A stretch of 64,000 nucleotides of DNA. It comes from an uncultured Candidatus Saccharibacteria bacterium (GTDB taxonomy: Bacteria > Patescibacteriota > Minisyncoccia > Phycocordibacterales > UBA2100). The notes beneath the pieces were generated by a model. The model saw only the letters and a program-made list of their open reading frames with translations, ran no database searches and had not been told where the DNA came from. Positions 1 to 64,000 of this stretch are shown here, piece after piece. The first letter of the stretch is position 1, and every line of letters starts with the position of its first letter. The stretch spans positions 475,984 through 539,983 of the forward strand of contig CAYNRJ010000001.1 of assembly GCA_964399865.1 (NCBI GenBank), given 5' to 3'. The translations under genes and the position numbers were made by a program.

Positions 1-507
1 TCCTACGAGTGCGAGAAGTAACACGAATAACTGCATACGAGACCCTTTCGTAATTCGTGCGCTCTCCTTAAGAGCTTCGATAGGACCAAGGTTCCTATCA
101 ATAATTATGTACTGTCCGAACTGGTAGGTGAGGATAATGATGATACCTGGGACAATGAGAAGGATAAAACCGATGACCGCAGCAACACCTAACACTATTG
201 AGGATACGAGATAGCTGACGAAAGATTGTGGGTGCCACAATAAATTAATCTTTGCGGATTCAATTGAGTCATGCGCCTTAAGAAGAAACGCTGTGGTTCC
301 CATCCCGAGCAAGGTCGAAGCACCGAAGCTAACGAGAAAGCCTAAGAGACCTCCCATTCCTTCTGTGCCAAACAGACCTGCAACATAATTTATAACTGCA
401 CTCACAATGAACGTTACGATAAGTACGCCGATCAAGAACCATGGGCGTTTCTTGAAGGTTTCCCAACCGAAACGAAAGCACTCACCTACAGAGAGTTTGT
501 TTTGCAT
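1..507 (-). CDS. Multi-pass membrane protein, 3'-partial, running off the window start; tandem paralog of the next gene
   Basis: Reverse-strand reading from ATG (complement 505-507) gives MQNKLSVGECFRFGWETFKKRPWFLIGVL..., near-identical at the N-terminus to the 517-1221 product; hydrophobic throughout. Not in the ORF track because it is partial. Confidence 0.6.
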   Translation of the reverse strand, partial: MQNKLSVGECFRFGWETFKKRPWFLIGVLIVTFIVSAVINYVAGLFGTEGMGGLLGFLVSFGASTLLGMGTTAFLLKAHDSIESAKINLLWHPQSFVSYLVSSIVLGVAAVIGFILLIVPGIIIILTYQFGQYIIIDRNLGPIEALKESARITKGSRMQLFVLLLALVG

Positions 508-516
508 ATGCCATTA

Positions 517-1221
517 CTATACTACGACTGCGGGCGATGGAATTGACTCATCCCCACCCCTCCCCTGAAGCGTCTTGTACGCGTGCGCAAGAGCTATCAT
601 GGAAACCGGAGCACTCACGAGGACACCCACAAAGAGACAAAGAACCCCGTGGAAGTTAATAAGTACTACAAGAATAAGTAGTCCGAATAAAGGAAGGCGG
701 TTTCCCTTTGTTAGACCCCAGCTCTCCTTAAGGGCTGCAATCGGGCGCATTCCTTTATCAATAACAAAGAGACATGCAAACATCCACGCAACAGCGAAGA
801 TAAATCCAGGAATAATGAACAATGCTAGTCCCAGGAGGATCCCCAGGCCCGAGAGGAGGGTTACTCCAACGTATTTCCAGAAATGTGTTGGCGCCCACAT
901 GTCGCCAAGCTGGACAGTCGATACATCTGAAGCAGCCTTAAGAGACACGTTTGTCAAACCGATCTGCACAAGGAAACTAATTGCAAAGACGGCTACGAAA
1001 AGTGCTGCAAACGCCACGACCGTAAACAAAGCACCTACAGCGTCTGGCAGCAGGAACATTGTTAAAAAGGTGACAATCAGGATAACGAATTGGAATACCA
1101 ATCCAACTACTTGATTCGCGGCCATTCCGAGAAGCTGAGTCGCGATAAGAAACCAGGGGCGTTTCTTGAAGGTCTCCCACCCAAACCGGACGCACGCGGA
1201 CGCAGAGAGTTTATTTTGCAT
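517..1221 (-). CDS. Multi-pass membrane protein (DUF-like, FKKRPWF motif)
   Basis: ORF 517..1302(-); start trimmed to the internal Met (MQNKLSASACVRFGWETFKKRPWF) that matches the upstream paralog's start; several hydrophobic helices. Confidence 0.6.
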   Translation of the reverse strand: MQNKLSASACVRFGWETFKKRPWFLIATQLLGMAANQVVGLVFQFVILIVTFLTMFLLPDAVGALFTVVAFAALFVAVFAISFLVQIGLTNVSLKAASDVSTVQLGDMWAPTHFWKYVGVTLLSGLGILLGLALFIIPGFIFAVAWMFACLFVIDKGMRPIAALKESWGLTKGNRLPLFGLLILVVLINFHGVLCLFVGVLVSAPVSMIALAHAYKTLQGRGGDESIPSPAVVV

Positions 1222-1243
1222 ATGCCACCACTCTAGCGAGACT

Positions 1244-2926
1244 TCATGAAGACTGCAACACATCGAGGAGTCTAAGTGCCAGCCCTCCGCGGTATGAATC
1301 ACGCTCGAGCGTGCCTAGAATTCGAGCTTCTCCGCCGGAGGCGGGAGTATGCGTAAAAGTTTCGACAGAACGGAAGAAATCAAACGCGCGAATACGGGTG
1401 CGGGAGCTTCGACTTTCGAGCTGTATTTCCACGTGAGCGCTCTCTTTCCCAAATCGTTTTACACCTGAAACTATCGCATCTGATACAAGAAATACTGGCT
1501 TTGGATTCCCTACTCCAAATGGTGCAAGACGCGAGATATCTGCAAACAATGCCTCCGATGCTTCCGGGAGTGCAATAAGAAAATCTGATTCGCGCATAGC
1601 AACCTCGCGCGAATTCCCCTCAAGTTCTTTTGCCGCCGCTGTGAACACTTCCCCAAGATGATGCACCTTCTCGTTTGAGACAGAAAAACCGCCCGAGTGA
1701 GCATGACCACCGAATTCTTCGAGAACGTCTTTTGCTTTCGTAAAGAGTTCAACTATAGAAAGACTACCGTCTGAACGACACGAGCCCTTGAGGCGTCCGT
1801 TCGCATCCCTTCCCCACATACACACGATGCCACCACGATCTCCCATGATCGAATTTGCAGCGAGTCCCATGAGCGCAGGCTTCCATTCTGGATTTCCGAG
1901 GACCACAACCTTTTCGCCGGCCTGATATCTATCTCGTACCGCTTTGCGTGCTTGCTTCACGACTCCAGCTACAACTCCTTTTCTTTGCGCGTTCAACTCT
2001 TCAAGGTGAGCTGCTAATTTTTCTCCCTCATTTGGATCTTTTGTCGTGAGAAGAGAGAGGGCGAGTTGCGGTTCATCCATTCTCGAGGCCGCATTAATTC
2101 GAGGGCCGATCGAAAATCCGATGTCATCTTCAGTGAGCCTTGCGCGTGGAATGCGGAGACGATTGCAGAGCGCCATAATTCCCGGACGGGGGGATTTTCT
2201 TAAGACTCTTAGACCAAAGTGTACGAGCGCGCGATTCTCTCCGACGAGTGGCACCATATCAGCGACCGTCGCGATCGCGACGAGATCAAGTAACCACTTC
2301 TCCCACCCATCTTGGACCGCGGTGAAACCATCTAGCCCCCTCTTCTTCCCTTCTCGAAGAGTTGCTTGTGCGAGCTTGAACGCCATACCCGCACCGCAAA
2401 GATCACGGAACGGATACGCGCCCAGTTTTGGATTAAGTACAGCAACAGCGTCGGGAAGTGCGCCCGTGATCTCATGATGGTCGGTGACAATCACATCAAC
2501 ACCAAGTTTTTTCGCGTATTTTACTGACTCGATCGCCGTCGTTCCCACGTCGACCGTAATAATGAGTGAAACGCCTCGCTCCGAGAGTTGCTTAATTGCT
2601 TCCTGATGGAAGCCGTATCCTTCACGATCCCGGTGTGGGAGATACACTTCAAAATTTTTATATCCAACTTTCGTAAGAAAATCCGAGAGAACTGACGCTC
2701 CCGGGATACCGTCACAATCAAAATCAGCATACACAGCGATGCGCTCGCCTCCGGTAAGAGCGGCAAGGAAGCGTGTAACCGCCCGCTCCATTCCCTCTAT
2801 AAGGAACGGGTCGTGGGTATCGCGCTCGTAGTCAGGTGTTAAAAAACGCTCTACATCCTTATCCTCTGTGATTCCTCTCTTTCCGAGCAGGGTCCGAACT
2901 ACTTCTGAAACACTCATTCTGCCCAT
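1244..2926 (-). CDS. recJ: Single-stranded-DNA-specific exonuclease RecJ (DHH/DHHA1 family)
   Basis: 560 aa; DHH motif 'VDVIVTDHHE', 'IITVDVG', 'GGHAHSGGF' DHHA1-like segment; typical RecJ length. Confidence 0.85.
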   Translation of the reverse strand: MGRMSVSEVVRTLLGKRGITEDKDVERFLTPDYERDTHDPFLIEGMERAVTRFLAALTGGERIAVYADFDCDGIPGASVLSDFLTKVGYKNFEVYLPHRDREGYGFHQEAIKQLSERGVSLIITVDVGTTAIESVKYAKKLGVDVIVTDHHEITGALPDAVAVLNPKLGAYPFRDLCGAGMAFKLAQATLREGKKRGLDGFTAVQDGWEKWLLDLVAIATVADMVPLVGENRALVHFGLRVLRKSPRPGIMALCNRLRIPRARLTEDDIGFSIGPRINAASRMDEPQLALSLLTTKDPNEGEKLAAHLEELNAQRKGVVAGVVKQARKAVRDRYQAGEKVVVLGNPEWKPALMGLAANSIMGDRGGIVCMWGRDANGRLKGSCRSDGSLSIVELFTKAKDVLEEFGGHAHSGGFSVSNEKVHHLGEVFTAAAKELEGNSREVAMRESDFLIALPEASEALFADISRLAPFGVGNPKPVFLVSDAIVSGVKRFGKESAHVEIQLESRSSRTRIRAFDFFRSVETFTHTPASGGEARILGTLERDSYRGGLALRLLDVLQSS

Positions 2927-2974
2927 TGTACCTCAGTGCTTGATACCGAATACTTCATGGGCCATACTGAACCT

Positions 2975-3385
2975 ATGGCTGACTGCATATTTTGCAAGAT
3001 CGTTAAGGGAGAGCTACCGACAAGCAAGGTCTACGAAAACGACAGGGTGTTCGCCTTCTTAGATATCCATCCGGTGAATGCAGGGCACACTCTCGTGATC
3101 CCAAAAAAACATTCAAAGAACGTCTTTGATGTTGCGCCCGAGGATTGGGCTGCGATGACTGAAGCAGTGCGTATGCTTTCAGAGGTTATCGAAAAAGCAG
3201 TTGGCGCAAACGGCATTAATATCGGCATGAACAATCGCGAACACGCAGGGCAAGTCGTGGATCATGCGCACATGCACATCATCCCGCGTTTCAAAGGAGA
3301 TGGTTTTAAATTATTTCCTCAAAGAATGTACGAGGATAAAGAGGCGGAGACAACGCTTCAGAAAATACACGCTGCCCTAAGGTAA
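2975..3385 (+). CDS. HIT-family (histidine triad) nucleotide hydrolase
   Basis: 'CIFCKIV...', 'HTLVIPKKH', histidine triad 'HAHMHIIPR'. An alternative upstream start at 2936 is possible. Confidence 0.8.
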   Translation: MADCIFCKIVKGELPTSKVYENDRVFAFLDIHPVNAGHTLVIPKKHSKNVFDVAPEDWAAMTEAVRMLSEVIEKAVGANGINIGMNNREHAGQVVDHAHMHIIPRFKGDGFKLFPQRMYEDKEAETTLQKIHAALR

Positions 3386-3401
3386 CGGGTGGCTTAAGTG
3401 A

Positions 3402-5117
3402 CTATTGGCACACAAACTGACAATTTGGACCAGTTCTTCCTACCCATGAACCATCCGAGCACTGCATAGCATCAGCAGTACAAGCAACTGACCCTGTGCT
3501 GCACGCACCTTCATACTTGAACACGGCATTCTCTGCATTCATTGCACAGCGATTTGAATATGTTTTTCCGTACTGACATTCTGCGGGATAGCTTCCTGGA
3601 GCGAATTTAGATATGAGGCAGTAATACGGTGTCGCACATACTGGAGAGTACTCCATTGTGCAGGCTGTAACTGCATTTCCTACCTTTACTGTTGTCGTCG
3701 TTTTCGTTTCCGCACCACCTGCGTCACGCACAACGATTGTTACCTTGTATGTACCCGCGATCGAATACGTATGTGAGAAGGTTGTAGTCTGCACGAATGA
3801 TTCCGCGCGCATACCTGCTGACATAGTTGGCACGGCATAGTACTCATCCCCCCAGGTTATCTGATAACTAAGCTGCTGATTCTCTGGGTCGCTCGCGGAT
3901 ATTGTCCATGTGCCTGCCTGATTCACTGAAAGCGTTGTTGGACCAGAGAACGTAGAAACAACTGGTGGTTTATTTGTTGTGACCGTTCGGTCAAAGTAAC
4001 TAGTGCAGTATGCTTTCTGTGCGATATCGCCCGGCGCACATGCTTTGAGCGTGCACATCCCAGGACCTCCCGGTGTGCCACGTGAGCAAGAATTGCAACC
4101 GTCGTACCACGTTTTGCACTGCGGATCAGACGCAGGGTCGGTTGTTATTGTCTTACATTGTCCTTCGTGTACGAACATCGCGCCTGCAGCGAGCATCTCG
4201 CAGCGGTTACCGTACGTCTGCTGCACAGGATTGCATGGCGCTGTGATGCAGTAGACCTGAGTCTGTCCGCAGACTGGCATATATTCTTTCGTGCACGCCA
4301 TCTGATCTCCGACGATGATCTGCACTTTTCCTACAGTTTCCTGTTGAATTGCTGCGCGGCATGCAACTTGCCCGGCACATGGATCAATAGTGTGAGTAAG
4401 CGTTGCGGTATATGTGCCATTTGCCGTATAGGTGTGAGTGTTTACTCCTGGACCGGTGCACGCATCCGCTGGTGCTGGACAATTTGTCGCAGCCTCGCTT
4501 GATCCATCTCCGAAATTAATTGTGTATGTGTGTCCCGGAGCGCGGAAACCACTGAGCCACGTGTTGAACTTCACTGTAAGCGGTGCAGTTCCCCTCTGAG
4601 GATTTGCAGTAAATCGCTGCGCTGAATTACCGCCTCCGCACCAGATCTTAATTCGTTCACGACTTAGTGGACCGAATGTTCCTATACTCTGAACGCCTTG
4701 TGCAGCTTGCCACTTTGCAACAGCCTGCGCAGTGACGGGCCCAAAGTATCCTGTCGCATTCGCTGAAAAATATCCCTCTTGATTCAAAAATTCTTGCAGA
4801 CTCATCACGTCGTCACCCTGCGCACCAACAGAAAGCGAGCGAGTTAACCGCTCACATACGCGATGCTTTTGGGGATTAGCAGATGGGTTATTGAAGGAGT
4901 CCAGAATGATACTGCTACCGGTAACTGTAGCGTTAGAAGATCCCTGGAGGCCATTCAATTGCTTCGTAAGTTCTGCAACTTTGGCGAGAAGCTCCCTTAT
5001 CTGTGACTGGATCTGCTCGACGGAAGTTACTTGAGCCTCTACTGGACTCGCGAGAAAACTCCCCGAGACGATGAGGATACCTGCGATCCCTATACTGGCC
5101 AAAATTCGCTTATGCAT
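3402..5117 (-). CDS. Secreted protein with a peptidoglycan-binding (PG_binding_1-like) domain plus Cys-rich/PKD-like domains
   Basis: Signal peptide 'MHKRILASIGIAGILIVSGSFLASPVEA'; coiled-coil; 'DDVMSLQEFLNQEGYF...GYFGPVTAQAVAKWQAAQGV' PG-binding motif; many paired Cys. Confidence 0.6.
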   Translation of the reverse strand: MHKRILASIGIAGILIVSGSFLASPVEAQVTSVEQIQSQIRELLAKVAELTKQLNGLQGSSNATVTGSSIILDSFNNPSANPQKHRVCERLTRSLSVGAQGDDVMSLQEFLNQEGYFSANATGYFGPVTAQAVAKWQAAQGVQSIGTFGPLSRERIKIWCGGGNSAQRFTANPQRGTAPLTVKFNTWLSGFRAPGHTYTINFGDGSSEAATNCPAPADACTGPGVNTHTYTANGTYTATLTHTIDPCAGQVACRAAIQQETVGKVQIIVGDQMACTKEYMPVCGQTQVYCITAPCNPVQQTYGNRCEMLAAGAMFVHEGQCKTITTDPASDPQCKTWYDGCNSCSRGTPGGPGMCTLKACAPGDIAQKAYCTSYFDRTVTTNKPPVVSTFSGPTTLSVNQAGTWTISASDPENQQLSYQITWGDEYYAVPTMSAGMRAESFVQTTTFSHTYSIAGTYKVTIVVRDAGGAETKTTTTVKVGNAVTACTMEYSPVCATPYYCLISKFAPGSYPAECQYGKTYSNRCAMNAENAVFKYEGACSTGSVACTADAMQCSDGSWVGRTGPNCQFVCQ

Positions 5118-5254
5118 ACGTAGTAAAAAACTTAGTCTTTAAATAATGATTTTAGTGTAGCACTGGATGAGACGTGCGAGCGGCCAACTTCTTTCCGTTG
5201 CATATCTCCGATTTCGTGGTTAAGTATTCGAAGTCAGAACGCCAGGAGGGCACG

Positions 5255-6037
5255 ATGACAGAAACGTTGAGCATTGAGGCTGCCGAGTCAGATCTGAAGC
5301 AGATTTGGGGACGCATCTACGGCCTCTTATATGGACGAATCGGGTCCAGCACGTTCGAGACGTGGTGTAGGTCCCTCGACTTCCACTCGCGCCAGGGTGC
5401 GACGGTATATTTGTCCGTCCCCACGCGATCGCTGCGTCATTGGATTGCCGGGCATTACGTTTCCGACCTCCTCGACTTGTGGAAGGAGTACGGGATCGAG
5501 AAAGTGGAGATAGTGCTGCGGGGCGTTGAACGCGCTCCCCCGGCGCCACAGATCGAAAAGCCGCGCCGAGTTCCGAGACGAGGAGTCATGTCGAGAGTGG
5601 CTCTAGAGGACCCGCCAAGCGAGCGAGAGGACACAGAAGTACGGGCACGGAAGCCCGCCCGGACTATCGCGAATCGGGACCTGCCGAAGCTCCCGCTCCT
5701 GCCGTCACTCGCGGCCGAGGAGATCGCCGGACTGCGGCAGAGGTACCCTGAGCGCTTTACGATCGATAACGTAGCGAACAAGGTGGCGGCCGCGTTCAAA
5801 ACGACGGAACTGGACATGATCCATCGCAACGAGCAGATCATGCTGCTCGCTCTTCGCATCACCATGCTGATCGCAGTCGAGTTACTGGGGATGGATAAGC
5901 GAGATGTTGCGGACGCACTCCGCATCAACTACATGCGCGTGGCATCTGGACTGAGCCACCTCGAGCGACAGATCACGGCGAATCCGCCCCTGCAGGACGT
6001 GATCGACCGACTGAAGGTGTTCATCCTCCGCGGCTAG
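5255..6037 (+). CDS. DnaA-like protein with an N-terminal domain-I-like region and a C-terminal domain-IV (DnaA box-binding HTH) but no AAA+ ATPase domain
   Basis: ORF 5174..6037 trimmed to MTETLS (strong SD 'aggaggg' 8 nt upstream). N-term 'FETWCRSLDF...VYLSVPTRSLRHWIAGHYVSDLLDLW' resembles DnaA_N. C-term 'FTIDNVANKVAAAF...IMLLALRITMLIAVELLGMDKRDVADALRINYMRVASGLSHLERQI' resembles DnaA domain IV. No Walker A/B. Local GC about 57-58 %. Confidence 0.55.
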   Translation: MTETLSIEAAESDLKQIWGRIYGLLYGRIGSSTFETWCRSLDFHSRQGATVYLSVPTRSLRHWIAGHYVSDLLDLWKEYGIEKVEIVLRGVERAPPAPQIEKPRRVPRRGVMSRVALEDPPSEREDTEVRARKPARTIANRDLPKLPLLPSLAAEEIAGLRQRYPERFTIDNVANKVAAAFKTTELDMIHRNEQIMLLALRITMLIAVELLGMDKRDVADALRINYMRVASGLSHLERQITANPPLQDVIDRLKVFILRG

Positions 6038-6055
6038 TGCCGCCGAAGAATGCGA

Positions 6056-6084
6056 GAGGGCGCCCCATGGGTGCCCTCCTTTTT
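6056..6084. terminator. Bidirectional rho-independent terminator between convergent genes
   Basis: GAGGGCGCCCC-atg-GGGTGCCCTC hairpin followed by TTTTT; lies between the DnaA-like (+) stop and the pgk (-) stop. Confidence 0.6.
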
Positions 6085-7219
6085 ACTTGAGCGCTTCCAC
6101 GCCCGGGAGTGTCCCTTTCAATAGATATTCGAGCATTGCGCCTCCTCCTGTAGATAGAAACCCAAGTTTTTCTTGCGGCACTCCTGTTGCTTCGATAGCA
6201 GCGATGGTGTCTCCTCCTCCAATCACTACCTTTGCTCCTCGCGCGTGGGCGTTTGCTATAAGCTCAGCGATTTGATGCGTGTACGTAATATATCCTTTCT
6301 CGTACATACCTGTTGGACCACTCCACAAAATACTTTTTGCTTCCGCGATGAATGGCGCGAGCATCGCCACTGTCTCGGGTCCAATGTCCACTATCTTGTC
6401 ATCCTCTGTCACACCTTCAGGCTTCTTAACTCCCGCATGTCCATCTGATGTCTCCCCTGTCACATCGATAGGTGCAAGGAACTTTGGATTCGAAAGAATA
6501 TCTTCGCCAGGAAGTTCCTTTGATATGAGCGATCGTCCTACTGGAAGCCCGCGCGCTTTGAATACGTCATTTGCGAGCGCGCCTGTGATGAAGAGATGAT
6601 CATACGCACTAAGGAGTGCATTAATGAGAGGTGCTTTCGTTTCGAATTTTGCGCCGCCAAGGATAGCAAACGAGGGTGATTCTGGAGTGCGTGCTTTATT
6701 TAATTGTTCAACTTCTTCTTTCATAAGAAGTCCCGCGTACGACGGCAAGAACTTTGGAATACCAACCATTGATGCACTCTCACGGTGAGCGCTCGGGAAT
6801 GCGTCACTCACATATAGTTCAGCGAGCGATGCGACCTCGCGCGCAAATGATTCATCGCCCGCTACCTCACGAGCGTCCTGCTGTAAATTCTCCAGAAGGA
6901 TGACGTCGCCTTCTCGCATCGCACTAATCGCACTAGTCACCGCCGGTCCCGATAATGCAGGAACATAAAAGACCGGGAGAAATGCTTTCATCGCCTCCGC
7001 AACTGGCTTCGTGGTGTCCTTCACATCGCGACCGATCTTTGCGATGACTATCACGCGTGCGCCATTTTTCGAGAGGAATTCAATTGTTGCGAGAGAACGC
7101 TTGAGTCGGAATATATCCGATACCTGCCCCTTATCATTGAGTGGAAGATCGAGCCCTGCACGAAGAAGTACACGTTTACCTTTAAGATCACCCGCCGGGA
7201 TTTCGTTGATGCATTTCAT
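6083..7219 (-). CDS. pgk: Phosphoglycerate kinase
   Basis: 378 aa; N-term 'KRVLLRAGLDLPL', 'GGGDTIAAI', 'STGGGAMLEYL' conserved PGK motifs. Confidence 0.9.
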   Translation of the reverse strand: MKCINEIPAGDLKGKRVLLRAGLDLPLNDKGQVSDIFRLKRSLATIEFLSKNGARVIVIAKIGRDVKDTTKPVAEAMKAFLPVFYVPALSGPAVTSAISAMREGDVILLENLQQDAREVAGDESFAREVASLAELYVSDAFPSAHRESASMVGIPKFLPSYAGLLMKEEVEQLNKARTPESPSFAILGGAKFETKAPLINALLSAYDHLFITGALANDVFKARGLPVGRSLISKELPGEDILSNPKFLAPIDVTGETSDGHAGVKKPEGVTEDDKIVDIGPETVAMLAPFIAEAKSILWSGPTGMYEKGYITYTHQIAELIANAHARGAKVVIGGGDTIAAIEATGVPQEKLGFLSTGGGAMLEYLLKGTLPGVEALK

Positions 7220-7225
7220 AAGGCG

Positions 7226-7972
7226 TTATTTTAATGCATCGAGGAGCGCACCAAATTCTGATGCGTGGATACTCGCACGACCGACAAGAAAGCCCGACGT
7301 GTCGCCGTGCGCGAGCATCGCAACTGCGTTCGTTGAATCTACTGAACCTCCATATAAAATTTTCATTTTGTGTCCGATCTCACCATGCAATTCAACAACA
7401 GTTTTGCGTATAAAAATTGCCATCTCATGCATGTCCCTTGGAGCCATCGCGGTCGCTCCCCCAATCGCCCAGAGCGGTTCGTACGTGACGATCACGCGAT
7501 TCACTCGAGCAGAAACATCAGTGAGACCGACACGTAATTGTTCACGAACGATCCCAAAATGTTCTGCGCCTTGGGTCCGTACTTTTTCACCGACGCACAG
7601 AATAGGAATTAGTTTCGTAAAAAGTGCGGCCGTTACTTTTCTTCGAGTATCATCATTTGATTCCCCCATCTCCCTCCTTTCCGCATGACCGATTATGACG
7701 TAGGAAGCTCCTGCCTCTTTTGCTTGTTGCATTGAGATCTCCCCTGTATGAGCTCCGCTTGGTTCAAAATGTGCGTTCTGCGCTGCAAATAAGACTTTTC
7801 CTCCGCGAATTTCTTTCGCGAGCTGACGTAGATACAGAGCAGGCGGAGCAACGACAATCGTCGTATGACTAGCCATACTCGCGAGATGCTTCGTCTCTTC
7901 AAGGAGTCGCTTTGCTTCTCGCCACGAGGGAGGGTTCATCTTCCAGTTCGCGACCACAAGCGATTTTGCCAT
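7226..7972 (-). CDS. tpiA: Triosephosphate isomerase
   Basis: ORF 7226..8284 trimmed to 'MAKSLVVANWKMNP'; 'GHAERR', 'YEPLWAIGG' TIM signatures; 249 aa matches TIM length. The upstream 105-codon extension crosses intergenic repeat A and is taken as spurious. Confidence 0.85.
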   Translation of the reverse strand: MAKSLVVANWKMNPPSWREAKRLLEETKHLASMASHTTIVVAPPALYLRQLAKEIRGGKVLFAAQNAHFEPSGAHTGEISMQQAKEAGASYVIIGHAERREMGESNDDTRRKVTAALFTKLIPILCVGEKVRTQGAEHFGIVREQLRVGLTDVSARVNRVIVTYEPLWAIGGATAMAPRDMHEMAIFIRKTVVELHGEIGHKMKILYGGSVDSTNAVAMLAHGDTSGFLVGRASIHASEFGALLDALK

Positions 7973-8024
7973 TGCCGCGATTGTACCATGCTGCTTCTTC
8001 CCTACCTCAAGCGAGGGACGATGC

Positions 8025-8103
8025 CTCTTGAGGGTCTTCGCAGGCGCGGCGGCGCCGAGACCGAGCGCTGCGCCAGCAGGCGCAGATAGCGACCCGAAAG
8101 AGG
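8025..8103. repeat. GC-rich ~80-nt intergenic element, copy A (second copy at 13253-13333)
   Basis: Direct repeat with about 4 mismatches over ~75 nt; 5' CCTCTT pairs with 3' AAGAGG, forming the terminal stem; lies between tpiA and the PilX-like gene. Confidence 0.7.
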
Positions 8104-8117
8104 TATCGTTCCAAGCG

Positions 8118-9563
8118 TTAATTCTCTCTCCAAAGCGCAAACTTATAGTCCGTCGAAATAATTGGCGTAAACGGTGGCGGAGAAAAGGCGAGCAATTGAT
8201 CGTAGTAATCGTATCGTTGCAAATAACCCGATATCGTAACCCCGCCCGAGACCCACGCTGTTCCCGTGCGGCCATTCGAGACAACTGTCCCTACTGTTGT
8301 GAGTTCGCTTTGTGTCACATACGACGCGTACGATGACCCCACCCTTTGGCTGTTATCGTATGAAGAGCTGTTCGTAAAGAAGTCGCGACCATAGTGCCCA
8401 CTTTGTGCGACGAAGACCCCATGTATTTCCATATCGTCAGGAGACACGAGCGGGATAAGAACGTTGCGCTCGGCAATCACCGTGAGGCCATCCGTTCCAT
8501 CATTTGATGCGTATAAAATGTCATCGCGTAGATATGCGTCCGGACTCGTACTGGAATTATCCGGAGTCGCGGCAACAACGGTTACTTTCCCATTTACTGT
8601 ACCTTCTATCCATACGCGGTCCTCGAAGAAAAGGAGACTGCAGTCAGACGGAATTGCGTATGTTCCAAGGAGCGACTGATTACTAATAGTGCTGTACTCT
8701 GTTCCCCACCCGTACTGACTAGAGGAACTTGGGTGCCCGACGGTCGCAGACACTCTATATATAGTCACTGTGCCATTAGAATTGAAGATAAGATGGTACC
8801 CGCGATTATTCACAGTGCCGGAGGCAGCTGCTCGATAAATTCCTCCCTCGTTTTGAGCTTTAGTCCTAAGGTCCGTAAAATTTACTCCGATTGCAGCGAA
8901 ATTCACATTCGGAACCGGATAGGTCCAGAGCGCTGGGTTACTTCCACTTCCAACGACACCCGGCGCATTTGATTGCGTAGGAGAACAATTGTAGTTCGAG
9001 TCACAGCTCCAAGTCGCTACAGCACTCATGACATCGGAGTTGTGTGTTGCATCCATTCGGACTCCACCGTTCGAGTGATACGGTCCTCGAATGTTTCTGT
9101 CCGGACCCGCCCATACGTTGCTATTTAATAGGTATGAATATTCAGCAACCGAGGGCATCATGTACCGTGCTGAAAGCGTGCGCTTAAATCCTACGCCGGC
9201 GTTCGATCTCCCTTCCGACACAAGATCCACCCATTGCACCGCATCGCATTGAAGATTTGCAGTTGCGGTCACCGTGGCATCCCCTATCTCTCCTCCCTCA
9301 GGATCATCCACATCATAGTCGTATGGACTTACGAGCCCAGTACCGTCATCAAGGATCTCAGGATTATGCGCAAGGAACCATCGATAATATTCAAGACCTG
9401 CTTCCGCAACATGGAGTGCCTGCTCTCTCGCATACAGAGCGCGTCCATATTTAGATTGTGTAAGCGCGTAACTCGAGATCGTTCCAAGAATTAGGCCGAA
9501 CACACCGATGAATGCTACGACGAGCATGACAGTGATCCCTGATTCTGATGTTCTTTTTGTCAT
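8118..9563 (-). CDS. Large type IV pilin-like / PilX-like minor pilin protein
   Basis: N-terminal hydrophobic helix 'ITVMLVVAFIGVFGLILG' followed by a PilX_N-like 'ALYAREQALHVAEAGLE'; 481 aa, Ser/Thr/Asn-rich extracellular part. Confidence 0.55.
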   Translation of the reverse strand: MTKRTSESGITVMLVVAFIGVFGLILGTISSYALTQSKYGRALYAREQALHVAEAGLEYYRWFLAHNPEILDDGTGLVSPYDYDVDDPEGGEIGDATVTATANLQCDAVQWVDLVSEGRSNAGVGFKRTLSARYMMPSVAEYSYLLNSNVWAGPDRNIRGPYHSNGGVRMDATHNSDVMSAVATWSCDSNYNCSPTQSNAPGVVGSGSNPALWTYPVPNVNFAAIGVNFTDLRTKAQNEGGIYRAAASGTVNNRGYHLIFNSNGTVTIYRVSATVGHPSSSSQYGWGTEYSTISNQSLLGTYAIPSDCSLLFFEDRVWIEGTVNGKVTVVAATPDNSSTSPDAYLRDDILYASNDGTDGLTVIAERNVLIPLVSPDDMEIHGVFVAQSGHYGRDFFTNSSSYDNSQRVGSSYASYVTQSELTTVGTVVSNGRTGTAWVSGGVTISGYLQRYDYYDQLLAFSPPPFTPIISTDYKFALWREN

Positions 9564-9566
9564 AGA

Positions 9567-10163
9567 TTAATGACCGACGAGATTTCGGATTGCAGCAGAT
9601 GAACTGAGTACGAACTGATTCGGAAGTACTGCGACGTTCACGTTCACCGCGAGACTGACCTTTACGAATCGAACGCTTGTCCAGTTGGCGAAATTCGTTA
9701 TCTCAGAGCCGAGCTCATCATAGTACCTGAACGTGGCGAGTCCTTGTGCGGTGTTGCGAACATATTGTCCAAGAACTGATGCGGATTCAACGCCGGTGTA
9801 ATCAGGTGGATTTCCCGTTGGCTCCAGAACTCCTCGCATGAGGTTTGTTCCTGAGATGTAGTAGTGCACACGTTCAATCGTCGGATCATTGTCTATGTCC
9901 GCGTAAAAAATGAAATCGTTCGCGCCGATCGAATGAATCGGGAATGCGCCCTGACTTGAGTATGCCGCTTCGCGAATTGTTCTCACCGACTGCTCGAGTG
10001 CACGCTGACCTGTTGTGACCGCTTCTGCTTGTTCGATCGTGTATGCATTCGTTCGATAGAAATATAAGAGCGTCGAAACTATCGCGAGCATCACCATTGT
10101 GAATACTGAGATCCATACTAAGACTTCAATGAATGTCATCCCTCGCTCGTGTTCGTATCTCAT
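9567..10163 (-). CDS. Prepilin-type N-terminal cleavage/methylation domain protein (pseudopilin)
   Basis: 'GMTFIEVLVWISVFTMVMLAI' is a class III signal (G-FTLIE-like); 198 aa. Confidence 0.7.
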   Translation of the reverse strand: MRYEHERGMTFIEVLVWISVFTMVMLAIVSTLLYFYRTNAYTIEQAEAVTTGQRALEQSVRTIREAAYSSQGAFPIHSIGANDFIFYADIDNDPTIERVHYYISGTNLMRGVLEPTGNPPDYTGVESASVLGQYVRNTAQGLATFRYYDELGSEITNFANWTSVRFVKVSLAVNVNVAVLPNQFVLSSSAAIRNLVGH

Positions 10164-11923
10164 AGCGAAGGCAACACTACTGATAATTGGGACTCATTAG
10201 ATACAGTGACCGCACTACTCTCGTACGTCTGATAGCCGGCCTTCGAAACGCTGATCGAATAGGTTGCCGTTTCGAGATCATTAAAGAATGTTTGCCCGCA
10301 TGACGAGGTGGTGAGTGTCGTGTCATATCCTGTTTTGTATAGTCGTACAGATGCTCCTTCGAGAAGGCTTCCCGTATTTGAACGTACATCTACTAGTAGA
10401 GTGTTATCCGTGTATGGGAGGAGGTACAGACGCGTGGTCTGAGAGCCTCCTGGCGTCAAAACTTCTGGCTGAGGGTTACACGAGCCCGCGAGATTGAAGC
10501 CTGTTGTTGTCGCAATTCCGAGTTGGTATGTATCCGCTTCGATACCAGAGAGGACAATCGATGCGCCTGCACCACTGTCATGCGTCGTATTGTATTTGTA
10601 CACGGTCGGACTATTCCCGATCGTCTTCGATCCTCGCATAGAGAATGACTGATTTGGAAGAGCCTCTGGCCCTGACCTGTAGGAAACACTCCACGACTCA
10701 AGTGAAGGTGTAACATCTGGATCATCTGTAAGTAACTCTGCACCAAATCGCAGACTCGTATACGTCCCATGTGGGATCGCGGAGATGTCGATCGGCGAAG
10801 TACTGAAGCCCGCACTATTTCCCGACAAGACCGCGTCCGGAATGAGATTGTCGGTGGTATCGTACACGCGGTACAAAATATCTGTCTGTGCGGGAGTTGT
10901 ATCTTCAAATGAAATAGAATCCCAACCTACGAGCAAATTAGGTGTGAGTGTTACCGAACGCACAGAGCCAGGTGAAACGTATGGAGCCCCACCTGCCAAG
11001 ACCACTTCCCCACCTGAAATATCCGCGCTTGTTGTTGCGGAGACCAAACTCGCATCAGCAAATGAATCATCCCAAGTTCGCACAACATATTGCATGTATG
11101 TCTCGATCGTTTTCGTCGCGGTGAGATCAATTGTAAATGTTGCCGATGTTGTTTGATCATTCACGACAGTCACGTGACGCGGAGTTGGATTTGGGTTTGA
11201 AACACTTACTGGATATGTTTGCGCTGTTGAATATCCTGGCTTTGAAACGGTAATCTGATAATTACTTGCCGCGGGGGCCCCGATGAATGAAACAATTCCT
11301 GCGACATTCGTATACGTCCTGATACTTATCGGGGGTACGGTCCCTGTGTTGATGATATCGATCTGCGCACTTGAAACCGGAATCGCTGCTTCATTTACCA
11401 CACTCACCGTAAGGACTCCCCCCGCAACCGCTGTCTCAACGCCAACAGGTGAAACACGTCCCACGAGTTCCAGGCTTCTCTCACCATTCCTAGAGGTCCA
11501 GGAAACATCGACGCGAATCGTCTTGTAGTCAGCAATAATATCGTTCTCATCAAGAGCCCCGAGACCATCGGCAGGGTCGTCTGAATAAATGACAGAGGTG
11601 CGTCTTGTGTAGGGCACTTCGTTCCACGTAACTGTTTCAGTCTGAGGAACTATGCCCGCGGGAATACCTCCAACGACTCCAATCTGAGGATACGAAAGTG
11701 AACGAAGATACTCCATGCGCTCATTTAATAGAGCAATGGCGCCAGCACGCGTTTTGTTATTCGTAACAACCTCAAGAGAATATTGGAATACCGCCGTTAT
11801 GCCCGCAAAGACTACGAGCATGAGAGCGATCGCAACCATCGAGTCGAGGAGCGTTGCACCTTTTTCTCCAGAGTCCGCAGGAATTATTTTGAATTTCTTT
11901 TGCATAGCTAGGAGCGTACGCAC
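10160..11923 (-). CDS. Large pilin-like protein with a prepilin-like N-terminus and beta-rich extracellular domains
   Basis: 'GATLLDSMVAIALMLVVFAGI' pilin-like N-terminal helix; 587 aa, Thr/Ser/Val-rich; 4-nt overlap with the downstream pseudopilin gene (operon coupling). Confidence 0.55.
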   Translation of the reverse strand: MRTLLAMQKKFKIIPADSGEKGATLLDSMVAIALMLVVFAGITAVFQYSLEVVTNNKTRAGAIALLNERMEYLRSLSYPQIGVVGGIPAGIVPQTETVTWNEVPYTRRTSVIYSDDPADGLGALDENDIIADYKTIRVDVSWTSRNGERSLELVGRVSPVGVETAVAGGVLTVSVVNEAAIPVSSAQIDIINTGTVPPISIRTYTNVAGIVSFIGAPAASNYQITVSKPGYSTAQTYPVSVSNPNPTPRHVTVVNDQTTSATFTIDLTATKTIETYMQYVVRTWDDSFADASLVSATTSADISGGEVVLAGGAPYVSPGSVRSVTLTPNLLVGWDSISFEDTTPAQTDILYRVYDTTDNLIPDAVLSGNSAGFSTSPIDISAIPHGTYTSLRFGAELLTDDPDVTPSLESWSVSYRSGPEALPNQSFSMRGSKTIGNSPTVYKYNTTHDSGAGASIVLSGIEADTYQLGIATTTGFNLAGSCNPQPEVLTPGGSQTTRLYLLPYTDNTLLVDVRSNTGSLLEGASVRLYKTGYDTTLTTSSCGQTFFNDLETATYSISVSKAGYQTYESSAVTVSNESQLSVVLPSL

Positions 11924-11930
11924 GTACCAG

Positions 11931-13151
11931 CTATCCGATGTTTTCCGACAAAGAGTAGATAGGCGAAATCATCGATATCGCGAAGAACCCGACAGCGCCT
12001 CCGATGAAAAGCATGAGGAGGGGTTCAACAATTGTTGAGAGATCTTTTGTTTTTCGATCTACCTCATCTTCGTAGAAGCCTGCAAGACGTTTCAACATTT
12101 CAGTTACTTCTCCGGTCTCTTCTCCGACTGCCATCATCTCCCCCACGAACGCAGGGTAGAGATCTTCGCGACGCGTGAATGCAGTAGAGAGCGGCTGACC
12201 TTGCGAGACATTTGTGCGAGCCGTTTTGATAACCTCTCTGAAGTAAGAATTTTGGACAACTTCGCCTGCGATATCAAGGGAGGCTAGAACATCGACTCCA
12301 GATGAGAGCAGGGATGCGAGCGTGCGAGCAGTGCGGGCTGCATTCACTTCGCGCACCATTGGACCTATGAGTGGCATTTTCAAAAAGAAAATATCTTTAA
12401 TCCGCTTCCCGATAACGGTGCGGCCGCCCATATAGAACGCGCCGCAAAAGGTGACGAGACCAAAAAGTGCGAGCACTGTGTATTCAACGAGAATATTACT
12501 GATCGTAATGATGAGTTGAGTCGAGGCTGGCAATTCCGCATTCATTTCTGCAAAAGTCTGCGCAAGCGTTGGCACGACGTTCACCATCATGAACGCGCCG
12601 ATACCAAAAATCGCAACGACAACAACTGCTGGATACATGAGAGCGCTGCGAATTTTTTTCTTTAACTGATACATGCGCTCCATCTGATCGCCGATTGTCG
12701 CAAGCGCGCCCGAGAGGTCTCCGCTCTCTTCCCCTGCTCGCACCATGGCGACGAACAACTTACTGAACACGTGCGGGAATTTACCGAGTGATTGATGGAG
12801 AGTATCTCCTCGCCGCACATTGGCCGCGATCTCGGAGATGACATGCCCGAGTTTCGGATTCTTCATTTGTCGCTCGAGAACGGAAAGCGCACGCGCGAGA
12901 GCAAGTCCGGCAGCGAGCATTGCGCCTAGATTGCGCGCAAATAATATTTTGTCGTACTCCTTAACACTCCCGATCCTCGAACTCCAGTATGCGAGGCTCC
13001 ACATCTTCTGCCCACCTTCTTCGGACATCGCGACGAGTCGTCCACCCTCTTTTCTCAAAACTTCGTACAACTCAAAACGATCACGTGCTTCCGCGACACC
13101 TTTATATACTTCACCGTCCGTCTTTTCGGCGGTATAGACGTACCGAGTCAT
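11931..13151 (-). CDS. pilC: Type IV pilus assembly platform protein PilC / GspF family
   Basis: 406 aa; two GspF repeats and polytopic membrane regions (e.g. 'PLSTAFTRREDLYPAFVGEMMAVGEETG', 'DLSGALATIGDQMER'). Confidence 0.8.
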   Translation of the reverse strand: MTRYVYTAEKTDGEVYKGVAEARDRFELYEVLRKEGGRLVAMSEEGGQKMWSLAYWSSRIGSVKEYDKILFARNLGAMLAAGLALARALSVLERQMKNPKLGHVISEIAANVRRGDTLHQSLGKFPHVFSKLFVAMVRAGEESGDLSGALATIGDQMERMYQLKKKIRSALMYPAVVVVAIFGIGAFMMVNVVPTLAQTFAEMNAELPASTQLIITISNILVEYTVLALFGLVTFCGAFYMGGRTVIGKRIKDIFFLKMPLIGPMVREVNAARTARTLASLLSSGVDVLASLDIAGEVVQNSYFREVIKTARTNVSQGQPLSTAFTRREDLYPAFVGEMMAVGEETGEVTEMLKRLAGFYEDEVDRKTKDLSTIVEPLLMLFIGGAVGFFAISMISPIYSLSENIG

Positions 13152-13252
13152 TCAATTAATTATAGCGCGCAAAATCTCAAAGAAATGTCTGATGCAAAAT
13201 AAATGTGCAAACATTGAAATGCATTTTCAAATTCAAAAGCGAGGGGTACTGC

Positions 13253-13333
13253 TCTCTGAGGGTCTTCGCAGGCGCGACGGCGCCGAGACCGAGCGCTGCA
13301 CCAGCAGGCGCAGATAGCGACCCGAGGAGAGTA
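13253..13333. repeat. GC-rich ~80-nt intergenic element, copy B
   Basis: Near-identical to 8025-8103; terminal stem here is CTCTC/GAGAG, a compensatory change relative to copy A; lies between pilC and pilB. Confidence 0.7.
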
Positions 13334-13350
13334 GTACTCTGAGCGCCCCC

Positions 13351-15120
13351 CTATTCAGAAATAACGCGGAGCACCTCTTCAATCGAAGTAAGGCCTTGTG
13401 CTGCTTTGAAGATTCCGTCTTCTGCCATTGTGAGCATCCCTTCGCTCTTCGCTTGCTTCTCGACTTCCGCCGCAGTTGCACTCTTCATCACGAGCTCTCG
13501 AATGGTTGGAGTGACTGATAGAATTTCGTAAATACCCTTTCGTCCTGCGTATCCTGTTGGACTTTGCGCACTTTCCTTTGGACGATAGAACGGTACGTTT
13601 TTCCATGTCGCATCTTTTGAAACAACTTTTTCTTCCTTGAGCGCACGAAGAACCGCACCTGTATCTATCATCTTTTCTAAATGAGCCTGCTCGTCGCGCG
13701 AGAGTTCGTACTTCTCTTTCTCGGGAGTAAGGACTCGCACAAGACGCTGACCAATTGCGATGCGGAGAGTTGAGACCAAGAGAAATGGCTCGACTCCCAT
13801 ATCTAGTAGACGCGGTATAGCTCCCGCAGCGGAGTTCGTGTGGAGTGTCGAGAGGACGAGGTGACCTGTGAGGGCGGCGTTAATAGCAAGAGAGGCAGTC
13901 TCCTTATCGCGGATTTCTCCCACCATCACGATGTCTGGGTCCTGACGCACGAGAGAGCGGAGACCGTTGGCAAATGTGAATCCGATCTCAGGACGAACTT
14001 GCGTCTGATTTATTCGTTTCATCTGGTATTCGATAGGATCCTCGATCGTTGAGATGTTTACGTTCGGCGTATTTACGATATCGAGGAGCGTGTAGAGCGT
14101 CGTTGATTTACCAGCGCCTGTCGGACCACAGGCGAGCACCATTCCTGTCGTTGCGCGCATCGCTTCGTGCATGCGATCGAGTCCTACCCCATGAATACCT
14201 ATAGATTCCAATGTGAAACCTGAGATCGAGTCCCGCAGGAGTCGCATGACGATTTTCTCTCCGTAATACGTTGGAAGGACAGAAACACGGAACGAAATTT
14301 TCTCGCCAGCGGACTCTGCTCCGAAACGTCCGTCCTGTGGCAGGCGATGCTCGTCGAGACGCATGCTCGCTAACACTTTTATGCGCGCAGTGATCGCGGC
14401 GGCAGCATGCTTCGGCAGCTCCATTGCGTCGTGAAGAATGCCGTCGATGCGGTAGCGTATAAGTAGAGCGGTTTCCATCGGCTCAATATGTATATCTGAT
14501 GCACCTTGGGCATTCGCGTGACGGATAAGAGTATCAACGACACGCACCGCCGACGCACCCTCAGCCATCTGACGGAGGTCTTCTTCTTTTGTCGGCGCTC
14601 CTCCTTTCTCAAGTGCGGCCATTTCGCGCTCGATCACAGAGCCAAGATTATCCTTGAGCCCCTGCTGATACTGCTTCAGCGCGTATTTGATACTCGCATC
14701 ATCCGTAAGACGTGGGAGGATCTTGAGCCGTGTCTTCTTTTTTATGAAATCGATCGCGGCAAGATCATCGGTATCAAGCATCGCAACCTCAAGCTCATCG
14801 CCGCGGTGACTGTACGCGATGATGTTGTTACGTCGTGCGATAGGCTCGGGAACTAAAGAAAGTGTTTCGTATTTGATGTCAGTTCCCGTGAGAGCGACGA
14901 AAGGAATTCCGAGAATGTACGCGTACGTTCGGCGGAGTTCATCCTCCCCTATTACATTGTGCGCCTTTAAAATGTCGCCAACTGGTTTACCAGATTCTTT
15001 TGCCTCTTTTTCTGCGCTATCAAATGCTTTTGCAGAAACTAACCCTGCATCAGAGAGAAATGATTTGAGATGAGTGTCGCTTATATACATAGCGCTGGTT
15101 TCATTAAAAGTATACCTCAT
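13351..15120 (-). CDS. pilB: Type IV pilus assembly ATPase PilB (GspE family) with N-terminal GSPII_E_N domain
   Basis: 589 aa; Walker A 'GPTGAGKSTT', 'DIVMVGEIRD' Walker B/Asp box, His box, C-terminal tetracysteine-like region. Confidence 0.85.
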   Translation of the reverse strand: MRYTFNETSAMYISDTHLKSFLSDAGLVSAKAFDSAEKEAKESGKPVGDILKAHNVIGEDELRRTYAYILGIPFVALTGTDIKYETLSLVPEPIARRNNIIAYSHRGDELEVAMLDTDDLAAIDFIKKKTRLKILPRLTDDASIKYALKQYQQGLKDNLGSVIEREMAALEKGGAPTKEEDLRQMAEGASAVRVVDTLIRHANAQGASDIHIEPMETALLIRYRIDGILHDAMELPKHAAAAITARIKVLASMRLDEHRLPQDGRFGAESAGEKISFRVSVLPTYYGEKIVMRLLRDSISGFTLESIGIHGVGLDRMHEAMRATTGMVLACGPTGAGKSTTLYTLLDIVNTPNVNISTIEDPIEYQMKRINQTQVRPEIGFTFANGLRSLVRQDPDIVMVGEIRDKETASLAINAALTGHLVLSTLHTNSAAGAIPRLLDMGVEPFLLVSTLRIAIGQRLVRVLTPEKEKYELSRDEQAHLEKMIDTGAVLRALKEEKVVSKDATWKNVPFYRPKESAQSPTGYAGRKGIYEILSVTPTIRELVMKSATAAEVEKQAKSEGMLTMAEDGIFKAAQGLTSIEEVLRVISE

Positions 15121-15160
15121 TGAATCTCTCTATCTTTTTCCACATGGCATACTAGTGGGT

Positions 15161-16459
15161 ATGTACGAAGGACCTGAGAAATCTTTTCCAAAGAAGACCG
15201 GGAAAGAGCACTTGCGAGGCCTTCCGAAAGTAGGTGTCCGAGGCATCGTCAGTAAAGTCGCCTCTCCTCTCTTACTTAAAGCGATTAATAAACATCGAGA
15301 AAAGGCTGCAAAAGCCCTCAAGGAGGGCCAGCGTTTCCCGGACCAATCGGAGCGGGCGCTTATTGATGCCGTTAACGAGATGCTTGCAGGAGAATTCGCT
15401 CGCTTAAGGCGCACGTCGGAAGGCATGGGACGTTACGAACCTTTGCAATATGAACAGGTTCACGTCGTGAGTGGAACTGAGGCGCTTGGAGAAGATTTTT
15501 TCTCGAAGACATACGGTCTCCACCACTCACTTACAGATGTCATTACCCTCGCAGAAAAGACAGAGCTAGAAAGTAAACTCCACTTCCTCACGCATGAGGC
15601 GGTGCATTCCTCGGCATTTGTAACTCACGGTGTCACCCCCCCTTGGGGTTCCAAGGAAAGGAAGAAAGCCGATATGAGTTCGCGAAGCGGATACAACATC
15701 GATGACGCTCGGCAGCGCGGCATGCTCTCCGCCTCAGACGGATCATTTTTGAGCTTTAATGAAGCCGTCGTCGAATCTATCACCCAGAGATTGCTCGCGC
15801 AGCATGCGCAAAAGCTTGCGGGCATCATTCCGAGCATCGATCTACAGAAATTACTACAAGCCGGCGAAAATACATATCGAACTGAGCGCAAAATCCTCGA
15901 CGTATTCATTGAAGAGACGGCAAAAAGAACAGGGGAGGACACCTCTCTCATACGCGAGCGAATTGAGCGGGAGCATTTTGGCGGACACATGATGCACATT
16001 CGCACCATCGAACGCGCCTGCGGCGAGAATTCCGTACTATTACTCTCTCTCTTTAACGGGTACTTTTCGAACAAAGAGGAAGCCCCGGAGCAAGTTAGAC
16101 AATTTTTAGCGACTCCAGTCCCTCGAAAGCGCTATCGCCTCGCGCGATCAATACTCCTAATTGATGATTTTGCCGACTATGTCGAACGAGCTGATTGGAG
16201 AAGCATACGTGCATTTTTGCGACGTCCTCTGCCCACTATGAAAGATGGGGGGTTCGAACGGGATTCCCGGGATACCATCGAGCGGATATATGCAAAACTT
16301 CAGGCCGTAGAGGTGCTAATGGATGGGGAAGTAAGAAAATCGGATGAGCTATTCCGAGCTGTTCGCAACGATGAAGCCGAGGTAATGTCTAAAGTCCGAG
16401 CCTACGAAGCCGTCTTTGGACCAATCGAGCTGCCCGAGCGCCCCTTGCTTGACTTTTAA
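15161..16459 (+). CDS. Hypothetical cytoplasmic protein with an HExxH (HEAVH) motif
   Basis: ORF 15074..16459 trimmed to MYEGPEK to avoid overlap with the pilB start; 'LTHEAVHSSAF' could be a zinc-metallopeptidase-like motif; no other recognisable domain. Confidence 0.4.
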   Translation: MYEGPEKSFPKKTGKEHLRGLPKVGVRGIVSKVASPLLLKAINKHREKAAKALKEGQRFPDQSERALIDAVNEMLAGEFARLRRTSEGMGRYEPLQYEQVHVVSGTEALGEDFFSKTYGLHHSLTDVITLAEKTELESKLHFLTHEAVHSSAFVTHGVTPPWGSKERKKADMSSRSGYNIDDARQRGMLSASDGSFLSFNEAVVESITQRLLAQHAQKLAGIIPSIDLQKLLQAGENTYRTERKILDVFIEETAKRTGEDTSLIRERIEREHFGGHMMHIRTIERACGENSVLLLSLFNGYFSNKEEAPEQVRQFLATPVPRKRYRLARSILLIDDFADYVERADWRSIRAFLRRPLPTMKDGGFERDSRDTIERIYAKLQAVEVLMDGEVRKSDELFRAVRNDEAEVMSKVRAYEAVFGPIELPERPLLDF

Positions 16460-16549
16460 AAAACTTTACCTATACTAATCTCATTCGTTCCGGCTCCAGC
16501 CGGAATTTTCATTAGATAGCTAGGTAAATCTGGAAAACAACACAATAAT

Positions 16550-17815
16550 ATGGCACTTTTTGACCTCAAATCATTGAATTCAGCCCTCGACGAGCTCCAG
16601 CAGGAGCGCGGCATCTCGCGCGATAGCGTTGTGGATGCTCTCGCAACTGCACTCGCAGCCGCATACCGCCGTGAGTACGGAAAGCGCGGTCAAATCATTC
16701 GCGCAACCTTTAATCCTCAGACGGGCGACATGGAATTCCGTCAGGCAAAGATCGTCGTCGACAAGACTCTTGTTCGCGGTGAAGACGAGGAAGCAACAGG
16801 CGATGACGATCATCGCTCACGCTTCAATCCAGAACAGCACATCATGATCGAAGACGCTCGCCGCATTAAAAAGGATGCAGAGCTCGACGAAGAGATCTCC
16901 TTCCCACTCGAAACCCAAGAGGATTTCGGCCGTATCGCAGCTCAGGCCGCAAAACAGGTCATCATGCAGAAAGTCCGCGAAGCGGAGCGTGCATCCATCA
17001 TTTCTGAGTACGGTCAGCGCGAAGGCGAGATCGTCACCGGTCACGTGCAGCGCTTTGAACGCGGCAATCTCTATGTAGACCTCGGCCGCGCTACCGCTAT
17101 CCTCCCCTACGACGAACAGATCCCGGGCGAGAGATACCGACAAGGTGAGCGTGTGCGCGCACTCCTTCTCCGTGTTGACGAAGGACTTCGCGGCACATTC
17201 ATCCGCCTCACTCGCTCTCATCCGCGCTTCCTCGTGAAGCTTTTCGAGACTGAAGTTCCAGAAATGGCAAACGGTATCGTTGAAGCAAAGGGCGTCGTAC
17301 GCGAGCCAGGTAGCCGCGCTAAGATCGCGGTGCACTCTAAAGACGAACACGTTGATCCTGTGGGAGCTCTCGTTGGTCAGCGCGGTGTCCGCGTTGCCGT
17401 TGTGACTTCAGAACTTGGCGGAGAGAAGATCGACGTCATTGAATGGTCTGAGAATACTGGCGATTTCGTCAAAGAAGCCTTGAAGCCAGCGCAGGTTCTC
17501 AGCATCGAACTTCACGAAGACGAGAGTCGCGCAGTGGTTACAGTTGCCGAAGACCAGCAGTCTCTTGCGATTGGTCGCGGAGGCCAGAACGTGCGTCTCG
17601 CCGCTCGTCTCACAGGATGGAAGATTGATATCCGTTCAAATGGTGGCGAACAAGTTGCCGCTGCGGAAGCTGCAGGAGACGTAAAAGTCATGGAGAAAAC
17701 TGAAGAAAAGCTTGCGGATATTGCCGAATTAAAAGGTGAGATGGAAGACGAGATGGATGCAGCTGTTCCAACTCCAGCAGAAGAAAAACCTGCAGAAGAG
17801 CCTACAAAAGAATAA
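16550..17815 (+). CDS. nusA: Transcription termination/antitermination factor NusA
   Basis: 421 aa; NusA N-terminal domain, S1 domain ('GEIVTGHVQRFERGNLYVDLG'), two KH domains, acidic C-terminal tail. Confidence 0.9.
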   Translation: MALFDLKSLNSALDELQQERGISRDSVVDALATALAAAYRREYGKRGQIIRATFNPQTGDMEFRQAKIVVDKTLVRGEDEEATGDDDHRSRFNPEQHIMIEDARRIKKDAELDEEISFPLETQEDFGRIAAQAAKQVIMQKVREAERASIISEYGQREGEIVTGHVQRFERGNLYVDLGRATAILPYDEQIPGERYRQGERVRALLLRVDEGLRGTFIRLTRSHPRFLVKLFETEVPEMANGIVEAKGVVREPGSRAKIAVHSKDEHVDPVGALVGQRGVRVAVVTSELGGEKIDVIEWSENTGDFVKEALKPAQVLSIELHEDESRAVVTVAEDQQSLAIGRGGQNVRLAARLTGWKIDIRSNGGEQVAAAEAAGDVKVMEKTEEKLADIAELKGEMEDEMDAAVPTPAEEKPAEEPTKE

Positions 17816-17836
17816 ACGTTTGTATTAAAAGTCTTT

Positions 17837-17874
17837 GCGATGCGCGCGCCTCAGGTGCGCGCATCGCTTTTTTG
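17837..17874 (+). terminator. Rho-independent terminator downstream of nusA
   Basis: GCGATGCGCGCGCC-tcag-GTGCGCGCATCGC stem followed by TTTTTT. Confidence 0.8.
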
Positions 17875-17899
17875 GATCGCCCCTCGGAAGAAATCCACC

Positions 17900-18304
17900 T
17901 CATTCCCTCGCAGCTCGCCTAGCTTTACGCTCCGCTTCCGCTGCTAACTCGAGCTTCCTCTCGTCAGCCATGAGGGACAATTCGCTTGTCGTACTGATTG
18001 CCGCCCCGATCCCATAACCGACGCCGAGCAGCACCACATTCACCACCCCGAGGACAAGAAGAGAAACCTCGACTGGGGGCTCGGCAGCCCAAACACCGAT
18101 CGCAGCCCAAGTAGTGCAGACAGCGTTAGTTACCGCCAAGAGGATGACCGCAGACCACCACTTCAATCGCGATGGCGCGCCCTTCCTCAATTTCTTGGCG
18201 CTCGTACTTTCGCTCGGATCAGCACGCCTTGCATACTGCCTTGCGTACCAGAAGCCGATAGCTAATGCCGCGACGAACATCACTGCATGCGGGAGAAAAT
18301 TCAT
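17900..18304 (-). CDS. Small membrane protein (3 predicted helices, charged C-terminal tail) in a high-GC islet
   Basis: ORF 17900..18355 trimmed to MNFLPHAVMFVAALAIGFWY; local GC about 58 %, well above the flanking genes. Confidence 0.45.
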   Translation of the reverse strand: MNFLPHAVMFVAALAIGFWYARQYARRADPSESTSAKKLRKGAPSRLKWWSAVILLAVTNAVCTTWAAIGVWAAEPPVEVSLLVLGVVNVVLLGVGYGIGAAISTTSELSLMADERKLELAAEAERKARRAARE

Positions 18305-18380
18305 TGGGCGATCCTCCGTGTGCCTACCAACAGCAAACACTCTTCCTCGATTCACGTCAATCTGCTACACTCTCAGGCAT

Positions 18381-18917
18381 ATGAATCTTTGGCACGATAT
18401 ACCACTCGGCGATAACGCTCCGGAAGAATTTAATGCGATCATCGAGATCCCAAAAGGGAGTCCTAATAAGTATGAGGTGGATAAAGAAACAGGTCTCATT
18501 AAGCTCGACCGAGCCAACTATTCCTCTGCTCCATACCCATTCGATTACGGATTTGCTCCACAAACGTACTGGGAAGATAAAGACCCACTCGATGTCATCG
18601 TTCTCACCACGTTCCCTCTCGCACCAGGCATCCTTGTCACAGTCAGACCCGTTGCTGTCATCGACATGGTTGATGATGGTGATTCTGACTACAAGATCAT
18701 CGCGGTTCCTGTAAATGACAGACGCTGGGACGATGTGCGCGAACTCAAAGACCTCAATAAACATGCTCTCAAGGAATATCAGCACTTTTTCGAGACCTAT
18801 AAGCAGCTTAAGGGTAAGCCTGCCCCTGTAGAGATCCGCGGCATACTAGGAAAAGATGAGGCAATCGCAGCGGTAAAGAAATCGGTGAAGCTCTACAAGG
18901 AGAAATTCAACAAATAA
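18381..18917 (+). CDS. ppa: Inorganic pyrophosphatase (family I)
   Basis: ORF 18114..18917 trimmed to MNLWHDIP; 'NAIIEIPKGSPNKYE', 'DPLDVIVL', 'DGDSDYKIIAVPV' PPase signatures; 178 aa. Confidence 0.85.
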   Translation: MNLWHDIPLGDNAPEEFNAIIEIPKGSPNKYEVDKETGLIKLDRANYSSAPYPFDYGFAPQTYWEDKDPLDVIVLTTFPLAPGILVTVRPVAVIDMVDDGDSDYKIIAVPVNDRRWDDVRELKDLNKHALKEYQHFFETYKQLKGKPAPVEIRGILGKDEAIAAVKKSVKLYKEKFNK

Positions 18918-19042
18918 GCCTGTTTTCTGGATGTCCCCAAAGGGTAATAAGGAGCTGAATTGAACGTCATATAGGGTGTAGGATAAACACTGTATTTCAG
19001 GAGTTTCTCCTTATTACCATTAGATATCTCAATTCAATACAT

Positions 19043-19819
19043 ATGCAATTAACACTACAGCGGACGCTTCTTGTTGCCTTAGGTGTATTACTCATTGCCT
19101 TCGGGACCGTAAGCTTCGCCCACGCAGAGGATGATGCAACGGTGCAGGTTTCTGCAGAGACAACCGTACAGGTAGACGTGCGTACTGCGACAGGGACCCC
19201 TCCGAAGTTTCGTCCTGGCGCACCATTCCAAAACAAACAGCTAAAAGAGTTCAAAGAAAACGCAAAAGATGCAATTAAAGATGTCTCGGCAAAAGCACGA
19301 ATCGAGATGAGAGCAGCAAGTTCTTCAGGAGAGAAAAAGAACATCATGGAGAACCTCCGTGAGAAAAAAGAAGACTTAAAGAATGATCGTAAGGAAAAGA
19401 TGCAAAGCTTTAAGGAGCGCATTCAATTATTGGCACGAACGCACATCGGCGCGTCGATAAACCGCTTCACTGCAGCCATCAACCACTTCGAGAATATCGC
19501 GGAACGAATTGAGTCCCGCATCGATAAGCTTAACGATCGCGGCATCAATACCGTTAACGTCGAAGCTTCTCTTAAAACAGCAGTCGATCTCACGGCAACA
19601 GCTAAAGCGGACGTCGCCGCACTCAAGACTCTCCTAAATTCCGTAACTGACACAAGTGATCCTGCTACAGTAAAGGCTCAGATCCGCGCTGCTATCGAGA
19701 AAGCAACGGCAAGCATAAAGGCTGCGCACCAGGCTCTTATGAAAACCGCTCGGGAGCTCTCCGCGCTCGTGCGTGCCTCTGGAGGAATCAACAGTACAAC
19801 TACAGTTGACGTGCAATAA
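19043..19819 (+). CDS. Secreted coiled-coil protein, unknown function
   Basis: Signal peptide 'MQLTLQRTLLVALGVLLIAFGTVSFAHA'; Lys/Glu/Ala-rich helical body. Confidence 0.55.
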   Translation: MQLTLQRTLLVALGVLLIAFGTVSFAHAEDDATVQVSAETTVQVDVRTATGTPPKFRPGAPFQNKQLKEFKENAKDAIKDVSAKARIEMRAASSSGEKKNIMENLREKKEDLKNDRKEKMQSFKERIQLLARTHIGASINRFTAAINHFENIAERIESRIDKLNDRGINTVNVEASLKTAVDLTATAKADVAALKTLLNSVTDTSDPATVKAQIRAAIEKATASIKAAHQALMKTARELSALVRASGGINSTTTVDVQ

Positions 19820-19838
19820 GTAGGGTACAATATCCTTC

Positions 19839-20189
19839 ATGGAGCAGGCACCGTACACCTCGCCAATCGATCCAGTTCCTAACACCGAACCCGTATCGAA
19901 GTCATCTGCCGGGCCCGTGATCGGAGCAGTTATCGTCATCATAATTCTAGCTCTCGGGGGATTGTATTTCTGGGGAGCAGAGTTGAATGAAGGTCCTGCA
20001 GAACAGCTTCCATTCATTCCAGGAGATGACGGAGCCGTAGTGGAGAGCGAGAGTGATGCCGCGTGGCTTCCCCCTTCAAATGATTCTGATGACGCAGCAG
20101 CGATAGAGGCAGAGCTTGAGGCGACCAACATGAGCGCCTTCGAGAACGAAACTAACGCAGACATGAGTGCAGCTGAATCAAGCTTCTAA
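19839..20189 (+). CDS. Small membrane-anchored protein with an acidic C-terminal tail
   Basis: One TM segment 'GPVIGAVIVIIILALGGLYFWG' then a Glu/Asp/Ala-rich tail. Confidence 0.45.
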   Translation: MEQAPYTSPIDPVPNTEPVSKSSAGPVIGAVIVIIILALGGLYFWGAELNEGPAEQLPFIPGDDGAVVESESDAAWLPPSNDSDDAAAIEAELEATNMSAFENETNADMSAAESSF

Positions 20190-20207
20190 CAAACATCGTA
20201 TTTCAAG

Positions 20208-20244
20208 AAACGCCCGAGGCTATTTTGCCTCGGGCGTTTCGTTT
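20208..20244 (+). terminator. Rho-independent terminator
   Basis: AAACGCCCGAGGC-tatttt-GCCTCGGGCGTTT followed by a T-rich tract. Confidence 0.75.
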
Positions 20245-20258
20245 GCTATGCTCTCGCG

Positions 20259-21326
20259 ATGACACATGACATCAAGAACGTAAAAGTCACCAGGGATGAG
20301 AAGAACTGGGAGGCTGAGATCACAGGAGAGATCCCGGCAGAGGTGCTTAGCAACTATCGCACTGAAACCCTAAAAGAGATGCAGAAGACTGCAAAGCTCG
20401 ACGGCTTCAGGCCGGGTATGGCACCACTCGATCGCATTATCGCGATATACGGCGAGGGAGAGATACTTAAACATGCTGCGGAACACGCGATTCAGCATGA
20501 ATTACCAGAACTTCTTGCTACAGAGAAGATCCTCGCGATCGAAGCTCCTCACGTCACGATCGGAGTCCCTGAAGCTGGTAAACCCCTCCCCTTTACCGCT
20601 CGTGCAGCTCTCGCACCAAAAGTAGAACTTCCTGATTTCAAAAAGATTGCAAAGAAATATCCAGCTCCTGAAAAATCCGAAGTCTCAGATGCCGAGCATC
20701 AAGAAGCTCTCACGCATCTTCGCCGCGAGCGCGCACGCATAGAAAGAATGGAAACTGGCGTGGAGCCAGAAAAGGCCGCGGAGGAGTCGAAAAAGATAGA
20801 GGAAAAAGATCTACCAGCTCTTGATGACGCATTTGTGCAATCTCTCGGCTATGAAAACGCTGAAGCGTTCTCAAATGCACTCCGAGAAAACATTCAAAAG
20901 GAGAAAGACACGCAGGCGCGTGACAAGCGTCGCCAAGGAATTCTGGATGAGCTTGTTAAGGAAGCAAAGATCTCCTACCCAACACTTCTTCGTGAATATG
21001 AATTGAATGACATGGAAGCGCGCCTCCGCGAAGATTTGAGCAGAATAAATCACACGCTTGAACAATACCTTGGTGAAATCAAAAAGACTCGTGAGGCCAT
21101 TAGAGAGGAGTGGAAAGATGCGGCAGATAAGCGCACAAAGATTCGATTAGTGCTTACAGAAATTGCCCGAAAAGAAAACATCGATGCGCCTGCTGAGGAA
21201 CTCGCACACCAAATGGATCATGCAAAGAAACGCTTCCCAGAAGCAGAGGAAGATATGCTTCGAGCGAACATCGCTCACGCAATGAGGAATGAGGCGGTTC
21301 TAAATTTCCTAGAGTCGATCAAGTAA
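20259..21326 (+). CDS. tig: Trigger factor, short form (the PPIase domain appears reduced or absent)
   Basis: N-terminal ribosome-binding domain with 'KLDGFRPGMAPLDRI' (the GFRxGxxP signature); 355 aa versus about 430 aa canonical; a clpP gene follows after an inserted islet. Confidence 0.6.
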   Translation: MTHDIKNVKVTRDEKNWEAEITGEIPAEVLSNYRTETLKEMQKTAKLDGFRPGMAPLDRIIAIYGEGEILKHAAEHAIQHELPELLATEKILAIEAPHVTIGVPEAGKPLPFTARAALAPKVELPDFKKIAKKYPAPEKSEVSDAEHQEALTHLRRERARIERMETGVEPEKAAEESKKIEEKDLPALDDAFVQSLGYENAEAFSNALRENIQKEKDTQARDKRRQGILDELVKEAKISYPTLLREYELNDMEARLREDLSRINHTLEQYLGEIKKTREAIREEWKDAADKRTKIRLVLTEIARKENIDAPAEELAHQMDHAKKRFPEAEEDMLRANIAHAMRNEAVLNFLESIK

Positions 21327-21357
21327 AGGAAGCTCCTGATAGCTCTTAGGAGTTTCA

Positions 21358-21756
21358 CTAGATAAGACCGAAGCCGATAGCAGCTAAATACCCTCCCAAA
21401 ACTACGGCCATAAAGCCGCCGGAGATATACCACTGCGATTTGTTAAACATTCGTATGAGGCGACGCATCCCTGCAAATGGGAGCGAGATGTAGATAATGC
21501 TCTCTAAGATCATGAGCCAACCCATGAGTGTAATCAGTCCTCGCCAATCTGGTGTCCAAATCGGGTGTGCTATTGCGATCGCGAGACCACCCATCAATTC
21601 AACAAGAGCAATTATTAAAATAAGTGCTCTGTTATCGATAAATTCATACACAACTGGTATGAGAGATTTCCGGCGATACATGATGATAAGGCCGGCGATC
21701 AAAAAATAGAGTCCGAGTAATTGCGCAAGAAAAATTGAGAGATCATCCATGTGCAC
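21358..21756 (-). CDS. Integral membrane protein (4 predicted helices), unknown function
   Basis: 132 aa, strongly hydrophobic. Confidence 0.5.
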   Translation of the reverse strand: MHMDDLSIFLAQLLGLYFLIAGLIIMYRRKSLIPVVYEFIDNRALILIIALVELMGGLAIAIAHPIWTPDWRGLITLMGWLMILESIIYISLPFAGMRRLIRMFNKSQWYISGGFMAVVLGGYLAAIGFGLI

Positions 21757-21929
21757 TAGTCTATACTCCTTCGTGCAAAAAATAGGTTTTTATTTTATTA
21801 CTTGTGGATAAAAACGTTTCCACAAGCCTTAACTCGTCACCTTCTCCCATACGGAGGGAGATATTTAAAACAAGAAGCCGCCCACACTATAGAAGTGTCG
21901 CACTGAGCGGACTTCCTTGTGGTGAGCGG

Positions 21930-22247
21930 CTAGCGCTTGATGGCTTCGAGTCGATTCCATTCCTCGGTGAGAGCGAGGGCTATTTTGGCCCGGACCTTTG
22001 GCGACTGACCGATTGCCATACTGACCATGAGGCAGTAGTCGGCCTGGTCACTACGCTCCATCTTGAACTCGGCTTCGGGAGCCACCTGAGCAGCGATCAC
22101 CTCCATCTGCGCATAGGTCTGAGGCGCGTTGAGGCGAGCTGTCTTGAGTTCACCTCCTGGGTACGTGTCGGTGAGAAACCAGCGCGACCTCTTCTTGCGA
22201 TCAATTCCCTTCCACCGCCAGTCATAACTAAGCTTCAAATTCCGCAC
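21930..22247 (-). CDS. Hypothetical small protein in a high-GC islet
   Basis: 105 aa; GC about 58 %; no recognisable motif. The overlapping plus-strand ORF 21804..22394 looks like low-complexity noise. Confidence 0.35.
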   Translation of the reverse strand: MRNLKLSYDWRWKGIDRKKRSRWFLTDTYPGGELKTARLNAPQTYAQMEVIAAQVAPEAEFKMERSDQADYCLMVSMAIGQSPKVRAKIALALTEEWNRLEAIKR

Positions 22248-22432
22248 GGCTTACCTCCCGATTTGAGCGGCCAATACAATACATCATCCTTCCCCATTGG
22301 GGAAGGCCGCAAAAGGTACGTCATCCAAGGAGGGAGAATTGGTCGGTTCTTAAAGCCTTTGCGAACAAGAACCCCGCGTCAAACCATTATTTGACCCATC
22401 TTTTATACTGACGTAGATTATCGGCGGCGCAA

Positions 22433-22708
22433 TTGTGCTGCCTGATGGAGGAAGTCGTGACTGAGCGCCTGGATAAGCGGCATAGCAAGATGGTCGATGG
22501 GCTCGTCAAAAGCCTCAAGAAGCGGAGACTCATCAAGAAGATCCTCCACAAGCAAGGACTCACGGTCCCGGAACCGCCCCCAACTATCGTTGGAATGGTT
22601 CAGCAGGACTACGACCTCTTCAAGTTCAAGGAGCTCGTGGAGAATCTGGCAACCCTGACAATCAAGCGACTCCGCGATGCTCTACAGATGGAGCGAGTTC
22701 CTGGTTGA
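22433..22708 (+). CDS. Hypothetical small basic protein in a high-GC islet
   Basis: 91 aa (possibly about 72 aa from MVDGL); Lys/Arg-rich; followed by a terminator-like hairpin. Confidence 0.35.
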   Translation: MCCLMEEVVTERLDKRHSKMVDGLVKSLKKRRLIKKILHKQGLTVPEPPPTIVGMVQQDYDLFKFKELVENLATLTIKRLRDALQMERVPG

Positions 22709-22746
22709 CTGCCCATTCTACTTAACCGTCCGTTCGAGAACGAAAG

Positions 22747-22790
22747 GTCGCCCTTCGCTCCTCGTCGGGCGGCTTTCGTTTTTTGCTCTT
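22747..22790 (+). terminator. Putative rho-independent terminator at the end of the high-GC islet
   Basis: GTCGCCC...GGGCGGC stem (one G:U pair) followed by TTTCGTTTTTT. Confidence 0.4.
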
Positions 22791-22834
22791 CTGCCAATGT
22801 AGACATCATATTTACGTCATCATTTGCGCGAGAA

Positions 22835-23452
22835 ATGAAAATTGATACACTGCGCCCTATGAATACTCCAACTGCTCAGATGCTTGTGCCAATGGTTATA
22901 GAGAAAACCTCTATGGGCGAACGCGCCTATGACATTTACTCGCGTCTTCTTAAGGAACGCATTATTTTCCTTGGAGGACCGATAGACAGCGACGTTGCGA
23001 ACCTCGTCATCGCTCAACTCCTCTTCCTCCAGTCAGAAGATCCGAAAAAAGATATCTCTTTCTACATTAACTCCCCTGGTGGACACGTATCTGCAGGTCT
23101 CGCCATCCTCGACACCATGAATCACATCCAGCCGAACGTATCTACTGTATGTGTCGGTATGGCAGCTTCTATGGCAGCAATTCTTCTTTCCGCGGGAGAG
23201 AAGGGAAAGCGCTTTGCCCTTCCAAACGCTGAAGTGATGATCCACCAGCCATCAGGCGGCGCTGAAGGAATGGCATCAGATATTGAAATAACGGCAAAAC
23301 AGATATTGAAACTCCGCGAACGCCTAAATAAGATACTCGCCAAGAACACTGGCCAGAAAGTTGAGAAAATTGCGGAGGATGTAGACCGTGATTTCTTCAT
23401 GGATGCTGCAGAAGCAGTGAAATACGGCATTGTGGATAAGGTTCTAAGCTAG
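22835..23452 (+). CDS. clpP: ATP-dependent Clp protease proteolytic subunit ClpP
   Basis: '[33 protein letters not shown]', 'INSPGG', catalytic Ser/His/Asp context ('GMAASMAA'); the true start may be an internal Met (22859 or 22880). Confidence 0.9.
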
Positions 23453-23682
23453 GGTTTAAGCCATATTTTCAGGAAAAAGAGCAGTAAATACCGCCCGACT
23501 ACCCCGTCGGTTGGCGGTCGTGTACTTTGGGGGTATACTGCGAATACACCAGATTAGTATTTATGAAATTTACATTTTCCAGCGCGCAAAGTGCTATGAA
23601 CGCGAGTCTCTTTCTTAACAAGAAACTGAATAGGACAGCCGTTTTTTCGCGTACGTAAAGCTTGGCGTGGAAAACCACGCGT

Positions 23683-25212
23683 ATGTCATTACAAACAATT
23701 CTTATCTTACTCGCAGTAGCGGGTGTTTTCGGTGTCGGATTTGGATATTTCCTCCGCTGGATAATCAGCTTAGGAAAACGAGGTTCGATGGAGCTCGAGA
23801 TCCGTCAGATGCAGATGGACGCAGCCGAGAAAGCAAAACGCATCGTCGAGGAGGCAGAACAGAAGGCAAAAGAAAAAGGAGAGAAGGCTGAAAGTGAACA
23901 CAAAGAACTCGAGCGAGAACTTAAAACACGTGAAGAGCGCCTCGTTCGAAAAGAAGAACTTCTCGACAAGAGACAGGTCAATCTAGACTCTGAGCAAGAA
24001 AATCTTTCGAAAAAGCAGGATGAAGTACAGGTGCTGAGACAAAAAGGCGAAGAACTGATCAAAGCGCAGCAGGAAAAGTTGGAGAAGGTCGCAGGACTTT
24101 CTGCTGAAGAAGCAAAAACAGATCTCCTTAAATCAATCGAGAGACAGTATGAGAACGACCTCGAAGGTCGTATGCGTAAATTAGAGATCGGCACAAATGA
24201 ACGTCTCGAAAAGCGCGCACAAGAAATTCTCACGACCGCGGTGCATCGCCTCGGGAACTCTGTCGTTTCCGACGTTCTCGCAACTACAATCTCTCTCCCT
24301 AGCGATGAAATAAAGGGAAAGATAATCGGAAAAGAGGGCCGTAACATTAGAGCTTTTGAACGTGCTACAGGAGTTGATGTCATCGTCGACGACACCCCAG
24401 GTACGATCACTCTCTCCTCATACGACCCAATGCGCCGCCAAATCGCGCGAATCGCTCTCGAGAATTTGATCCTCGATGGTCGCATCCAACCAGCAAAGAT
24501 CGAAGAGGCTGTGCAAAAAGCTGAGGCAGAAATAAATACCATCATTAAAAAGAAAGGTACTGAAGCAGCGTTCGAAGCTCGTGTACCAAACTTGGATCCA
24601 AAACTCTTAATGATCCTTGGACGTCTCTACTTCCGCACAAGCTACGGACAGAACGTTCTCGATCACTCAGTTGAAGTCGCTCACCTCGCAGGAATGCTTG
24701 CAGAAGAATTGGGCGCAGACCCAGCCGTCGCTCGCGCTGGCGCACTCTTCCATGACATTGGTAAAGCAGTTGACCATGAAGTGCCTGGTACTCACGTAGA
24801 GATCGGACGACGTATTCTGCAAAAGTTCGGCGTAGGAGAACCAGTCATAAAAGCGATGCAGGCACATCATGAAGAGTATCCGTACGAAACTCCTGAATCG
24901 ATGATCGTGCAAGTCGCAGACGCGATTTCCGGTGGTCGCCCAGGCGCACGTCGTGATTCCGTTGAGAATTACATCAAACGCCTTGAAGACCTCGAAGCTA
25001 TTGCAAATAGAGAGCCTGGCGTCGAAAAGACGTATGCAATCGCTGCAGGACGTGAAGTTAGGGTTATCGTTAAGCCTGAAGAGATCAGCGATCTTGATGC
25101 GCGTAAGATGGCACGCGATATCGCGGATAAGATAGAGAAAGAGCTCCAGTACCCTGGAGAGATTAAGGTGAGCGTCATACGAGAAACTCGCGTTATCGAG
25201 TACGCGAAATAG
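23683..25212 (+). CDS. rny: Ribonuclease Y
   Basis: N-terminal TM, long coiled-coil, KH domain ('IIGKEGRNIRAFE'), HD domain ('LFHDIGKAVDHE'); ORF 23662..25212 trimmed to MSLQTIL. Confidence 0.85.
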   Translation: MSLQTILILLAVAGVFGVGFGYFLRWIISLGKRGSMELEIRQMQMDAAEKAKRIVEEAEQKAKEKGEKAESEHKELERELKTREERLVRKEELLDKRQVNLDSEQENLSKKQDEVQVLRQKGEELIKAQQEKLEKVAGLSAEEAKTDLLKSIERQYENDLEGRMRKLEIGTNERLEKRAQEILTTAVHRLGNSVVSDVLATTISLPSDEIKGKIIGKEGRNIRAFERATGVDVIVDDTPGTITLSSYDPMRRQIARIALENLILDGRIQPAKIEEAVQKAEAEINTIIKKKGTEAAFEARVPNLDPKLLMILGRLYFRTSYGQNVLDHSVEVAHLAGMLAEELGADPAVARAGALFHDIGKAVDHEVPGTHVEIGRRILQKFGVGEPVIKAMQAHHEEYPYETPESMIVQVADAISGGRPGARRDSVENYIKRLEDLEAIANREPGVEKTYAIAAGREVRVIVKPEEISDLDARKMARDIADKIEKELQYPGEIKVSVIRETRVIEYAK

Positions 25213-25244
25213 GATTCCCCTACCCGCTTAATAAACGGCTCTAT

Positions 25245-25270
25245 AGAGCGCCAGACACCTCTGGCGCTCT
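25245..25270 (+). terminator. Hairpin (putative terminator) after rny
   Basis: AGAGCGCCAGA-cacc-TCTGGCGCTCT, an 11-bp perfect stem; the downstream U-tract is weak. Confidence 0.4.
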
Positions 25271-25419
25271 AGGTGTTTAAATTGTGCAGTATTTAAGCCA
25301 AAATAGGATGAAAAAACGACTTCTGCGCAAGTTGACATCGCTAAAATACGGCTCAAAATGGGCTTGTTAGGTCGAGCGTAGATGTTTACATCAATTACAA
25401 AAACAAAAACAATATCATT

Positions 25420-25695
25420 ATGGCAAACAAGATGGATTTGGTAGAGAAAGTGGCAGCAACTATAAACTGCACAAAGGCGGACGCTGAACGAGCTGTTGAA
25501 TCTGTTATCGCAACAATTACTGCATGCCTCAAGAAAGGAGAAGAGGTATCGATCGCAGGCCTTGGTATCTTTGAGGCAAAGACTCGCGCAGGACGCATGG
25601 GCAGAAACCCACGCACAGGTGCAACTATTGAGATAAAGGCAATGAAAGTACCTAAGTTCCGCGCTTCAAAGACTTTGAAGGACGCAATAAAGTAA
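25420..25695 (+). CDS. hup: DNA-binding protein HU
   Basis: 91 aa; 'GLGIFEAKTRAGRMGRNPRTGATIEI...VPKFRASKTLK' HU/IHF signature. Confidence 0.9.
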   Translation: MANKMDLVEKVAATINCTKADAERAVESVIATITACLKKGEEVSIAGLGIFEAKTRAGRMGRNPRTGATIEIKAMKVPKFRASKTLKDAIK

Positions 25696-25714
25696 TTTCT
25701 TTAAATCCCTTACA

Positions 25715-25741
25715 AAAATCCCGCTCGAAGCGGGATTTTTG
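25715..25741 (+). terminator. Rho-independent terminator after hup
   Basis: AAATCCCGC-tcgaa-GCGGGATTT followed by TTTT. Confidence 0.75.
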
Positions 25742-25752
25742 CATATATACCA

Positions 25753-25771
25753 GTGCGGGATGGGAGAATCG
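25753..25771. repeat. 19-nt exact duplicate of the tRNA-Gly(TCC) 3' end (acceptor/T-arm segment), a pseudo-tRNA fragment
   Basis: gtgcgggatgggagaatcg is identical to 25840-25858 (the tRNA 3' terminus plus one flanking nt), 87 bp away in the same orientation. Confidence 0.6.
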
Positions 25772-25840
25772 CCCTAACCTCTCGCCTTCGCATCAAGACG
25801 CACTCATGCGCACTACTTATCCCCTCTTCGTTACACTCTG

Positions 25841-25911
25841 TGCGGGATGGGAGAATCGAACTCCCGACCTCAGTTTGGAAAACTGACGTTTTACCATTAA
25901 ACTAATCCCGC
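25841..25911 (-). tRNA. tRNA-Gly (anticodon TCC)
   Basis: Manual cloverleaf: acceptor GCGGGAT/ATCCCGC, D-stem GTTT/AAAC, anticodon stem TCAGT/ACTGA with loop TTTCCAA, T-arm GGGAG-TTCGATT-CTCCC; no encoded CCA. Coordinates +/-1. Confidence 0.8.
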
Positions 25912-25961
25912 GCTCAAGAAGGACAGCATACACTGAATTTCTTTGGAGAGAAACTGGAAGA

Positions 25962-27194
25962 GTGTCAGAATACAAAAGACCTTCTTTCATATCCATGTTT
26001 CTATATATTAAATCCTTACTCGCTCATGTAGTCGCCATAGCGGTCATAGGAGGTGCTGTATTCCTCTTTGTTCGTTCGTACGAGGATTTCGCGAGGAGTT
26101 CGACGACAGCCGTAGTGCAAAAAGTAGCTACCACCTCGATCCAAACTGCGACTTCTTCCGTAGCGGTAATAGCCGAGCCACAAGAGGAGGAAGTAGTCCC
26201 CGCACCTAAGGAAATAGCCCCAATTTCGAAAAAACCAGAGCCTTCCATAGCAGTAGAAGAGCAGATCGCCACTCAACCGACCGCTGAAGAGGAAGACGAT
26301 AGCGTCCGGCGAATACAAAACCCCTACCCTACACCCCCTCTCTCGTTTGAGACCGTAAACATAGAGACGCGGGCGGCTCTCGTTAATATTGCGTGCACAA
26401 CAAGCGTGCGCGGAGTTAAGTCCGTAACTGCGAGCGGCATTATCATCGATCCACGCGGCGTTATTCTCACCAACGCGCATGTCGCCCAGTACGTTCTACT
26501 CGCGCAAAGCCCTCAATCTGGCCTTACGTGCACGATTCGCCAAGGCTCACCTGCGAGATCAGTCTGGAGAGCTGAGATCCTCTATTTTCCACCTATTTGG
26601 ATAGAGAAGCATGCAGAGGACATCACGAAGGACCGCTCAACGGGTACAGGAGAACACGACTACGCATTTCTACTCATAACAAAGCGAGTCGACGGCTCCC
26701 CTCTTCCTCCCTCATTCCCTGCGATCACTCCAGATATCCGTGAAGGCATAGGGTTCTTAGATGATTCTGTACTCAGCGCAAGCTACCCTGCGGAATTTAT
26801 CAGTGGTACGGCCGCCCAATTTGATCTGTACCCTCTTTCAACAGTTACAAAAATCCAAGAATTACTCACCTTCTACGTGGGTAACGTTGACCTCATTTCT
26901 CTTGGAGGTACTGCTGGAGCACAGGCAGGCTCTTCTGGAGGAGCCATCGTTAACGCTTGGAATCGCCTAGTGGGCCTTATCACGACCACAAAAGAGGGAG
27001 AAACGACCGCAGACAGAGACCTGCGAGGTATTACTCTCAATTACATCGACAGGGACCTGACAGCACGAAGCGGACAAAGCCTATCCTCCCTACTTAGCGG
27101 TGATCTATCTAAAAAAGCAGCTGATTACAGGACAAATGAAGCGCCTGCGCTTATAGAACTCCTATTGACTGAGATCGCAAATCATACGATCTAA
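25962..27194 (+). CDS. Membrane-anchored trypsin-like (S1 family) serine protease
   Basis: N-terminal TM 'LLAHVVAIAVIGGAVFLFV'; catalytic-triad contexts 'TNAHV' (His), 'DYAFLLI' (Asp), 'GSSGGAI' (Ser). Confidence 0.65.
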   Translation: MSEYKRPSFISMFLYIKSLLAHVVAIAVIGGAVFLFVRSYEDFARSSTTAVVQKVATTSIQTATSSVAVIAEPQEEEVVPAPKEIAPISKKPEPSIAVEEQIATQPTAEEEDDSVRRIQNPYPTPPLSFETVNIETRAALVNIACTTSVRGVKSVTASGIIIDPRGVILTNAHVAQYVLLAQSPQSGLTCTIRQGSPARSVWRAEILYFPPIWIEKHAEDITKDRSTGTGEHDYAFLLITKRVDGSPLPPSFPAITPDIREGIGFLDDSVLSASYPAEFISGTAAQFDLYPLSTVTKIQELLTFYVGNVDLISLGGTAGAQAGSSGGAIVNAWNRLVGLITTTKEGETTADRDLRGITLNYIDRDLTARSGQSLSSLLSGDLSKKAADYRTNEAPALIELLLTEIANHTI

Positions 27195-27445
27195 TAATAA
27201 TTTCGGGGCGCCGAGAATCGAACTTAAGCCTACTTCCCCTTCGGGGCCACGGATGTGCCCCGCACATCCGGTCAGTTTCTTTGTCGGGCTGCTGGGAATT
27301 TCCCTCGACCTAAGGCTCGCCGTCGCTCACCTTAGTCTGGGCACCGCCTCGCGGTTCGTCCTTCTGGCCTCACATCGCTCCGGCGTTCAATTCCAGACGC
27401 AGGCAAAGTGGGTTTGCCTGCTCACCCCTCATTCACTTCGTTCAA
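27195..27445 (-). ncRNA. GC-rich highly structured non-coding region downstream of tRNA-Pro (possible unclassified ncRNA, or the remnant of an integrated element)
   Basis: No ORF; several strong hairpins on the minus strand (GGATGTGCGGGGCACATCC, CCCCGAAGGGG, GCAGGCAAACCCACTTTGCCTGC); contains a 17-nt tRNA-Pro 3'-end duplicate. The scan excluded RNase P RNA and SRP RNA motifs and did not resolve a tmRNA fold. Confidence 0.3.
27282..27298. repeat. 17-nt exact duplicate of the tRNA-Pro 3' end
   Basis: tcgggctgctgggaatt is identical to 27446-27462; on the minus strand the copy folds as a T-arm/acceptor-like minihelix (GTCGAGGGAAATTCCCAGCAGCCCGAC). Confidence 0.6.
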
Positions 27446-27516
27446 TCGGGCTGCTGGGAATTGAACCCAGTCTACTTGCTCCCAAAGCAAGCGTACTACC
27501 GGTATACGACAGCCCG
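27446..27516 (-). tRNA. tRNA-Pro (anticodon TGG)
   Basis: Manual fold: acceptor CGGGCTG/CAGCCCG (C1:G72, typical of bacterial tRNA-Pro), D-stem GTAT/GTAC, anticodon stem CTTGC/GCAAG with loop TTTGGGA, T-arm CTGGG-TTCAATT-CCCAG; no encoded CCA. Confidence 0.8.
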
Positions 27517-27587
27517 TGCGTCGAGTAAGCATACTAGCACACTCTTAAAGGACATTCCTCCCCTCTCCATGTCCTTTATGATGTCCT

Positions 27588-27989
27588 TTAGATCTCCCCA
27601 TCCAATACCTGTTCAAACAGGCGGCAGCGGGCCGTTTTAGTCGATTCAGACAGTATTACTCCGACCACATCGATTTGGTATTCTCGATCATCACCTGAAG
27701 CCTCCATATATAGGGTCGCCGTTCTGGCAACCTTCCTTAACTTTGACGCATGGACCAATTCCTCAGGCCTGTAGTCCATTTCACGTGAAATGTCGGGCAG
27801 AATTTCACGTGAAATAGCCTTTACCTCTATAAAACGCACCTGGTTATGTATCTCGGCTATTATATCAATCTCTCCCCAGGGCTTTCGGTAGTTCCTCTCA
27901 ATGATCTTGTATCCCTTACCCTCAAGGAACTGACAGGCAATGCTTTCACCTAAGTTGCCGACTTGCCTTCTGTCAGTCCCAACCTTCAT
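27588..27989 (-). CDS. YraN/UPF0102-family putative endonuclease
   Basis: 133 aa; 'GNLGESIACQFLEGKGYKIIERNYR...GEIDIIA...VRFIEVKA' matches the UPF0102 pattern; the CDS itself contains two copies of a 14-bp palindrome. Confidence 0.65.
   Translation of the reverse strand: MKVGTDRRQVGNLGESIACQFLEGKGYKIIERNYRKPWGEIDIIAEIHNQVRFIEVKAISREILPDISREMDYRPEELVHASKLRKVARTATLYMEASGDDREYQIDVVGVILSESTKTARCRLFEQVLDGEI
27778..27815. promoter_or_regulatory. Two copies of the perfect palindrome ATTTCACGTGAAAT (27778-27791 and 27802-27815) inside the yraN-like CDS
   Basis: Each encodes the ISRE(I/M) peptide in-frame; a third copy lies at 28049-28062 in the upstream intergenic region. Confidence 0.5.
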
Positions 27990-28048
27990 ACGTGCATTAT
28001 ATATGCGAAATATGCGGGTTAGCCGCAGATATGGGTACTATTGTGGCT

Positions 28049-28062
28049 ATTTCACGTGAAAT
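28049..28062. promoter_or_regulatory. Third copy of the ATTTCACGTGAAAT palindrome, about 60 bp upstream of the yraN-like start; candidate operator
   Basis: Exact 14-bp palindrome with a CACGTG core, in a 420-bp AT-rich ORF-free region. Confidence 0.45.
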
Positions 28063-28410
28063 GTAGCAAATATCGTAACTACGTAACATAAAATATTCAT
28101 GGACAAGGTAACGCCGCTCTGTGGGCATTATCTCTATATTTCAAGCCATTTTTCTAGGAATATACTCAAATCCCTATAGGATAAAGACACCTAAGGTACG
28201 TATTTTCATGTCCTTTATCCCCATATCCACAGACTTTTCCACAGTTTCTAAGGCTTTTTCATGGTTATTAGTTCCAAAGAGTCTGTTAGATCGGTAGTTC
28301 TCGAGACAATTCGTCCTTGATGTCCTTTAGAAAACAACTCCGGTGATTTGTCAATACTGGAACACAATTTATCCTTGACCGAAAGACTCGTGATGTACTA
28401 GGTTTGCATC

Positions 28411-29448
28411 ATGATCCAAAAAGCAGCGAGACGATCACGATTCGGAGCTGTAACTCTCATTTCAGCGATCTTTTGCGTGGGACTCGCAATGTTTCCAACT
28501 AGCATTTCCGCGGATATTGTTTCCGTACAAACAAGTCAGCTTGGACAGGCGGGAAGTGGCTCTTGTGTTCCGCTCTCAGCCTATGGATTCACACCATATA
28601 TCTACGAAGGATCCCTCCATTCATTCGAATTTACGCTGCCTGACAGCTCGTACGTAGCTATTAGCGGCACGGTAGGGGACTCGTCCATCCCATTCCAACA
28701 AATGACCCGTGGAGGGACTCCTGACGCCCTTCGTATACATGTTGATATAGACAGTACGAGAGTATCAGCATCACTCCCTATCTCTGTCACTTTGCTTTCT
28801 GCTAAGGGAGGCCCTGTATGTATGTCCGTTATACTCATGACCGTCGCGGGCACGGGAAGCGAGCTGCCGCCAGTTATCCCACAGCAGCCAGAACCAGAAA
28901 CCGTACCGCCTGTGGTCACAGTTCCTCCCGTTGTAGTAGAGGAGCCAGAAGAAGTTGAAGGGGAAATCGGTACGGGTACATCTACTCCAGAAATCACCGA
29001 GGAAGAAGGGGGCACGGTGCCGTTCACGATAGCTGGCCTACAGAACAAGATTGTGGATATGTGCCTCGCCGGGAACGCTCCTCGTCTCTGGATCCTCCTC
29101 GTTGCTGTCTATGCCGTCATCGTAATAGTCGCCGTATTTGCTCGACTACCAGCTCCGCAAACGTATTCACTCGGTCAGCGTGCAGCTACCGTATTAGTGC
29201 CATTTGCGCTACTCGCAGCATTCTGGTTCTTTAGCGAAGCTTGCAGAACTGGTATTTGGGCACCGATAGTATCGATCTTGATCGCAATCGCAGGCCTCAT
29301 CGGAATATACTGGAATGATCCTCGCTTCACTGTGTACACGACATGGATCAAAAGCCGTGTCATGAAAACAGAAACACAGAAGCGACTTCCTATCCCAAGC
29401 AGCAAAGCTATCGTCACGCCACCACCGACGAAGAAACCGGGCGCGTGA
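28411..29448 (+). CDS. Secreted/membrane protein with signal peptide, Pro/Val/Glu-rich linker and C-terminal TM helices
   Basis: 'MIQKAARRSRFGAVTLISAIFCVGLAMFPTSISA' signal peptide; 'PPVIPQQPEPETVPPVVTVPPVVVEEPEE'; three C-terminal hydrophobic helices. Confidence 0.55.
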   Translation: MIQKAARRSRFGAVTLISAIFCVGLAMFPTSISADIVSVQTSQLGQAGSGSCVPLSAYGFTPYIYEGSLHSFEFTLPDSSYVAISGTVGDSSIPFQQMTRGGTPDALRIHVDIDSTRVSASLPISVTLLSAKGGPVCMSVILMTVAGTGSELPPVIPQQPEPETVPPVVTVPPVVVEEPEEVEGEIGTGTSTPEITEEEGGTVPFTIAGLQNKIVDMCLAGNAPRLWILLVAVYAVIVIVAVFARLPAPQTYSLGQRAATVLVPFALLAAFWFFSEACRTGIWAPIVSILIAIAGLIGIYWNDPRFTVYTTWIKSRVMKTETQKRLPIPSSKAIVTPPPTKKPGA

Positions 29449-29453
29449 TAGGT

Positions 29454-29480
29454 TTGCCGCAATCAAGAGCTACTGTATAA
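29454..29480 (+). promoter_or_regulatory. Putative sigma70-type promoter for the tRNA-Gly/tRNA-Arg (and cca) transcription unit
   Basis: TTGCCG-16 nt-TATAAT located about 18 nt upstream of the tRNA-Gly 5' end. Confidence 0.45.
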
Positions 29481-29497
29481 TCCCACGCTAGATATAA

Positions 29498-29568
29498 GCG
29501 GGTATGGTTTAGTGGTAGAACGCGTCCTTGCCAAGGACGAGAGCGGAGTTCGATTCTCCGTACCCGCA
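29498..29568 (+). tRNA. tRNA-Gly (anticodon GCC)
   Basis: Manual fold: acceptor GCGGGTA/TACCCGC, anticodon stem CGTCC/GGACG with loop TTGCCAA, T-arm CGGAG-TTCGATT-CTCCG. Confidence 0.85.
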
Positions 29569-29624
29569 CAAAGGAGGAGGAAAAGTAGTAGGAGAAAGGA
29601 GGAATGTTATTTATTATAGGCGGA

Positions 29625-29696
29625 CGCTCCCGTGGTGAAACGGATATCACAGCAGTCTTCGGAACTGCTATTCCAGGTTCGAATCCTGGCGGGAGC
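29625..29696 (+). tRNA. tRNA-Arg (anticodon TCG)
   Basis: Acceptor GCTCCCG/CGGGAGC, D-stem GTGA/TCAC, anticodon stem GCAGT/ACTGC with loop CTTCGGA, T-arm CCAGG-TTCGAAT-CCTGG. Confidence 0.85.
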
Positions 29697-29717
29697 ACAC
29701 GATGCTAAAATGCCGTC

Positions 29718-31184
29718 ATGACTGAGAAGCTCTCGACTCCAAAAGAAATTCTCGAAATCCACACTGCACTTCTTACTGCAGGTTTTGAGTCATACCTTGT
29801 CGGAGGATGTGTGCGTGATCTCATTATTGGACGAGAGCCAAAAGATTGGGACCTAACGACCAATGCAAAGCCCGAAGAAATCCAGGCATTATTTGAAGAG
29901 ACTTTCTATGAAAACGATTACGGCACTGTCGGAGTCGTAACGAAAGCCACCGACCCAAGAATGAAAGTGGTGGAGATAACGCCGTACCGCATAGAAGGGA
30001 AGTACTCGAACGCGAGACATCCGGATGAAGTGCGTTTTAGCGATAATATCCGAGATGATCTGAAGCGACGTGATTTCACAATCAACGCGCTCGCGTATGC
30101 GCCAGACACGAATACTTTAGTAGACGAACATGGTGGTAAGGAAGATATCGCGAGAAAACTTGTAACTACTGTAGGGGAGGCGAGTGAGCGATTCAAAGAG
30201 GACGCACTTCGAATGTTACGTGCCGTGCGGCTTTCTGCGGAATTGGATTTTGCTATCGAAACAAAAACAGCAGCCGCGATCCATGAGTCGGCGTCTCTCC
30301 TCGAAAAAATATCTCGCGAACGAGTGCGCGATGAGTTTATCCGTATAATAGAAAGCCCGCGCCCAATGCAGGCGCTCTACATTTCGCAAAAGCTCGGCAT
30401 CTTAAAATTCATTATTCCTGAACTCGAAGAGGGAATTGGTTGTGCGCAAAACCAAGCGCATGCGTACGACGTGTTCGAACACCTGCTCCGCGCACTTCAA
30501 GGCGCTGCAGATAAAGAATGGTCACTAGAGGTGCGTATCGCAGCACTCCTCCACGATGTAGGAAAGCCAGCTACGAGACGGTGGTCTGACGAAAAGAAAG
30601 ATTGGACGTTCCACGGGCACGAAGTAGTGAGTGCACGCATGGCAAAAAAAATACTCACTGATCTAAGGATGCCGAAAGAAATGATAGAAAAAATTGAAGC
30701 ACTCATTCGGACACATATGTTCTTCTCTGATCCAGATACTGTGACCCTCTCTGCTGTCAGACGCACGATCCGAAACGTCAGTCCTGCAAACATAAAAGAT
30801 CTATTGAATTTGCGTATATGCGATCGCATAGGAACGGGACGACCCAAAGAACAACCATTTCGTCTCCGCAAATATATGTCCATGGTAGACGAGGCACTGC
30901 GCGATCCCGTTTCAGTTTCTATGCTCAAGATCGATGGAACTAGGCTTATGGAGTTGGGGGAGAAAGCGGGACCTCGTATCGGATGGATACTGCACGCTCT
31001 TCTTGAGGAAGTGCTGGATGACCCAAAAAAGAACACGGAAGACTATTTGGAGAAGATGGTTGGGGAATATTCAAAGCTCTCAGACCCCGAATTAAAGAAA
31101 CTTGGTGAGGCAGGGAAAGACCGCCGTACTGAAGAGGAAGAAGCTGCAGTCCGACTGCTTAGAGAAAAACACCACGTCTCCTAA
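29718..31184 (+). CDS. cca: CCA-adding tRNA nucleotidyltransferase (polymerase-beta head) with a C-terminal HD domain
   Basis: 'GGCVRDLIIGREPKDWDLTT', 'RRDFTINALA' nucleotidyltransferase motifs; HD motif 'LLHDVGKP'; immediately downstream of two CCA-less tRNA genes. Confidence 0.85.
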   Translation: MTEKLSTPKEILEIHTALLTAGFESYLVGGCVRDLIIGREPKDWDLTTNAKPEEIQALFEETFYENDYGTVGVVTKATDPRMKVVEITPYRIEGKYSNARHPDEVRFSDNIRDDLKRRDFTINALAYAPDTNTLVDEHGGKEDIARKLVTTVGEASERFKEDALRMLRAVRLSAELDFAIETKTAAAIHESASLLEKISRERVRDEFIRIIESPRPMQALYISQKLGILKFIIPELEEGIGCAQNQAHAYDVFEHLLRALQGAADKEWSLEVRIAALLHDVGKPATRRWSDEKKDWTFHGHEVVSARMAKKILTDLRMPKEMIEKIEALIRTHMFFSDPDTVTLSAVRRTIRNVSPANIKDLLNLRICDRIGTGRPKEQPFRLRKYMSMVDEALRDPVSVSMLKIDGTRLMELGEKAGPRIGWILHALLEEVLDDPKKNTEDYLEKMVGEYSKLSDPELKKLGEAGKDRRTEEEEAAVRLLREKHHVS

Positions 31185-31704
31185 CCAATGCAATAAAACA
31201 CCTAGGAGGCTCGCTTGGGCATGTGTTCAACGGGGCCTAGCGAGCACGGCGGTGCGAGCTCGAGGAAATTTTCAGCAGAAAATTATCCGTGCCCTGGGGA
31301 ATACATGCCCAAAAAGAGCCGAACTACAGCGACAAAAGAAAAAGGCCGTTCCCACGGATAGACACGGATTCAATGATAATCTGTGCCCGTCCGTAAGAAC
31401 GGCCTCTACTTAACGTTCGGTTTAGGATCTAACGTAGGCACTAAACTAAATTTTTGGGATGCTTTGCAATCCCTTGATTACGTAGTGTGCCTGTCGGATT
31501 CCCTGAGTCTTGCGACTCATCTTGCTCTTTTTTCTCTTTTGGCAAGAACGTAGTCCCTGCTTGATGAGTAAGAGGAAGAATTAAAGATCTAGAACGTGTA
31601 AGTTAGGGTCCAAAGCTGTGCTCTGAACTCCCTGTCCTATAGGATAGTTTACTAATGGACAATGTAAAGGACAGGGTGTGGATATCTTTCCCCTTACGTG
31701 TCCT

Positions 31705-32499
31705 TTATACCTCAAGGGATATAGGGCAGTGATCAGAGCCCATCATCTCGGGGTGGATAGCTGCAGCTTTAATACGCTTGGAAAGTGCTTTGGACACAAA
31801 AAAGTAGTCTATCCGCCATCCTATGTTTCTAGCCCTAGAGTTTGCAAAGTTAGTCCACCACGTGTAATACCCCTTTCCCTTAGTAAATAGACGGAAAGTG
31901 TCTATATAACCCTCACTTAGGATCTTATCGACCCCCTCACGCTCTTCCTTGGTAAACCCATGTTCACCCTCGTTCTGTTTCGGGTTTGCGAGATCGTCTT
32001 CTGTATGTGCAACGTTCAAATCTCCGCAGAAAATAACGGGTTTTTGGGCCTCCAAGCGTTTGCAGAACTCCAAAAACGCTGGGTCCCACTGCATATGCCT
32101 TAAAGAAAGGCGACTTAAGTCAGGTTTTGAGTTTGGAGTATAGGCGGTAACGACGAAAAAGTCCTTAAATTCAGCCGTTATTACTCTCCCTTCAATATTT
32201 GGGTTTCCATACTCATCACGCACGAGGTCATATTTCTCCACTATATCTTCTGGAATATCAAAAATGACACTCAGGGGTTTAATTTTTGTGAAAATAGCAG
32301 TACCACTGTATCCCTTACGCCCTTTTGAGGAATTCCAGAACTCCTCGTACTCCGGAAGGTCGATCTCTGCTTGACCTCTCTCCGCTTTCGTCTCTTGCAG
32401 GCAGATAACATCTGGTTTCAGGGTTTCAATCACGGGAAGAAATGCACCTTTCTTATGTACGCTTCGAATACCGTTCACATTCCATGAAACGAGTTTCAT
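31705..32499 (-). CDS. xth: Exodeoxyribonuclease III (AP endonuclease, Xth family)
   Basis: ORF 31705..32532 trimmed to 'MKLVSWNVNGIRS'; 'CLQETK', 'GDLNVAH', 'RIDYFFVS', 'SDHCPI' EEP-family signatures. Confidence 0.85.
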   Translation of the reverse strand: MKLVSWNVNGIRSVHKKGAFLPVIETLKPDVICLQETKAERGQAEIDLPEYEEFWNSSKGRKGYSGTAIFTKIKPLSVIFDIPEDIVEKYDLVRDEYGNPNIEGRVITAEFKDFFVVTAYTPNSKPDLSRLSLRHMQWDPAFLEFCKRLEAQKPVIFCGDLNVAHTEDDLANPKQNEGEHGFTKEEREGVDKILSEGYIDTFRLFTKGKGYYTWWTNFANSRARNIGWRIDYFFVSKALSKRIKAAAIHPEMMGSDHCPISLEV

Positions 32500-32827
32500 C
32501 TGCACACGATACCATTTGATCTCTTCACACAAAAACCAGCCTTAGAAGCATATTCTGTAACGAGCAGACGAGCAGCTTCGTCTTAGCTCTGTACACGAGC
32601 GGTCGTTTACGAGTCTAATTTCTAAAATCACGTATGAAAATTCCAACAAACGTTTTTGGAGAACCGCAAGAAAAGGGCGCGGGGGAGTGGAGTGCGTTCG
32701 ATGTAGTACGTGACGACACTGTGAGCCTATTCCGCGTAAAACTTCCTGATCATCCGCTTGTCCTGAGAGAAAGCGGACACATTCTTCGTATCGTCTATCC
32801 GTTCAATCGAACTCTAAGCGCGGCAAA

Positions 32828-33742
32828 CTAAGAGCGACGTCTTTTGCCGTGAAATGCTTTGTGCACTTCGCGAAGATGTTTGTCTGTGACGTGCGTATAA
32901 ATTTGTGTTGTCGCGATATTCGCGTGTCCTAAAAGTGCTTGGACTGAACGCAGGTCAGCACCTCCTTCGAGTAGATCAGTCGCAAATTGGTGGCGAATAA
33001 TGTGGGGGCTCACTTTTCGCGTGATGCCGGCTTTCACTGCATATCTTTTTACGATCCTTTGCACTGTTCGGACACTCAGGCGTGGAGCATCTTTATCATT
33101 TTTTCCAGGTGCTCCGCTCCCCACGAATAACGCTTCGCCCATATCGCTTCGCTTCTTTAGATATTCAGCGACTGCTTTCTTTGCTGAGGGAGAAAGAAAC
33201 ACTACACGAACTTTCTCACCCTTGCCTCGGACAGAAAATTCATCTCGCGTAAGATCAATGTCTGCATTCAGGGAACATAGTTCCGAGACGCGGAGCCCGG
33301 TCGAGAATAAAAGCTCGAGTATCGCACGGTCCCTAAGCGCAGAGTCGGATTCTCCAACGGGCGCTTTCATCAGACGCTCAAGCTCGTCGGAGGTAATAAG
33401 ATCCAAGTCTCTCGAACCTACTTTCGCGAGCTCGATCTTTTCTGGTTGAAGAGAAACGACATCGATCTTGCGTAAATATTTTAAGAACGCACGAATAGCG
33501 ATCATGTAGTAATTCTGCGTTTTCTTTTTCATTCCTCCTCCTACGCCCGCTTGTCGATTAAGCCACATGCGAAATTCGCGCACAGCAGATTCTGTTACCT
33601 TCGCTGGAGAGGTTATCTTTGTCTGTGCAAGAAAACGGGTGATGTAATGATCATAATTCTCAACAGTCTTTATACTCCTACCTTTTTCTATCTCGAGATA
33701 TTCGAGGAATTGAGTTTTGAGCGCCTTAAGATCCGTTGCCAT
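32828..33742 (-). CDS. Tyrosine site-specific recombinase (XerC/XerD-like)
   Basis: ORF 32828..33835 trimmed to MATDLKALK; catalytic region 'HIIRHQFATDLLEGGADLRSVQALLGHANIATTQIYTHV' (R...H-x-x-R...Y). Confidence 0.8.
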   Translation of the reverse strand: MATDLKALKTQFLEYLEIEKGRSIKTVENYDHYITRFLAQTKITSPAKVTESAVREFRMWLNRQAGVGGGMKKKTQNYYMIAIRAFLKYLRKIDVVSLQPEKIELAKVGSRDLDLITSDELERLMKAPVGESDSALRDRAILELLFSTGLRVSELCSLNADIDLTRDEFSVRGKGEKVRVVFLSPSAKKAVAEYLKKRSDMGEALFVGSGAPGKNDKDAPRLSVRTVQRIVKRYAVKAGITRKVSPHIIRHQFATDLLEGGADLRSVQALLGHANIATTQIYTHVTDKHLREVHKAFHGKRRRS

Positions 33743-33847
33743 TCCTCTAAGTATGCCATGTCGCACAACATAGATTGTCCCGACACATGTCTGTGTCGGA
33801 AAATCTGACGATATTGTGCAACATATACGTCGCACAATATCGACTCC

Positions 33848-34993
33848 TTATTTTAAATATTTTTTCTTTTTAATCTTATCGGGCAGATACGATTCTTTGT
33901 CATAGAGTTTGTACCCCTTGTGATATCCGAGCTCTTTCATTAATTTTGTTGGCGCATTTCGAACTTTCATTGGGATGGGGAGATTGCCGTGCTCTTTTAC
34001 ATCCTCGACTGCTTCAAAATACGCATCGTATGAGGCGCGGCTTTTCTCTGCTTTCGCTAAGTAAGCAACTCCGTGCGCGAGATTAATCGCACACTCTGGA
34101 TATCCGATCGTCTCGCACGCGCGAAAAACTGCGTTCGCAACAACAAGCGCTGTGGGTTGTGCGAGCCCGATATCCTCGCTCGCAAACACAACCATGCGAC
34201 GAGCGATAAATAGCGGATCTTCTCCTGAGTCCACCATACGAGCGAGATAGTAAAGTGCCGCGTCCGGCTGTGACGCGCGCATCGACTTAATAAACGCAGA
34301 GATGGTGTTGTAATGCTCCTCTCCTTTTTTATCGTAGCGTAAATGTTTCGATTGAATTGCTTCTTTAAGAGTCTCGATATTTATTTTTCCGTACAATTTC
34401 TGAGTAGTCTCAAGTGTCGTAATCGCTTGCCGCGCGTCGCCATCTGCCATCCTGATAAGCCAGTCTCTCGCATCTTTTGGTATTTTAAGATTCGTGCGTT
34501 TCAGAATCTTTTCCATCTCAGTTTCCGAATGCATATTCAAAACAAACACACGACAACGTGACAGAAGGGGAGCAATGATCTCAAACGAAGGATTTTCGGT
34601 TGTCGCTCCGACCAGAGTTACGTCTCCTCGCTCCACGAAGGGGAGGAGGAAATCTTGCTGCGCTTTATTGAAACGATGAATTTCATCAATGAAAAGTACT
34701 TTTGGCTTCTCGAACCCAAGAGTTTTTTCGCCACGCCTGTCACCGAGCACCTTTTTTATGTCATCCTTCCCCGAATCAACCGCTGAAAGTTCATGAAATT
34801 CCGCGCCTACGGCACTCGCATATATACGAGCAAGCGTAGTCTTCCCTGAGCCTGGAGGACCCCACAAAATGAACGAAAAAAGCTCTTTTTTATCAATCGC
34901 AACCCGAAGAGGCTTATTTTTAGCGGTCAAATGCTCTTGTCCAACGAATTCATCGATAGTTTTCGGCCTTATTTGTGACGCGAGTGGCTCCAT
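33848..34993 (-). CDS. rarA: Replication-associated recombination protein A (RarA/MgsA AAA+ ATPase)
   Basis: '[14 protein letters not shown]' Walker A, '[16 protein letters not shown]' Walker B/sensor, MgsA C-terminal domain. Confidence 0.85.
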
Positions 34994-35063
34994 GCAGTGC
35001 AGTATACTCCTTAGCCCTTTCTAAAAAGTTGCGCATTCTTTCATATGCGTTATCCTTTCTCTT

Positions 35064-35549
35064 ATGACTAAAATTATTTTGGGTATCATCGTTCTCATCG
35101 CACTCGGTGCGGGAGGATATTACATTTACAAAAATTACTCGCCAGCAGCGCCAGTCGAAGAGACTGCACAGCAAGATACTGTTCAGATCCAAGAAGTTAC
35201 TGCAGGAACAGGAGCAGAGGCAACACCTGGCTCTATTGTTTCCGTGCTGTACATAGGACGTCTTGAGGACGGCACAGTTTTCGACAGCTCAGAAGCATAT
35301 GGTAATGAACCATTAACATTCGTTCTTGGGGCTCCGGGACTTATCCCTGGCTTCCAAATCGGTATAAATGGTATGAAGGTAGGCGGTGAACGAGCAATCG
35401 CAGTCCCAGCATCGCTTGCATATGGAGCAGAGGAAGTGAAGGACGCTACAGGAAAGGTGGTTGTACCTGCAAATTCCAACCTAATCTTCAATATAGGGCT
35501 CGTAAACGTGCAGGCTTCGACTTCGACAGCTACAAGTACGGCGCAGTAA
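35064..35549 (+). CDS. Membrane-anchored FKBP-type peptidyl-prolyl cis-trans isomerase
   Basis: N-terminal TM 'IILGIIVLIALGAGGYYIY'; FKBP core 'VLYIGRLEDGTVFDSS', 'LIPGFQIGINGMKVGGERAIAVPASLAYG'. Confidence 0.8.
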   Translation: MTKIILGIIVLIALGAGGYYIYKNYSPAAPVEETAQQDTVQIQEVTAGTGAEATPGSIVSVLYIGRLEDGTVFDSSEAYGNEPLTFVLGAPGLIPGFQIGINGMKVGGERAIAVPASLAYGAEEVKDATGKVVVPANSNLIFNIGLVNVQASTSTATSTAQ

Positions 35550-35612
35550 TTAACGCCAAATAAGGGCTAAAAAGCTCTTGCGTAAGAGAGGATATTATGC
35601 TATTCTTCTCAA

Positions 35613-35879
35613 ATGCTGACCAAACGCAAGAAACAGCTTGCAATATCAAAGGCAAAGCGCCACGACACTGACACAGGGTCACCTGAAGTGCAGGTTGCGG
35701 TCCTCACTCGCCGCATTGAGGAGCTTTCCGCTCATTTGGATAAAAATCGCAAGGACAAGCACTCACGTCGAGGCCTCCTCGGACTTGTAGCAGATCGCCG
35801 CAAACACCTTAAGTACCTCGAGGGTACGAACAAGCGCGCGTACGGAAGCATCGTAAAGAAGCTCGGGCTTAAGAAATAG
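35613..35879 (+). CDS. rpsO: 30S ribosomal protein S15
   Basis: 88 aa; 'TGSPEVQVAVLTRRIEELSAHL...HSRRGLLGLVADRRKHLKYL' S15 signature; followed by pnp as in many bacteria. Confidence 0.9.
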   Translation: MLTKRKKQLAISKAKRHDTDTGSPEVQVAVLTRRIEELSAHLDKNRKDKHSRRGLLGLVADRRKHLKYLEGTNKRAYGSIVKKLGLKK

Positions 35880-36005
35880 GCCTTCCTCTTTTCGGCAACA
35901 TTTTACGAGAACTCCTTTAAGGAGTACACTCCAGCAAGTTGCATTATAAATTTTAATACGTTTTTGTTTCAATTTTATAGCTCTACAGCTATGAAATGAC
36001 CTTTT

Positions 36006-36602
36006 ATGGCTATCATTAAGCATCCAGAACAACGTGTCGGTGTATTCATCGACACACAGAACCTCTATCACAGTGCGAAAAACATCTATCATTCTCGCGT
36101 GAACTTCGGCAACGTGCTGAAAGATTCAGTTGCCGGACGTCGACTTATTCGAGCTCGCGCGTACGCAGTAACCACAGAAAGTGGCGAGGAAAAAGGATTT
36201 TTTGACGCTCTCGCTAAGATCGGAGTCGAAATGCGAACGAAAGACCTTCAGATATTTGCTGGGGGCGCCAAGAAAGCAGACTGGGACGTGGGTCTCGCTG
36301 TGGATGCAATTACTGCATCTCCCAAACTCGACACTGTTATCCTCGCGACCGGGGATGGCGATTTCGTTCCTCTCGTGCAATACCTTCAAACTCACGGCGG
36401 ATGCCAAGTGGAGGTTGTTTCCTTTGGGCGTTCGAGTTCTGCAAAACTTAAAGAGGCTGCAGACGACTTCCTAGATCTAGACCTAGACCCTCGTCGCTAT
36501 CTCATTAACTACAAAGCTGCGGGAAGCCGCAGAATGCCTTCTAATTCACGCTCGGAGGAAGGGGACGCTCCTGACGTCGGCAAGATAACGGGAGTCGAGT
36601 AG
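36006..36602 (+). CDS. NYN-domain (LabA/DUF88-like) putative ribonuclease
   Basis: 'VGVFIDTQNLY', 'VILATGDGDFVPLV' NYN/LabA motifs; inserted between rpsO and pnp. Confidence 0.7.
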   Translation: MAIIKHPEQRVGVFIDTQNLYHSAKNIYHSRVNFGNVLKDSVAGRRLIRARAYAVTTESGEEKGFFDALAKIGVEMRTKDLQIFAGGAKKADWDVGLAVDAITASPKLDTVILATGDGDFVPLVQYLQTHGGCQVEVVSFGRSSSAKLKEAADDFLDLDLDPRRYLINYKAAGSRRMPSNSRSEEGDAPDVGKITGVE

Positions 36603-36740
36603 GAAATACGTATTTCTTTCCAAGACTTCGTGGTGTGCTATAGTGCCCGCATTAGTCATAACTAGTGGCGGGCGGATAGACAGTTTTGGACCTAGTAGTT
36701 TGTAAGGCCCAATGCTGAAATCCGAACGTCACTCAAAAAA

Positions 36741-38945
36741 GTGATGAAGAAAAAAGAATATTCCGTCGAAATAGGCGGGAAAACGATGACCGCCGAGTTC
36801 AACGACTGGGCGGATCAGGCAAGTGGATCCGTTCTGCTTCGCTACGGAAACAGCGCGGTGTTCGCGACAGTTGTGATGGGGAGCAAGGAGTCAGCTCTCG
36901 ATTATTTCCCACTCTCCGTTGAATACGAAGAGAAGTTCTACGCAGCAGGAGCTATTCTTGGTTCTCGCTTTATGCGTCGCGAAGGACGTCCATCTGACGA
37001 AGCGGTGCTTTCAGGCCGCATTGTAGACCGCACGATTCGTCCGCTTTTCCCGAAAGGACTGAAGCGCGATGTGCAGGTCATTATTTCCGTTCTCGCTATT
37101 GATGATTACGATACAGACATCCTTGCGGTGAATGCAGCATCTCTTGCAATCGCAACCTCAAACATTCCGTGGAATGGACCGGTATCCGCTGTGCGCATTG
37201 GAACAGAAGAGGGAAATGACTCCCTCATCGTCAATCCTACCTACGGACAAAGAAGCGAGGAGTTGCCTCCGAAAGCAAACTTGGATCTTACGGTTTCTGG
37301 AAAAGATGGCCTCGTAAACATGATCGAAGTAAACGCGCGCGAGGTTACGGAATCTGTTCTCGAAACAGCACTCAAGCGTGCGAGCGAAGAGATCGAAAAG
37401 ATCCAGGAGTGGCAGAAAATGATAATTAAGGAAGAGGGTGTTCCTAAGGCAGAATTCAAAAGAGCAGATGATCATCCAGAAATCCCACCAGTATTCGAGG
37501 AATTGGTCACACCAAAACTGAAAGCAACAGGAGGCCTGCTTGATAAGGCAATCCTCGGCGAACTGAAATCAACATGGATGAAAGAGGCCGCACTGAAACT
37601 CCCGGAAACTCTTCCAGGTAAACTCGATCAATACTTTGAGATACGTCTCGACGAGTACGTGCATGAACTTGCAATCAAAGAAGGCAAGCGTGTTGACGGT
37701 CGTGCGCTCGATCAGATCCGCCCACTCTTTGCGCAAGCAGGAGGAATTTCTCCAATGATCCATGGCACCGGACTCTTCTATCGCGGACAGACACACGTCC
37801 TAGCGGCGCTTACACTCGGTGGCCCAGGCGACGCACAGCTGATCGACACGATTGAGTTCCAGGAGAAAAAGAAGACCTTCATGCTCCACTACAACTTCCC
37901 ACCATTCTCCGTCGGAGAAACAGGACGTGTTGGAAGTGCGAACCGTCGCATGATCGGACACGGTGCACTCGCAGAGAAATCTTTGCGCGCAGTGCTTCCT
38001 CCTAAAGAAGTATTTCCGTATACGATCCGTATCGTTGCGGACTGTCTCGCTTCAAACGGTTCGACCTCTATGGCCTCAGTATGTGCGGGGACACTCGCCA
38101 TGATGGATGCCGGAGTTCCAATTTCGAAACCTGTCGCAGGTATCGCAATGGGAATGATGTCCGACTCTTCAAAAAACATTTACAAAGTACTTACCGACAT
38201 CCAGGGTCCAGAAGATCATCACGGGGACATGGACTTCAAAGTTGCGGGCACCGCAGATGGTGTGACCGGAGTACAGATGGACGTGAAAGTAGATGGTATA
38301 CCGATACCAGTTCTCGTACAGGCATTCGCACAAGCGAAAAAGGCACGTCTTGAGATCCTCGAGGTCATCAAGGGAGCAATCGCCGCACCACGTACGGACA
38401 TCTCACCACGCGCTCCAAAGATCCTCTCCACGAAAGTGAAAGTAGATCAGATCGGTCTCGTTATCGGTCCTGGAGGCAAGATGATCAACGGCATCAAGGA
38501 GCGATCAAAGTGTGATGATATTACGATCGAAGATGATGGTTCTGTATTCGTCACCGGTAAAAACGGTGCGGCAGAAGCAGCAATGAAAGAGATCATGGAC
38601 CTCACCCGTGAGTACATGCCGGGCGAGAAGTTCGAAGGCACAGTTACTCGTATGATGGACTTCGGAGCATTCGTAAAAATAGGTGCGAACACAGAAGGCT
38701 TGGTGCACGTTTCAGAAGTCGCACCGTTTAGAATCGAGAACATCGCAGATGCTGTTGCCCTAGGAGATGTTGTACCTGTGTTACTCAAAGAAATAGATGA
38801 GAAAGGACGGTATAATCTTTCTATCAAAGCTGCCGATCCGGAGTGGGCAACCCGAAAAGGTCTCACACCGTCGACTGGTGGTGGAGGAAACAATCATGCC
38901 GGACGATCGAACAGAGGGGACAGGGGTGAACACCGCCGCTTCTAA
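36741..38945 (+). CDS. pnp: Polyribonucleotide nucleotidyltransferase (PNPase)
   Basis: 734 aa; two RNase PH domains, KH ('IGLVIGPGGKMINGI') and S1 ('GEKFEGTVTRMMDFGAFVKI') domains; Gly/Arg-rich C-terminal tail. Confidence 0.9.
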   Translation: MMKKKEYSVEIGGKTMTAEFNDWADQASGSVLLRYGNSAVFATVVMGSKESALDYFPLSVEYEEKFYAAGAILGSRFMRREGRPSDEAVLSGRIVDRTIRPLFPKGLKRDVQVIISVLAIDDYDTDILAVNAASLAIATSNIPWNGPVSAVRIGTEEGNDSLIVNPTYGQRSEELPPKANLDLTVSGKDGLVNMIEVNAREVTESVLETALKRASEEIEKIQEWQKMIIKEEGVPKAEFKRADDHPEIPPVFEELVTPKLKATGGLLDKAILGELKSTWMKEAALKLPETLPGKLDQYFEIRLDEYVHELAIKEGKRVDGRALDQIRPLFAQAGGISPMIHGTGLFYRGQTHVLAALTLGGPGDAQLIDTIEFQEKKKTFMLHYNFPPFSVGETGRVGSANRRMIGHGALAEKSLRAVLPPKEVFPYTIRIVADCLASNGSTSMASVCAGTLAMMDAGVPISKPVAGIAMGMMSDSSKNIYKVLTDIQGPEDHHGDMDFKVAGTADGVTGVQMDVKVDGIPIPVLVQAFAQAKKARLEILEVIKGAIAAPRTDISPRAPKILSTKVKVDQIGLVIGPGGKMINGIKERSKCDDITIEDDGSVFVTGKNGAAEAAMKEIMDLTREYMPGEKFEGTVTRMMDFGAFVKIGANTEGLVHVSEVAPFRIENIADAVALGDVVPVLLKEIDEKGRYNLSIKAADPEWATRKGLTPSTGGGGNNHAGRSNRGDRGEHRRF

Positions 38946-40521
38946 CGGAGCTAACAACAATACTCCTCCAAAACAGAGTGCAAACTTAAGTGATAGCGTT
39001 GAAGAAGCGCGCATTATTGAGGAAACGGTAACACCGGCAAGTAAGCCGGTGCCGCCCTCTATTACTCCGCCACCTGTGGTGCCGCCGCGGCCACTACCTC
39101 CAGTTACAAAGATCGTCCCTCCAGCACCGTCCGTGCCTCCATTAGCTACACCCCAAACCACTGCTCCAAGAGATCAGGTCGTTGCGCCTGAATTAAGAGT
39201 ACCGCAGACTCCGCCAGCAGTACCCCCTATTACTCCTAAAGAAGAGCTCGGTAAACGGGGGATGATTGTGCCCCCTGCATCTTTCGGCTCTTTCGTTCCT
39301 AAACCTGCGGAAGCAATTGGAGAAAAGAAGGTCGTTGCGCCTTCACCTATCGCGGAAACGCGTGTTACCCCGCCACCTTTCACGACTCCTCCCCTCACAC
39401 CTCAACCAGAAAAAGTAACGCCTGCACCCCTAAATGCGCTGACGCCTTCTGAGCCAATCCCAGACGTAGGATTAATGCTGAAAAGTATAAAGCTTCCGGA
39501 AAGACGCGAGGTGCCAGGTAAAGAGGCGCCTGAAATAAAACCAAAAGCGTATGACACTTCGCTTGCCGCAGCAGTATCCGATACTGCAAAAAAAATAGAG
39601 GAAGCTCCAGCAGCAGCCGCCCCAATCCCGAAATCGAGTGTCATGCCACTCCGAACCCTCAAGAATGACTTCCAAGATATCGTGCGAGACCAGAAGATAT
39701 CGCTCGTGCGGGCAGCCTCGATGGAACAAGACAAACAACGAAATGCTAGCCGCCTTACGGGAGAAATTGAACAGAAAGTCGTAAAAAGTCACAGAACATT
39801 TAAAATTGTTGCCGCGACCGTTCTCTTTGTGATTCTCGGTATCGCGGTTTTCGTTGGTGTTCTACTCATTCAGGCTGAGAGAAGCGCTACAACGAACGCA
39901 CCTTCCAACAGCTCAATTCTATTTGCTGAGTCAACCACTCCACTACCGCTCTCAAACCGCTCTTCATTCGACATCAAGAGCGCACTCTCTCAAATGCGTC
40001 GTGGTGAAAGTGCTCTCGGGTCCATTACACGAGTCGTTCCGGTCATAGCAACTGCCCCAGCGGAAGGAAGTACTGCTCCGGGAGCGAGAGAAGCGACGCT
40101 CGAAGAATTCCTTTCTTCTTTGGGGACTTCCGCTTCATCAAATCTCGTTCGCGCACTTGGAGGTCAATTCTTCTTCGGCATTCATACCGTCGACGAAAAT
40201 GCGCCTGTATTCGTGATCCCTGTCACTTCATACGAGCGCGCATTCGCCGGAATGCTTGAGTGGGAGGGCTCGATGAACGCCGACCTATCTCCCGTATTCA
40301 CCTCAGTTCCAAATACGATTGTAGGGGAGGACGGACTTCTTCAAAGGCGTGCATTCGAGGATCTCATTATGCGAAACTATGATACTCGGGCTCTTAAAGA
40401 TAACGCCGGCGTTATCCAGCTTTTCTACGCGTTCCCAACAAGGAACATCCTCATTATCGCTGAAAGTCCCTATTCCTTCGTAGAAGTGCTCGCACGCCTC
40501 AGGGCCGAGAGGAGGATATAG
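38896..40521 (+). CDS. Proline-rich membrane protein, unknown function
   Basis: ORF 38797..40521 trimmed to MPDDRTEG (SD 'ggagg' upstream); long (V/T)PPxxP tracts; one TM 'FKIVAATVLFVILGIAVFVGVLLI'; globular C-terminal domain. Overlaps the pnp 3' end by 50 nt. Confidence 0.5.
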   Translation: MPDDRTEGTGVNTAASNGANNNTPPKQSANLSDSVEEARIIEETVTPASKPVPPSITPPPVVPPRPLPPVTKIVPPAPSVPPLATPQTTAPRDQVVAPELRVPQTPPAVPPITPKEELGKRGMIVPPASFGSFVPKPAEAIGEKKVVAPSPIAETRVTPPPFTTPPLTPQPEKVTPAPLNALTPSEPIPDVGLMLKSIKLPERREVPGKEAPEIKPKAYDTSLAAAVSDTAKKIEEAPAAAAPIPKSSVMPLRTLKNDFQDIVRDQKISLVRAASMEQDKQRNASRLTGEIEQKVVKSHRTFKIVAATVLFVILGIAVFVGVLLIQAERSATTNAPSNSSILFAESTTPLPLSNRSSFDIKSALSQMRRGESALGSITRVVPVIATAPAEGSTAPGAREATLEEFLSSLGTSASSNLVRALGGQFFFGIHTVDENAPVFVIPVTSYERAFAGMLEWEGSMNADLSPVFTSVPNTIVGEDGLLQRRAFEDLIMRNYDTRALKDNAGVIQLFYAFPTRNILIIAESPYSFVEVLARLRAERRI

Positions 40522-40563
40522 GGAAACTTGTCGTCTGTACTCTATCGCTGATAGAATACTCCT

Positions 40564-40923
40564 ATGAAACATTTATCTGAAGAACAGCTAGAAGAACTAC
40601 GGGCAGCGCTCGATGGTGAACAAATAGATATCGAGGAGCAGCTTGCTGAGCATGGCAAGAAAGTAGGCGGTGATTGGCAGGGAACTCCAAAAGGTTTTGC
40701 TCCGGGTGAAGCGGATGAAAGCGAGACAGCTGACCGCATGGAAGAACTCACGATCAATGTGCCCCTAGTTGAAGAATTGGAGCGCCGTCTCAAGGATGTT
40801 AAGGACGCAATCACAAAGTTAGACGAGGGAACATACGGCATATGTGAGAAAAGCGGTGAAGAGATACCGTTTGATCGACTTGAAGCTGACCCAGCCGCAC
40901 GTACGTGCATAAAACACGCGTAG
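40564..40923 (+). CDS. DksA/TraR-family C4 zinc-finger protein
   Basis: 119 aa; acidic coiled-coil N-terminus and C-terminal 'CEKSGEEIPFDRLEADPAARTC' zinc-finger. Confidence 0.6.
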   Translation: MKHLSEEQLEELRAALDGEQIDIEEQLAEHGKKVGGDWQGTPKGFAPGEADESETADRMEELTINVPLVEELERRLKDVKDAITKLDEGTYGICEKSGEEIPFDRLEADPAARTCIKHA

Positions 40924-40942
40924 GCTAGGGTACAATCGTGGT

Positions 40943-42505
40943 GTGTCGAAAGAGCAAAAGATAAAATCAGGATTTGCTCGAGTCTTCGGAGCCCAACCAT
41001 CCTTACCAAAAGGGGTAGTCGTCACTGTTGAATGTGACATCGCAAAGGGTCTCCACGCTTTTACTATCGTTGGACTTCCAGATAAATCAGTGGAGGAGGC
41101 GAAAGATCGTATTTCATCTGCAATAAAAAATACTGAGAAACTTGATTCTCCGAAGAAAAGTAATAAGAAAATTGTCCTATCGCTCGCCCCGGCTGGACTC
41201 AAGAAAGAGGGCGCAGTTTTTGATCTACCGCTCGCGCTATCTTTCCTCCTCGCATCGGAACAAGTGAAATTTAACCCTGAGAAGAAGATGTTCGCAGGAG
41301 AACTTGGTCTAAATGGGGATGTGCGAGGCATTTTGGGAGTACTTTCTATAGCGGTCGCCGCGCGTGACCGCGGATTCACGGATATCTACGTGCCCGAGGA
41401 GAATGTTGAGGAGGCACTCCTTGTGAGCGAGCTGCGTGTGCACGCAGTCTCCTCGCTCGAGCATCTGATATCGGTCCTTAGTAAACCAGAGAAGGATACT
41501 TCTGCCCTAAAGATACTAAAAAGTAATCCGAGCTCTTCTAAAAATGAACAGCAAGATGATTTCGTCCTCGACGAGATCCGCGGACAGGAGTCTGCTAAGC
41601 GCGGCCTCATCATTGCTGCAGCAGGCGCTCACAATATTGCGCTTTACGGACCACCGGGAACGGGAAAGACATTGCTCGCTCGCGCGACTCGTTCAATTCT
41701 CCCCGATCTTTCCGAGGAAGACATGCTTGAAGTGACAAGTATTCATTCTCTCGCAGGAATTTTACAAGGCGGTCCCGTGTTCCGACCTCCATTCCGATCT
41801 CCACACCACACGTCCTCGTACGCATCACTTATCGGAGGCGGGTCGGCATCGCCACGTCCGGGGGAAGCGACTCTCGCACATCGAGGAGTTCTCTTTGCTG
41901 ACGAATTCCCGGAATTTCATAGAGATGTTATCAACGCCCTTCGGGAGCCACTCGAAGACCGTGTCGTTTCAATTTCCAGATCAAAAGGTTCTGCAGTGTT
42001 TCCCGCAAATTTTATGCTAATTGCCGCACTTAATCCGTGCCCGTGCGGATTTTGGGGTACCCCAAGATGCGAATGCATGCCACATCTTGTAGAAAAATAT
42101 CGACGCAAGATCTCGGGACCAGTCGCAGATCGAATTGATATGTGGGTTTCAGTTGGGGAGATGCCTCCCGAAGCACTTCGAGGCATAAAGAGAACAACGA
42201 ACGAGACCGCACTCGCTCGTCGGGCTATTCGCTCTGCGCGTGATTTGCAGCGCAAGCGATACGCAGGGGTATCCGGGGTATCGACGAACGCAGATATGCG
42301 CCCAAAGCACATTGAGCTATTCGCAAATCTATCAGCAAAAGCAGAAGATGCACTTGTTGGGGCTGCAAAGGCAATGAAACTATCGGCTCGCGGCTATCAC
42401 CGCACCATTAAACTGGCGCGAACAATCGCGGACCTCTCGGAGAGCGTAAAAATTGAGCCTTCGCACATGCTCGAAGCACTCCAGTATCGCGCACGTGAGC
42501 TATAA
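40943..42505 (+). CDS. Mg-chelatase-like AAA+ ATPase (YifB/ComM family)
   Basis: 520 aa; Lon-like N-terminal domain, 'LYGPPGTGKTLLA' Walker A, 'VLFADEFPEF' Walker B, C-terminal ChlI domain. Confidence 0.8.
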   Translation: MSKEQKIKSGFARVFGAQPSLPKGVVVTVECDIAKGLHAFTIVGLPDKSVEEAKDRISSAIKNTEKLDSPKKSNKKIVLSLAPAGLKKEGAVFDLPLALSFLLASEQVKFNPEKKMFAGELGLNGDVRGILGVLSIAVAARDRGFTDIYVPEENVEEALLVSELRVHAVSSLEHLISVLSKPEKDTSALKILKSNPSSSKNEQQDDFVLDEIRGQESAKRGLIIAAAGAHNIALYGPPGTGKTLLARATRSILPDLSEEDMLEVTSIHSLAGILQGGPVFRPPFRSPHHTSSYASLIGGGSASPRPGEATLAHRGVLFADEFPEFHRDVINALREPLEDRVVSISRSKGSAVFPANFMLIAALNPCPCGFWGTPRCECMPHLVEKYRRKISGPVADRIDMWVSVGEMPPEALRGIKRTTNETALARRAIRSARDLQRKRYAGVSGVSTNADMRPKHIELFANLSAKAEDALVGAAKAMKLSARGYHRTIKLARTIADLSESVKIEPSHMLEALQYRAREL

Positions 42506-42522
42506 ATACTTGTTCAGGAGAT

Positions 42523-43527
42523 CTAGATTCGATCTTTGTGTTCGGAGAAAAATACCCTGGTCTTTGGAATGCCGAAGGATTTTAAACGTTTCAGTACAAA
42601 ATCGGTCAAAGCTTTTTCATTTTTAAATGGGACAACTTCTCCTTCATCTATAACCGCCCATTGTCCTACTGTCCGAAGCACATCAACTTTATTAAAAACG
42701 ATATGCGTTACACCATTTAAACGCACTGCACGCTCGAGTGTTTGCATGTTCATCCAGTTTGTCTGGCGGCGGCGCCCTGTTGTTGAGCCAAACTCTTCAC
42801 CAACATCCCCAATCTTATCGAACACCTCACCCTCTGGCTGGAATTTCTTGCTCCCAACGTACGTTTCGTAGATCTTTGCAACACCCCACACATCCTCTAC
42901 GGCTTGCGCAGGAAGTCCATTGAGGAGCGCTCCTGCGGTAGTGCAGTGAGACGAAGTGACGAATGGATAATCGCCCCAATCAATATCGAGTCCGAATCCC
43001 TGAGCACCCTCTCCGAGGATATGTATGTTCTTCCCGCTGTACCATTCCTCGTAAAGATCAATGAGGTAGGGCTTCAGTTCAGGAATAGTTTCTGCGCGAA
43101 CTCCGGTACGCCCATACTTATCACGATACGCCGGACCGTTTCCTCGACCTGTTGTACCTACTTTCTTTTCATTATGATCCTCAGCTTTGTGGGCCTCTGT
43201 AATAACGTGTGCATTTTTCGCAATAAAAATCTTTCCAGTAGTTGAAACGCCACCTTCCTCCAACATTTTAATCTCGCGGAAGAATTGCTCGGGGTCTACG
43301 ACACATCCTGACCCGATAATACTTTTTACCCCGAAGAAAACCCCGGCAGGGATATGGTGGGTGACGAATTTCTTTCCCTTGTGGAATATCGTATGCCCTG
43401 CATTGCACCCTCCGTTATAACGGAGGACGTGAGTGTATTTCTTGGTGTTCGACAAATAGTGAGCAACTTTGCCCTTACCGCAATCTCCGTACTGGAGATC
43501 AACGATGACGTCCGTAGTTACAGACAT
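42523..43527 (-). CDS. Adenylosuccinate synthetase-like protein (short, 334 aa)
   Basis: 'GDCGKGKV' (GDEGKGK-like P-loop), 'GGCNAGHTI', 'TTGRGNGPAY' PurA signatures; about 90 aa shorter than canonical PurA. Confidence 0.6.
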   Translation of the reverse strand: MSVTTDVIVDLQYGDCGKGKVAHYLSNTKKYTHVLRYNGGCNAGHTIFHKGKKFVTHHIPAGVFFGVKSIIGSGCVVDPEQFFREIKMLEEGGVSTTGKIFIAKNAHVITEAHKAEDHNEKKVGTTGRGNGPAYRDKYGRTGVRAETIPELKPYLIDLYEEWYSGKNIHILGEGAQGFGLDIDWGDYPFVTSSHCTTAGALLNGLPAQAVEDVWGVAKIYETYVGSKKFQPEGEVFDKIGDVGEEFGSTTGRRRQTNWMNMQTLERAVRLNGVTHIVFNKVDVLRTVGQWAVIDEGEVVPFKNEKALTDFVLKRLKSFGIPKTRVFFSEHKDRI

Positions 43528-43629
43528 GACTGGCCTATGATACCCGCGAACACGAATGAATGCAACGCACCACTAGATGAAAATGCGGACCAAGTTTATG
43601 AAAGCTCGTACGAGATGAATATCCATACC

Positions 43630-44772
43630 TTAGAATGGGTTTCGAGGACCGTTACGTATTTCGAAGTGGACGTGGGGACCCGTGGTCTTTCCGGTAAGAC
43701 CTACGTAGGCGATCACCTCGCCTTTAGCAACAGATTGTCCTACTGACACGACTACACTTGAAGCGTGTGCATAGAGGGTCTGGCTACCGTTGCTGTGACG
43801 AATTACAACATATGCACCATAACCACCGTTCCAACCTGAGTTACGAGCTACGATGACATCGCCATCGGCGGAAGCGAGAATTGGCGTACCGATAGGAGCA
43901 GCGAGGTCAACACCGTTGTATCCATGGATACCCTGAGTGCGGACACCACCGGAGAGAGGGCGCATGTAATAGCCGGCAGATATTGAACTGTTTACGCTTC
44001 CTCCTCCAGAGACTGAGGTTGAGCGTGGAGCAACGGCAACCTTTACTTCGCCGTCCGGAATGATTATTTGAAGCCCCACAGCGAGAGCTGATTCATCAGA
44101 AAGACCGTTGAAACTCGCGATTTCCTGAGCATCACCGCTAAAGTTCTTCGCAATTGATGCAAGAGTATCGTTCTTCTTAACGATGTATTTAACCCCTGTT
44201 ACAGGGAGAATTGTTAGGGTTTGACCAACGCGGATAGTGTCTCGAACTGGGATGTCGTTCGCCCAACGGATGGTGTTTGCGGATACTCCAAACATCTGGG
44301 CAATACCGGAAATCGTGTCTCCCTCTCGTACCACATAGATACTGATAGTGGAGTTTTTAGCTTTCTCGATGTCGGCCATGGTGCCTGATGGGCCTTCTTC
44401 GGGTACAAGAGCTGAATTGTCTACGATTGTGATCTCTCCACCACCTCGAGCTGGAGTTGGGGATATGTTCATCGCGGGTCGCAGAAGCGCCATCGTTTGC
44501 ACGTTGCCGGAGGCCGCCGAATGAAGCTCGCCGCCCTTATTACCCTTGATTGTAGCCACAATACCGCCAAAAAGACTGGCCCGCGTGGTCGCGGGCATAA
44601 AGGTTCCAGCTATAAGAATGAGGGAAACGAGCACTACGAAATAGGTACGCAAGTTTCCCGCAATTGCGGAATTTCGGGGTTTCTTTGTCGTTCTATAGGA
44701 GCTTGCCGGGCTCGGATAGAAGTCTTGTGGGATGTTTTCGATAAGCCATTTAGGCCTTCCTCCATAGCTCAC
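43630..44772 (-). CDS. LysM-domain M23-family peptidase (cell-wall hydrolase/activator)
   Basis: N-terminal TM; two LysM repeats ('YVVREGDTISGIAQMFGVSANTIRWAND', 'YIVKKNDTLASIAKNF'); C-terminal M23 domain with 'HVHFEIR'. Confidence 0.8.
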   Translation of the reverse strand: MSYGGRPKWLIENIPQDFYPSPASSYRTTKKPRNSAIAGNLRTYFVVLVSLILIAGTFMPATTRASLFGGIVATIKGNKGGELHSAASGNVQTMALLRPAMNISPTPARGGGEITIVDNSALVPEEGPSGTMADIEKAKNSTISIYVVREGDTISGIAQMFGVSANTIRWANDIPVRDTIRVGQTLTILPVTGVKYIVKKNDTLASIAKNFSGDAQEIASFNGLSDESALAVGLQIIIPDGEVKVAVAPRSTSVSGGGSVNSSISAGYYMRPLSGGVRTQGIHGYNGVDLAAPIGTPILASADGDVIVARNSGWNGGYGAYVVIRHSNGSQTLYAHASSVVVSVGQSVAKGEVIAYVGLTGKTTGPHVHFEIRNGPRNPF

Positions 44773-44940
44773 CCCAGCCCTGTCGGACTGACGATTATAG
44801 CTATATTGTAAGCCAATATATAACAGTGGCAGAGAGAACAGTAACTATCCAGGAAGGGCTGTGCGTCCACCGTCCCATTCACACTACCTTCAGGAATGAG
44901 TAGCGTCAATCGACCAGAAATGGCGACAGGGGATAACGTT

Positions 44941-44972
44941 TTTGTCAATTTTTCAGTTGTCGCATGCTATAG
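44941..44972 (+). promoter_or_regulatory. Putative sigma70 promoter for uvrD/pcrA
   Basis: TTGTCA-17 nt-TGcTATAGT (extended -10), about 10 nt upstream of the proposed start; coordinates +/-1. Confidence 0.4.
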
Positions 44973-44979
44973 TTCGCTG

Positions 44980-46875
44980 ATGAATCCTCCAGGACAGCAA
45001 AATGGCTTAAATACTGCACAAAATGAGGCGGTTTTACATACAGATGGACCCCTTCTTATCATCGCCGGGGCGGGAGCAGGCAAAACGAGGACTATAGCGC
45101 ATCGGATTGCACATCTAATAGAGAAAGGTGTCCACCCCTCTCGGATACTTGCGGTAACTTTCACCAATAAAGCCGCCCATGAGATGCGAGACAGGGTCAA
45201 TCTTCTAGTTCCAAAAACAGGAGAAATGCCAATGGTAACCACCTTCCACGCCCTTGGTGTACGCATTTTGAGAGAGTTTCATGCCGAAGCCGGAATCCCA
45301 AAAGGTTTCACTATCTGGGATCGTGATGACAGCGTGAAAGCGGTAAAGCGTGCTCTTGAGGCACTTGATATGGGGGATGTGACCCCAAGACAGGTGCTTT
45401 CAGCGATCTCAAGTGCAAAAAGTGATTGCATTTCCGGTAGCGAGTATGCAGCGGATGCAAAGGACTTCCGCGCGCAACGAATTGCACGAGTGTGGGATCT
45501 GTATGAGAAAGCCCTCAGGGAAGAGAGCGCTCTCGATTTCGATGACCTTATCGATCGAACGCTCAGATTATTCGAGACCTCCCCAGAAACTCTTTCGAAA
45601 CTACAAGCCAGGTGGAGCCATGTCCATATTGACGAGTATCAGGACACGAACAAGGTGCAGTACGAGATCGCGCGACTCCTTGCAGGGGAGAGAATGAATC
45701 TGTGCGTCGTTGGAGACCTCGATCAGGCAATCTATACGTGGAGGAATGCTCGACTAGAGAACCTGCTCGAATTTGAGCATGCATTTCCGAACACAAAGAT
45801 CGTTACATTGGAGCAGAACTACCGCTCGACGCGAACAATACTCACAGCAGCAAATGGTGTTATAGAAAAGAACTTGAGACGAAAGCCAAAAAGACTCTTC
45901 ACGGAAAAGGGTATCGGTGAAGCAATAGTCGTCTACGGCGCACAAAACGAAGCAGACGAAGCGTGGTTCATTGCACAAAATGTTCAAAAACTTCTCGAGC
46001 AGGGTACGAAGGCGAGTGAAATTGCAATTCTTTATCGAGAGAATTTCCAATCCCGCGCAATTGAAGAGGCTTTTCTCCACCTCGCACTTCCATACCGCGT
46101 CCTCGGTACACGGTTCTTCGAACGTAAGGAGGTGAAAGACACGCTTAGTTATCTCCGCGCGGGAAGAAATGAGTCTGCGCGCGGAGATTTGGTACGTATT
46201 GCTGCTGTTCCCCCTCGCGGCATAGGTAAAGTGACTCTTGAAAAAATGCTAAAGGGGGAGACGGTAACGGGAGCTTCGGCACTCAAGATCAATACGTTCC
46301 GGCAAACACTCGCAGAAATTAAACACGCGCTCGAAGTACTGCCAGCGTCCGAAGCGATACGATTTACACTGGAGCGCAGCGGAATGGAGACGTTCCTCAA
46401 GAAAGATCTCGAGGAAGGTCCCGAGCGACTCGAGAACGTGCGCGAGCTTGTGAACCTTGCAACAAGGTACGACGACATGATGCCTCCTGAGGGAATAGAT
46501 AAAATCCTAGAGGAAGCCGCTCTTCAGAGCGATCAAGATGAACTGCAGAAACCAATGGACGCAGTGTCACTCATGACAATCCACGCTGCGAAAGGACTCG
46601 AGTTCGACATAGTTTTCATAACAGGACTTGAGCAGGGACTTTTCCCATCAATTCGCGCCGATGATTCCACCCGCGACCCAGAAGAAGAGCGCCGTCTTTT
46701 CTATGTAGCTCTCACGCGCGCACGAGAGAGACTCTTTCTTTCATACGCCAGAGACCGAATGCGATACGGAGAACGAAACCAGACGATGCCTTCAGAATTT
46801 TTCGACGATATTGATGCAAGACTCATGATAGCTCCGAGGAAAGAAGCTCCCGAGAGTGAGGGCATAATCTATTAA
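44980..46875 (+). CDS. uvrD: ATP-dependent DNA helicase UvrD/PcrA (SF1)
   Basis: ORF 44896..46875 trimmed to MNPPGQQNGLNTAQNEAV; 'LIIAGAGAGKTRTIAHRIAHLI' motif I, 'DEYQDTN' motif II, and other SF1 motifs. Confidence 0.85.
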   Translation: MNPPGQQNGLNTAQNEAVLHTDGPLLIIAGAGAGKTRTIAHRIAHLIEKGVHPSRILAVTFTNKAAHEMRDRVNLLVPKTGEMPMVTTFHALGVRILREFHAEAGIPKGFTIWDRDDSVKAVKRALEALDMGDVTPRQVLSAISSAKSDCISGSEYAADAKDFRAQRIARVWDLYEKALREESALDFDDLIDRTLRLFETSPETLSKLQARWSHVHIDEYQDTNKVQYEIARLLAGERMNLCVVGDLDQAIYTWRNARLENLLEFEHAFPNTKIVTLEQNYRSTRTILTAANGVIEKNLRRKPKRLFTEKGIGEAIVVYGAQNEADEAWFIAQNVQKLLEQGTKASEIAILYRENFQSRAIEEAFLHLALPYRVLGTRFFERKEVKDTLSYLRAGRNESARGDLVRIAAVPPRGIGKVTLEKMLKGETVTGASALKINTFRQTLAEIKHALEVLPASEAIRFTLERSGMETFLKKDLEEGPERLENVRELVNLATRYDDMMPPEGIDKILEEAALQSDQDELQKPMDAVSLMTIHAAKGLEFDIVFITGLEQGLFPSIRADDSTRDPEEERRLFYVALTRARERLFLSYARDRMRYGERNQTMPSEFFDDIDARLMIAPRKEAPESEGIIY

Positions 46876-46878
46876 GAT

Positions 46879-47655
46879 ATGGGAAGAAAACTCGGCCAGC
46901 ATTTCTTGAAGGGCACATGGGCAGCTCGCGCTCTCGTCAACGCGGCTAAGATAACCCCGGACGATGTCGTTCTTGAAATCGGACCTGGAAAAGGCGCGCT
47001 CACAAAGGAACTTTTGCAGACCGGTGCAAAGGTAGTCGCGGTAGAGAAAGATGGATCTCTCGTAGAAATTCTTTCTAACACATTTCCATCAGAGATCTCC
47101 TCGGGCGCGCTTTCAATCATCTCTGGAGATATTCGCGACTTCGATCCGACGGCGCATGGACTTCAAAGCGGAAAGTATGTTCTCGCCGCAAACATTCCTT
47201 ACTACATAACAGGGGAGATACTCCGAGCATTTCTTTCTACCGACTCCCAGCCCCGCACCATAGCGCTTCTAATTCAGAAGGAAGTTGCACAAAGAATTAT
47301 TTCTAAACAGGAGTCGATTCTTTCTTTGTCCGTCAAAGCATATGGGAACCCAAAGATCGCGGTCAAAGTTCCGCGTGGAAATTTCTCTCCACCTCCTGCA
47401 GTAGATTCGGCGATACTTGTAGTCGAAAACATCTCAAAATCTTTCTTCTCCGATATACAAGAAGGGGACTTCTTCAAGATCGTACGACTGGGATTCTCTT
47501 CAAAGAGAAAACTGCTCAGTGGAAACCTCGCGCACGGTGGCTACGAAAAATCTGCAATCGCTGATGCATTCACGAGCTGCGAGATCCCAGAGAAAGCGCG
47601 CGCAGAAACTGTTCCGCTCGCTAAATGGAAGTTGCTGGTGCAGAGATTGCGCTAA
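46879..47655 (+). CDS. rsmA: 16S rRNA (adenine1518/1519-N6)-dimethyltransferase RsmA/KsgA
   Basis: 'LGQHFL', 'VLEIGPGKGALT' SAM-binding motif, 'ANIPYYIT' KsgA signature. Confidence 0.85.
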   Translation: MGRKLGQHFLKGTWAARALVNAAKITPDDVVLEIGPGKGALTKELLQTGAKVVAVEKDGSLVEILSNTFPSEISSGALSIISGDIRDFDPTAHGLQSGKYVLAANIPYYITGEILRAFLSTDSQPRTIALLIQKEVAQRIISKQESILSLSVKAYGNPKIAVKVPRGNFSPPPAVDSAILVVENISKSFFSDIQEGDFFKIVRLGFSSKRKLLSGNLAHGGYEKSAIADAFTSCEIPEKARAETVPLAKWKLLVQRLR

Positions 47656-47845
47656 ATGTTGCTTTCTACGTCACAAATAATTTCTATTTGTTACTTCGAA
47701 GCCACCGTCACTAAGCATTTTGTTCGCGCTACACGCTCCAAAATACTAAGTGCGCCGGCCCGACCTCAGGATTTTGCTCATCTAATGAGCAAAATATCCT
47801 TCCGGTTCAGTAGCGCATATCGCAGAGTACGCAGGTACTCTGCGA

Positions 47846-48184
47846 TTATTTACTACTGCCCATCATTGTAATGATCGTGCCCGAGTACGTGATGATAGGA
47901 CGAACACTAAAGAAGCAGTAATACGGAGCGCCCGATAGGCCGAGCACCCACTGCCCAGCGTGACGCGGCGGACCGTACTCATATGTTTTTGTTCTCACGG
48001 TCCACACATACGCGCCGCCCCGTGGCGGTCCCAAGCGAGCGTAAATGGTTGAGTTATGAATACAGGGAAGTACAATCCTTGCCTGGCCCCCGACGGGAAA
48101 CGCGTGAGTAATATAGGGGATTGCAGAAAAAATAATGGTGAATGCGACGATACATGTCCGCAAGCGGAGTGACATATTGCGCAT
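47846..48184 (-). CDS. Doubtful small ORF (possible small secreted protein) in a 580-bp region with raised GC and palindromes
   Basis: 112 aa with an N-terminal hydrophobic stretch; overlapped by other small ORFs on both strands; no motif. May be non-coding. Confidence 0.2.
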   Translation of the reverse strand: MRNMSLRLRTCIVAFTIIFSAIPYITHAFPVGGQARIVLPCIHNSTIYARLGPPRGGAYVWTVRTKTYEYGPPRHAGQWVLGLSGAPYYCFFSVRPIITYSGTIITMMGSSK

Positions 48185-48234
48185 TGTACCACCGCACTAC
48201 TGTTCATTGACGAGGGTTCCTGTAAACTTTCTTT

Positions 48235-49125
48235 ATGAAATTACTTCGTGCTCATTTCATTCTTTTTCTCATTGGAGTTACCGCACTACTCCTTGTGATC
48301 GGTGCGTTCGCACTAAAAGAATATTCGCCAGCTCAAAATACACCTAGGACAATCGCATGGGGAGGCCTTGGAGGCACCCCGTATTATCCACTTTCGGGCG
48401 AAAGAGCGATCGAAAGTAATCCTGCAGAGGAGAATATCTACAGCTCAATTCAAAGCGGGCCGCCGTTCTATTATTCAACGACTAACTCGGAAGCGGCGGA
48501 TGAGGAAGATGACACGTTCGACGTCGACGCGTTTCTTGCATATCTCAAGGGAGAAACGAGGACATCAGAAACTGCGGTCGAGGAGGAAAAACCGCTTTCG
48601 TTTCTTGAGAATCCATACTCATTTATCACAAATGGGGTCTCCTTCCCGAGTAGCTCCCTTACGAAAGAACGCACACCAATACAGCAGGCTTTATATGAGT
48701 ACGGAAATAAGGCTGGAAAGATCATTCAGACATTTGAAGACTCGAATCAAAACATGGCTGATGTAGTGCAGGCACAATCTGAAGATCCGGAAGACCCTCT
48801 TAAGGTCGCTGCCCTTATAAAACTAGCGGACTCTCTAGCAGATGTAGGGGTTTCACTAGAAGAACTCTCCTCTGTTCCAGCAGAAGCGGCCAATCAGAAC
48901 GCCAAACTTGCGACAAGCTATAAAGATATGGGTGCAAAACTTGCGCTCGTGCCTAACGCCATGACCGAAGACAGTAGGGTAGAGACAATGCTTACCTATA
49001 ATGCTGCCGCCGAATCGTTCGTCACAAATTACGTGGCTATCGTCACTCTTTTCTCGATCATGGAGGTCACATTTTCTCCTGATGAGCCGGGTAGTGTGTT
49101 CACTTTCACGATGACAGGGTTTTAA
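48235..49125 (+). CDS. Bitopic membrane protein (N-terminal TM plus ~260-aa extracytoplasmic domain); first gene of the T4SS-like operon, possibly VirB8-like
   Basis: 'MKLLRAHFILFLIGVTALLLVIGAFALK' TM anchor; the architecture (short N-terminus, 1 TM, ~230-260 aa domain) matches VirB8-type proteins, but no sequence signature was recognised. Confidence 0.5.
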   Translation: MKLLRAHFILFLIGVTALLLVIGAFALKEYSPAQNTPRTIAWGGLGGTPYYPLSGERAIESNPAEENIYSSIQSGPPFYYSTTNSEAADEEDDTFDVDAFLAYLKGETRTSETAVEEEKPLSFLENPYSFITNGVSFPSSSLTKERTPIQQALYEYGNKAGKIIQTFEDSNQNMADVVQAQSEDPEDPLKVAALIKLADSLADVGVSLEELSSVPAEAANQNAKLATSYKDMGAKLALVPNAMTEDSRVETMLTYNAAAESFVTNYVAIVTLFSIMEVTFSPDEPGSVFTFTMTGF

Positions 49126-49185
49126 GCCTCGACTGTCCACTCATTGTCCCCACGAAATCCCCAGGAAGCGGTTATACTTTATGCA

Positions 49186-50001
49186 ATGAAAGTAAGCGCG
49201 TTGAAGGGCGTGAGTTTTTCGCGTATGGCGATAACTGCAACACTGTCGATCGCAGCTGTTATTGGAGTTTCTGCGTGGCAACTAACAGCCCCTCTCCGGA
49301 GCGGGGGTGAAGAACTCGCTACCGGGAGTAACGATTCCACTATCACGATGGGTCGGACTGGAGATCCGGATCGTCAGTTTGATTGGCAGAAAAGTCTTGA
49401 GGGAATCTCGTCCGACGATCCAGATGGACTTTCAAATATCGGTGAAAATGTTGTTGAAACTTTGGTTGGTTCATACGTCGCGCTAAAAGACGCGGGAGTG
49501 TATACGCCAGAACAAGGGGCACAAATAGCTGGTGTAATTGCAACAGATCTCAAGGCCGATATTTCATTCCGTCTCTATGACACTGACGACATTAAGACCG
49601 ACACAAGCACTTCTTTCACTCGTTCGCTCGCATATCGAAGCGATATGCGCATCGCCCTCGAGCCTCTTTTGGAAAATCCTACGTATGAACTCGAGATACT
49701 CGGAGGATATATGGAGACTAAGGACCCAAAGTATCTCGCTGAACTGGAGAACATGGTCCGAAATTACAATGTTGCTATCGAGAATGCCGCACAAGTAGTC
49801 GTTCCGAAAGACGCGATCACATACCATATCAGTGTTCTGAACGCACTCTCTGAATTCGGCGCGACACTCGCACAAATGGTTAAGCACATTGACGATCCCT
49901 TCGCTTCTGCGGCGCTCCTTCGGACATTCAATGGCGCAGAGGCAAAAATGTTTACTTCGTTTGATGAGCTCGCAGACTATTTCCGTAAATCTACCTCATG
50001 A
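49186..50001 (+). CDS. Bitopic membrane protein, distant paralog-like of the upstream gene
   Basis: ORF 49144..50001 trimmed to MKVSALKG; TM 'MAITATLSIAAVIGVSAW'; same architecture as the 48235 gene. Confidence 0.5.
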   Translation: MKVSALKGVSFSRMAITATLSIAAVIGVSAWQLTAPLRSGGEELATGSNDSTITMGRTGDPDRQFDWQKSLEGISSDDPDGLSNIGENVVETLVGSYVALKDAGVYTPEQGAQIAGVIATDLKADISFRLYDTDDIKTDTSTSFTRSLAYRSDMRIALEPLLENPTYELEILGGYMETKDPKYLAELENMVRNYNVAIENAAQVVVPKDAITYHISVLNALSEFGATLAQMVKHIDDPFASAALLRTFNGAEAKMFTSFDELADYFRKSTS

Positions 50002-51593
50002 AAACAAGCTCCCTCATTTTCATACCGTTTAAGTTTGCTATCGCAACAATTACTCTGTTTCTCTTACTGACCTCTTTCGCTCAAGCTCAAACAGATACCT
50101 CAACCACCACTGCAGGATTATCGAGCTCAGGTATATTCGACTGCAACAGTAAAGCCGGAGCTGAGGCGATGAGCAGTGTCGGAACAAAAAGCACGATTCA
50201 AAGCTTATATGTCCCAGTTTCTGACGCAGGAGTAACCTTAAACACCGGATCTTTGGTCTACAAGGAATGTGTTCTCGACCCTATAAACACGCGCATGCGA
50301 GAGAACGCTGCTTTCTCGCACGTTCAACTCGGCATAAAGGCGTTTAACAAGGGGGCTGATGGTGAACCAATGTTTATAAAAGATTACATCGCGAAAGTTT
50401 CGGAGCGCAGCGACAAAACATTCCTACGTACATTTGAAGAAGGGGAGCTTGATACACTCAATCCAGCCTTTAAGGATGAAGTTAAGCGCGCGATCGCTGA
50501 AGATTATAAAACTCAGACCCGTGAGCCGAACAAGGTACTAGAATGTTCGTACAAAGGCGATCTCGCAAAAGTATACGCAGGACAACCGGAAGATATTTGG
50601 GGAGCTATCATGGCCATTGCAGAGCCAGCATGTAATCCGGTTGGAGCTTACAATCTCGCGCAAGAATATATTATAGACAATATCGCATCAGATAAGGAAG
50701 AGATGCTCTTCCGCCTTAATAACAGCAACGCCATCAAAGATGTCCAAACATACAACGAGGAGACCGGGCGATACGAGACCCTCACTCCAGGTATCATCGT
50801 TGCTGAAAATGTTCAGCAACTTATAACATCCGGCTTCCGGCAACTTGAGAACGCCGACGAGATAGGTCAAATGGTTGATGCGCTATATTCTGGCCTCTCC
50901 ACACAAGTAGTTTCCGATACTCGAGGACTCGCGGGAGTAACCGAAGGATTCGCTGGCCAGCCTTCTTATCTCGACCAAATTGGTGACACGCTCCGCAAAA
51001 ACCTTCGCGATGCAGCGGTTAATATAGCTTTGGGAATTCTAAAAGGCGCGAAGCAAACCGAGATTACCTATTTCAATGCATTGAATTCGATTGCACTTAC
51101 CCTAACGGCAACGATAGGGGATCTTCGCCAGGCAGAAGCACTATGTTGGGCAGAAGTAGTACCAAAAGCTCAAGTCTATGCAAGTGCAAATAATATTCAA
51201 ATAACCGTTGCTACTTCAACCCAATTTTCACAAGCGGTTATCAATGCACAGATAACATCTCTCGCTTCAACAACGATAACGGATATACGAAAGAGTGAGA
51301 CCGCTCTCTCCCTCATAGATCATTTAATAGAGGGCATTACGAACACGACTTCTCCGGATGCCCAGCGTGTAGCTCTTCAACAGTTAGATTCTCTCGTGGC
51401 ACAAGGAGCCCTACACGGAGAATACGATGCCCAGCAGGCAGTGAAGCGAAGAGATGAGATAAAGCCGGCAATGGAAAATCTCGTGGAAGATACGGTTGTA
51501 GCATGGGCTGATTCTGCTGACGTAAATGTCGGCTGGTGTAACGTCAATAATCCTGCGGTCGCCCAAAAATGGGTCGAGGAGTGGAGAAACTGA
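49998..51593 (+). CDS. Secreted protein (signal peptide), unknown function, T4SS-like operon
   Basis: 'MKTSSLIFIPFKFAIATITLFLLLTSFAQA' signal peptide; 531 aa; 4-nt overlap with the upstream gene. Confidence 0.55.
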   Translation: MKTSSLIFIPFKFAIATITLFLLLTSFAQAQTDTSTTTAGLSSSGIFDCNSKAGAEAMSSVGTKSTIQSLYVPVSDAGVTLNTGSLVYKECVLDPINTRMRENAAFSHVQLGIKAFNKGADGEPMFIKDYIAKVSERSDKTFLRTFEEGELDTLNPAFKDEVKRAIAEDYKTQTREPNKVLECSYKGDLAKVYAGQPEDIWGAIMAIAEPACNPVGAYNLAQEYIIDNIASDKEEMLFRLNNSNAIKDVQTYNEETGRYETLTPGIIVAENVQQLITSGFRQLENADEIGQMVDALYSGLSTQVVSDTRGLAGVTEGFAGQPSYLDQIGDTLRKNLRDAAVNIALGILKGAKQTEITYFNALNSIALTLTATIGDLRQAEALCWAEVVPKAQVYASANNIQITVATSTQFSQAVINAQITSLASTTITDIRKSETALSLIDHLIEGITNTTSPDAQRVALQQLDSLVAQGALHGEYDAQQAVKRRDEIKPAMENLVEDTVVAWADSADVNVGWCNVNNPAVAQKWVEEWRN

Positions 51594-51601
51594 TCTTGCA
51601 T

Positions 51602-54142
51602 ATGGAATACCTAAAACGAATGCTAGGACATCATAAAATAGGAATACTTGCGTCACTCTTCATCGCAATCGTGTTCTCCCCCTTTGTATTCAGTAATAAC
51701 AGCTTCGAGGTAAGCAGCGCGCTGGCAGCAACTCCTGAGGAAATCGCCGCAAGCGAAGGATTTCAAGCAATAATGGCAAACGTTCCGGCAGAAAATCTTG
51801 CCGCCTTCAACGGGTGCTTACAAAACCCTCCAAGTGGTCCATCGATCAATGAAAAACCTAAAGAGGGGCTCGCACTTTTTGCGAGCTATTGTTATGACCT
51901 CACTGTGGGCGAGCTACCTGACGAGTTAGTGCCGGGTTTTAAGCCACCCGAAGGCTATGTGGGCGGATGTGGCCTCAACTTTGGTTGTTATTGGAAAAAA
52001 CTCGTTGCAACCATTGCTTGGATACCGTCTGGACCAAGCGCATGGCTCCTTACTACTGTAGGGCAGTTCTTCAATTACCTCGTCGATCATACTATTATTG
52101 ACTTCAAGGGGACCTTAGAACAAATGGGGGAGAGTATTGATAATGCATGGACTGCATTCCGAGATATTGCGAACATTGTCATCATCGGAATGTTTGTATT
52201 CATTGCTCTCTCTCTAATCCTCGGGCTCAAGGAATACGGCGAGCGGAAAATGATAGCGCGCGTACTCATTGTTGCGGTGTTAATCAACTTCAGCTTACTT
52301 TTCACAAAGTTAATTATCGACGCTTCACACTTTACTGCGTATCAGTTCTACAATGCAGCTGGGAATATTGGTGGCCCCGTTGCCGACGAGGCCAGAGCTG
52401 CGGTTGACATTGAAGACGAAACAATTCCTGCGGCGGAGCCAGGTATCGCAGGTCAATTCTTAGCTGCTATGAGTATTACCCGGGTTGGGGAGATACATAA
52501 CATACTTTTTCAGATGCAGCAGAATGGTAATGGGATGTGGAACACAATACTCTTTGGCTTTTTTATGGGCGTTATGTTTCTCCTTGCTGCACTTGTGCTC
52601 TTATACGGCTGTTTCTTACTGATTGCACGGGGGCTACTCTTAGTATTTCTGATGATGACGGCACCTCTTGCTTTCGCGAGTTGGCTCATCCCCAAATTCG
52701 CAGGAGATGGTTGGAGCAAATGGTGGGATTCACTCTTACGCACTGCGATATTTGCACCTCTTCTGATGATTTTCTTGTGGGCTTCTCTCACTATAGCGAC
52801 TCAAATCAACGAGGCAGGCGAGGGACTGGGAGCGCTGATCGATCATCCTGAAAACGGCATCGGTATCGGGGCTCTTTTCAACTATGTCTTCGTGCTTGGG
52901 TTGCTTTTCATGTCCATAAAACTTGCAAGCAAATTCTCCGGCACAATTGCAGGATTCAGCGTCGCTGCAATGGCTACTGCCGCACCAATCACTCTCGGAT
53001 CGCGAGCGCTCGCAGCTCCACTCCGCGGTATCGGAGGTAAATATGCAACCAAATATCAAGAAAGTCGTATGGATCAAGCAAAGGCCGCTAGAAGGAACGT
53101 CGGGGTCGCTACTGGACTTAGAACGAACGCGTTGAAAGCTGCGCACGATTTCCGAGAAGCTGGTCTGCATGGCTTTGCAGATAGGGAACAGGCGGAGGCT
53201 AAGAAACAACAAAAGATTGCGGAGGAACAGAAGAAAATTGCGGCAATCAAAACAAAACGCGCGATGCGAGGTGCGACAGTTGCCGGGAACAAGATGAATC
53301 TTATGAATACTGAGACCGCTAAGAAGGTGCTCGGGGCAGTGGGGGTTACAGGGTTCATGGCTGGAGCGACGCCAAAGGAAGTACAGAGTTATCACGGAAA
53401 AATTGAAGAGAGAGCCAAGGCGGCGGAGAAAATTGCATCAAAACTTGCTCCAAAGCAAGAAGAAATCGATAAAGCGCGGGATCTTGCGGGAGACAGAATG
53501 AAAGAACAGCGCAAAATTGAAGAGGCACAACTGGAGGCAACAAGAAGGGTGGCTGAGGAGGAGGCCAATAACACAAAGGCTCTTGAGTATTTGCCTGAGC
53601 AATTGGAAACTGCCATTCGAGAATCTACACGAGTTAAGGCAGACGCTGCACGAAATAAGACTGCGATCGATGCCAGTAGGAGGGCAGGCACTATAAGCGC
53701 AGATGAACATCAACGACAATTAAGGATCGAGAATGATCGTGTTAAAGCCGCAGACGCCGCCGTAAAAACTGTTAAAGATCGCATTGACGTTATCGATCAG
53801 CCCGTGAAAGATATTGCAAAAAATATCGAAAAGTTCCGTGGAGAAACAAAAGGTGCAATCGAGAAAGCCAAACATGAAGGGGGTCAGGCTGTTGTAGAGA
53901 GCGGAGCCGGGGTAGCCGAAGTAATCGGTCGACGGTACGGAGGTACTCTGACTCGTATAGCTGGAGCCCTTACTGGAGCCAATGCTCACGTCGCTCACGA
54001 AACGAGAGAAATGTACCTTAAGAATCGCGGTGCGATGAATAAATTAAAGGATATTCTTAAGGGTGCAGGTGTTACGGAGGGAGAAGCTGCGCATGGAGGG
54101 GGCTCAGCACCTGCAGGGGGCGGGGGAGGCGATCATCACTAA
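51602..54142 (+). CDS. Polytopic membrane protein, VirB6/TrbL-like, with a long Lys/Ala/Glu-rich coiled-coil C-terminal tail
   Basis: ORF 51569..54142 (start 51569 or 51602); at least 8 hydrophobic helices in residues ~200-480; an extracytoplasmic Cys-containing loop (GGCGLNFGCYWKK); C-terminal ~350 aa of KAA/EEQ coiled-coil ending GGGSAPAGGGGGDHH. Sits two genes upstream of the VirB3-like + VirB4 pair, as in Gram-positive T4SS. Confidence 0.55.
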   Translation: MEYLKRMLGHHKIGILASLFIAIVFSPFVFSNNSFEVSSALAATPEEIAASEGFQAIMANVPAENLAAFNGCLQNPPSGPSINEKPKEGLALFASYCYDLTVGELPDELVPGFKPPEGYVGGCGLNFGCYWKKLVATIAWIPSGPSAWLLTTVGQFFNYLVDHTIIDFKGTLEQMGESIDNAWTAFRDIANIVIIGMFVFIALSLILGLKEYGERKMIARVLIVAVLINFSLLFTKLIIDASHFTAYQFYNAAGNIGGPVADEARAAVDIEDETIPAAEPGIAGQFLAAMSITRVGEIHNILFQMQQNGNGMWNTILFGFFMGVMFLLAALVLLYGCFLLIARGLLLVFLMMTAPLAFASWLIPKFAGDGWSKWWDSLLRTAIFAPLLMIFLWASLTIATQINEAGEGLGALIDHPENGIGIGALFNYVFVLGLLFMSIKLASKFSGTIAGFSVAAMATAAPITLGSRALAAPLRGIGGKYATKYQESRMDQAKAARRNVGVATGLRTNALKAAHDFREAGLHGFADREQAEAKKQQKIAEEQKKIAAIKTKRAMRGATVAGNKMNLMNTETAKKVLGAVGVTGFMAGATPKEVQSYHGKIEERAKAAEKIASKLAPKQEEIDKARDLAGDRMKEQRKIEEAQLEATRRVAEEEANNTKALEYLPEQLETAIRESTRVKADAARNKTAIDASRRAGTISADEHQRQLRIENDRVKAADAAVKTVKDRIDVIDQPVKDIAKNIEKFRGETKGAIEKAKHEGGQAVVESGAGVAEVIGRRYGGTLTRIAGALTGANAHVAHETREMYLKNRGAMNKLKDILKGAGVTEGEAAHGGGSAPAGGGGGDHH

Positions 54143-54147
54143 TAGGT

Positions 54148-54723
54148 ATGGATACAAAAATGACTCAAGAAGAATTAAATCAGAAATTGCGCGAGCGATT
54201 TCAAGAGATTCCTAAAGTACTCCAAGAGGCTATTACCTCTGCAAACGTAGAGAAACAGTTACGAGAACTCGCCACAAAACATAAGTTGCATGTGGACATG
54301 TGGCAATTACTCGAGAATGAGGTCATCGTTACACTCCTCGGTCTTCAGCCAGCAGATGACCTCGCCGCCAACCTCCAAAACGACCTCGGCCTACCCAAAG
54401 AAGCATCGATTGCGCTCGCAAGAGATGTATCTACGATAGTTTTCGCGCCAGTAAGACAAGAGCTCGAGCGGACACTGGAACATCCTGAGGCAAAGTCCGA
54501 AGAGGAGAGTGACGTTGATACCGTAAGGACACAAATACTTGAGCAAAAGCCTACACCAACTAGTACTTCACTGCCTCCGTTGGTAAAACCAGCGACCCCA
54601 CCCCCACAACCACCCACTCAAAAGATTGAAAGAGGTCCTGCGTCGGGCGCATATGTGCCCGGAGAAGTATCGAGCGCGCGAAAATCGATCGTGGATGATC
54701 CGTACAGAGAAGCGCCGCAATGA
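54148..54723 (+). CDS. Hypothetical protein with a Pro-rich C-terminal region, T4SS-like operon
   Basis: 191 aa; no TM; 'PPLVKPATPPPQPPTQ'. Confidence 0.45.
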   Translation: MDTKMTQEELNQKLRERFQEIPKVLQEAITSANVEKQLRELATKHKLHVDMWQLLENEVIVTLLGLQPADDLAANLQNDLGLPKEASIALARDVSTIVFAPVRQELERTLEHPEAKSEEESDVDTVRTQILEQKPTPTSTSLPPLVKPATPPPQPPTQKIERGPASGAYVPGEVSSARKSIVDDPYREAPQ

Positions 54724-54852
54724 AAAACTAATTTAATTCACTCTGGCGTCAATACGCTAAGAGCTTGCGTGTTATAATTCTGCCACGGGAGACTGGAAAC
54801 TAGCGCTCGTTTTCTCCTCGAAGCTAGCTGCTAGTCCCTGGCAGCTATTTAT

Positions 54853-55353
54853 ATGCAATTTCAGGTACCACAATTCATCGAGGTGGAGGATAAAATCTTC
54901 GGTCCTCTCACATTCAAGCAATTTGTGTATGTCGCAGGAGGAGCCGGGGCAGCCTATCTTTTTTGGCGAACCCTCCCATTCTTTTTTTCCGTCCCCCTCA
55001 TCATGGGGATTGGAGCCCTTGCCGCAAGCTTAGCCTTCTTTAAATACAACGGGCGCCCTTTTATTCTCGCGATGGAGCATGGCTTCTACTATCTTGTACG
55101 AACAAAACTATATTTGTGGAACAACGCGGCAAAAACTGCAAAACCTAGGAAATTAGCGACGAAAGCGACACTACCTACTAGTCAGGTATATGTGCCTACA
55201 CTTTCACAAAGCAAATTACACGAACTGGCATGGAGTTTGGACATTAAAGAACGTATTGCAGGAGGCACCGTTTCAAGCGAAGAGCGAGAAGCGGCCGCCC
55301 CGACAGATAGCATCGTCGCTCCAATACGCACCGCCCGCGATGCGAGAGTATAA
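54853..55353 (+). CDS. Small two-TM protein, VirB3/PrgI-like (directly precedes the VirB4 homolog)
   Basis: 166 aa; 'FKQFVYVAGGAGAAYLFWRTLPFFFSVPLIMGIGALAASLAFF' hairpin of two helices; position and topology as for VirB3-family proteins. Confidence 0.5.
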   Translation: MQFQVPQFIEVEDKIFGPLTFKQFVYVAGGAGAAYLFWRTLPFFFSVPLIMGIGALAASLAFFKYNGRPFILAMEHGFYYLVRTKLYLWNNAAKTAKPRKLATKATLPTSQVYVPTLSQSKLHELAWSLDIKERIAGGTVSSEEREAAAPTDSIVAPIRTARDARV

Positions 55354-55358
55354 AATCT

Positions 55359-56045
55359 ATGCCACCAGGACTTGAAAACTTACGCGACAGAAAGAAATCC
55401 ACTCAAGATTTCGTGCCCGTGCGTGAAGTGCGGGATGGAGTCGTCGTACTTAAGGATGGAGGATTACGCGCAATTCTTCTCGCATCTTCTCTTAACTTCG
55501 CACTGAAATCAGAAGACGAACAGACTGCGTTCATCACGCAATTCCAAAGCCTTCTAAACTCACTGGATTTTTCTGTGCAGATTTTCATAGAGTCTCGCAT
55601 GCTCGATATAAGACCTTACATTGCAACTCTCGAGGAAGCATATAAAAAGCAGCTCGACGATCTGATGCGAATCCAGATCCGTGAATATATAGAATTCATC
55701 AAGAGCTTTACTGAAGCTGCAAATGTCATGACAAAGAACTTCTTCGTCGTCGTGCCGTATTCCGGCGGTCCACAGATCGGCAAGAGTGGGGGAGGGCCCT
55801 CACTCCCATGGAGCAAAAAAAAGAACAGCACTGAGGAGGCGAACAAGAGCTTCGAAGAGCAGGTGACTCAGCTCGAACAAAGAGTATCTGTCGTGCAGCA
55901 AGGTCTGATCCGCACAGGTGTCCGCACTGTTCAGTTAGGAACCGAGGAGGCAATCGAGCTTCTCTACAAAATGTTCAACCCTGGCGAAGAAGGGAAACCG
56001 ATGTCACTTAACAATACCGAAGAGGCGCCCGCGACCAGCCAATAA
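55359..56045 (+). CDS. VirB4/TraC/TrsE-family protein, N-terminal portion (ends at an in-frame TAA)
   Basis: 'QDFVPVREVRDGVVVLKDGGLRAILLASSLNFALKSEDEQ' matches the conserved N-terminal region of VirB4/TrsE-type ATPases; the ORF stops at TAA 56043-56045 and the next ORF starts 3 nt later in the same frame. Confidence 0.65.
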   Translation: MPPGLENLRDRKKSTQDFVPVREVRDGVVVLKDGGLRAILLASSLNFALKSEDEQTAFITQFQSLLNSLDFSVQIFIESRMLDIRPYIATLEEAYKKQLDDLMRIQIREYIEFIKSFTEAANVMTKNFFVVVPYSGGPQIGKSGGGPSLPWSKKKNSTEEANKSFEEQVTQLEQRVSVVQQGLIRTGVRTVQLGTEEAIELLYKMFNPGEEGKPMSLNNTEEAPATSQ

Positions 56046-56048
56046 TGT

Positions 56049-57998
56049 ATGGGATTTAAAGACTTACTGCCATTTGGAAAGAAACCAACGCCGCCCGAGG
56101 CGCGAGTTCTTCCTGTGTTACCTGAGGAAATATACGAAACGGGAGTTCTTGACCTCCAGGATGTCATCGCACCGCACGCACTCCGTGTTAATTCACGTGA
56201 GCTCGACCTCGGCGAGAAGATCGCGCGAACTTTTTTCGTGATCTCTTACCCCCGCTTCCTCACGACAGGATGGTTCGCCCCGATCATCAACATGGACAAG
56301 GTCTTGGATATTGCCATCTACGTCCACCCGATGGACACAAATGAGATGCTTCGAAAGTTCCAGAAAAAAGTGGCTGAGGTGCAGAGTCAGATATCGACAC
56401 GTGAAGAGAAGGGGATGGTGCGAGACCCTATGCTCGATACTGCATACAGCGACTTGGAAACTTTGCGTGACTCTCTGCAGCAGGCACAGGAGCGTATTTT
56501 CGAAGTGGGATTGTACTTAACAATTTACGGTAATACCCGCGAGGAAATCGATAAGGTGGAATCTGAGGTGCGTTCAATTCTCGAATCGCGTCTCGTATAC
56601 ATTCGTCCTGCACTATTCCAACAGGAGAGTGGGTTCAGAAGTGTCTTGCCGCTCGCTACCGATGAGCTTGATGTCCATACAAAACTCAACTCCGCTCCTC
56701 TCTCTTCGATCTTTCCATTCATATCATTCGACCTTACGAGCGATCGCGGCATCCTCTATGGCGTCAACCGCCACAATTCTTCTCTCATTCTCTTCGATCG
56801 TTTCTCGATGGAAAACTACAACTCGGTCACCTTCGCAAAATCCGGTGCCGGCAAGTCGTACATGACCAAGCTCGAGATATTGCGATCTCTCATGTTCGAA
56901 ACCGAGGTTATCGTAATCGACCCAGAACGCGAGTACGAATATCTCGCAGAAACAGTGGGCGGGCGATACTTCAACATCTCACTCTCCTCTGAGCACCACA
57001 TAAATCCATTCGATCTTCCTGTCCCTCGCGAGGATGAAAACCCATCAGATATTTTGCGCAGTAACATCATTACTCTCGTAGGACTTTTCCGCATTATGCT
57101 CGGGGGCCTTACGCCTGAAGAAGATGCGATCATTGATAAAGCCATAACCGAAACCTACGCATTGAAAGACATCACACCGGACGCGAACTTTGCCGCAATA
57201 GAGCCACCGCTTCTCTCTGACTTTGAACTGGTACTTTCCGGACTAGAAGGATCGGAGTCGCTCGTCGCTCGTCTTTCTAAATATACGAAAGGAACTTGGT
57301 CGGGATTCATGAATAGACCAACGAACGTCGACATGAATAAGAGATTGATTGTTTTCTCGGTCCGCGACATGGAGGATGACTTGAAACCAATTGCGATGTA
57401 CATCATCACACATCACATTTGGAATGCGGTTAGGAAAGAATTGCGTAAACGTCTTCTCGTCATCGATGAGGCGTGGTGGATGATGCGTTCAGAAGATACC
57501 GCATCATTTCTCTATTCCGTTGCTAAACGAGGACGTAAATACTATCTCGGAATTTCAACCATTACCCAAGACGTATCCGACTTCCTCAATTCGCCGTATG
57601 GAGTTCCGATGATAACTAACTCTTCTATCCAAATACTTCTACGCCAATCTCCGACATCCGTTGACCTCGTGCAATCAACATTTAAATTATCCGATGAGGA
57701 AAAATACCTCCTGCTTGAATCCGATGTGGGGGAGGGAATATTCTTTGCGGGCCTTAAACACGTAGCGGTAAAAGTTATCGCATCATACACAGAAGATCAA
57801 ATCATCACGTCCGATCCATCTCAGGTTCTCGCGATCAGGAAAGCTAAGAGGGATCTTGAAGATGCAAATTCAGGTGAAGCACCCCCGCTTCCAGAGGTCA
57901 AAAAAATCCCTGAAATGCCGGATCGCCCAGTTGCGCCCCAAACCCCAGCCGTTCCACCCGCACCAAACATCGCGCCACCCAAAGACATGGCAATATGA
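56049..57998 (+). CDS. VirB4/TraC/TrsE-family T4SS ATPase, central and ATPase portion
   Basis: 649 aa; Walker A 'TFAKSGAGKSYMTKLEI', Walker B 'RLLVIDEAWWMM', 'GISTITQDVSDF' helicase-like motif; in frame with and contiguous to the 55359 ORF, the two together being about 877 aa (typical VirB4 length). Confidence 0.75.
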   Translation: MGFKDLLPFGKKPTPPEARVLPVLPEEIYETGVLDLQDVIAPHALRVNSRELDLGEKIARTFFVISYPRFLTTGWFAPIINMDKVLDIAIYVHPMDTNEMLRKFQKKVAEVQSQISTREEKGMVRDPMLDTAYSDLETLRDSLQQAQERIFEVGLYLTIYGNTREEIDKVESEVRSILESRLVYIRPALFQQESGFRSVLPLATDELDVHTKLNSAPLSSIFPFISFDLTSDRGILYGVNRHNSSLILFDRFSMENYNSVTFAKSGAGKSYMTKLEILRSLMFETEVIVIDPEREYEYLAETVGGRYFNISLSSEHHINPFDLPVPREDENPSDILRSNIITLVGLFRIMLGGLTPEEDAIIDKAITETYALKDITPDANFAAIEPPLLSDFELVLSGLEGSESLVARLSKYTKGTWSGFMNRPTNVDMNKRLIVFSVRDMEDDLKPIAMYIITHHIWNAVRKELRKRLLVIDEAWWMMRSEDTASFLYSVAKRGRKYYLGISTITQDVSDFLNSPYGVPMITNSSIQILLRQSPTSVDLVQSTFKLSDEEKYLLLESDVGEGIFFAGLKHVAVKVIASYTEDQIITSDPSQVLAIRKAKRDLEDANSGEAPPLPEVKKIPEMPDRPVAPQTPAVPPAPNIAPPKDMAI

Positions 57999-59059
57999 AA
58001 AAGGCAGCAGCGCCATTCCTATTTCTTGCGCTTATTTTTTTCTCACTGCTAGTGCCCAGCACTCCTGCCCACGCTCAATTAGTGTTCCCCGGGACAACAC
58101 CAGATCTCGCTCTTGAAGCAGTGCCCGAAAACCCTCGACCGAATTCAAACATTACTCTTCGGATAAGAAGTGTGCTGCTCGACCTCACCCAAAGCGAGAT
58201 CACGTGGTACGTGAATGGCACTGTTACAAGTACTGGTATTGGGATTACTGAAACTAGCGTAGCAACGGGAGCGCTGGGAACAGAGACCCGGGTGCGTGTT
58301 GAAGCAATTGGAGAAGCAGGGAGCGCTTTTGCCGTTGGGGTATTTCGTCCTACTGACATAGATCTTCTGTGGGAGGCTGATTCGTATGTGCCCCCATTTT
58401 ATCGAGGTCGCGCGCTTCCATCTGCGGGAAGTACCGTTCGCTTATTTGCGGTACCTCGATTTACGAGAGTCGGATCTACTTCCTTTTTACCATCGAGTGA
58501 ACTCATGTATACCTGGAAAAGGAACGATCAAACTATTCCAAAGGCATCTGGCTTCGGAAAAGACACGGTCCAAATTGAAACGTCCATTATATCGAGCGGC
58601 GACGTTATATCCGTAGAAATAGCAACCGCAGACGGGATACTGGAAGGATCTGCTTCGGTACGGTTACCTTCGGTAGAACCTTCTCTCGTGTTATACGAAA
58701 ATCATCCAGTCTTCGGGGTTCTGTATCACCGTGGATTGCAGAGCCCTGCCTCAGTCACTGAGTCCGAAACAACATTTATAGCTGTTCCGTATTTCGCGCC
58801 TACTCGAAATCCTGATAACGGGTCACTCATTTATAAATGGCGGGTTGGTAACTCATCTATACCAAGCAGTTTTACGAAACCTAGCGCAATCACAATCAAC
58901 GCAGAGGGAACAAATGGTGTAGCTCTCATACAGCTCGCCGTTACACACGCGTCGAATTTCTTACTGAACATACAGAACGCATGGGCCGTGACTCTCGCTG
59001 GAACAGACACATCAACCACTGTGAGTCCTTTCACGGACCCTTTCACAAGTGGTGAATAA
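57995..59059 (+). CDS. Secreted beta-rich protein (signal peptide, Ig-like repeats), T4SS-like operon
   Basis: 'MKKAAAPFLFLALIFFSLLVPSTPAHA' signal peptide; 4-nt overlap with the VirB4 stop. Confidence 0.55.
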   Translation: MKKAAAPFLFLALIFFSLLVPSTPAHAQLVFPGTTPDLALEAVPENPRPNSNITLRIRSVLLDLTQSEITWYVNGTVTSTGIGITETSVATGALGTETRVRVEAIGEAGSAFAVGVFRPTDIDLLWEADSYVPPFYRGRALPSAGSTVRLFAVPRFTRVGSTSFLPSSELMYTWKRNDQTIPKASGFGKDTVQIETSIISSGDVISVEIATADGILEGSASVRLPSVEPSLVLYENHPVFGVLYHRGLQSPASVTESETTFIAVPYFAPTRNPDNGSLIYKWRVGNSSIPSSFTKPSAITINAEGTNGVALIQLAVTHASNFLLNIQNAWAVTLAGTDTSTTVSPFTDPFTSGE

Positions 59060-60317
59060 TACTATGCGTATACGTATACCGACATCACTCCTCCGTTACA
59101 CTCTGATACTTCTTGTTGTTTTACTATTTGGCATCCTCTTGTGGTGGTATTTCTTCCTCGGAGCCAAACAGGATTCACTGGAAGCGACTGATGACGGAAG
59201 GGGAGCAGGAGTAGAGGCGCCTTCTTTCGGAAATGCGATCGGGAGCACGTACGGCAATATTGTTTCAAGCATAGGAGCGGCCATATCAAACACGAGCGAG
59301 GAAGAGCCTGCCGCTCCACAAACAACCCCGCCTTTATGGCATGCGGCGAAAAGCCCTGTGGCAGGCGCAAGCTTTATTTTAAATGGAACTACGACCGCAA
59401 TCCGCTTCGTAGAACGAGGTACGGGATACGTTCTGGAGGCAAATCCTGAAACAGGGGAGCTTACTCGCATCACGAACACCCTCATACCACGCGTATACGA
59501 AGCTTACGTAGGAGCTAATGGAAGTCTTATTTTGCGAAGCCTGGATGAGGCTGACAATATCGTAACGAGTGCCGGACAAATAGTTGCAACAACTTCTGAA
59601 GATGTCGCACCAAAGCCCCTAGCTTTGCGTCAATTACCCTTAAACATTCGTACGATCGCTCTGCACCCCGAAGGAGAAGAGGTTTTTTATATTGAACCCG
59701 GATACTCTGTGGAAGACGAGTATTCCATTGTTCGGGCCGCATGGAACGGCACCGCGGTTAAACGTATCGGTACGGTGGGTATTTCGGGTTGGCAAGCAAA
59801 GTGGCTCTCCGACGATCGAATAATATTGACACAGAATGCAGGCGGCACATCGAATTATGCATATGAATTAGCGGCAAACGGATCACTCGTGCGCCTCGCA
59901 AATCCCGCAGGCGGACTAGTAGTACTACCTCGTCCAAACTCTAAAGCGTTACTCTATGGCAGTGCCTCGAACGGCTTCCTCCTTTCAGTTCTCACAGATG
60001 CAAACGCGGATCCCAAGACACTTTCTATCCGCACCACCGCTGATAAGTGCGTATGGTCGCCTAGCGCTGTTCTAATTGTGTACTGCGCAGTCCCACAAAC
60101 TCTACCAGGAGCAGATTTCCTAACCGCTAGAGCGCAGGGGACAGAACATACTGCCGACACCTGGTGGAAAATCGATATACGAACAGGTAGAGCAGAAATT
60201 TTACCCGTCGAAACTATGCCTCAAGTGGATGTCGAGAATCCTATAATGGATCCGTCTGGGAAATACCTACTATTTACGAACAGTCGCGATAAATCGCTTT
60301 GGTTGGTACGTATCTAA
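59049..60317 (+). CDS. Membrane-anchored protein with a beta-propeller-like (TolB-like) extracytoplasmic domain
   Basis: TM 'LLRYTLILLVVLLFGILLWWYFF'; repeated beta-strand blades ('GTGYVLEANPETGELTRITN', 'GKYLLFTNSRDKSLWLVRI'); the start may be at 59064. Confidence 0.5.
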   Translation: MVNNTMRIRIPTSLLRYTLILLVVLLFGILLWWYFFLGAKQDSLEATDDGRGAGVEAPSFGNAIGSTYGNIVSSIGAAISNTSEEEPAAPQTTPPLWHAAKSPVAGASFILNGTTTAIRFVERGTGYVLEANPETGELTRITNTLIPRVYEAYVGANGSLILRSLDEADNIVTSAGQIVATTSEDVAPKPLALRQLPLNIRTIALHPEGEEVFYIEPGYSVEDEYSIVRAAWNGTAVKRIGTVGISGWQAKWLSDDRIILTQNAGGTSNYAYELAANGSLVRLANPAGGLVVLPRPNSKALLYGSASNGFLLSVLTDANADPKTLSIRTTADKCVWSPSAVLIVYCAVPQTLPGADFLTARAQGTEHTADTWWKIDIRTGRAEILPVETMPQVDVENPIMDPSGKYLLFTNSRDKSLWLVRI

Positions 60318-63300
60318 AGTATATGAGCACGACACTTACTCTGAAGAAAATATTGGTCGGCGGCGCTCTTGTACTACCGTGTCTCATTAGCACGTTCACC
60401 CTCTCCCTTCCTTCTGTCGAGGCAGCGGACATATCTCCTTCGTGTGCTGATCGAGCAGACGGATTCATCCCGCTTGCGTGTGTCGATAATACTGTACTTG
60501 GAGATTTATACGCCACGGGTGATGTTGCGCCCGATGCGGAATTTAGTGGAAATCTTACCGACTACGTTGGAAGAATATTCTTCTTCGCTATCACAATCGG
60601 GGGAGTGCTTGCAGTCCTTCGTGTTGCCTGGGCTGGGTTCTTATACATAACAAGTGATCTGTGGCACACAAAGGAACGCGCGAAAGAGATGCTACGGGAA
60701 ACCGTACTCGGACTCTGTCTTTTGCTTTCAGTCTGGCTTATCTTGAACCAGATCAACCCGCGGATTCTAAGTCTCGACTTTAATTTCACACCGCCTGCGG
60801 AAGATGTCGGGGCAGATGATCCTGATTCACCTGGACCTGCCACTCCACAGCCAACCCAGGCACAGATGCGAGTGATGCAGACCTTGGGGACCTACCGATC
60901 TTCGTGGAACCTCTCACCACTACCAGCTCAGAGTTGCGCCTCTCCAACTTCACTATCGATGGGTAATTACCTTTGTTTCGAAAGCTGGCATCACTGCGAA
61001 GCGGTTGCTGAGGTAGAAGGCGCTAGCTGCACATTTACGCCGACCGCCGAGATCCCAAGCCCATTTTTTGATCCTACCCTCGGACCGAACGGGGGATACT
61101 GGCGCCCAACTATAGTCATTTGGAACGGTGACAGATACCATTCTGAAGAGGATTGTCTTGCGGCTAGACCCCAATACAACGAATGCGAATCTGTCGCATA
61201 TGATGCTCCCATAGGCACATACTACCCGAACGCCGAAACCCCACCTGGCTGGTGTTATTTAGATACATGGTTACCAGATGGCAAATATTGTGACCCTTCG
61301 TGGACTGAAGATGCGTGCCGCGCAGCAGGGAATGCTTACGGCTCAAACATCGGAAGCCGGTGCGATGAGTCTGGCACCGAAAATTCTTATGTTAGTACAT
61401 ACACCGAGATACAAAATGATTCACTAACTTCGGGCGCGCCGCGATATTGCATTCTAGAGTCCGGTGCATACCGCTGCTTCCTTTCCTCAGAGAGCTGTAA
61501 CGAGGCAGGCGATGACTGCTATAGAATCGGGAATTGGGAAGTGAAGCTTAATGGAGTTACGGCCATTCTCGATACGAGAGGTACTGTGAACCGATTTCAG
61601 ACCGCAGCGCTTAGTTGGGAGCCGTCCGTTGGGGCGGATCCGTCTGTAATTGAAGACGCTCGTGAATCTTTTAGAAATTACTGCGAGACTAGGGCAAGCG
61701 CTACGTACGTTGCGGCTGAGGGAAATGAAACCCGTGACTTCTGCCCAGTCTCCATTCCTGGTCCGAATACCGAAAATTTCTACACCTCATGGAATGCGGT
61801 TCCCGAAAACAAGTGGTGCTACAACCCTGTCGGCACTGAATTTTATTGCCCCGGTAACGAAAATGCGTGTATAGCTGCGGTCGCAGAAATTGGATATACA
61901 GACGTTTCCTGTGAATACAAACCTGCGAGATCAACAATAACTCAACCTGGCTTTGTATGCGGACAAGGCGGGCCAAACCAATTCTATTGCGGATTTAAAA
62001 ACGTCGCAGCATGCGCCGCATACGACACTCCACCTCTTTCTAATTGCGCACTAATACCAGAAATTCCTGACCCTACCTACACATACGCGCCGGCAAATCC
62101 AAATCAAACTGATCCGCCACAGACAAATACCCCAGAAGAAGTGGGGGCCGACCCAGCAGTCACCTATGACAGTAACGTTATACATGACACCCCGATTCTC
62201 GGATACACATGCTACCTACTATCAACCTCAAGATACCAATGTTATCGAGGAGGACCGATTGCTAACCCACCACCGCACTCACAGGCATTCAGTCCGGGAC
62301 CGCTGACTGGGTATTACTGCTTCTCGATGAACAACACATCGTCTCCGTATTACAGTTGTTACACGGGAGCGATAACGTGCGCTCAAGCTGCACAAGCAGT
62401 TGGTAAAACATGCGCCCTCGCATCTCTCCTGCGAGAACCAGGTCCGACTTTACAATGGAGTCAATCGCCGCGCTTAGAACAATATTGTTTCGCAGCAAAT
62501 GAGGGCGGATATGGATGTGTCGCAAATGAAGCGGCATGTAACACTTTCGCTGTCAGGGAAGGGAAAACCTGTACCCTTGCGACATTAAGAAATCAAAATG
62601 GTAGTACGGTGAGCACGCCCGCATCACAACCCGGAGTAGGATTACCTCCTCCAACGAGAACGGGGGCTACGTCCGTAATTCCATCGGCGGAAACGCCAAC
62701 CGAAACACTTGATGAATTACCTCCAAAAGACAACGTGTCGTTGTGGGGTCGCGCAATACAACGTCTTTTTGAGCTATGGGAATTACTACGACATCCTTCC
62801 GAATGGACGGCTGAATTCCGACAAATGGTGGAAGGTTTCCTAGGTCGGGAAGAGGAAACAACTATTGAAGCTGAGGTTGTAAATCCTCCAGCGGAGCAAC
62901 CTGTTGCTCAAATATCCACGCCGCCTAACACTCCTGTTGCTCAAACATATCCCTATTTCCAGCTCCCGGCAGGACAGTGGTGTCATAGGGTAGAGGGAAG
63001 TAATCCTCGCGCATATCAATGTTCCGGGGTGCGCGCCGCCTGTGAGGAAGGCGGCCAAACCTGTTTCCGAGCGGATGCGGCATCAACAATCCGTTCCGCA
63101 TCAGGAGGATCCGTGAGCTCTGCGATTGCGGCGGGCGGAGGGTATTGCACCGTACTTACTAGAGGAGTAAGCAACGCGATGTACTGTGGTTTCGCATCTG
63201 CCGAATCCTGTACTGAGTTTGTTCTAAATTCGAGCAGCCAAACTCAGACGACGACATCTTGTGACACTTATTGTCCAGCAGAGCTTCAAGCAGGGGCCGC

Positions 63301-63514
63301 ATCTCAAGGGGCAACGTATCAATGCAATATTACAGTCGGATCCTGGTGTTATGAAATATCGAAACCGACAAGCGCAACAACATTTGGCAGACGATATCAT
63401 TGCGCCGTAAATGAAAATATCTGTAACACTGCTCGCTCAGCGAACAATCCCGCGCCGATCAATAACAGCACCTGTCTTCAGTTTGGACCTTACGGACCTA
63501 CCCTTACGTCTTGA
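60299..63514 (+). CDS. Giant cell-surface protein: N-terminal VirB2/TrbC-like pilin module (signal peptide plus 2 TM helices) fused to a ~900-aa ectodomain made of about 10 cysteine-rich repeat modules
   Basis: Signal peptide '...LPCLISTFTLSLPSVEA'; 'YVGRIFFFAITIGGVLAVLRVAWAGFLYITS...RAKEMLRETVLGLCLLLSVWLILNQI' matches TrbC/VirB2 hairpin topology; repeats of the form [YWF]-x-C-x(7-11)-C-x(4-6)-C-x(7-14)-C (e.g. YLCFESWHHCEAVAEVEGASC, QYCFAANEGGYGCVANEAACNTFAVREGKTC). An alternative start lies at 60323. Confidence 0.6.
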   Translation: MVGTYLKYMSTTLTLKKILVGGALVLPCLISTFTLSLPSVEAADISPSCADRADGFIPLACVDNTVLGDLYATGDVAPDAEFSGNLTDYVGRIFFFAITIGGVLAVLRVAWAGFLYITSDLWHTKERAKEMLRETVLGLCLLLSVWLILNQINPRILSLDFNFTPPAEDVGADDPDSPGPATPQPTQAQMRVMQTLGTYRSSWNLSPLPAQSCASPTSLSMGNYLCFESWHHCEAVAEVEGASCTFTPTAEIPSPFFDPTLGPNGGYWRPTIVIWNGDRYHSEEDCLAARPQYNECESVAYDAPIGTYYPNAETPPGWCYLDTWLPDGKYCDPSWTEDACRAAGNAYGSNIGSRCDESGTENSYVSTYTEIQNDSLTSGAPRYCILESGAYRCFLSSESCNEAGDDCYRIGNWEVKLNGVTAILDTRGTVNRFQTAALSWEPSVGADPSVIEDARESFRNYCETRASATYVAAEGNETRDFCPVSIPGPNTENFYTSWNAVPENKWCYNPVGTEFYCPGNENACIAAVAEIGYTDVSCEYKPARSTITQPGFVCGQGGPNQFYCGFKNVAACAAYDTPPLSNCALIPEIPDPTYTYAPANPNQTDPPQTNTPEEVGADPAVTYDSNVIHDTPILGYTCYLLSTSRYQCYRGGPIANPPPHSQAFSPGPLTGYYCFSMNNTSSPYYSCYTGAITCAQAAQAVGKTCALASLLREPGPTLQWSQSPRLEQYCFAANEGGYGCVANEAACNTFAVREGKTCTLATLRNQNGSTVSTPASQPGVGLPPPTRTGATSVIPSAETPTETLDELPPKDNVSLWGRAIQRLFELWELLRHPSEWTAEFRQMVEGFLGREEETTIEAEVVNPPAEQPVAQISTPPNTPVAQTYPYFQLPAGQWCHRVEGSNPRAYQCSGVRAACEEGGQTCFRADAASTIRSASGGSVSSAIAAGGGYCTVLTRGVSNAMYCGFASAESCTEFVLNSSSQTQTTTSCDTYCPAELQAGAASQGATYQCNITVGSWCYEISKPTSATTFGRRYHCAVNENICNTARSANNPAPINNSTCLQFGPYGPTLTS

Positions 63515-63523
63515 GGTTTGCCT

Positions 63524-64000
63524 TTATTCAGCAGCGTACTTGATAACGACGCGGCGATTTCGTCCCTCACCTTGAGATTCCGTTTTGATATTTGGTGCGC
63601 CAGAGAGAGTTGAGTGGATGATGAGACGTTCGTATGAACTCATCGGTGTAAGCTCCACATCGTATTGAAATGACCGCGCTCTTTCTGCCATCATCAGCGC
63701 TTTTGTCTGGAGATCCTTTATCTGTTTCGTCTTATACTCATTAACATCAACGAGGAAGTGGAGAGGTCCGCCCCCGTGTGAATCTGCCCCTTCGGAAGGA
63801 GCCGGGGCTGCAGCCTCTTTATTCTTAGGGAATAGCTGTTTCTCTGCGATCTTTTTAACTAGCATATCGAGCGCCTGCAACGTGTCTCCACGCATACCGA
63901 TAAGCGCACGGCCGTCTCCCGCCTCTATGGAAAAGATAACCTGACCTGCTATTTCACTCTTTGTAATACCAGAGAAGGGGACACCGAGCGCAGTGAGAAG
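63524..64000 (-). CDS. khpB: KhpB/Jag (EloR) RNA-binding protein, KH plus R3H domains; 5'-partial (N-terminus beyond the window end)
   Basis: C-terminal R3H 'LTPMSSYERLIIHSTLSG...IKTESQGEGRNRRVVIK'; reading the frame upstream of the listed Met gives a KH-like 'ALIGMRGDTLQALDMLV' with no stop up to the window edge. Confidence 0.65.
   Translation of the reverse strand, partial: LLTALGVPFSGITKSEIAGQVIFSIEAGDGRALIGMRGDTLQALDMLVKKIAEKQLFPKNKEAAAPAPSEGADSHGGGPLHFLVDVNEYKTKQIKDLQTKALMMAERARSFQYDVELTPMSSYERLIIHSTLSGAPNIKTESQGEGRNRRVVIKYAAE

Follow-up and report, generated by a model that had tools for sequence, protein, structure and literature searches.

The gene cluster at positions 48235-63514 of the DNA analysed here is likely a chromosomal, vertically inherited T4SS of the Patescibacteria type, derived from the MPF_FATA conjugation machinery of monoderm bacteria. 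It would allow the cell to attach to a host bacterium and exchange material with it, rather than conjugate its own DNA. The whole stretch, hereafter the window, comprises 64 kb and belongs to a Kaiserbacteria-like organism of the Paceibacteria. VirB4, a free-standing TrsD, VirB3/PrgI and one VirB2-like pilin are encoded in the cluster, probably together with an extended VirB6-like component. These are accompanied by six clade-specific envelope or soluble proteins: a bitopic paralogue pair, a long-helical, an Ig-repeat, an anchored propeller-like and a small cytoplasmic protein. The original prediction regarded such machines as only sketchily described, which does not hold: PMC12102498 and PMC10633639 deal with this system, and a review (PMC12857230) covers it as a pilus-bearing Gram-positive-type T4SS. 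The present locus adds one more case of the already published relaxase-less, origin-proximal T4SS of the ultra-small Patescibacteria (CPR), set apart by a giant cysteine-rich pilin.

Organization of the cluster and its core components

The T4SS-like machine is encoded by 11-12 tightly packed genes on the + strand with intergenic gaps of -19 to +129 nt (Table 1). An independent gene caller, applied to the public assembly of the same DNA, yielded identical cluster genes. Synteny comparison with Patescibacteria loci showed the same cluster order in about 80 species-level Paceibacteria genomes, which excludes a chance run of ORFs; the packed, co-directional operon proposed earlier was recovered with its ORFs in place. 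Topologies assigned in the original prediction agree with simple hydropathy scans, in which the proteins of 296, 271, 531, 354 and 417 aa each show one hydrophobic segment at the N terminus, either a TM or a signal segment. The sole sizeable intergenic gap, of 129 nt, harbors a putative hairpin, possibly an internal terminator or attenuator. An ORF of 112 aa that the original prediction did not include was detected by tblastn in 19 related loci at 42-68% identity, in the interval that separates ksgA from the first T4SS gene. It is transcribed divergently from the cluster, starts with a signal-like segment, has no Pfam family match and is absent from the public gene caller's set; we consider it a candidate accessory gene of the cluster.

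Table 1. Features of the T4SS-like cluster and its upstream border (positions in the window).
Feature	Position	Strand	Remarks
Conserved secreted ORF, 112 aa	47846-48184	-	tblastn in 19 related loci
Bitopic protein, 296 aa	48235-49125	+	TM aa 9-27
Bitopic protein, 271 aa	49186-50001	+	alternative TTG start 49144
Secreted long-helical protein, 531 aa	49998-51593	+	signal/TM segment, 6 Cys
Polytopic VirB6-like candidate, 840 aa	51620-54142	+	alternative start 51569
Soluble DPYRE protein, 191 aa	54148-54723	+	TM absent
Putative hairpin	54825-54847	+	10-bp stem; consensus scan only
VirB3/PrgI-family protein, 166 aa	54853-55353	+	Pfam PrgI
TrsD-like protein, 228 aa	55359-56045	+	NCBIfam TrsD/TraD; PF26593
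VirB4-family ATPase, 649 aa	56049-57998	+	NCBIfam conju_CD1110
Secreted all-beta Ig/PKD-like protein, 354 aa	57995-59059	+	signal-like segment
Membrane-anchored propeller-like protein, 417 aa	59064-60317	+	TM aa 14-32; alternative start 59049
Giant pilin-fusion protein, 1071 aa	60299-63514	+	pilin part 60299-60775, extension 60776-63514

The proposed VirB4 passed the HMM check. It matches NCBIfam conju_CD1110 with an E value of 6.5e-107 and 358.6 bits, exceeding the curated cut-off of 325, over model positions 185-732, and also matches Pfam P-loop_TraG (1.1e-24). Walker A (AKSGAGKS at aa 263) and Walker B (LLVIDEAWW at aa 469) are both kept in 78 of 78 orthologues. Judged by these matches, the protein is an MPF_FATA-like ATPase with intact catalytic motifs. 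VirB4 relatives occur in more than 584 GTDB Patescibacteria species, the best 80 being 73-91% identical.

An in-frame TAA (56043-56045) divides the 228-aa from the 649-aa ORF, which had been read as a split VirB4. The two ORFs and the stop codon are indeed present, but they represent a TrsD-like gene and virB4, which are separate and adjacent in 80 of 80 related loci, in 61 of them in different frames. A TrsD-like gene beside virB4 is the normal state in the Patescibacteria clade (PMC12102498). The 228-aa protein matches NCBIfam TrsD/TraD (E 6.4e-8) as well as positions 2-117 of the CD1110 VirB4 model and 99-233 of VirB4_plasma, and is assigned to PF26593 (TraC-like); by this profile evidence it is homologous to the N-terminal domain of VirB4 but encoded as a protein of its own. 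The stop codon could also be taken as the lesion that broke VirB4 in what is left of a decaying integrated conjugative element, and a tyrosine recombinase gene, presumably Xer-like, is found at 32828-33835. This reading is extremely improbable and is contradicted by the fixed TrsD/virB4 arrangement, by the intact state of all cluster ORFs, by the conserved Walker motifs and by the high sequence conservation; the recombinase gene lies 15 kb away beside mgsA among housekeeping genes.

The 166-aa protein, expected to be VirB3-like, reached 43.2 bits (E 5.8e-11) against Pfam PrgI and thereby exceeds the curated cut-off of 27. Across 76 loci its identity ranges from 40 to 68%.

Genomic setting and search for conjugation genes

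Upstream the cluster is preceded by uvrD and, immediately adjacent, ksgA, while jag-yidC-rnpA-dnaA-dnaN follow downstream with dnaA at a distance of about 1.9 kb. The order uvrD-ksgA-cluster is conserved among about 80 related species, and 47 of 48 full-length loci have yidC (-) and dnaA (+) on their downstream side. In 48 of 48 loci KsgA, encoded next to the cluster, shows lower conservation than VirB4 and TrsD. The median identity is 77% for VirB4 in comparison to 49% for KsgA. The GC content of the cluster (0.47-0.50) resembles that of the rest of the window, and no compositional anomaly was detected. With the same neighbors in about 80 species and an unremarkable GC content, a mobile-element context is absent.

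We searched for relaxase, T4CP (VirD4/TcpA) and VirB11 genes by Pfam scans of essentially all window ORFs of at least 150 aa and by gene calls in the flanks, which together cover about 76 kb of the ~613-kb contig. None was found in the 64-kb window, in about 4 kb to its left or in 8 kb to its right, in line with the original prediction for the operon and its surroundings. Outside the cluster all matches of the window scans belonged to housekeeping or type IV pilus genes, and window ORFs without a Pfam match contained no P-loop. The only other secretion ATPase found is a PilB-type T2SSE protein with an MshEN domain, which adjoins PilC.

Since the core components are present and neither relaxase nor coupling protein is encoded nearby, the locus is probably a non-conjugative T4SS-like machine of a CPR-type bacterium, as had been proposed. 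An ordinary conjugative or mobilizing T4SS, whose coupling protein and relaxase would be encoded elsewhere in the genome, is very unlikely given the housekeeping flanks, the fixed synteny with the same neighbors across about 80 species and the inconspicuous composition. Cargo of a mobile element would moreover not be expected to evolve more slowly than KsgA, as VirB4 does. VirD4-like genes do occur in many Patescibacteria, often far from virB4, and the inspected DNA is part of a longer contig; however, just 103 of 3,035 Patescibacteria genomes yielded a relaxase, and a T4CP is not essential in Southlakia (PMC12102498).

The pilin and the envelope proteins

The 1071-aa protein is the sole pilin HMM match in the 64-kb window. 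The original prediction of a giant pilin fusion is borne out by a signal segment, followed by TM helices at 93-111 and 131-149, and by a match to Pfam T4SS_pilin (PF18895) at aa 85-150 with 31.5 bits (cut-off 26.6). Its N-terminal part aligns with pilins of 134-200 aa from related loci, where pilin length ranges overall from 134 to 515 aa. The C-terminal extension of about 910 aa consists of Pro-rich linkers and at least nine four-cysteine modules of the form aromatic-C-x6-16-aromatic-x-C-x4-9-C-x5-24-C. Counting gave 52 Cys and, with a stringent pattern, 9 modules. No tandem repeats were detected in the DNA of the extension. In a phmmer search of 1.84 billion representatives the extension matched, apart from itself, two shorter pilins that carry this module and nothing else. 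The extension is predicted to be extracytoplasmic. A pilin with 910 additional aa would be difficult to accommodate in a canonical VirB2 filament without processing or a role as a minor or tip subunit.

The 296-aa and 271-aa proteins are paralogues according to profile alignment of their families (hhalign: 95.7% probability, E 9e-9, 153 columns). The 296-aa protein, which shows no sequence matches in Pfam, NCBIfam or PDB, is composed of an N-terminal TM, a linker and a helical ectodomain. Both proteins had been likened to VirB8. The bitopic N-in topology, with a single N-terminal TM and a following extracytoplasmic domain, agrees with this, but the fold does not: a confident structure model of the 271-aa protein displays a four-helix-bundle ectodomain and not a VirB8/NTF2 fold.

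The 840-aa protein contains at least six hydrophobic segments and a long charged C-terminal domain, a topology compatible with the VirB6-like role assigned to it. Pfam TrbL/VirB6 was matched by 3 of 23 orthologues (best E 6e-5) but not by the window protein itself, for which a PDB profile search returned only coiled-coil noise. On this basis we treat it as a candidate for an extended VirB6-like component. The 531-aa secreted protein is built of very long helices and contains six Cys. It is possibly a VirB5-like pilus-associated protein, a similarity that was not confirmed by Foldseek.

A conserved N-terminal domain, a Pro-rich linker and a C-terminal DPYRE motif, invariant (D184-P-Y-R-E188) in an alignment of 32 orthologues, characterize the 191-aa protein; no TM segment was seen by hydropathy and no match was obtained in Pfam or PDB. 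The secreted 354-aa protein is predicted to be all-beta with about three Ig/PKD-like repeats, and both its signal-like segment and its family matches are consistent with the Ig-like protein proposed earlier: members of the family match BiPBP_C (12 of 45), Ig_3 (5) and PKD-like families, and the family profile matches the Ig domains of T4 Hoc (E 5.9e-4). The anchored 417-aa protein is probably a beta-propeller of the TolB/PD40 kind, since its profile weakly matches TolB propellers (E ~0.02) and a few orthologues match PD40, WD40 or DPPIV_N.

Relation to known systems and proposed function

The Patescibacteria systems form a clade with a monophyletic VirB4 group nested in MPF_FATA and with TrsD, PrgI, VirB6 and VirB2-like proteins (PMC12102498). 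In Paceibacteria they are located near dnaA/ksgA/rnpA, and relaxases are almost absent (PMC12102498, Quinonero-Coronel 2025 Microb Genom). The locus described here shares with this clade a VirB4 of MPF_FATA ancestry, the adjacent TrsD, PrgI/VirB3 and a PF18895 VirB2-like pilin, besides the candidate VirB6-like protein, as well as the chromosomal position beside dnaA/dnaN/rnpA/ksgA and a cluster without relaxase or T4CP. A close known cluster is SEML1_0006-0019 of the saccharibacterium Southlakia epibionticum; there the homologous cluster and the pilins are essential for epibiotic growth, whereas comEC is not (PMC10633639, Wang 2023 Cell). In Saccharimonadia small divergent pilins occur in arrays of 2-11, in contrast to the single pilin gene with its ~910-aa extension found here. 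The bitopic pair and the long-helical, Ig-repeat, propeller-like and DPYRE proteins are not named in PMC12102498 or PMC10633639.

The MPF_FATA conjugation systems of Gram-positive plasmids, pGO1/pSK41 Trs, pIP501 Tra and pCF10 Prg, show the same order TrsC/PrgI (VirB3) - TrsD - TrsE (VirB4), and in the pGO1 subclass the VirB4 N-domain is likewise a separate TrsD protein (PMC12102498). The monoderm MPF_FATA architecture and our locus are alike in being without VirB7/9/10. These plasmids are mobile, lack a pilin and encode a relaxase, a T4CP, VirB8-like NTF2 proteins (TraM, PrgL) and a VirB1-type hydrolase, whereas none of the latter four was found in this cluster, which is fixed, chromosomal and contains a pilin. 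From the Gram-negative VirB/D4-type systems, A. tumefaciens VirB and pKM101 Tra, the locus differs by the lack of a VirB7/9/10 outer-membrane core, VirB11 and VirD4, by the huge pilin extension and by the unconfirmed VirB5 similarity.

In the proposed mechanism VirB4 and TrsD would dock on VirB3/VirB6 in the cytoplasmic membrane, and ATP use by VirB4 would drive extraction of the pilin from the membrane and its assembly into a pilus or conduit that spans the cell wall and is exposed at the surface. Extracytoplasmic proteins of the cluster may form or anchor the part crossing the wall, and the cysteine-rich C-terminal extension of the pilin would face outward and touch the host cell. The machine could thereby mediate attachment to the host bacterium and the exchange of macromolecules with it, inward or outward.

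The machine could instead be a T4SS working in reverse, as in H. pylori ComB and archaeal Ced, and act as a macromolecule importer by which DNA or other polymers from the host feed a cell that does not make nucleotides. We regard this as unlikely, though worth considering, and it departs from the attachment-and-exchange reading solely in what is transported and in which direction. ComB and Ced are likewise VirB4-type ATPase machines without relaxase or coupling protein, neither of which is encoded near our locus; import is favored by the authors of PMC12102498, and the dispensability of comEC for Southlakia growth (PMC10633639) leaves room for another uptake route. VirB4 is also weakly similar to NCBIfam DNA_import_CedB, but this match (2.3e-10) lies far below the conjugative VirB4 matches (6.5e-107) and reflects the common ATPase fold, with no specific relationship to Ced beyond it. 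ComB carries a diderm VirB7-10 set, unlike this locus, and no DNA-binding or nuclease component was recognized in the cluster.

Returning to a machine for host attachment and exchange, what appears to be new are the 1071-aa four-cysteine pilin, the possible VirB5-like helical secreted protein and the conserved small secreted ORF upstream. We tentatively suggest, as a rather speculative possibility, that the sole pilin is incorporated intact with disulfide-bonded modules and constitutes a new kind of pilus subunit or tip 'adhesin-pilin', that host range is tuned via its extension and not via arrays of small pilins as in Saccharibacteria, and that the 531-aa protein is the first VirB5-like component of a monoderm-type T4SS. 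If true, the adhesin-pilin would expose along the filament an array for host recognition that evolves rapidly, and Paceibacteria would shift their host range by expanding or swapping the C-terminal extension of the pilin.

Composition of the T4SS-like cluster

The predicted T4SS-like gene cluster is confirmed by twelve plus-strand ORFs with inter-ORF gaps of -19 to +129 nt. The public assembly Logan SRR14271365 contains the same gene calls, with identical DNA across 17,952 nt. The original prediction listed eleven genes, since the two ATPase ORFs were taken as a single one. With a GC content of 0.47-0.50 the cluster resembles the remainder of the window. Core components and further features of the region are compiled in the table.

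Features of the T4SS-like cluster and of other loci in the window
Feature	Product	Position	Strand	Evidence or remark
T4SS-like cluster		48235-63514	+	
VirB4-family ATPase	649 aa		+	NCBIfam conju_CD1110, 358.6 bits (cut-off 325 bits), model positions 185-732; Pfam P-loop_TraG 1e-24
TrsD-like	228 aa		+	NCBIfam TrsD/TraD 6.4e-8; PF26593; positions 2-117 of the conju_CD1110 VirB4 model
PrgI/VirB3	166 aa		+	43.2 bits (cut-off 27)
VirB2-like pilin with extension	1071 aa		+	PF18895 T4SS_pilin, aa 85-150, 31.5 bits (cut-off 26.6)
VirB6-like, weak	840 aa		+	TrbL/VirB6 matched by 3 of 23 orthologues, best 6e-5
Soluble protein	191 aa	54148-54723	+	
Hairpin, 10-bp stem		54825-54847		sole large gap in the cluster, between 191-aa gene and prgI
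Hairpin, 12-bp stem		47819-47846		3' of ksgA
ORF, signal-like N-terminus	112 aa	47846-48184	-	"intergenic" stretch upstream of the cluster
M23 peptidase, two LysM domains		43630-44772	-	3.5 kb upstream of the cluster
Recombinase		32828-33835		
Type IV pilus gene cluster		8118-15120	-	
PilB-type ATPase		13351-15120	-	T2SSE and MshEN
PilC		11931-13151	-	T2SSF
ORF, DnaA N-terminal domain only	260-287 aa	5174-6037	+	not the actual dnaA, which lies to the right of the window
PG_binding_1 protein	571 aa	3402-5117	-	two PKD domains, Kazal-like stretch

The 840-aa protein itself gave no family match. In a hydropathy scan it showed at least six hydrophobic segments, the 296-, 271-, 531-, 354- and 417-aa proteins one N-terminal segment each, and the 1071-aa protein two transmembrane helices plus a signal-like segment; the 191-, 228- and 649-aa proteins showed none.

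An in-frame TAA lies between the 228-aa and the 649-aa ORFs, which had been read as one split VirB4 gene. A pseudogene, a frameshift or recoding could be ruled out: in all 80 related loci the TrsD-like and virB4 ORFs are separate, 61 of these loci having the two in different frames, and the first ORF is the one matching TrsD. The pair is therefore a fixed TrsD plus VirB4 arrangement and not a broken gene. This two-gene arrangement is common to the pGO1 subclass of Gram-positive systems and to Patescibacteria (PMC12102498). Walker A (AKSGAGKS) and Walker B (LLVIDEAWW) are intact in the 649-aa protein and in 78 of 78 orthologues, and we consider it hardly credible that the cluster is a decaying remnant.

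Genomic context and conservation

Upstream of the cluster we found genes for PNPase, ComM, PurA, an M23/LysM peptidase, UvrD/PcrA and KsgA; downstream follow jag, yidC, rnpA, dnaA and dnaN, about 1.9 kb separating dnaA from the pilin gene. VirB1-like hydrolases with M23/LysM domains have been noted in association with virB4 in Paceibacteria (PMC12102498). Pfam scans of the remaining window ORFs of at least 150 aa revealed only housekeeping genes and the type IV pilus cluster, the window ORFs lacking a Pfam match contain no P-loop, and the approximately 4 kb to the left of the window are housekeeping too. As predicted, neither a relaxase nor a coupling protein nor VirB11 was found in the roughly 76 kb inspected of the roughly 613-kb contig. 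Conjugation relying on partner genes encoded at a distance is, in our judgement, very unlikely. The PilB-type ATPase was considered as a VirB11 candidate and rejected, since its MshEN domain and the neighboring PilC assign it to the type IV pilus. The recombinase was likewise dismissed as an ICE integrase by its context.

The pilus cluster also includes a 587-aa CarboxypepD_reg-domain protein and two adjacent ORFs with N-termini that, read by eye, resemble type IV prepilins. With this cluster in addition to the T4SS genes, the organism has both T4P and T4SS, as reported for Saccharibacteria. The 571-aa protein is probably another cell-surface protein. An Rfam scan of the whole window returned four tRNAs and nothing else. 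Both hairpins are strong, and the one inside the T4SS-like cluster may divide it into two transcription units.

Scanning one genome per GTDB species yielded more than 584 relatives of VirB4, and identity is 73-91% in the best 80. All 80 derive from Patescibacteria-type MAGs, labeled Kaiser-, Nomura-, Taylor-, Campbell-, Adler- and Wolfebacteria or Paceibacterota, along with some Saccharibacteria and a few plain "bacterium". The order uvrD-ksgA-cluster is retained across these 80 loci, and the arrangement of the cluster followed by yidC (-) and then dnaA (+) in 47 of 48 full-length loci. Measured against the window proteins, the median identity is 77% for VirB4, 61% for the TrsD-like protein, 49% each for PrgI and KsgA, and 28-42% for the envelope proteins. 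In all 48 loci VirB4 and the TrsD-like protein exceed the neighboring housekeeping protein KsgA in conservation, a comparison biased by the choice of loci by VirB4 similarity. Despite this choice, the pattern marks the machine as core and vertically inherited, unlike a mobile element. The conserved set comprises 12-13 genes, far beyond the five components recognisable by HMMs.

The 15-kb cluster is read toward the point of divergence between jag-yidC-rnpA and dnaA-dnaN (17476-20768 of L001, the jag-dnaN region to the right of the window), which is the expected site of oriC. From the gene order it would therefore lie head-on to a fork leaving the origin, an odd placement for a strongly conserved, supposedly highly expressed operon.

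Accessory proteins and the giant pilin

Where the 80 related loci reach far enough, profile HMMs of the accessory families find members in the majority of them. The 354-aa family shows Ig/PKD-type matches, with BiPBP_C in 12 of 45 members, and its profile matches the Ig domains of T4 Hoc; the 417-aa family gives weak TolB/PD40 propeller signals. At least nine homologues of the 531-aa protein, which is secreted and long-helical, have 650-716 aa and an extra fibronectin type III domain, an addition consistent with a surface-exposed role. The 531-aa protein is a possible VirB5-like component; a Foldseek search of its model against the PDB gave no significant match, and profile searches of the 296-, 271-, 531-, 840-, 191-aa and pilin families against PDB sequences returned nothing meaningful. 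The bitopic 296- and 271-aa proteins had been proposed to be VirB8-like; modelling speaks against this, suggesting that neither of the two is the missing VirB8. The 191-aa protein matches none of the known families, and its end, a D-P-Y-R-E motif that follows a variable Pro-rich linker and is invariant in 32 of 32 orthologues, resembles a docking peptide. The 112-aa ORF, which is missing from the public gene calls and from the original prediction, is conserved at the same position in 19 related loci (42-68% identity) and belongs to no Pfam family.

The last gene of the cluster encodes the sole pilin found in the window, at 1071 aa compared with 134-515 aa for the pilins of 55 related loci. A conserved LILNQINP helix is followed by four-cysteine modules, at least nine of them, and by Pro-rich linkers; the cysteines number 52 in total. 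No tandem repeats were found in the DNA of the gene. A word-indexed homologue search with the whole protein returned only the protein itself. When the extension, the C-terminal ~910 aa, was searched exhaustively against 1.84 billion representatives, only two other proteins came up, with weak matches. These two also belong to the pilin family; counted by eye, one carries about three modules and the other a single one. Among the 55 related pilins the module occurs in only two. In VirB2 of F- and T-pili the C-terminus is extracytoplasmic, on the outer face of the pilus, and the extension is thus probably displayed on the surface. Most likely it would represent a binding array that evolves fast. 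Another possibility is cleavage, which C-termini of TrbC/VirB2 pilins do undergo. Read as a displayed array, this exceptional, predicted surface-exposed extension makes the pilin a candidate determinant of host specificity.

Relation to published Patescibacteria systems

A 2025 survey of 3,035 Patescibacteria genomes described a monophyletic VirB4 clade nested in MPF_FATA, with TrsD, PrgI/VirB3, VirB6 and PF18895 pilins widespread near virB4, VirB8 almost never detected, relaxases in just 103 genomes and, in Paceibacteria, a T4SS location near dnaA, dnaN, rnpA and ksgA (PMC12102498). In a 2023 Tn-seq study, Southlakia epibionticum proved to require the homologous cluster and its pilins for epibiotic growth; coupling and relaxase proteins are not recognisable there (PMC10633639). 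A review has speculated that a pilus serves as the conduit through which material is exchanged with the host (PMC12857230). Matching these systems, the locus belongs to the published kind, and what modest novelty it has lies in its accessory genes and its giant pilin. With three corrections, the overall interpretation of the original prediction is thus supported.

Observed directly are the list of parts, the intact motifs of the ATPase, and the conservation and context of the locus; how the parts work together can be proposed from established T4SS biology. VirB4 with TrsD would act on VirB3/VirB6 at the membrane and drive the extraction of pilin and its assembly, the wall-crossing and surface part would be built from the secreted and anchored proteins, and the assembled structure would mediate contact and exchange with a host bacterium. 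That the apparatus is, as a distinct reading, an importer appears unlikely. Few machines are known on which the epibiotic life of the ultra-small Patescibacteria depends, and their T4SS is one of them. The locus is a clean, complete Paceibacteria example that adds nothing categorically new to this picture, and its accessory set and giant pilin are targets for structural and cryo-ET work on the connection between CPR bacteria and their hosts.

Follow-up and report, generated by a model that had tools for sequence, protein, structure and literature searches.

In the window, that is, the whole 64,000-nucleotide stretch of DNA that was analysed, a large gene for a polytopic protein lies between three conserved upstream genes and a run of T4SS genes, arranged as follows:

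43630..44772, minus strand: cell-wall hydrolase with LysM + Peptidase_M23 domains, bordering the locus (Pfam)
48235..51593, plus strand: three conserved upstream genes of 296, 285 and 531 aa, with no Pfam match and syntenic in 68-75 of 80 loci
51602..54142, plus strand: extended VirB6-like T4SS subunit, whole gene, 846 aa plus stop (alternative starts 51569 and 51620)
54148..54723, plus strand: conserved 191-aa gene between the VirB6-like gene and PrgI, with no Pfam or NCBIfam match and present in 73 of 80 loci
54853..55353, plus strand: PrgI/VirB3-like protein (PF12666, 5.8e-11, 43.2 bits against a cut-off of 27)
55359..57998, plus strand: split VirB4, with a TrsD/VirB4-N-terminal-like piece at 55359-56045 and the VirB4 ATPase at 56049-57998
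57995..63514, plus strand: a 354-aa and a 422-aa gene, both conserved, and a gene with a VirB2-like pilin domain (1071 aa), from synteny and PF18895

The sequence-only reading had placed an open reading frame at 51602-54142, and this proved to be a real gene with the general layout described there. According to the ORF list, the uninterrupted frame runs from 51569 to 54142 (plus strand; 857 aa), and within it the ATG at 51602 lies 13 nt past a GGAGA and 8 nt past the stop of the upstream gene. The database copy has 840 aa and begins at the Met next after 51602; residues are numbered throughout by the 846-aa form (start 51602). The identical 840-aa product is found in several independent assemblies, so the C-terminal tail and its ending are no assembly artefact. 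Antisense ORFs also occur within the gene (for example 52736-53395 on the minus strand), and we assume these to be chance ORFs.

Gene order was compared among 80 GTDB species loci and with two other loci, L003 and L004. The order at virB3 and virB4, next to which the gene stands, is kept in both of the latter and in 66-71 of the 80 species loci. At the split VirB4, where a P-loop_TraG Pfam match is also found, the TrsD-like piece matches NCBIfam TrsD under the cut-off (6.4e-8), and the ATPase matches the NCBIfam VirB4-like CD1110 family (6.5e-107, 358.6 bits against a cut-off of 325). The T4SS_pilin domain (PF18895, 1.9e-7) occupies aa 85-150 of its protein. Among the genes without profile matches, the 531-aa upstream protein has a hydrophobic segment at its N-terminus, and the 191-aa protein has none there and carries a Pro/Thr-rich stretch. 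A LysM + Peptidase_M23 gene is present at the equivalent position in L003 and L004, making this hydrolase a candidate VirB1 analogue. The locus is chromosomal, near the replication origin in relatives, and has a single copy of the VirB6-type gene; no VirB5, VirB7, VirB9 or VirB10 gene was recognised in it.

When the protein was compared structurally with 48,164 chains, VirB6 was the best match, with 93% of that chain covered, and DotA was third. The fold match to TrwI/VirB6 and DotA, together with the conserved place by PrgI/VirB3 and VirB4, supports the identification of the protein as a VirB6-type T4SS subunit of ‘extended’ architecture. An extended VirB6 has been defined by the presence, besides the VirB6 core, of one or more large hydrophilic domains in a central or C-proximal position (PMC12857230), and here the core at aa 127-447 is followed by a hydrophilic tail of 366-376 aa. 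The earlier proposal of a VirB6/TrbL/PrgH-like channel subunit thus stands with respect to fold and gene position, but finds no counterpart in PF04610 or PrgH profile matches. A PF04610 (TrbL/VirB6) search, suggested alongside that proposal, gave no match at E<=1 in the protein or in any of the 58 family members scanned (57 of them homologs). As controls, PrgH matches PF04610 (9.9e-7), and TcpH, an accepted VirB6-like protein, does not; failure against this profile therefore does not disqualify the protein as a VirB6.

Other sequence comparisons were likewise negative. Using hhalign, the core profile (A3) aligned to a PrgH-family profile (A4) with a probability of 0.25%, the latter profile being shallow, with members at least 43% identical. 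Aligned to the single sequences of TcpH and PrgH, profile A1 gave probabilities below 1% (0.4% for TcpH), and a search for TcpH homologs yielded only copies at least 93% identical, unfit for a profile. TrwI was not retrieved in a profile search of PDB sequences, and the protein had nothing above threshold in Pfam or NCBIfam, where noise such as YoqO, NPV_P10 and SMC was all that appeared. The family itself is very large and well conserved, with 18,202 clusters (50% identity) at E<=1e-3, and the best 150 of these 18,202 matches are mostly 700-950 aa long.

A polytopic transporter or channel that merely adjoins T4SS genes could equally lack Pfam, NCBIfam and PDB-sequence matches to VirB6, and nine of the 58 family members scanned show weak YoqO-like Pfam matches over segments S2-S3 (under the cut-off, the best E being 0.0018). 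An unrelated transporter was also the outcome against which the sequence-only reading had set its own assignment; although PF04610 is silent, no transporter family ranked above VirB6 among the 48,164 chains. Given this ranking, the positions of VirB6 and DotA in it, and a gene fixed in T4SS order in about 70 of 80 genomes, we consider a protein foreign to the T4SS highly improbable.

The protein can be divided into the following parts:

51602..51700, plus strand: basic N-terminus (MEYLKRMLGHHK) and hydrophobic anchor or signal S0, aa 1-33 (hydropathy)
51701..51979, plus strand: poorly conserved Cys-carrying region, aa 34-126, with C72, C97 and C123 (pLDDT <50)
51980..52942, plus strand: VirB6-fold helical core S1-S7, aa 127-447
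52943..53041, plus strand: Ala/Gly-rich conserved core-to-tail junction S8, aa 448-480 (hydrophobicity sum)
53042..54076, plus strand: basic tail domain, helical, built of long antiparallel hairpins, aa 481-825
53282..53437, plus strand: best-conserved tail block, aa 561-612 (column conservation, 112 homologs)
54077..54139, plus strand: disordered Gly-rich C-terminal peptide ending DHH, aa 826-846 (pLDDT <50)

By hydropathy, the protein has eight hydrophobic segments, S0 (13-33), S1 (132-152), S2 (188-207), S3 (221-240), S4 (314-336), S5 (344-364), S6 (381-400) and S7 (422-443), which agrees with the earlier estimate of at least eight helices. All eight are kept across 112 homologs, and the family is therefore polytopic if at least five hydrophobic helices are taken as the mark of such a protein. 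S1 is weak in the query protein yet hydrophobic in most homologs, and a hydrophobic 15-mer occurs within the first 60 aa of 101 of 111 homologs. Invariant residues of the core are W183, R187, D188, N191, N229-F230-S231, Y335, R343, P364, W374, P386 and G433. The junction S8, with the consensus ..I.GF..A....A.P..LG.R.AA, has a hydrophobicity sum with a family median of 5.9 and 0 homologs at or below 2, against -2.1 to 1.0 for S0-S7; by this measure S0-S7 could each cross the membrane, and S8 probably does not.

Four cysteines, C72, C97, C123 and C129, all lie N-terminal to S1, the last of them 3 residues into the core part. We infer from sequence features that the region at aa 34-126 is extracytoplasmic. 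Of the extracytoplasmic CxxxxC loop described in the sequence-only reading, the Cys-bearing region before S1 is thus retained, as presumably outside, but its spacing is Cx5C (C123-GLNFG-C129). Only the pair C97 (107 of 112 homologs) and C129 (100 of 112) is conserved; the N-terminal region typically contains 4 Cys in the family, and the count is even in 82 of 112 homologs.

The tail extends from about aa 471/481 to 846 (366-376 aa) and is rich in Ala (17%), Lys (10%), Gly (10%), Glu (10%) and Arg (8%). Its sequence includes KIAEEQKKIAAIK and ERAKAAEKIASK and its last residues are ...HGGGSAPAGGGGGDHH, with the C-terminal ending GGGSAPAGGGGGDHH; the Gly-rich, His-terminated end noticed earlier is therefore genuine, and recurs in the independent assemblies. 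In the AlphaFold model the tail is about 85% helical, with pLDDT of 90-96 over roughly aa 600-800, and hydrophobic periodicity of 3.5-3.6 exceeds shuffled sequences by 5-6 SD in aa 596-665 and 701-780. The description of the tail as helical and coiled-coil-like therefore holds, but the AlphaFold monomer predicts antiparallel helical hairpins, and a parallel coiled coil is not proven. Consensus residues of the best-conserved block (aa 561-612) are A.s.fN.M.T...K...k..G..g..aG...k..kgfa...k.rA.aAak.A.

This tail is a feature of the whole family, is free of Cys and has a median net charge of +10.5. Its length ranges from 321 to 462 aa in 112 homologs, with a median of about 349-363 aa (349 aa among 75 species loci). 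His is the last residue in 38 of 112 database homologs and 32 of 75 species loci, against 0.95% His overall, and many family members have Pro/Thr-rich ends. Neither DNA tandem repeats in the gene (TRF) nor internal protein repeats (self-BLAST) were found. Database entries of about 500-530 aa had the appearance of natural tail-less forms, but these were rejected: in L085, a 217-aa ORF occupies the tail's place after a 526-aa gene, indicating a split or an error. A likeness of the tail to ESCRT-III/PspA was also rejected as homology, being a generic helical-hairpin match; the Snf7 and PspA_IM30 HMMs do not place the tail in the ESCRT-III, PspA or Vipp1 families. PDB sequence searches, with the single sequence or the profile, gave only compositional coiled-coil matches to the tail (tropomyosin, keratin and a NadA-type adhesin chimera).

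On which side of the membrane the tail lies was judged from a crude topology estimate made with in-house scripts and a hydrophobicity scale. Two models with the C-terminus inside gave K+R biases of +1.7 and +3.2, and those with the C-terminus outside gave -1.6 and -0.1; the segment directly after S7 is K/R-rich. The basic tail is also free of Cys, in contrast to the N-terminal region with its conserved Cys pair. A point against the preferred topology is that it leaves the K/R-rich loop at 208-220 outside. On balance, these sequence-derived estimates suggest that the tail is probably cytoplasmic. A secreted or surface-exposed appendage, proposed earlier by analogy with Rickettsiales, is accordingly less likely, as the two best topology models have the C-terminus inside and the tail lacks tandem repeats.

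The contrary placement deserves consideration as a minority reading. Pro/Thr/Gly-rich ends are common in surface proteins, and the Pro/Thr-rich ends of many family members would fit a tail outside the cell; however, the 191-aa neighbour without an N-terminal hydrophobic segment also has such a stretch, so this composition is not diagnostic of surface location. In the R388 machine, only alpha1 and alpha2 of VirB6 are inserted in the membrane and the remainder is periplasmic (PMC9259494; PMC12857230), so the tail, which follows on the last helix of the core, could lie outside. With the first helical hairpin as the anchor, the remainder of the core would then form an external dome, and the approximately 100-Å hairpins of several copies would build a stalk through cell wall and S-layer. 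Such a stalk would stand in for the absent VirB5, VirB8 and VirB10, its Gly/Pro-rich, His-ended tip facing the host cell. In line with this, DotA, a structural match and extended VirB6 analogue, is an envelope-spanning protochannel (PMC12857230), the C-termini of the Anaplasma extended VirB6-3/-4 are accessible to trypsin (PMC7648143), and few homologs of VirB8 and VirB5 have been detected in Patescibacteria (PMC12102498). Weighing on the other side are the worse K+R bias of the C-out models, the strongly basic tail, and an S8 too little hydrophobic to cross the membrane, whereas S1-S7 all suffice in most homologs. We therefore think a tail outside the cell possible but the less probable arrangement. 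A more specific version is more doubtful still: that the conserved tail is an oligomeric extracytoplasmic helical stalk replacing VirB5/VirB8/VirB10 in the wall-bearing, outer-membrane-less Patescibacteria, where it would bring the channel or the base of the pilus through the envelope and turn toward the host cell a tip that ends in His and possibly binds metal. If true, a T4SS reported essential for epibiotic growth would have met this structural need in a new way.

The sequence-only reading had further raised the idea of a secreted tail. Release of such domains has been proposed for extended VirB6 proteins (PMC7648143), and the conserved junction at aa 448-480 and the flexible C-terminal peptide, whose conserved last residue is a possible signal, could serve an appendage or effector, either the tail cleaved from the membrane core or the whole protein, delivered to the host cell. 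We did not identify a cleavage motif, though, and the tail is modelled as a well-packed, co-evolving helical domain, non-repetitive and, unlike the Rickettsiales repeat extensions, not fast-evolving in length. With no observation setting the tail apart from a structural domain, a released product seems unlikely.

We favour, with a probability of roughly 60%, a VirB6-type subunit of a chromosomal monoderm-type T4SS in an ultrasmall Kaiserbacteria-like Patescibacterium, with the Cys region outside and the tail in the cytoplasm. If the protein behaves as R388 TrwI and DotA do, copies of the helical core, probably five, would assemble in the middle of the membrane complex, over the ATPase ring of VirB3/VirB4, and would serve as protochannel and assembly platform for the VirB2-like pilin. 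Hydrophobicity and charge suggest that the Cys-containing N-terminal region lies outside the cell and that, counting the N-terminal anchor, the protein crosses the membrane an even number of times, which would leave the basic, Cys-free hairpin tail in the cytoplasm. Several tails might ring the VirB4/TrsD ATPase and act as a scaffold, or as an arm that docks the ATPase, the substrate or the acidic face of the membrane, and the flexible Gly/Pro-rich end with its frequent terminal His might form a small docking or metal-binding tip; both of these roles are guesses. In this the protein would be like the TcpH-type extended VirB6 proteins from conjugation systems of Gram-positive bacteria, whose C-terminal domain is predicted to be cytoplasmic.

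The T4SS of Patescibacteria, which may assemble pili in a monoderm, is the first for which an essential role in the growth of the bacterium carrying it has been reported (PMC12857230, PMC12102498). HMM surveys detected a VirB6 for this system in a minority of genomes only. Our analysis shows that an unannotated family of about 18,000 50%-identity clusters, with no Pfam domain and a VirB6 fold, fills the VirB6 position in Kaiserbacteria/Paceibacteria loci, which brings the parts list of this system nearer completion. It also offers a well-sampled, non-repetitive case for studying the role of the additional domains in extended VirB6 proteins, and the conserved tail block, the stable tail length and the frequent terminal His provide experimental handles. 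The protein is a solid, fairly ordinary addition to the known extended VirB6 proteins and represents no new kind of system.

VirB6 homologs in Patescibacteria T4SS loci have already been reported (Quinonero-Coronel et al. 2025, PMC12102498). The loci of that study, from the same phylum, have the order VirB6 - gene - VirB3 - TrsD - VirB4 with VirB6 in the same relative position; in GCA_000505065.1, for example, Table S3 gives gene 531 as VirB6, 533 as VirB3 and 534 as TrsD. CONJScan profiles detected VirB6 in only 480 proteins there, and the study says nothing on length, tail or ending.

TrwI/VirB6 of R388 (PDB 7o3v, 8rt9), the canonical VirB6, has the same fold at an identity of only 13-14% and without HMM-level similarity. 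Its deposited chains have 261-272 residues against 846 aa here, where the N-terminal anchor with the Cys region and the C-terminal tail of about 370 aa are added, and the protein comes from a monoderm-type system in whose locus VirB5, VirB7, VirB9 and VirB10 were not recognised. DotA of the Legionella Dot/Icm system (PDB 9ngy) is a structural match with different extra domains and no sequence similarity, and no gene for an IcmX/VirB5 partner was recognised in our locus.

The extended VirB6 proteins of Rickettsiales (Rvh; Anaplasma VirB6-1 to -4) likewise combine a VirB6 core with large hydrophilic extensions. They match the TrbL/VirB6 domain and occur as several tandem paralogs in diderm bacteria, and their extensions have tandem repeats, very variable lengths and C-termini surface-exposed by experiment (PMC7648143). 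Here, by contrast, the gene is single copy, without repeats, and has a tail of stable length that is probably cytoplasmic. The closest architecture is instead that of monoderm MPF_FA VirB6 homologs, which are 700-900 aa long with extra domains (PMC12857230) and, by the literature, include ConG (ICEBs1) and Orf15 (Tn916). The VirB4 of our locus belongs to the CD1110 (MPF_FATA-like) type, which usually goes with PrgH, a VirB6 of only 266 aa. TcpH of pCW3 is near-identical to the present protein in size and architecture, with 832 aa, of which an N-terminal anchor and a hydrophobic core take up the first 430 or so and a highly charged tail (K+R 19%, D+E 17%) the last 403, and it too has no Pfam TrbL match. 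The two proteins nevertheless have no detectable sequence similarity, the TcpH tail is Lys/Asn/Ile-rich and the one described here Ala/Lys/Gly/Glu-rich, and the present system is chromosomal rather than borne on a conjugative element.

The gene occupies a single, unbroken open reading frame (51569-54142, plus strand, in the ORF listing of the window), and checks of the ORF, hydropathy, composition and helicity upheld the sequence-only reading's overall description of it with small corrections. The ATG taken there as the start, at 51602, gives a product of 846 aa; the upstream gene's stop comes 8 nt before it and a GGAGA 13 nt before it. The public database copy (840 aa) begins at the following Met. 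Identical products are present in several independent assemblies, so the unusual C-terminus, which ends GGGSAPAGGGGGDHH, is not an assembly artefact. A homolog search returned 392 matches, every one annotated as hypothetical and encoded in a metagenome-derived genome of Kaiserbacteria, Parcubacteria or Paceibacteria, and almost all 700-950 aa long; among the 120 of these listed, the only Pfam domain precomputed was PF26044, in one protein. An exhaustive search with a core-only profile reached 18,202 clusters of 50% identity at E<=1e-3, of which 3,374 had E<=1e-30.

Hydropathy of the target and 112 aligned homologs defines eight hydrophobic segments, which agrees with the at least eight helices claimed earlier for the target:

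S0, aa 13-33
S1, aa 132-152
S2, aa 188-207
S3, aa 221-240
S4, aa 314-336
S5, aa 344-364
S6, aa 381-400
S7, aa 422-443

Four Cys residues lie ahead of S1 in the target; the CxxxxC loop read from the sequence stands as a Cys motif at this place but not in its spacing, the real motif being C123-x5-C129, and only C97 (107/112) and C129 (100/112) are conserved in the homologs. The core is strongly conserved, with W183, R187, D188, N191, N229-F230-S231, Y335, R343, P364, W374, P386 and G433 invariant. Weak, sub-threshold matches to the YoqO-like Pfam family PF14037 (target aa 182-243, about 52145-52330; 9 of 58 family members, best E 0.0018) fall on S2-S3, the family's most conserved helices, and are probably hydrophobic-helix noise.

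The gene stands in a T4SS cluster, with KsgA, UvrD and a LysM-M23 hydrolase on the upstream side of the locus:

48235-51593, three conserved uncharacterized genes (296, 285 and 531 aa) upstream of the target
51602-54142 (+), the target
54148-54723 (+), conserved 191-aa gene directly downstream of the target
downstream of the 191-aa gene, PrgI/VirB3-family protein (PF12666, score over cut-off)
within 55359-57998 (+), 228-aa piece similar to TrsD and to the N-terminal part of VirB4
within 55359-57998 (+), 649-aa VirB4 ATPase, CD1110 family (358.6 bits, cut-off 325)
57995-60317, two conserved uncharacterized genes (354 and 422 aa) 3' of VirB4
60299-63514 (+), 1071-aa VirB2-type pilin-domain gene (PF18895 at aa 85-150)

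VirB4 is split into two pieces 3 nt apart and is likewise split in relatives (TraC-like PF26593 plus P-loop_TraG), which agrees with the TrsD pattern published for Patescibacteria. Two relatives' loci, L003 and L004, have the same gene order, and in them the cluster adjoins yidC-rnpA-rpmH-dnaA. Searching with the core profile recovered 80 species-level loci, in which the arrangement runs from the three upstream genes through the target, the 191-aa gene, PrgI, TrsD and VirB4 to the two further genes and the pilin; it is kept as far as the contig extends, with the central genes in 66-75 of the 80. The genes of 296, 285, 531, 191, 354 and 422 aa had no Pfam match, and the 531- and 191-aa genes, the two scanned against NCBIfam, had none there; all six match the recognised T4SS parts in how tightly their synteny with VirB4 is kept (55-75/80 loci) and are candidate carriers of the VirB8-, VirB5- or VirB1-like functions 'missing' from this system. 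At another relative's locus, L085, the homolog of the 531-aa gene (3869-6004) has 711 aa and an fn3 domain, which speaks for surface placement of this component. In L003, from a Kaiserbacteria relative, PrgI is separated from the 191-aa gene, within the cluster, by an inserted 126-aa gene (12981-13361) with 23S_rRNA_IVP and bAvd domains; bAvd proteins are a class of accessory proteins in diversity-generating retroelements. The pilin gene, 1071 aa here, encodes 147-159 aa at the same position in L003 and L004; its ~900-aa extension has a very high Cys content and recurrent aromatic-Cys motifs (e.g. YYCF, YGCV, WCY) and resembles an adhesin-type extracellular domain joined to the pilin, and the gene may be more unusual than the target's tail. 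The cluster is the chromosomal, origin-proximal Patescibacteria T4SS of Quinonero-Coronel et al. (PMC12102498), whose example locus has VirB6 at the same relative position as the target.

The PF04610 search proposed with the sequence-only reading gave no match in the target or the 57 homologs scanned, TrwI (the VirB6 of plasmid R388) was not retrieved from PDB sequences by the family profile, and hhalign of the family against TcpH (the extended VirB6 of pCW3), PrgH and the PrgH-family profile was negative; a VirB6 link cannot be shown by sequence. By structure, the match of the predicted fold makes the link clear. Given this fold match, the fixed place beside VirB3/VirB4 and the failure of TcpH itself to match PF04610, we conclude, with a probability of about 0.85-0.9, that the target is a VirB6-type subunit diverged in sequence past current HMMs, as its first description as VirB6-like had proposed. 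Set against the same fold match and position, an unrelated transporter is very improbable.

From about aa 471-481 to its C-terminus the target is Ala/Lys/Gly/Glu/Arg-rich, and the KAAEK and EEQKK strings picked out earlier are present. The tail is ~85% helical in the AlphaFold model (pLDDT up to 96), and two long stretches have a hydrophobic periodicity of 3.5-3.6 residues, 5-6 SD over shuffles; neither DNA tandem repeats nor internal protein repeats were found in the target. Sequence conservation along the tail is low, and highest at aa 561-612; tail length is conserved, at 321-462 aa (median 363) across the 112 homologs and with a median of 349 aa among 75 complete ORFs of genomes that represent species. 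Natural tail-less forms among the few short database entries were rejected; in L085 (6001-8356) the VirB6-like gene is split into a 526-aa ORF and a 217-aa ORF at the tail position. The last 15-25 residues are disordered and Gly/Pro/Ala/Ser/Thr/Asp-rich, and the final residue is His in 38 of 112 database homologs and 32 of 75 species loci (34-43%), with His at 0.95% of family residues and Pro the second commonest ending. Several tails are rich in His, Asp and Gly (e.g. ...HDDHGGGAAHH). We know of no C-terminal signal that matches the terminal His; metal binding and partner docking are guesses.

Tail topology was judged from family-wide statistics, using the biological hydrophobicity scale of Hessa et al. 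2005. On this scale, segments S0-S7 qualify as membrane-competent for most homologs, with S1 of the target itself weak; S8, the Ala/Gly-rich core-tail junction (aa 446-480), does not (median 5.9, no homolog <=2). Four topology models were scored by K+R bias, and the two with positive values (+1.7 and +3.2) both place the C-terminus in the cytoplasm, together with the basic N-terminus; the conserved Cys pair falls in the region predicted outside, and the tail lacks Cys in 111 of 112 homologs and is always neutral to positive in net charge (median +10.5). Together with segment hydrophobicity, these features somewhat favour a cytoplasmic tail. A serious caveat comes from the R388 structure, where VirB6 enters the membrane by alpha1 and alpha2 only and its remaining 'predicted TM' helices make up a periplasmic dome (PMC9259494, PMC12857230); an extension at the C-terminus of a protein built on that plan could lie outside. 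The main rival, an extracytoplasmic stalk replacing missing VirB5, VirB8 and VirB10 parts, would fit that architecture, but the C-out models score worse (-1.6 and -0.1) and we consider it rather unlikely, if more plausible than an unrelated transporter. In the favoured mechanism the core would, by analogy with TrwI and with DotA of Legionella Dot/Icm, oligomerise above the PrgI/VirB4 ring in the middle of the membrane complex, where the oligomer would act as protochannel and pilin assembly platform. Our guess, from the topology estimates and the near-identical architecture of TcpH, is that the basic helical tails might hang in the cytoplasm round VirB4/TrsD as scaffold or docking arms, each perhaps with a flexible His-ended tip.

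Monoderm MPF_FA systems have VirB6 versions of 700-900 aa, and extended VirB6 proteins are a recognised subtype with extra domains of no known function (PMC12857230); VirB6 homologs in Patescibacteria T4SS loci have also been published (PMC12102498). The target is therefore a new, very widespread, unannotated protein of a known subtype; the constrained tail length and terminal His are new details that do not make it a new system. Rickettsiales extended VirB6 proteins, to which the target had been likened as a possible secreted or extended appendage, are repeat-bearing and surface-exposed (PMC7648143), whereas the target's tail is repeat-free; a released appendage is improbable, clearly more so than the stalk. 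The architecture is almost identical to that of TcpH, and nearer to TcpH-type proteins than to those of Rickettsiales.

Follow-up and report, generated by a model that had tools for sequence, protein, structure and literature searches.

Two adjacent genes very probably encode a split VirB4 motor in the chromosomal T4SS cluster of a Kaiserbacteria-like patescibacterium

The two neighboring open reading frames found between positions 55359 and 57998 of the window, i.e. the whole stretch of 64,000 nucleotides analyzed here, are very probably two separately translated genes, which together represent the split VirB4 motor of a chromosomal T4SS in a Kaiserbacteria-like bacterium within the Patescibacteria (CPR). 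The arrangement is ordinary: a VirB4 encoded by two genes is the normal state, is conserved and has been published before. This form occurs throughout the ultra-small Patescibacteria as well as in staphylococcal plasmids, and none of it is new. A first-pass annotation of the same DNA had identified the two halves and had named a two-subunit split as one option, both of which stand; its framing of the locus as an interrupted gene, explained by a pseudogene, an error or readthrough, does not.

The two genes and their junction

The features discussed here are compiled in Table 1. Read directly from the sequence, the junction is ...ACC AGC CAA TAA TGT ATG GGA TTT..., so that a spacer of three nucleotides separates the stop codon of the TrsD-like gene from the ATG with which the ATPase gene opens. 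According to the ORF list both genes begin with ATG, and as both start coordinates are divisible by three they share a common frame. Translation of 55359-57998 meets exactly one internal stop, and the two products add up to 877 aa, a normal length for VirB4. Sequence, ORF list and translation thus confirm what had been noted before, namely two same-frame ORFs separated by TAA-TGT, the second opening with ATG, with no further stops and a summed length typical of VirB4. No Shine-Dalgarno-like purine run is present 5-12 nt upstream of the ATPase ATG, and neither Rfam nor a promoter/terminator scan returned anything at the TAA-TGT-ATG junction.

Table 1. Coordinates of the two VirB4 genes, their junction and neighboring features in the window
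Feature	Position	Strand	Details	Basis
857-aa polytopic membrane protein	51569..54142	+	~7 TM-like segments	
10-bp hairpin (TAGCTGCTAG...CTGGCAGCTA)	54825..54847	+	ends 5 nt before PrgI start codon	
PrgI-family (VirB3-like) small membrane protein gene	54853..55353	+		Pfam PrgI
TrsD-like gene	55359..56045	+	228 aa	NCBIfam, PF26593, AF2 fold, hhalign
Junction TAA-TGT-ATG	56043..56051	+	TAA 56043-56045, TGT 56046-56048, ATG 56049-56051	
VirB4-family T4SS ATPase gene, TrsE/TraE-type	56049..57998	+	649 aa	NCBIfam, Pfam, PDB
1071-aa protein with N-terminal T4SS pilin (VirB2-like) domain	60299..63514	+		Pfam T4SS_pilin

Judged by its sequence matches, the product of the downstream gene is a VirB4-family T4SS ATPase. 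It scores above the cut-off of the VirB4 model NF045971 (conju_CD1110; 358.6 bits versus 325, model positions 185-732 of 752), matches P-loop_TraG, AAA_10 and DUF87 in Pfam, and carries a Walker A motif (AKSGAGKS) at residue 263 and a Walker B motif (LLVIDEAW) at residue 469. Residues 232-588 align to the C-terminal domain of T. pseudethanolicus VirB4 (PDB ID: 4AG5; E = 4e-41), and a match to TrwK is likewise found in the PDB (E = 2e-8, TrwK 300-735). The C-terminal tail is proline-rich. The ORF is without the first ~180 residues of a single-chain VirB4.

The TrsD-like protein encoded upstream stands alone and is homologous to the N-terminal ~180-200 residues of a single-chain VirB4. Its NCBIfam matches fall on the N-terminal positions of VirB4_plasma (99-233 of 894, E = 1e-10), of the CD1110 model (2-117 of 752, E = 7e-6) and of TIGR00929 (4-182 of 792, E = 3e-4). 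Together with the matches of the ATPase they bear out the earlier assignment of the first ORF to the VirB4 N-terminal region and of the second to the rest. The TrsD/TraD model NF041427 gives 32.6 bits (E = 6.4e-8), below its curated cut-off of 200, and the protein is a distant TrsD/TraD homologue outside the narrow staphylococcal subfamily. Pfam PF26593 ("TraC-like") is the precomputed annotation of a protein identical to the product; our local Pfam scan did not return this family and gave only a sub-threshold FEZ match. The protein contains no TM-like segment and is soluble.

Searched against PDB sequences, the TrsD-like protein gave no meaningful match, whether queried by itself or as a profile of 97 sequences, and its link to TrwK in the PDB came only from fold comparison. 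An AF2 model based on an alignment of diverse representatives reached a pLDDT of 88.9; a model whose shallow alignment comprised homologues of 73-89% identity (pLDDT 50) was discarded. With the former, TrwK/VirB4 chains take up all of the top 14 PDB matches in Foldseek (E = 2e-4 to 1e-2, probability 1.00, TMq 0.40-0.54; chain-level matches, residue ranges not given), followed by a sharp drop to a probability of 0.25 for the next match. The first-pass annotation had placed the break between the N-terminal and the ATPase regions. In VirB4 numbering it actually falls near 180-185, still within the classical N-terminal domain, and the downstream ORF consequently keeps ~230 residues ahead of the crystallized ATPase domain.

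Conservation of the split and competing explanations

The orthologous loci were compared in 80 related species genomes (Kaiserbacteria/Paceibacteria). In 79 of these 80 species-level genomes the N-domain gene is directly followed by the ATPase gene; in the genome without an adjacent ATPase gene (L066) the scaffold contains N runs, and the N-domain gene ends at the homologous stop. Checking whether orthologous loci are split or fused had been suggested in the first-pass annotation, and the split state found here speaks against its picture of an interrupted gene. In all relatives the stop of the N-domain gene is located at the homologous gene end. A complete ATPase ORF is present in 74 loci (median 649 aa), both ORFs are full-length in the species compared, and the start methionine of the ATPase is kept across species along with the motif that follows (M-A/G-L-x-D-L-L-P-F-G-K-K). 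The 120 best close homologues of the TrsD-like protein all measure 212-240 aa. Among more distant cluster representatives (35-68% identity), 149 of 150 are short stand-alone proteins, and C-terminal extensions of 300-443 aa occur in about 30 of the 150. The single fused relative, P0246, has 797 aa and runs collinear to both ORFs. With dN at 0.12-0.18 in the N-domain gene and 0.07-0.10 in the ATPase gene and with synonymous sites saturated, both genes are under strong purifying selection; owing to the saturation, NG86 dN/dS is undefined for most pairs.

The junction itself varies. The second gene lies in the +1 frame relative to the first at 34 of the 80 orthologous junctions, in the +2 frame at 26 and in frame at 20, the latter being below the one-third expectation. 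The in-frame relation in the window is thus no more than chance. Spacers range from -65 to 476 nt, and TAA, TAG and TGA are all used as stop. Half of the junctions (40 of 80) have spacers of at most 10 nt, 16 of them of 1 nt, and the 3-nt in-frame form seen in the window recurs at six of the 80. Many spacers hold several stops, and in some species an unrelated 23S_rRNA_IVP gene is inserted between the two VirB4 genes.

A recent nonsense mutation in a single-chain virB4, leaving a gene that decays to a pseudogene, had been offered as one explanation. The lone in-frame TAA between otherwise intact halves and the existence of the fused relative P0246 would fit such an event. However, 79 of the 80 species genomes share this gene boundary, as do 149 of the 150 distant representatives, the ATPase start methionine and its motif are kept, the low dN at saturated dS (0.07-0.18 over both genes) gives no sign of relaxed selection, and pSK41 shows the same split. 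A mutation of this kind is thus extremely improbable, and the pseudogene reading was rejected on the ortholog comparison, the disruption being present in relatives. A false stop created by sequencing or assembly, likewise raised before, has nothing in its favor beyond the general possibility that exists for any metagenome-derived sequence. It is practically excluded by the identical 31-nt junction in five independent assemblies from five different sequencing runs and by the homologous position of the stop in all relatives.

Programmed readthrough of the stop, which would yield a fused 878-aa VirB4 beside the short N-terminal protein, is suggested by the geometry of the window, where the in-frame ORFs are only a TAA and one codon apart, and by the six junctions of the same 3-nt in-frame form. 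Against it, the frame is shifted at 60 of the 80 orthologous junctions, the 20 in-frame ones stay below the one-third expectation, many spacers hold several stops, some contain a whole gene, and the 3-nt spacer shows no evident stimulatory structure. The stop, moreover, is a TAA followed by T; in E. coli the UAAU context ranks with the signals that terminate most efficiently and is not leaky. Since neither frame nor spacing is conserved among orthologs, the readthrough proposed in the first-pass annotation is unsupported, and we regard it as very improbable. The TrsD-like protein could also have drifted to an independent role, e.g. as a regulator or adaptor, and no longer be part of VirB4. In Gracilibacteria the TrsD homologues lack an association with virB4 (PMC12102498), and the C-terminal extensions in ~30 of 150 representatives point in the same direction. 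In this lineage, however, adjacency to virB4 is near-universal, the AF2 model retains a VirB4-like fold in Foldseek, and P0246 is collinear with the two ORFs, which makes an independent role very unlikely. The functional two-subunit split is thus the option favored by the 79 of 80 genomes, the 149 of 150 representatives and the two-gene form of pSK41.

The T4SS cluster and its known counterparts

The ATPase is encoded with other T4SS components, i.e. PrgI/VirB3-like and T4SS_pilin genes, on the same strand and in the same gene string. The PrgI-family protein (Pfam PrgI, E = 5.8e-11, 43.2 bits at a cut-off of 27) has one TM-like segment, and its gene ends 5 nt ahead of the TrsD-like gene. The 1071-aa protein, the gene of which closes the string, matches T4SS_pilin with 31.5 bits (cut-off 26.6; E = 1.9e-7). 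The gene of the 857-aa membrane protein belongs to the same tightly packed string; its product gave no match in Pfam and NCBIfam and is, by inference, a candidate VirB6-like channel component. NCBIfam returned no names for the nine other ORFs of the cluster. The other junctions of the string are similarly tight (spacers of -25 to +5 nt), and its only long spacer, of 129 nt, contains the 10-bp hairpin listed in Table 1, which resembles spacer hairpins of orthologous operons. The cluster is chromosomal, with housekeeping genes around it, and a scan of the larger ORFs beyond the first ~33 kb of the window revealed no relaxase.

Recently, TrsD homologues beside virB4 were reported to be the commonest T4SS component in Patescibacteria, with 2,272 homologues, 1,664 of which adjoin virB4 (PMC12102498; Microb Genom 2025). 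The same study describes the T4SS as essential for the epibiotic lifestyle in Patescibacteria, cites an essential TrsD homologue in S. epibionticum ML1, the only strain with reported essentiality, and found no VirB3-VirB4 fusions in Patescibacteria. For the TrsD-VirB4 homology it cites Guglielmini et al. 2014 (PMC4027160), in the main text of which the name "TrsD" is absent. The window agrees with the systems described there in lineage, in chromosomal location and in the two-gene arrangement, and shares with them a cluster of PrgI/VirB3, TrsD-like, VirB4 and VirB2-like pilin genes with KsgA nearby. There is no substantive difference, and the window represents one more instance. The junction architecture (frames, spacers) is not described in PMC12102498 and is added by the present comparison.

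The staphylococcal conjugative plasmids pGO1 and pSK41 (MPF_FATA class) encode TrsD/TraD and TrsE/TraE. In pSK41 the VirB3-like gene is followed by TrsD (227 aa), a 14-nt spacer and TraE (672 aa, a DUF87 ATPase), compared to 228 and 649 aa with a 3-nt spacer in the same order in the window. The ATPase aligns over residues 6-576 to TraE 2-617 (24% identity), so both ATPase genes start at a homologous residue, and hhalign of a 97-sequence family alignment against pSK41 TrsD gave a moderate match (E = 1.6e-5, probability 79%, 175 columns). In contrast to the chromosomal cluster of the window, the system of pSK41 serves conjugation, resides on a plasmid and includes a relaxase and a coupling protein. 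The split is maintained by selection and is very probably ancient. Given the moderate hhalign match and the 32.6 bits (cut-off 200), an origin shared with the split in the monoderm conjugation systems of the pGO1/pSK41 lineage is likely rather than proven, and is favored over two independent splits at the same place. Single-chain VirB4 proteins, i.e. TrwK of R388 (PDB IDs: 7O41, 7O43, 8RTB) and the CD1110 family of Firmicutes ICEs, are collinear with the two ORFs, and the model of the TrsD-like protein matches TrwK with E = 2e-4, probability 1.0 and TM 0.5; they form one chain, compared to two polypeptides in the window. The VirB3-VirB4 fusions of some conjugative systems have the same module order (VirB3, VirB4 N-terminal region, VirB4 ATPase) and mark the opposite extreme, as in the window all three modules reside on separate genes.

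Possible function and significance of the split

The TrsD-like protein and the ATPase would reassemble non-covalently into a VirB4-like unit. Hereby, the TrsD-like subunit may act in trans as the VirB4 N-terminus beside PrgI/VirB3 and anchor the hexameric ATPase there and at the membrane channel. The 3-nt TAA-TGT-ATG junction, devoid of a Shine-Dalgarno sequence, would couple translation of the two genes by termination-reinitiation, and such coupling may result in near-equimolar output of both proteins. Spacers of 70-476 nt in some relatives imply that tight coupling is not universal.

That the split is a regulatory device, and not merely neutral gene fission, appears doubtful. A free N-terminal module could be made at another ratio or time than the ATPase and pre-dock on PrgI/VirB3, and species might tune the ratio via the junction, either by direct coupling over 1-5 nt as in the window or by long hairpins as in relatives. 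Many relatives indeed have species-specific long hairpins that begin at the stop codon and end 8-18 nt short of the ATG. The repeats that form them are, however, present in further spacers of these operons too, and this speaks for an intergenic element of a generic kind.

For annotation, a short "VirB4 N-terminal" ORF next to a "truncated" VirB4 is the native state in Patescibacteria and in pGO1/pSK41-type systems, and such ORF pairs should not be flagged as pseudogene, frameshift or recoding event. A VirB4 N-terminal module acting in trans would be a handy natural system for studying how VirB3 and the membrane channel are connected to the ATPase through the VirB4 N-terminus.

Two adjacent genes at the window junction

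The N-ORF and the C-ORF share one reading frame and meet at the sequence ...CAA TAA TGT ATG GGA..., with the TAA at 56043-56045 and the ATG starting at 56049. Translation of 55359-57998 encounters this one internal stop alone, so that sequence, ORF list and translation all bear out the two same-frame ORFs with a single stop described in the first-pass annotation. Its assignment of the halves to the VirB4 N-terminal and ATPase regions likewise holds. The C-ORF scores above the curated threshold for CD1110-family VirB4 (positions 185-732 of 752 covered), contains the Pfam domains P-loop_TraG, AAA_10 and DUF87 with Walker A at residue 263 and Walker B at residue 469, and is similar to the VirB4 ATPase domain structure 4AG5 (E 4e-41), while the N-ORF matches N-terminal positions of VirB4-family models as well as the TrsD/TraD family model. 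The break itself, previously placed between the N-terminal and ATPase regions, can be refined to about VirB4 position 180-185, within the classical N-terminal half; the C-ORF retains about 230 residues upstream of the crystallised ATPase domain.

Features of the type IV secretion system (T4SS) gene string in the window
Feature	Position	Strand	Remarks
Hairpin TAGCTGCTAG-TCC-CTGGCAGCTA	54825-54847	+	10 bp; in 129-nt spacer 54724-54852; ends 5 nt before PrgI start codon
PrgI/VirB3-like gene		same as ORF pair	directly upstream of the N-ORF/C-ORF pair
N-ORF (TrsD-like)	55359-56045	+	228 aa; from ORF list
C-ORF (ATPase)	56049-57998	+	649 aa; from ORF list; frame common to N-ORF
857-aa protein		same strand	in gene string; about 7 TM-like segments
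1071-aa protein		same strand	in gene string; T4SS pilin domain

Sequence-only PDB searches with the N-ORF found nothing, and no TM-like segment was found in its product. A first structural model from a shallow alignment was poor (pLDDT 50); the model built from a 97-sequence alignment of diverse representatives reached pLDDT 88.9 and pTM 0.79. In a comparison of this model with solved structures, the 14 best-scoring entries are without exception R388 T4SS TrwK/VirB4 chains (E 2e-4 to 1e-2, probability 1.00, TM about 0.5), below which only noise follows (probability <=0.25). On this model, the N-ORF carries the VirB4 N-terminal fold.

Both genes belong to a same-strand string with spacers of -25, -19, -11, -4, -4, +3, +5 and +5 nt, in which most starts lack a Shine-Dalgarno-like sequence; the tight TrsD-like/ATPase junction has none either. 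Neither Pfam nor NCBIfam recognises most T4SS-string genes in 48235-63514 (296, 285, 531, 857, 191, 354 and 422 aa), and apart from the 857-aa protein their products mostly show one N-terminal TM-like segment. The neighbours are housekeeping genes (PNPase, ComM-like, PurA, M23/LysM peptidase, UvrD-type helicase, KsgA, tRNAs), and the string is therefore a chromosomal T4SS cluster.

Conservation of the split in relatives

The 120 best N-ORF homologues (73-100% identity) are all stand-alone proteins of 212-240 aa, and close homologues occur in Candidatus Kaiserbacteria, Paceibacteria and Parcubacteria. We fetched 80 orthologous loci from 80 species-representative genomes and used the conserved ATPase start (M-A/G-L-x-D-L-L-P-F-G-K-K) as the fixed reference for each junction. 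The ATPase gene directly follows the N-domain gene in 79 of the 80; in the remaining locus, L066, a scaffold with N runs, the N-domain gene likewise stops at the homologous position. Of the 80 junctions, 34 stand in a +1 and 26 in a +2 frame relation and 20 are in frame, with no in-frame enrichment; spacer lengths lie between -65 and 476 nt (<=10 nt in 40), and the stop is TAA in 40, TAG in 31 and TGA in 9. The in-frame TAA-NNN-ATG of the window belongs to a wide set of junction forms that can stand in for one another. At the short extreme, the N-domain ORF of locus L048 overlaps the ATPase gene by 65 nt in another frame (about 4640-4712; TGA stop at 4709).

Several species harbour within the spacer a small gene that is unrelated and belongs to the 23S_rRNA_IVP four-helix-bundle family; such an insertion requires the two halves to be independent genes. 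The HMM-tested spacer gene, in L008, matches Pfam 23S_rRNA_IVP with E 1.9e-14, and the L005 and L012 spacers encode clearly similar peptides. Gene-bearing spacers measure 411 nt in L005, L006 and L008 and 476 nt in L012, L015 and L021.

Searched exhaustively with the N-ORF, a set of 1.84 billion cluster representatives yielded 2,328 matches, of which the best 150 (35-68% identity) include 149 short proteins of 146-443 aa. The sole fused full-length form among them, P0246 (797 aa), is collinear with the window ORFs (N-ORF 10-209 to its 3-210, 40% identity; C-ORF 32-596 to its 226-791, 56%) and may stem from genuine re-fusion, from a lineage that never split or from a sequencing artefact. About 30 of these 150 are 300-443 aa long (P0157, P0161, P0166, P0171, P0179, P0202, P0213 and P0226 among them), with the homologous domain N-terminal and an extra C-terminal extension, for which BLASTP found no similarity to the window ATPase.

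The ATPase ORFs of L006 (5084-8653) and L070 (4690-8535), of at least 1190 and of 1282 aa, contain an insertion of about 570 aa straight after the Walker A GAGK (GKS). Its first residue is Ser and its last two are HN, after which comes another Ser; it matches Pfam Intein_splicing and LAGLIDADG_3 and is a LAGLIDADG intein with homing endonuclease in the VirB4 P-loop.

Spacer hairpins

Among the 26 loci whose trsD-like gene and virB4 lie 50-100 nt apart, about 16 have a spacer RNA that folds as a single long hairpin (dG -19 to -46 kcal/mol; z -4 to -8 versus shuffles). These include L064, L067, L014, L051, L080, L039, L032, L007, L065 and L073, mostly at locus positions of about 4640-4760, earlier in L007. 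The 5' arm starts from the stop codon or within 3 nt of it, 8-18 nt separate the end of the 3' arm from the ATPase ATG, and the arms consist of species-specific tandem units of about 8 nt, often with TAG. The last 10 nt or so before the ATG carry a pyrimidine-rich ACTAWTCCT-like motif; the hairpin spacers examined lack a Shine-Dalgarno sequence before the ATG and a U-tract after the hairpin. In 7 of 16 loci these repeat units are also present in further spacers of the operon, so the hairpin is probably a generic intergenic element. The window hairpin upstream of PrgI is similar in style. Its 129-nt spacer also contains TGTTATAAT, an extended -10-like sequence identified by eye at about 54768-54776, and may be the promoter/leader of a PrgI-trsD-virB4 transcription unit.

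A two-gene VirB4

For the interrupted gene, the first-pass annotation had offered a nonsense mutation, an assembly error, a two-subunit split or readthrough. An assembly artefact is excluded, since the exact 31-nt junction is found in five assemblies from five different sequencing runs. Both genes are under strong constraint (N gene, dN 0.12-0.18; ATPase gene, dN 0.07-0.10; synonymous sites saturated). The stop between the halves is no accident, and on this five lines of evidence concur: the close homologues, the species genomes, the variable junctions, the inserted gene and the distant relatives. TAA followed by T is a strong terminator in bacterial termination contexts. Readthrough, which would give a fused VirB4 from the shared frame of the window ORFs, is unlikely, as the orthologs do not keep this frame and the window stop is TAA followed by T. 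What stands is the two-subunit split: the orthologs encode two separate proteins, an outcome that the first-pass annotation itself had named as refuting the unusual readings, and the halves are two conserved genes in the order VirB3-like, TrsD-like, ATPase.

The staphylococcal conjugative plasmid pSK41 provides a precedent. There a CagC-family pilin comes first, the VirB3 position is taken by a small hypothetical protein, and trsD (227 aa) follows, separated by 14 nt from a 672-aa DUF87 ATPase. The TrsD-like family profile aligns with pSK41 TrsD (hhalign E 1.6e-5, probability 79%) and residues 6-576 of the window ATPase with residues 2-617 of the pSK41 ATPase (E 3e-36). Since the ATPases align from residue 6 and residue 2, respectively, the two systems have their gene boundary at homologous positions, the window gene beginning where TrsE/TraE begins. 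The Patescibacteria T4SS has been described as homologous to monoderm conjugation machinery, with a TrsD homologue listed as essential in S. epibionticum ML1, with KsgA and genes for replication in the vicinity of virB4, and with no relaxases (PMC12102498, Microb Genom 2025). The two-gene VirB4 is hence already described in the literature and nothing new.

In conclusion, the window pair is an ordinary, conserved, already described two-gene VirB4. Termination of the TrsD-like ORF and translation of the ATPase would be coupled, in the manner of the other junctions of the string. By analogy, the two proteins would bind non-covalently and rebuild a VirB4-like protomer. Because VirB4 touches VirB3 in the R388 inner-membrane complex, as summarised in PMC12102498, the TrsD-like subunit may serve as the link between the ATPase hexamer on one side and PrgI/VirB3 and the membrane channel on the other.
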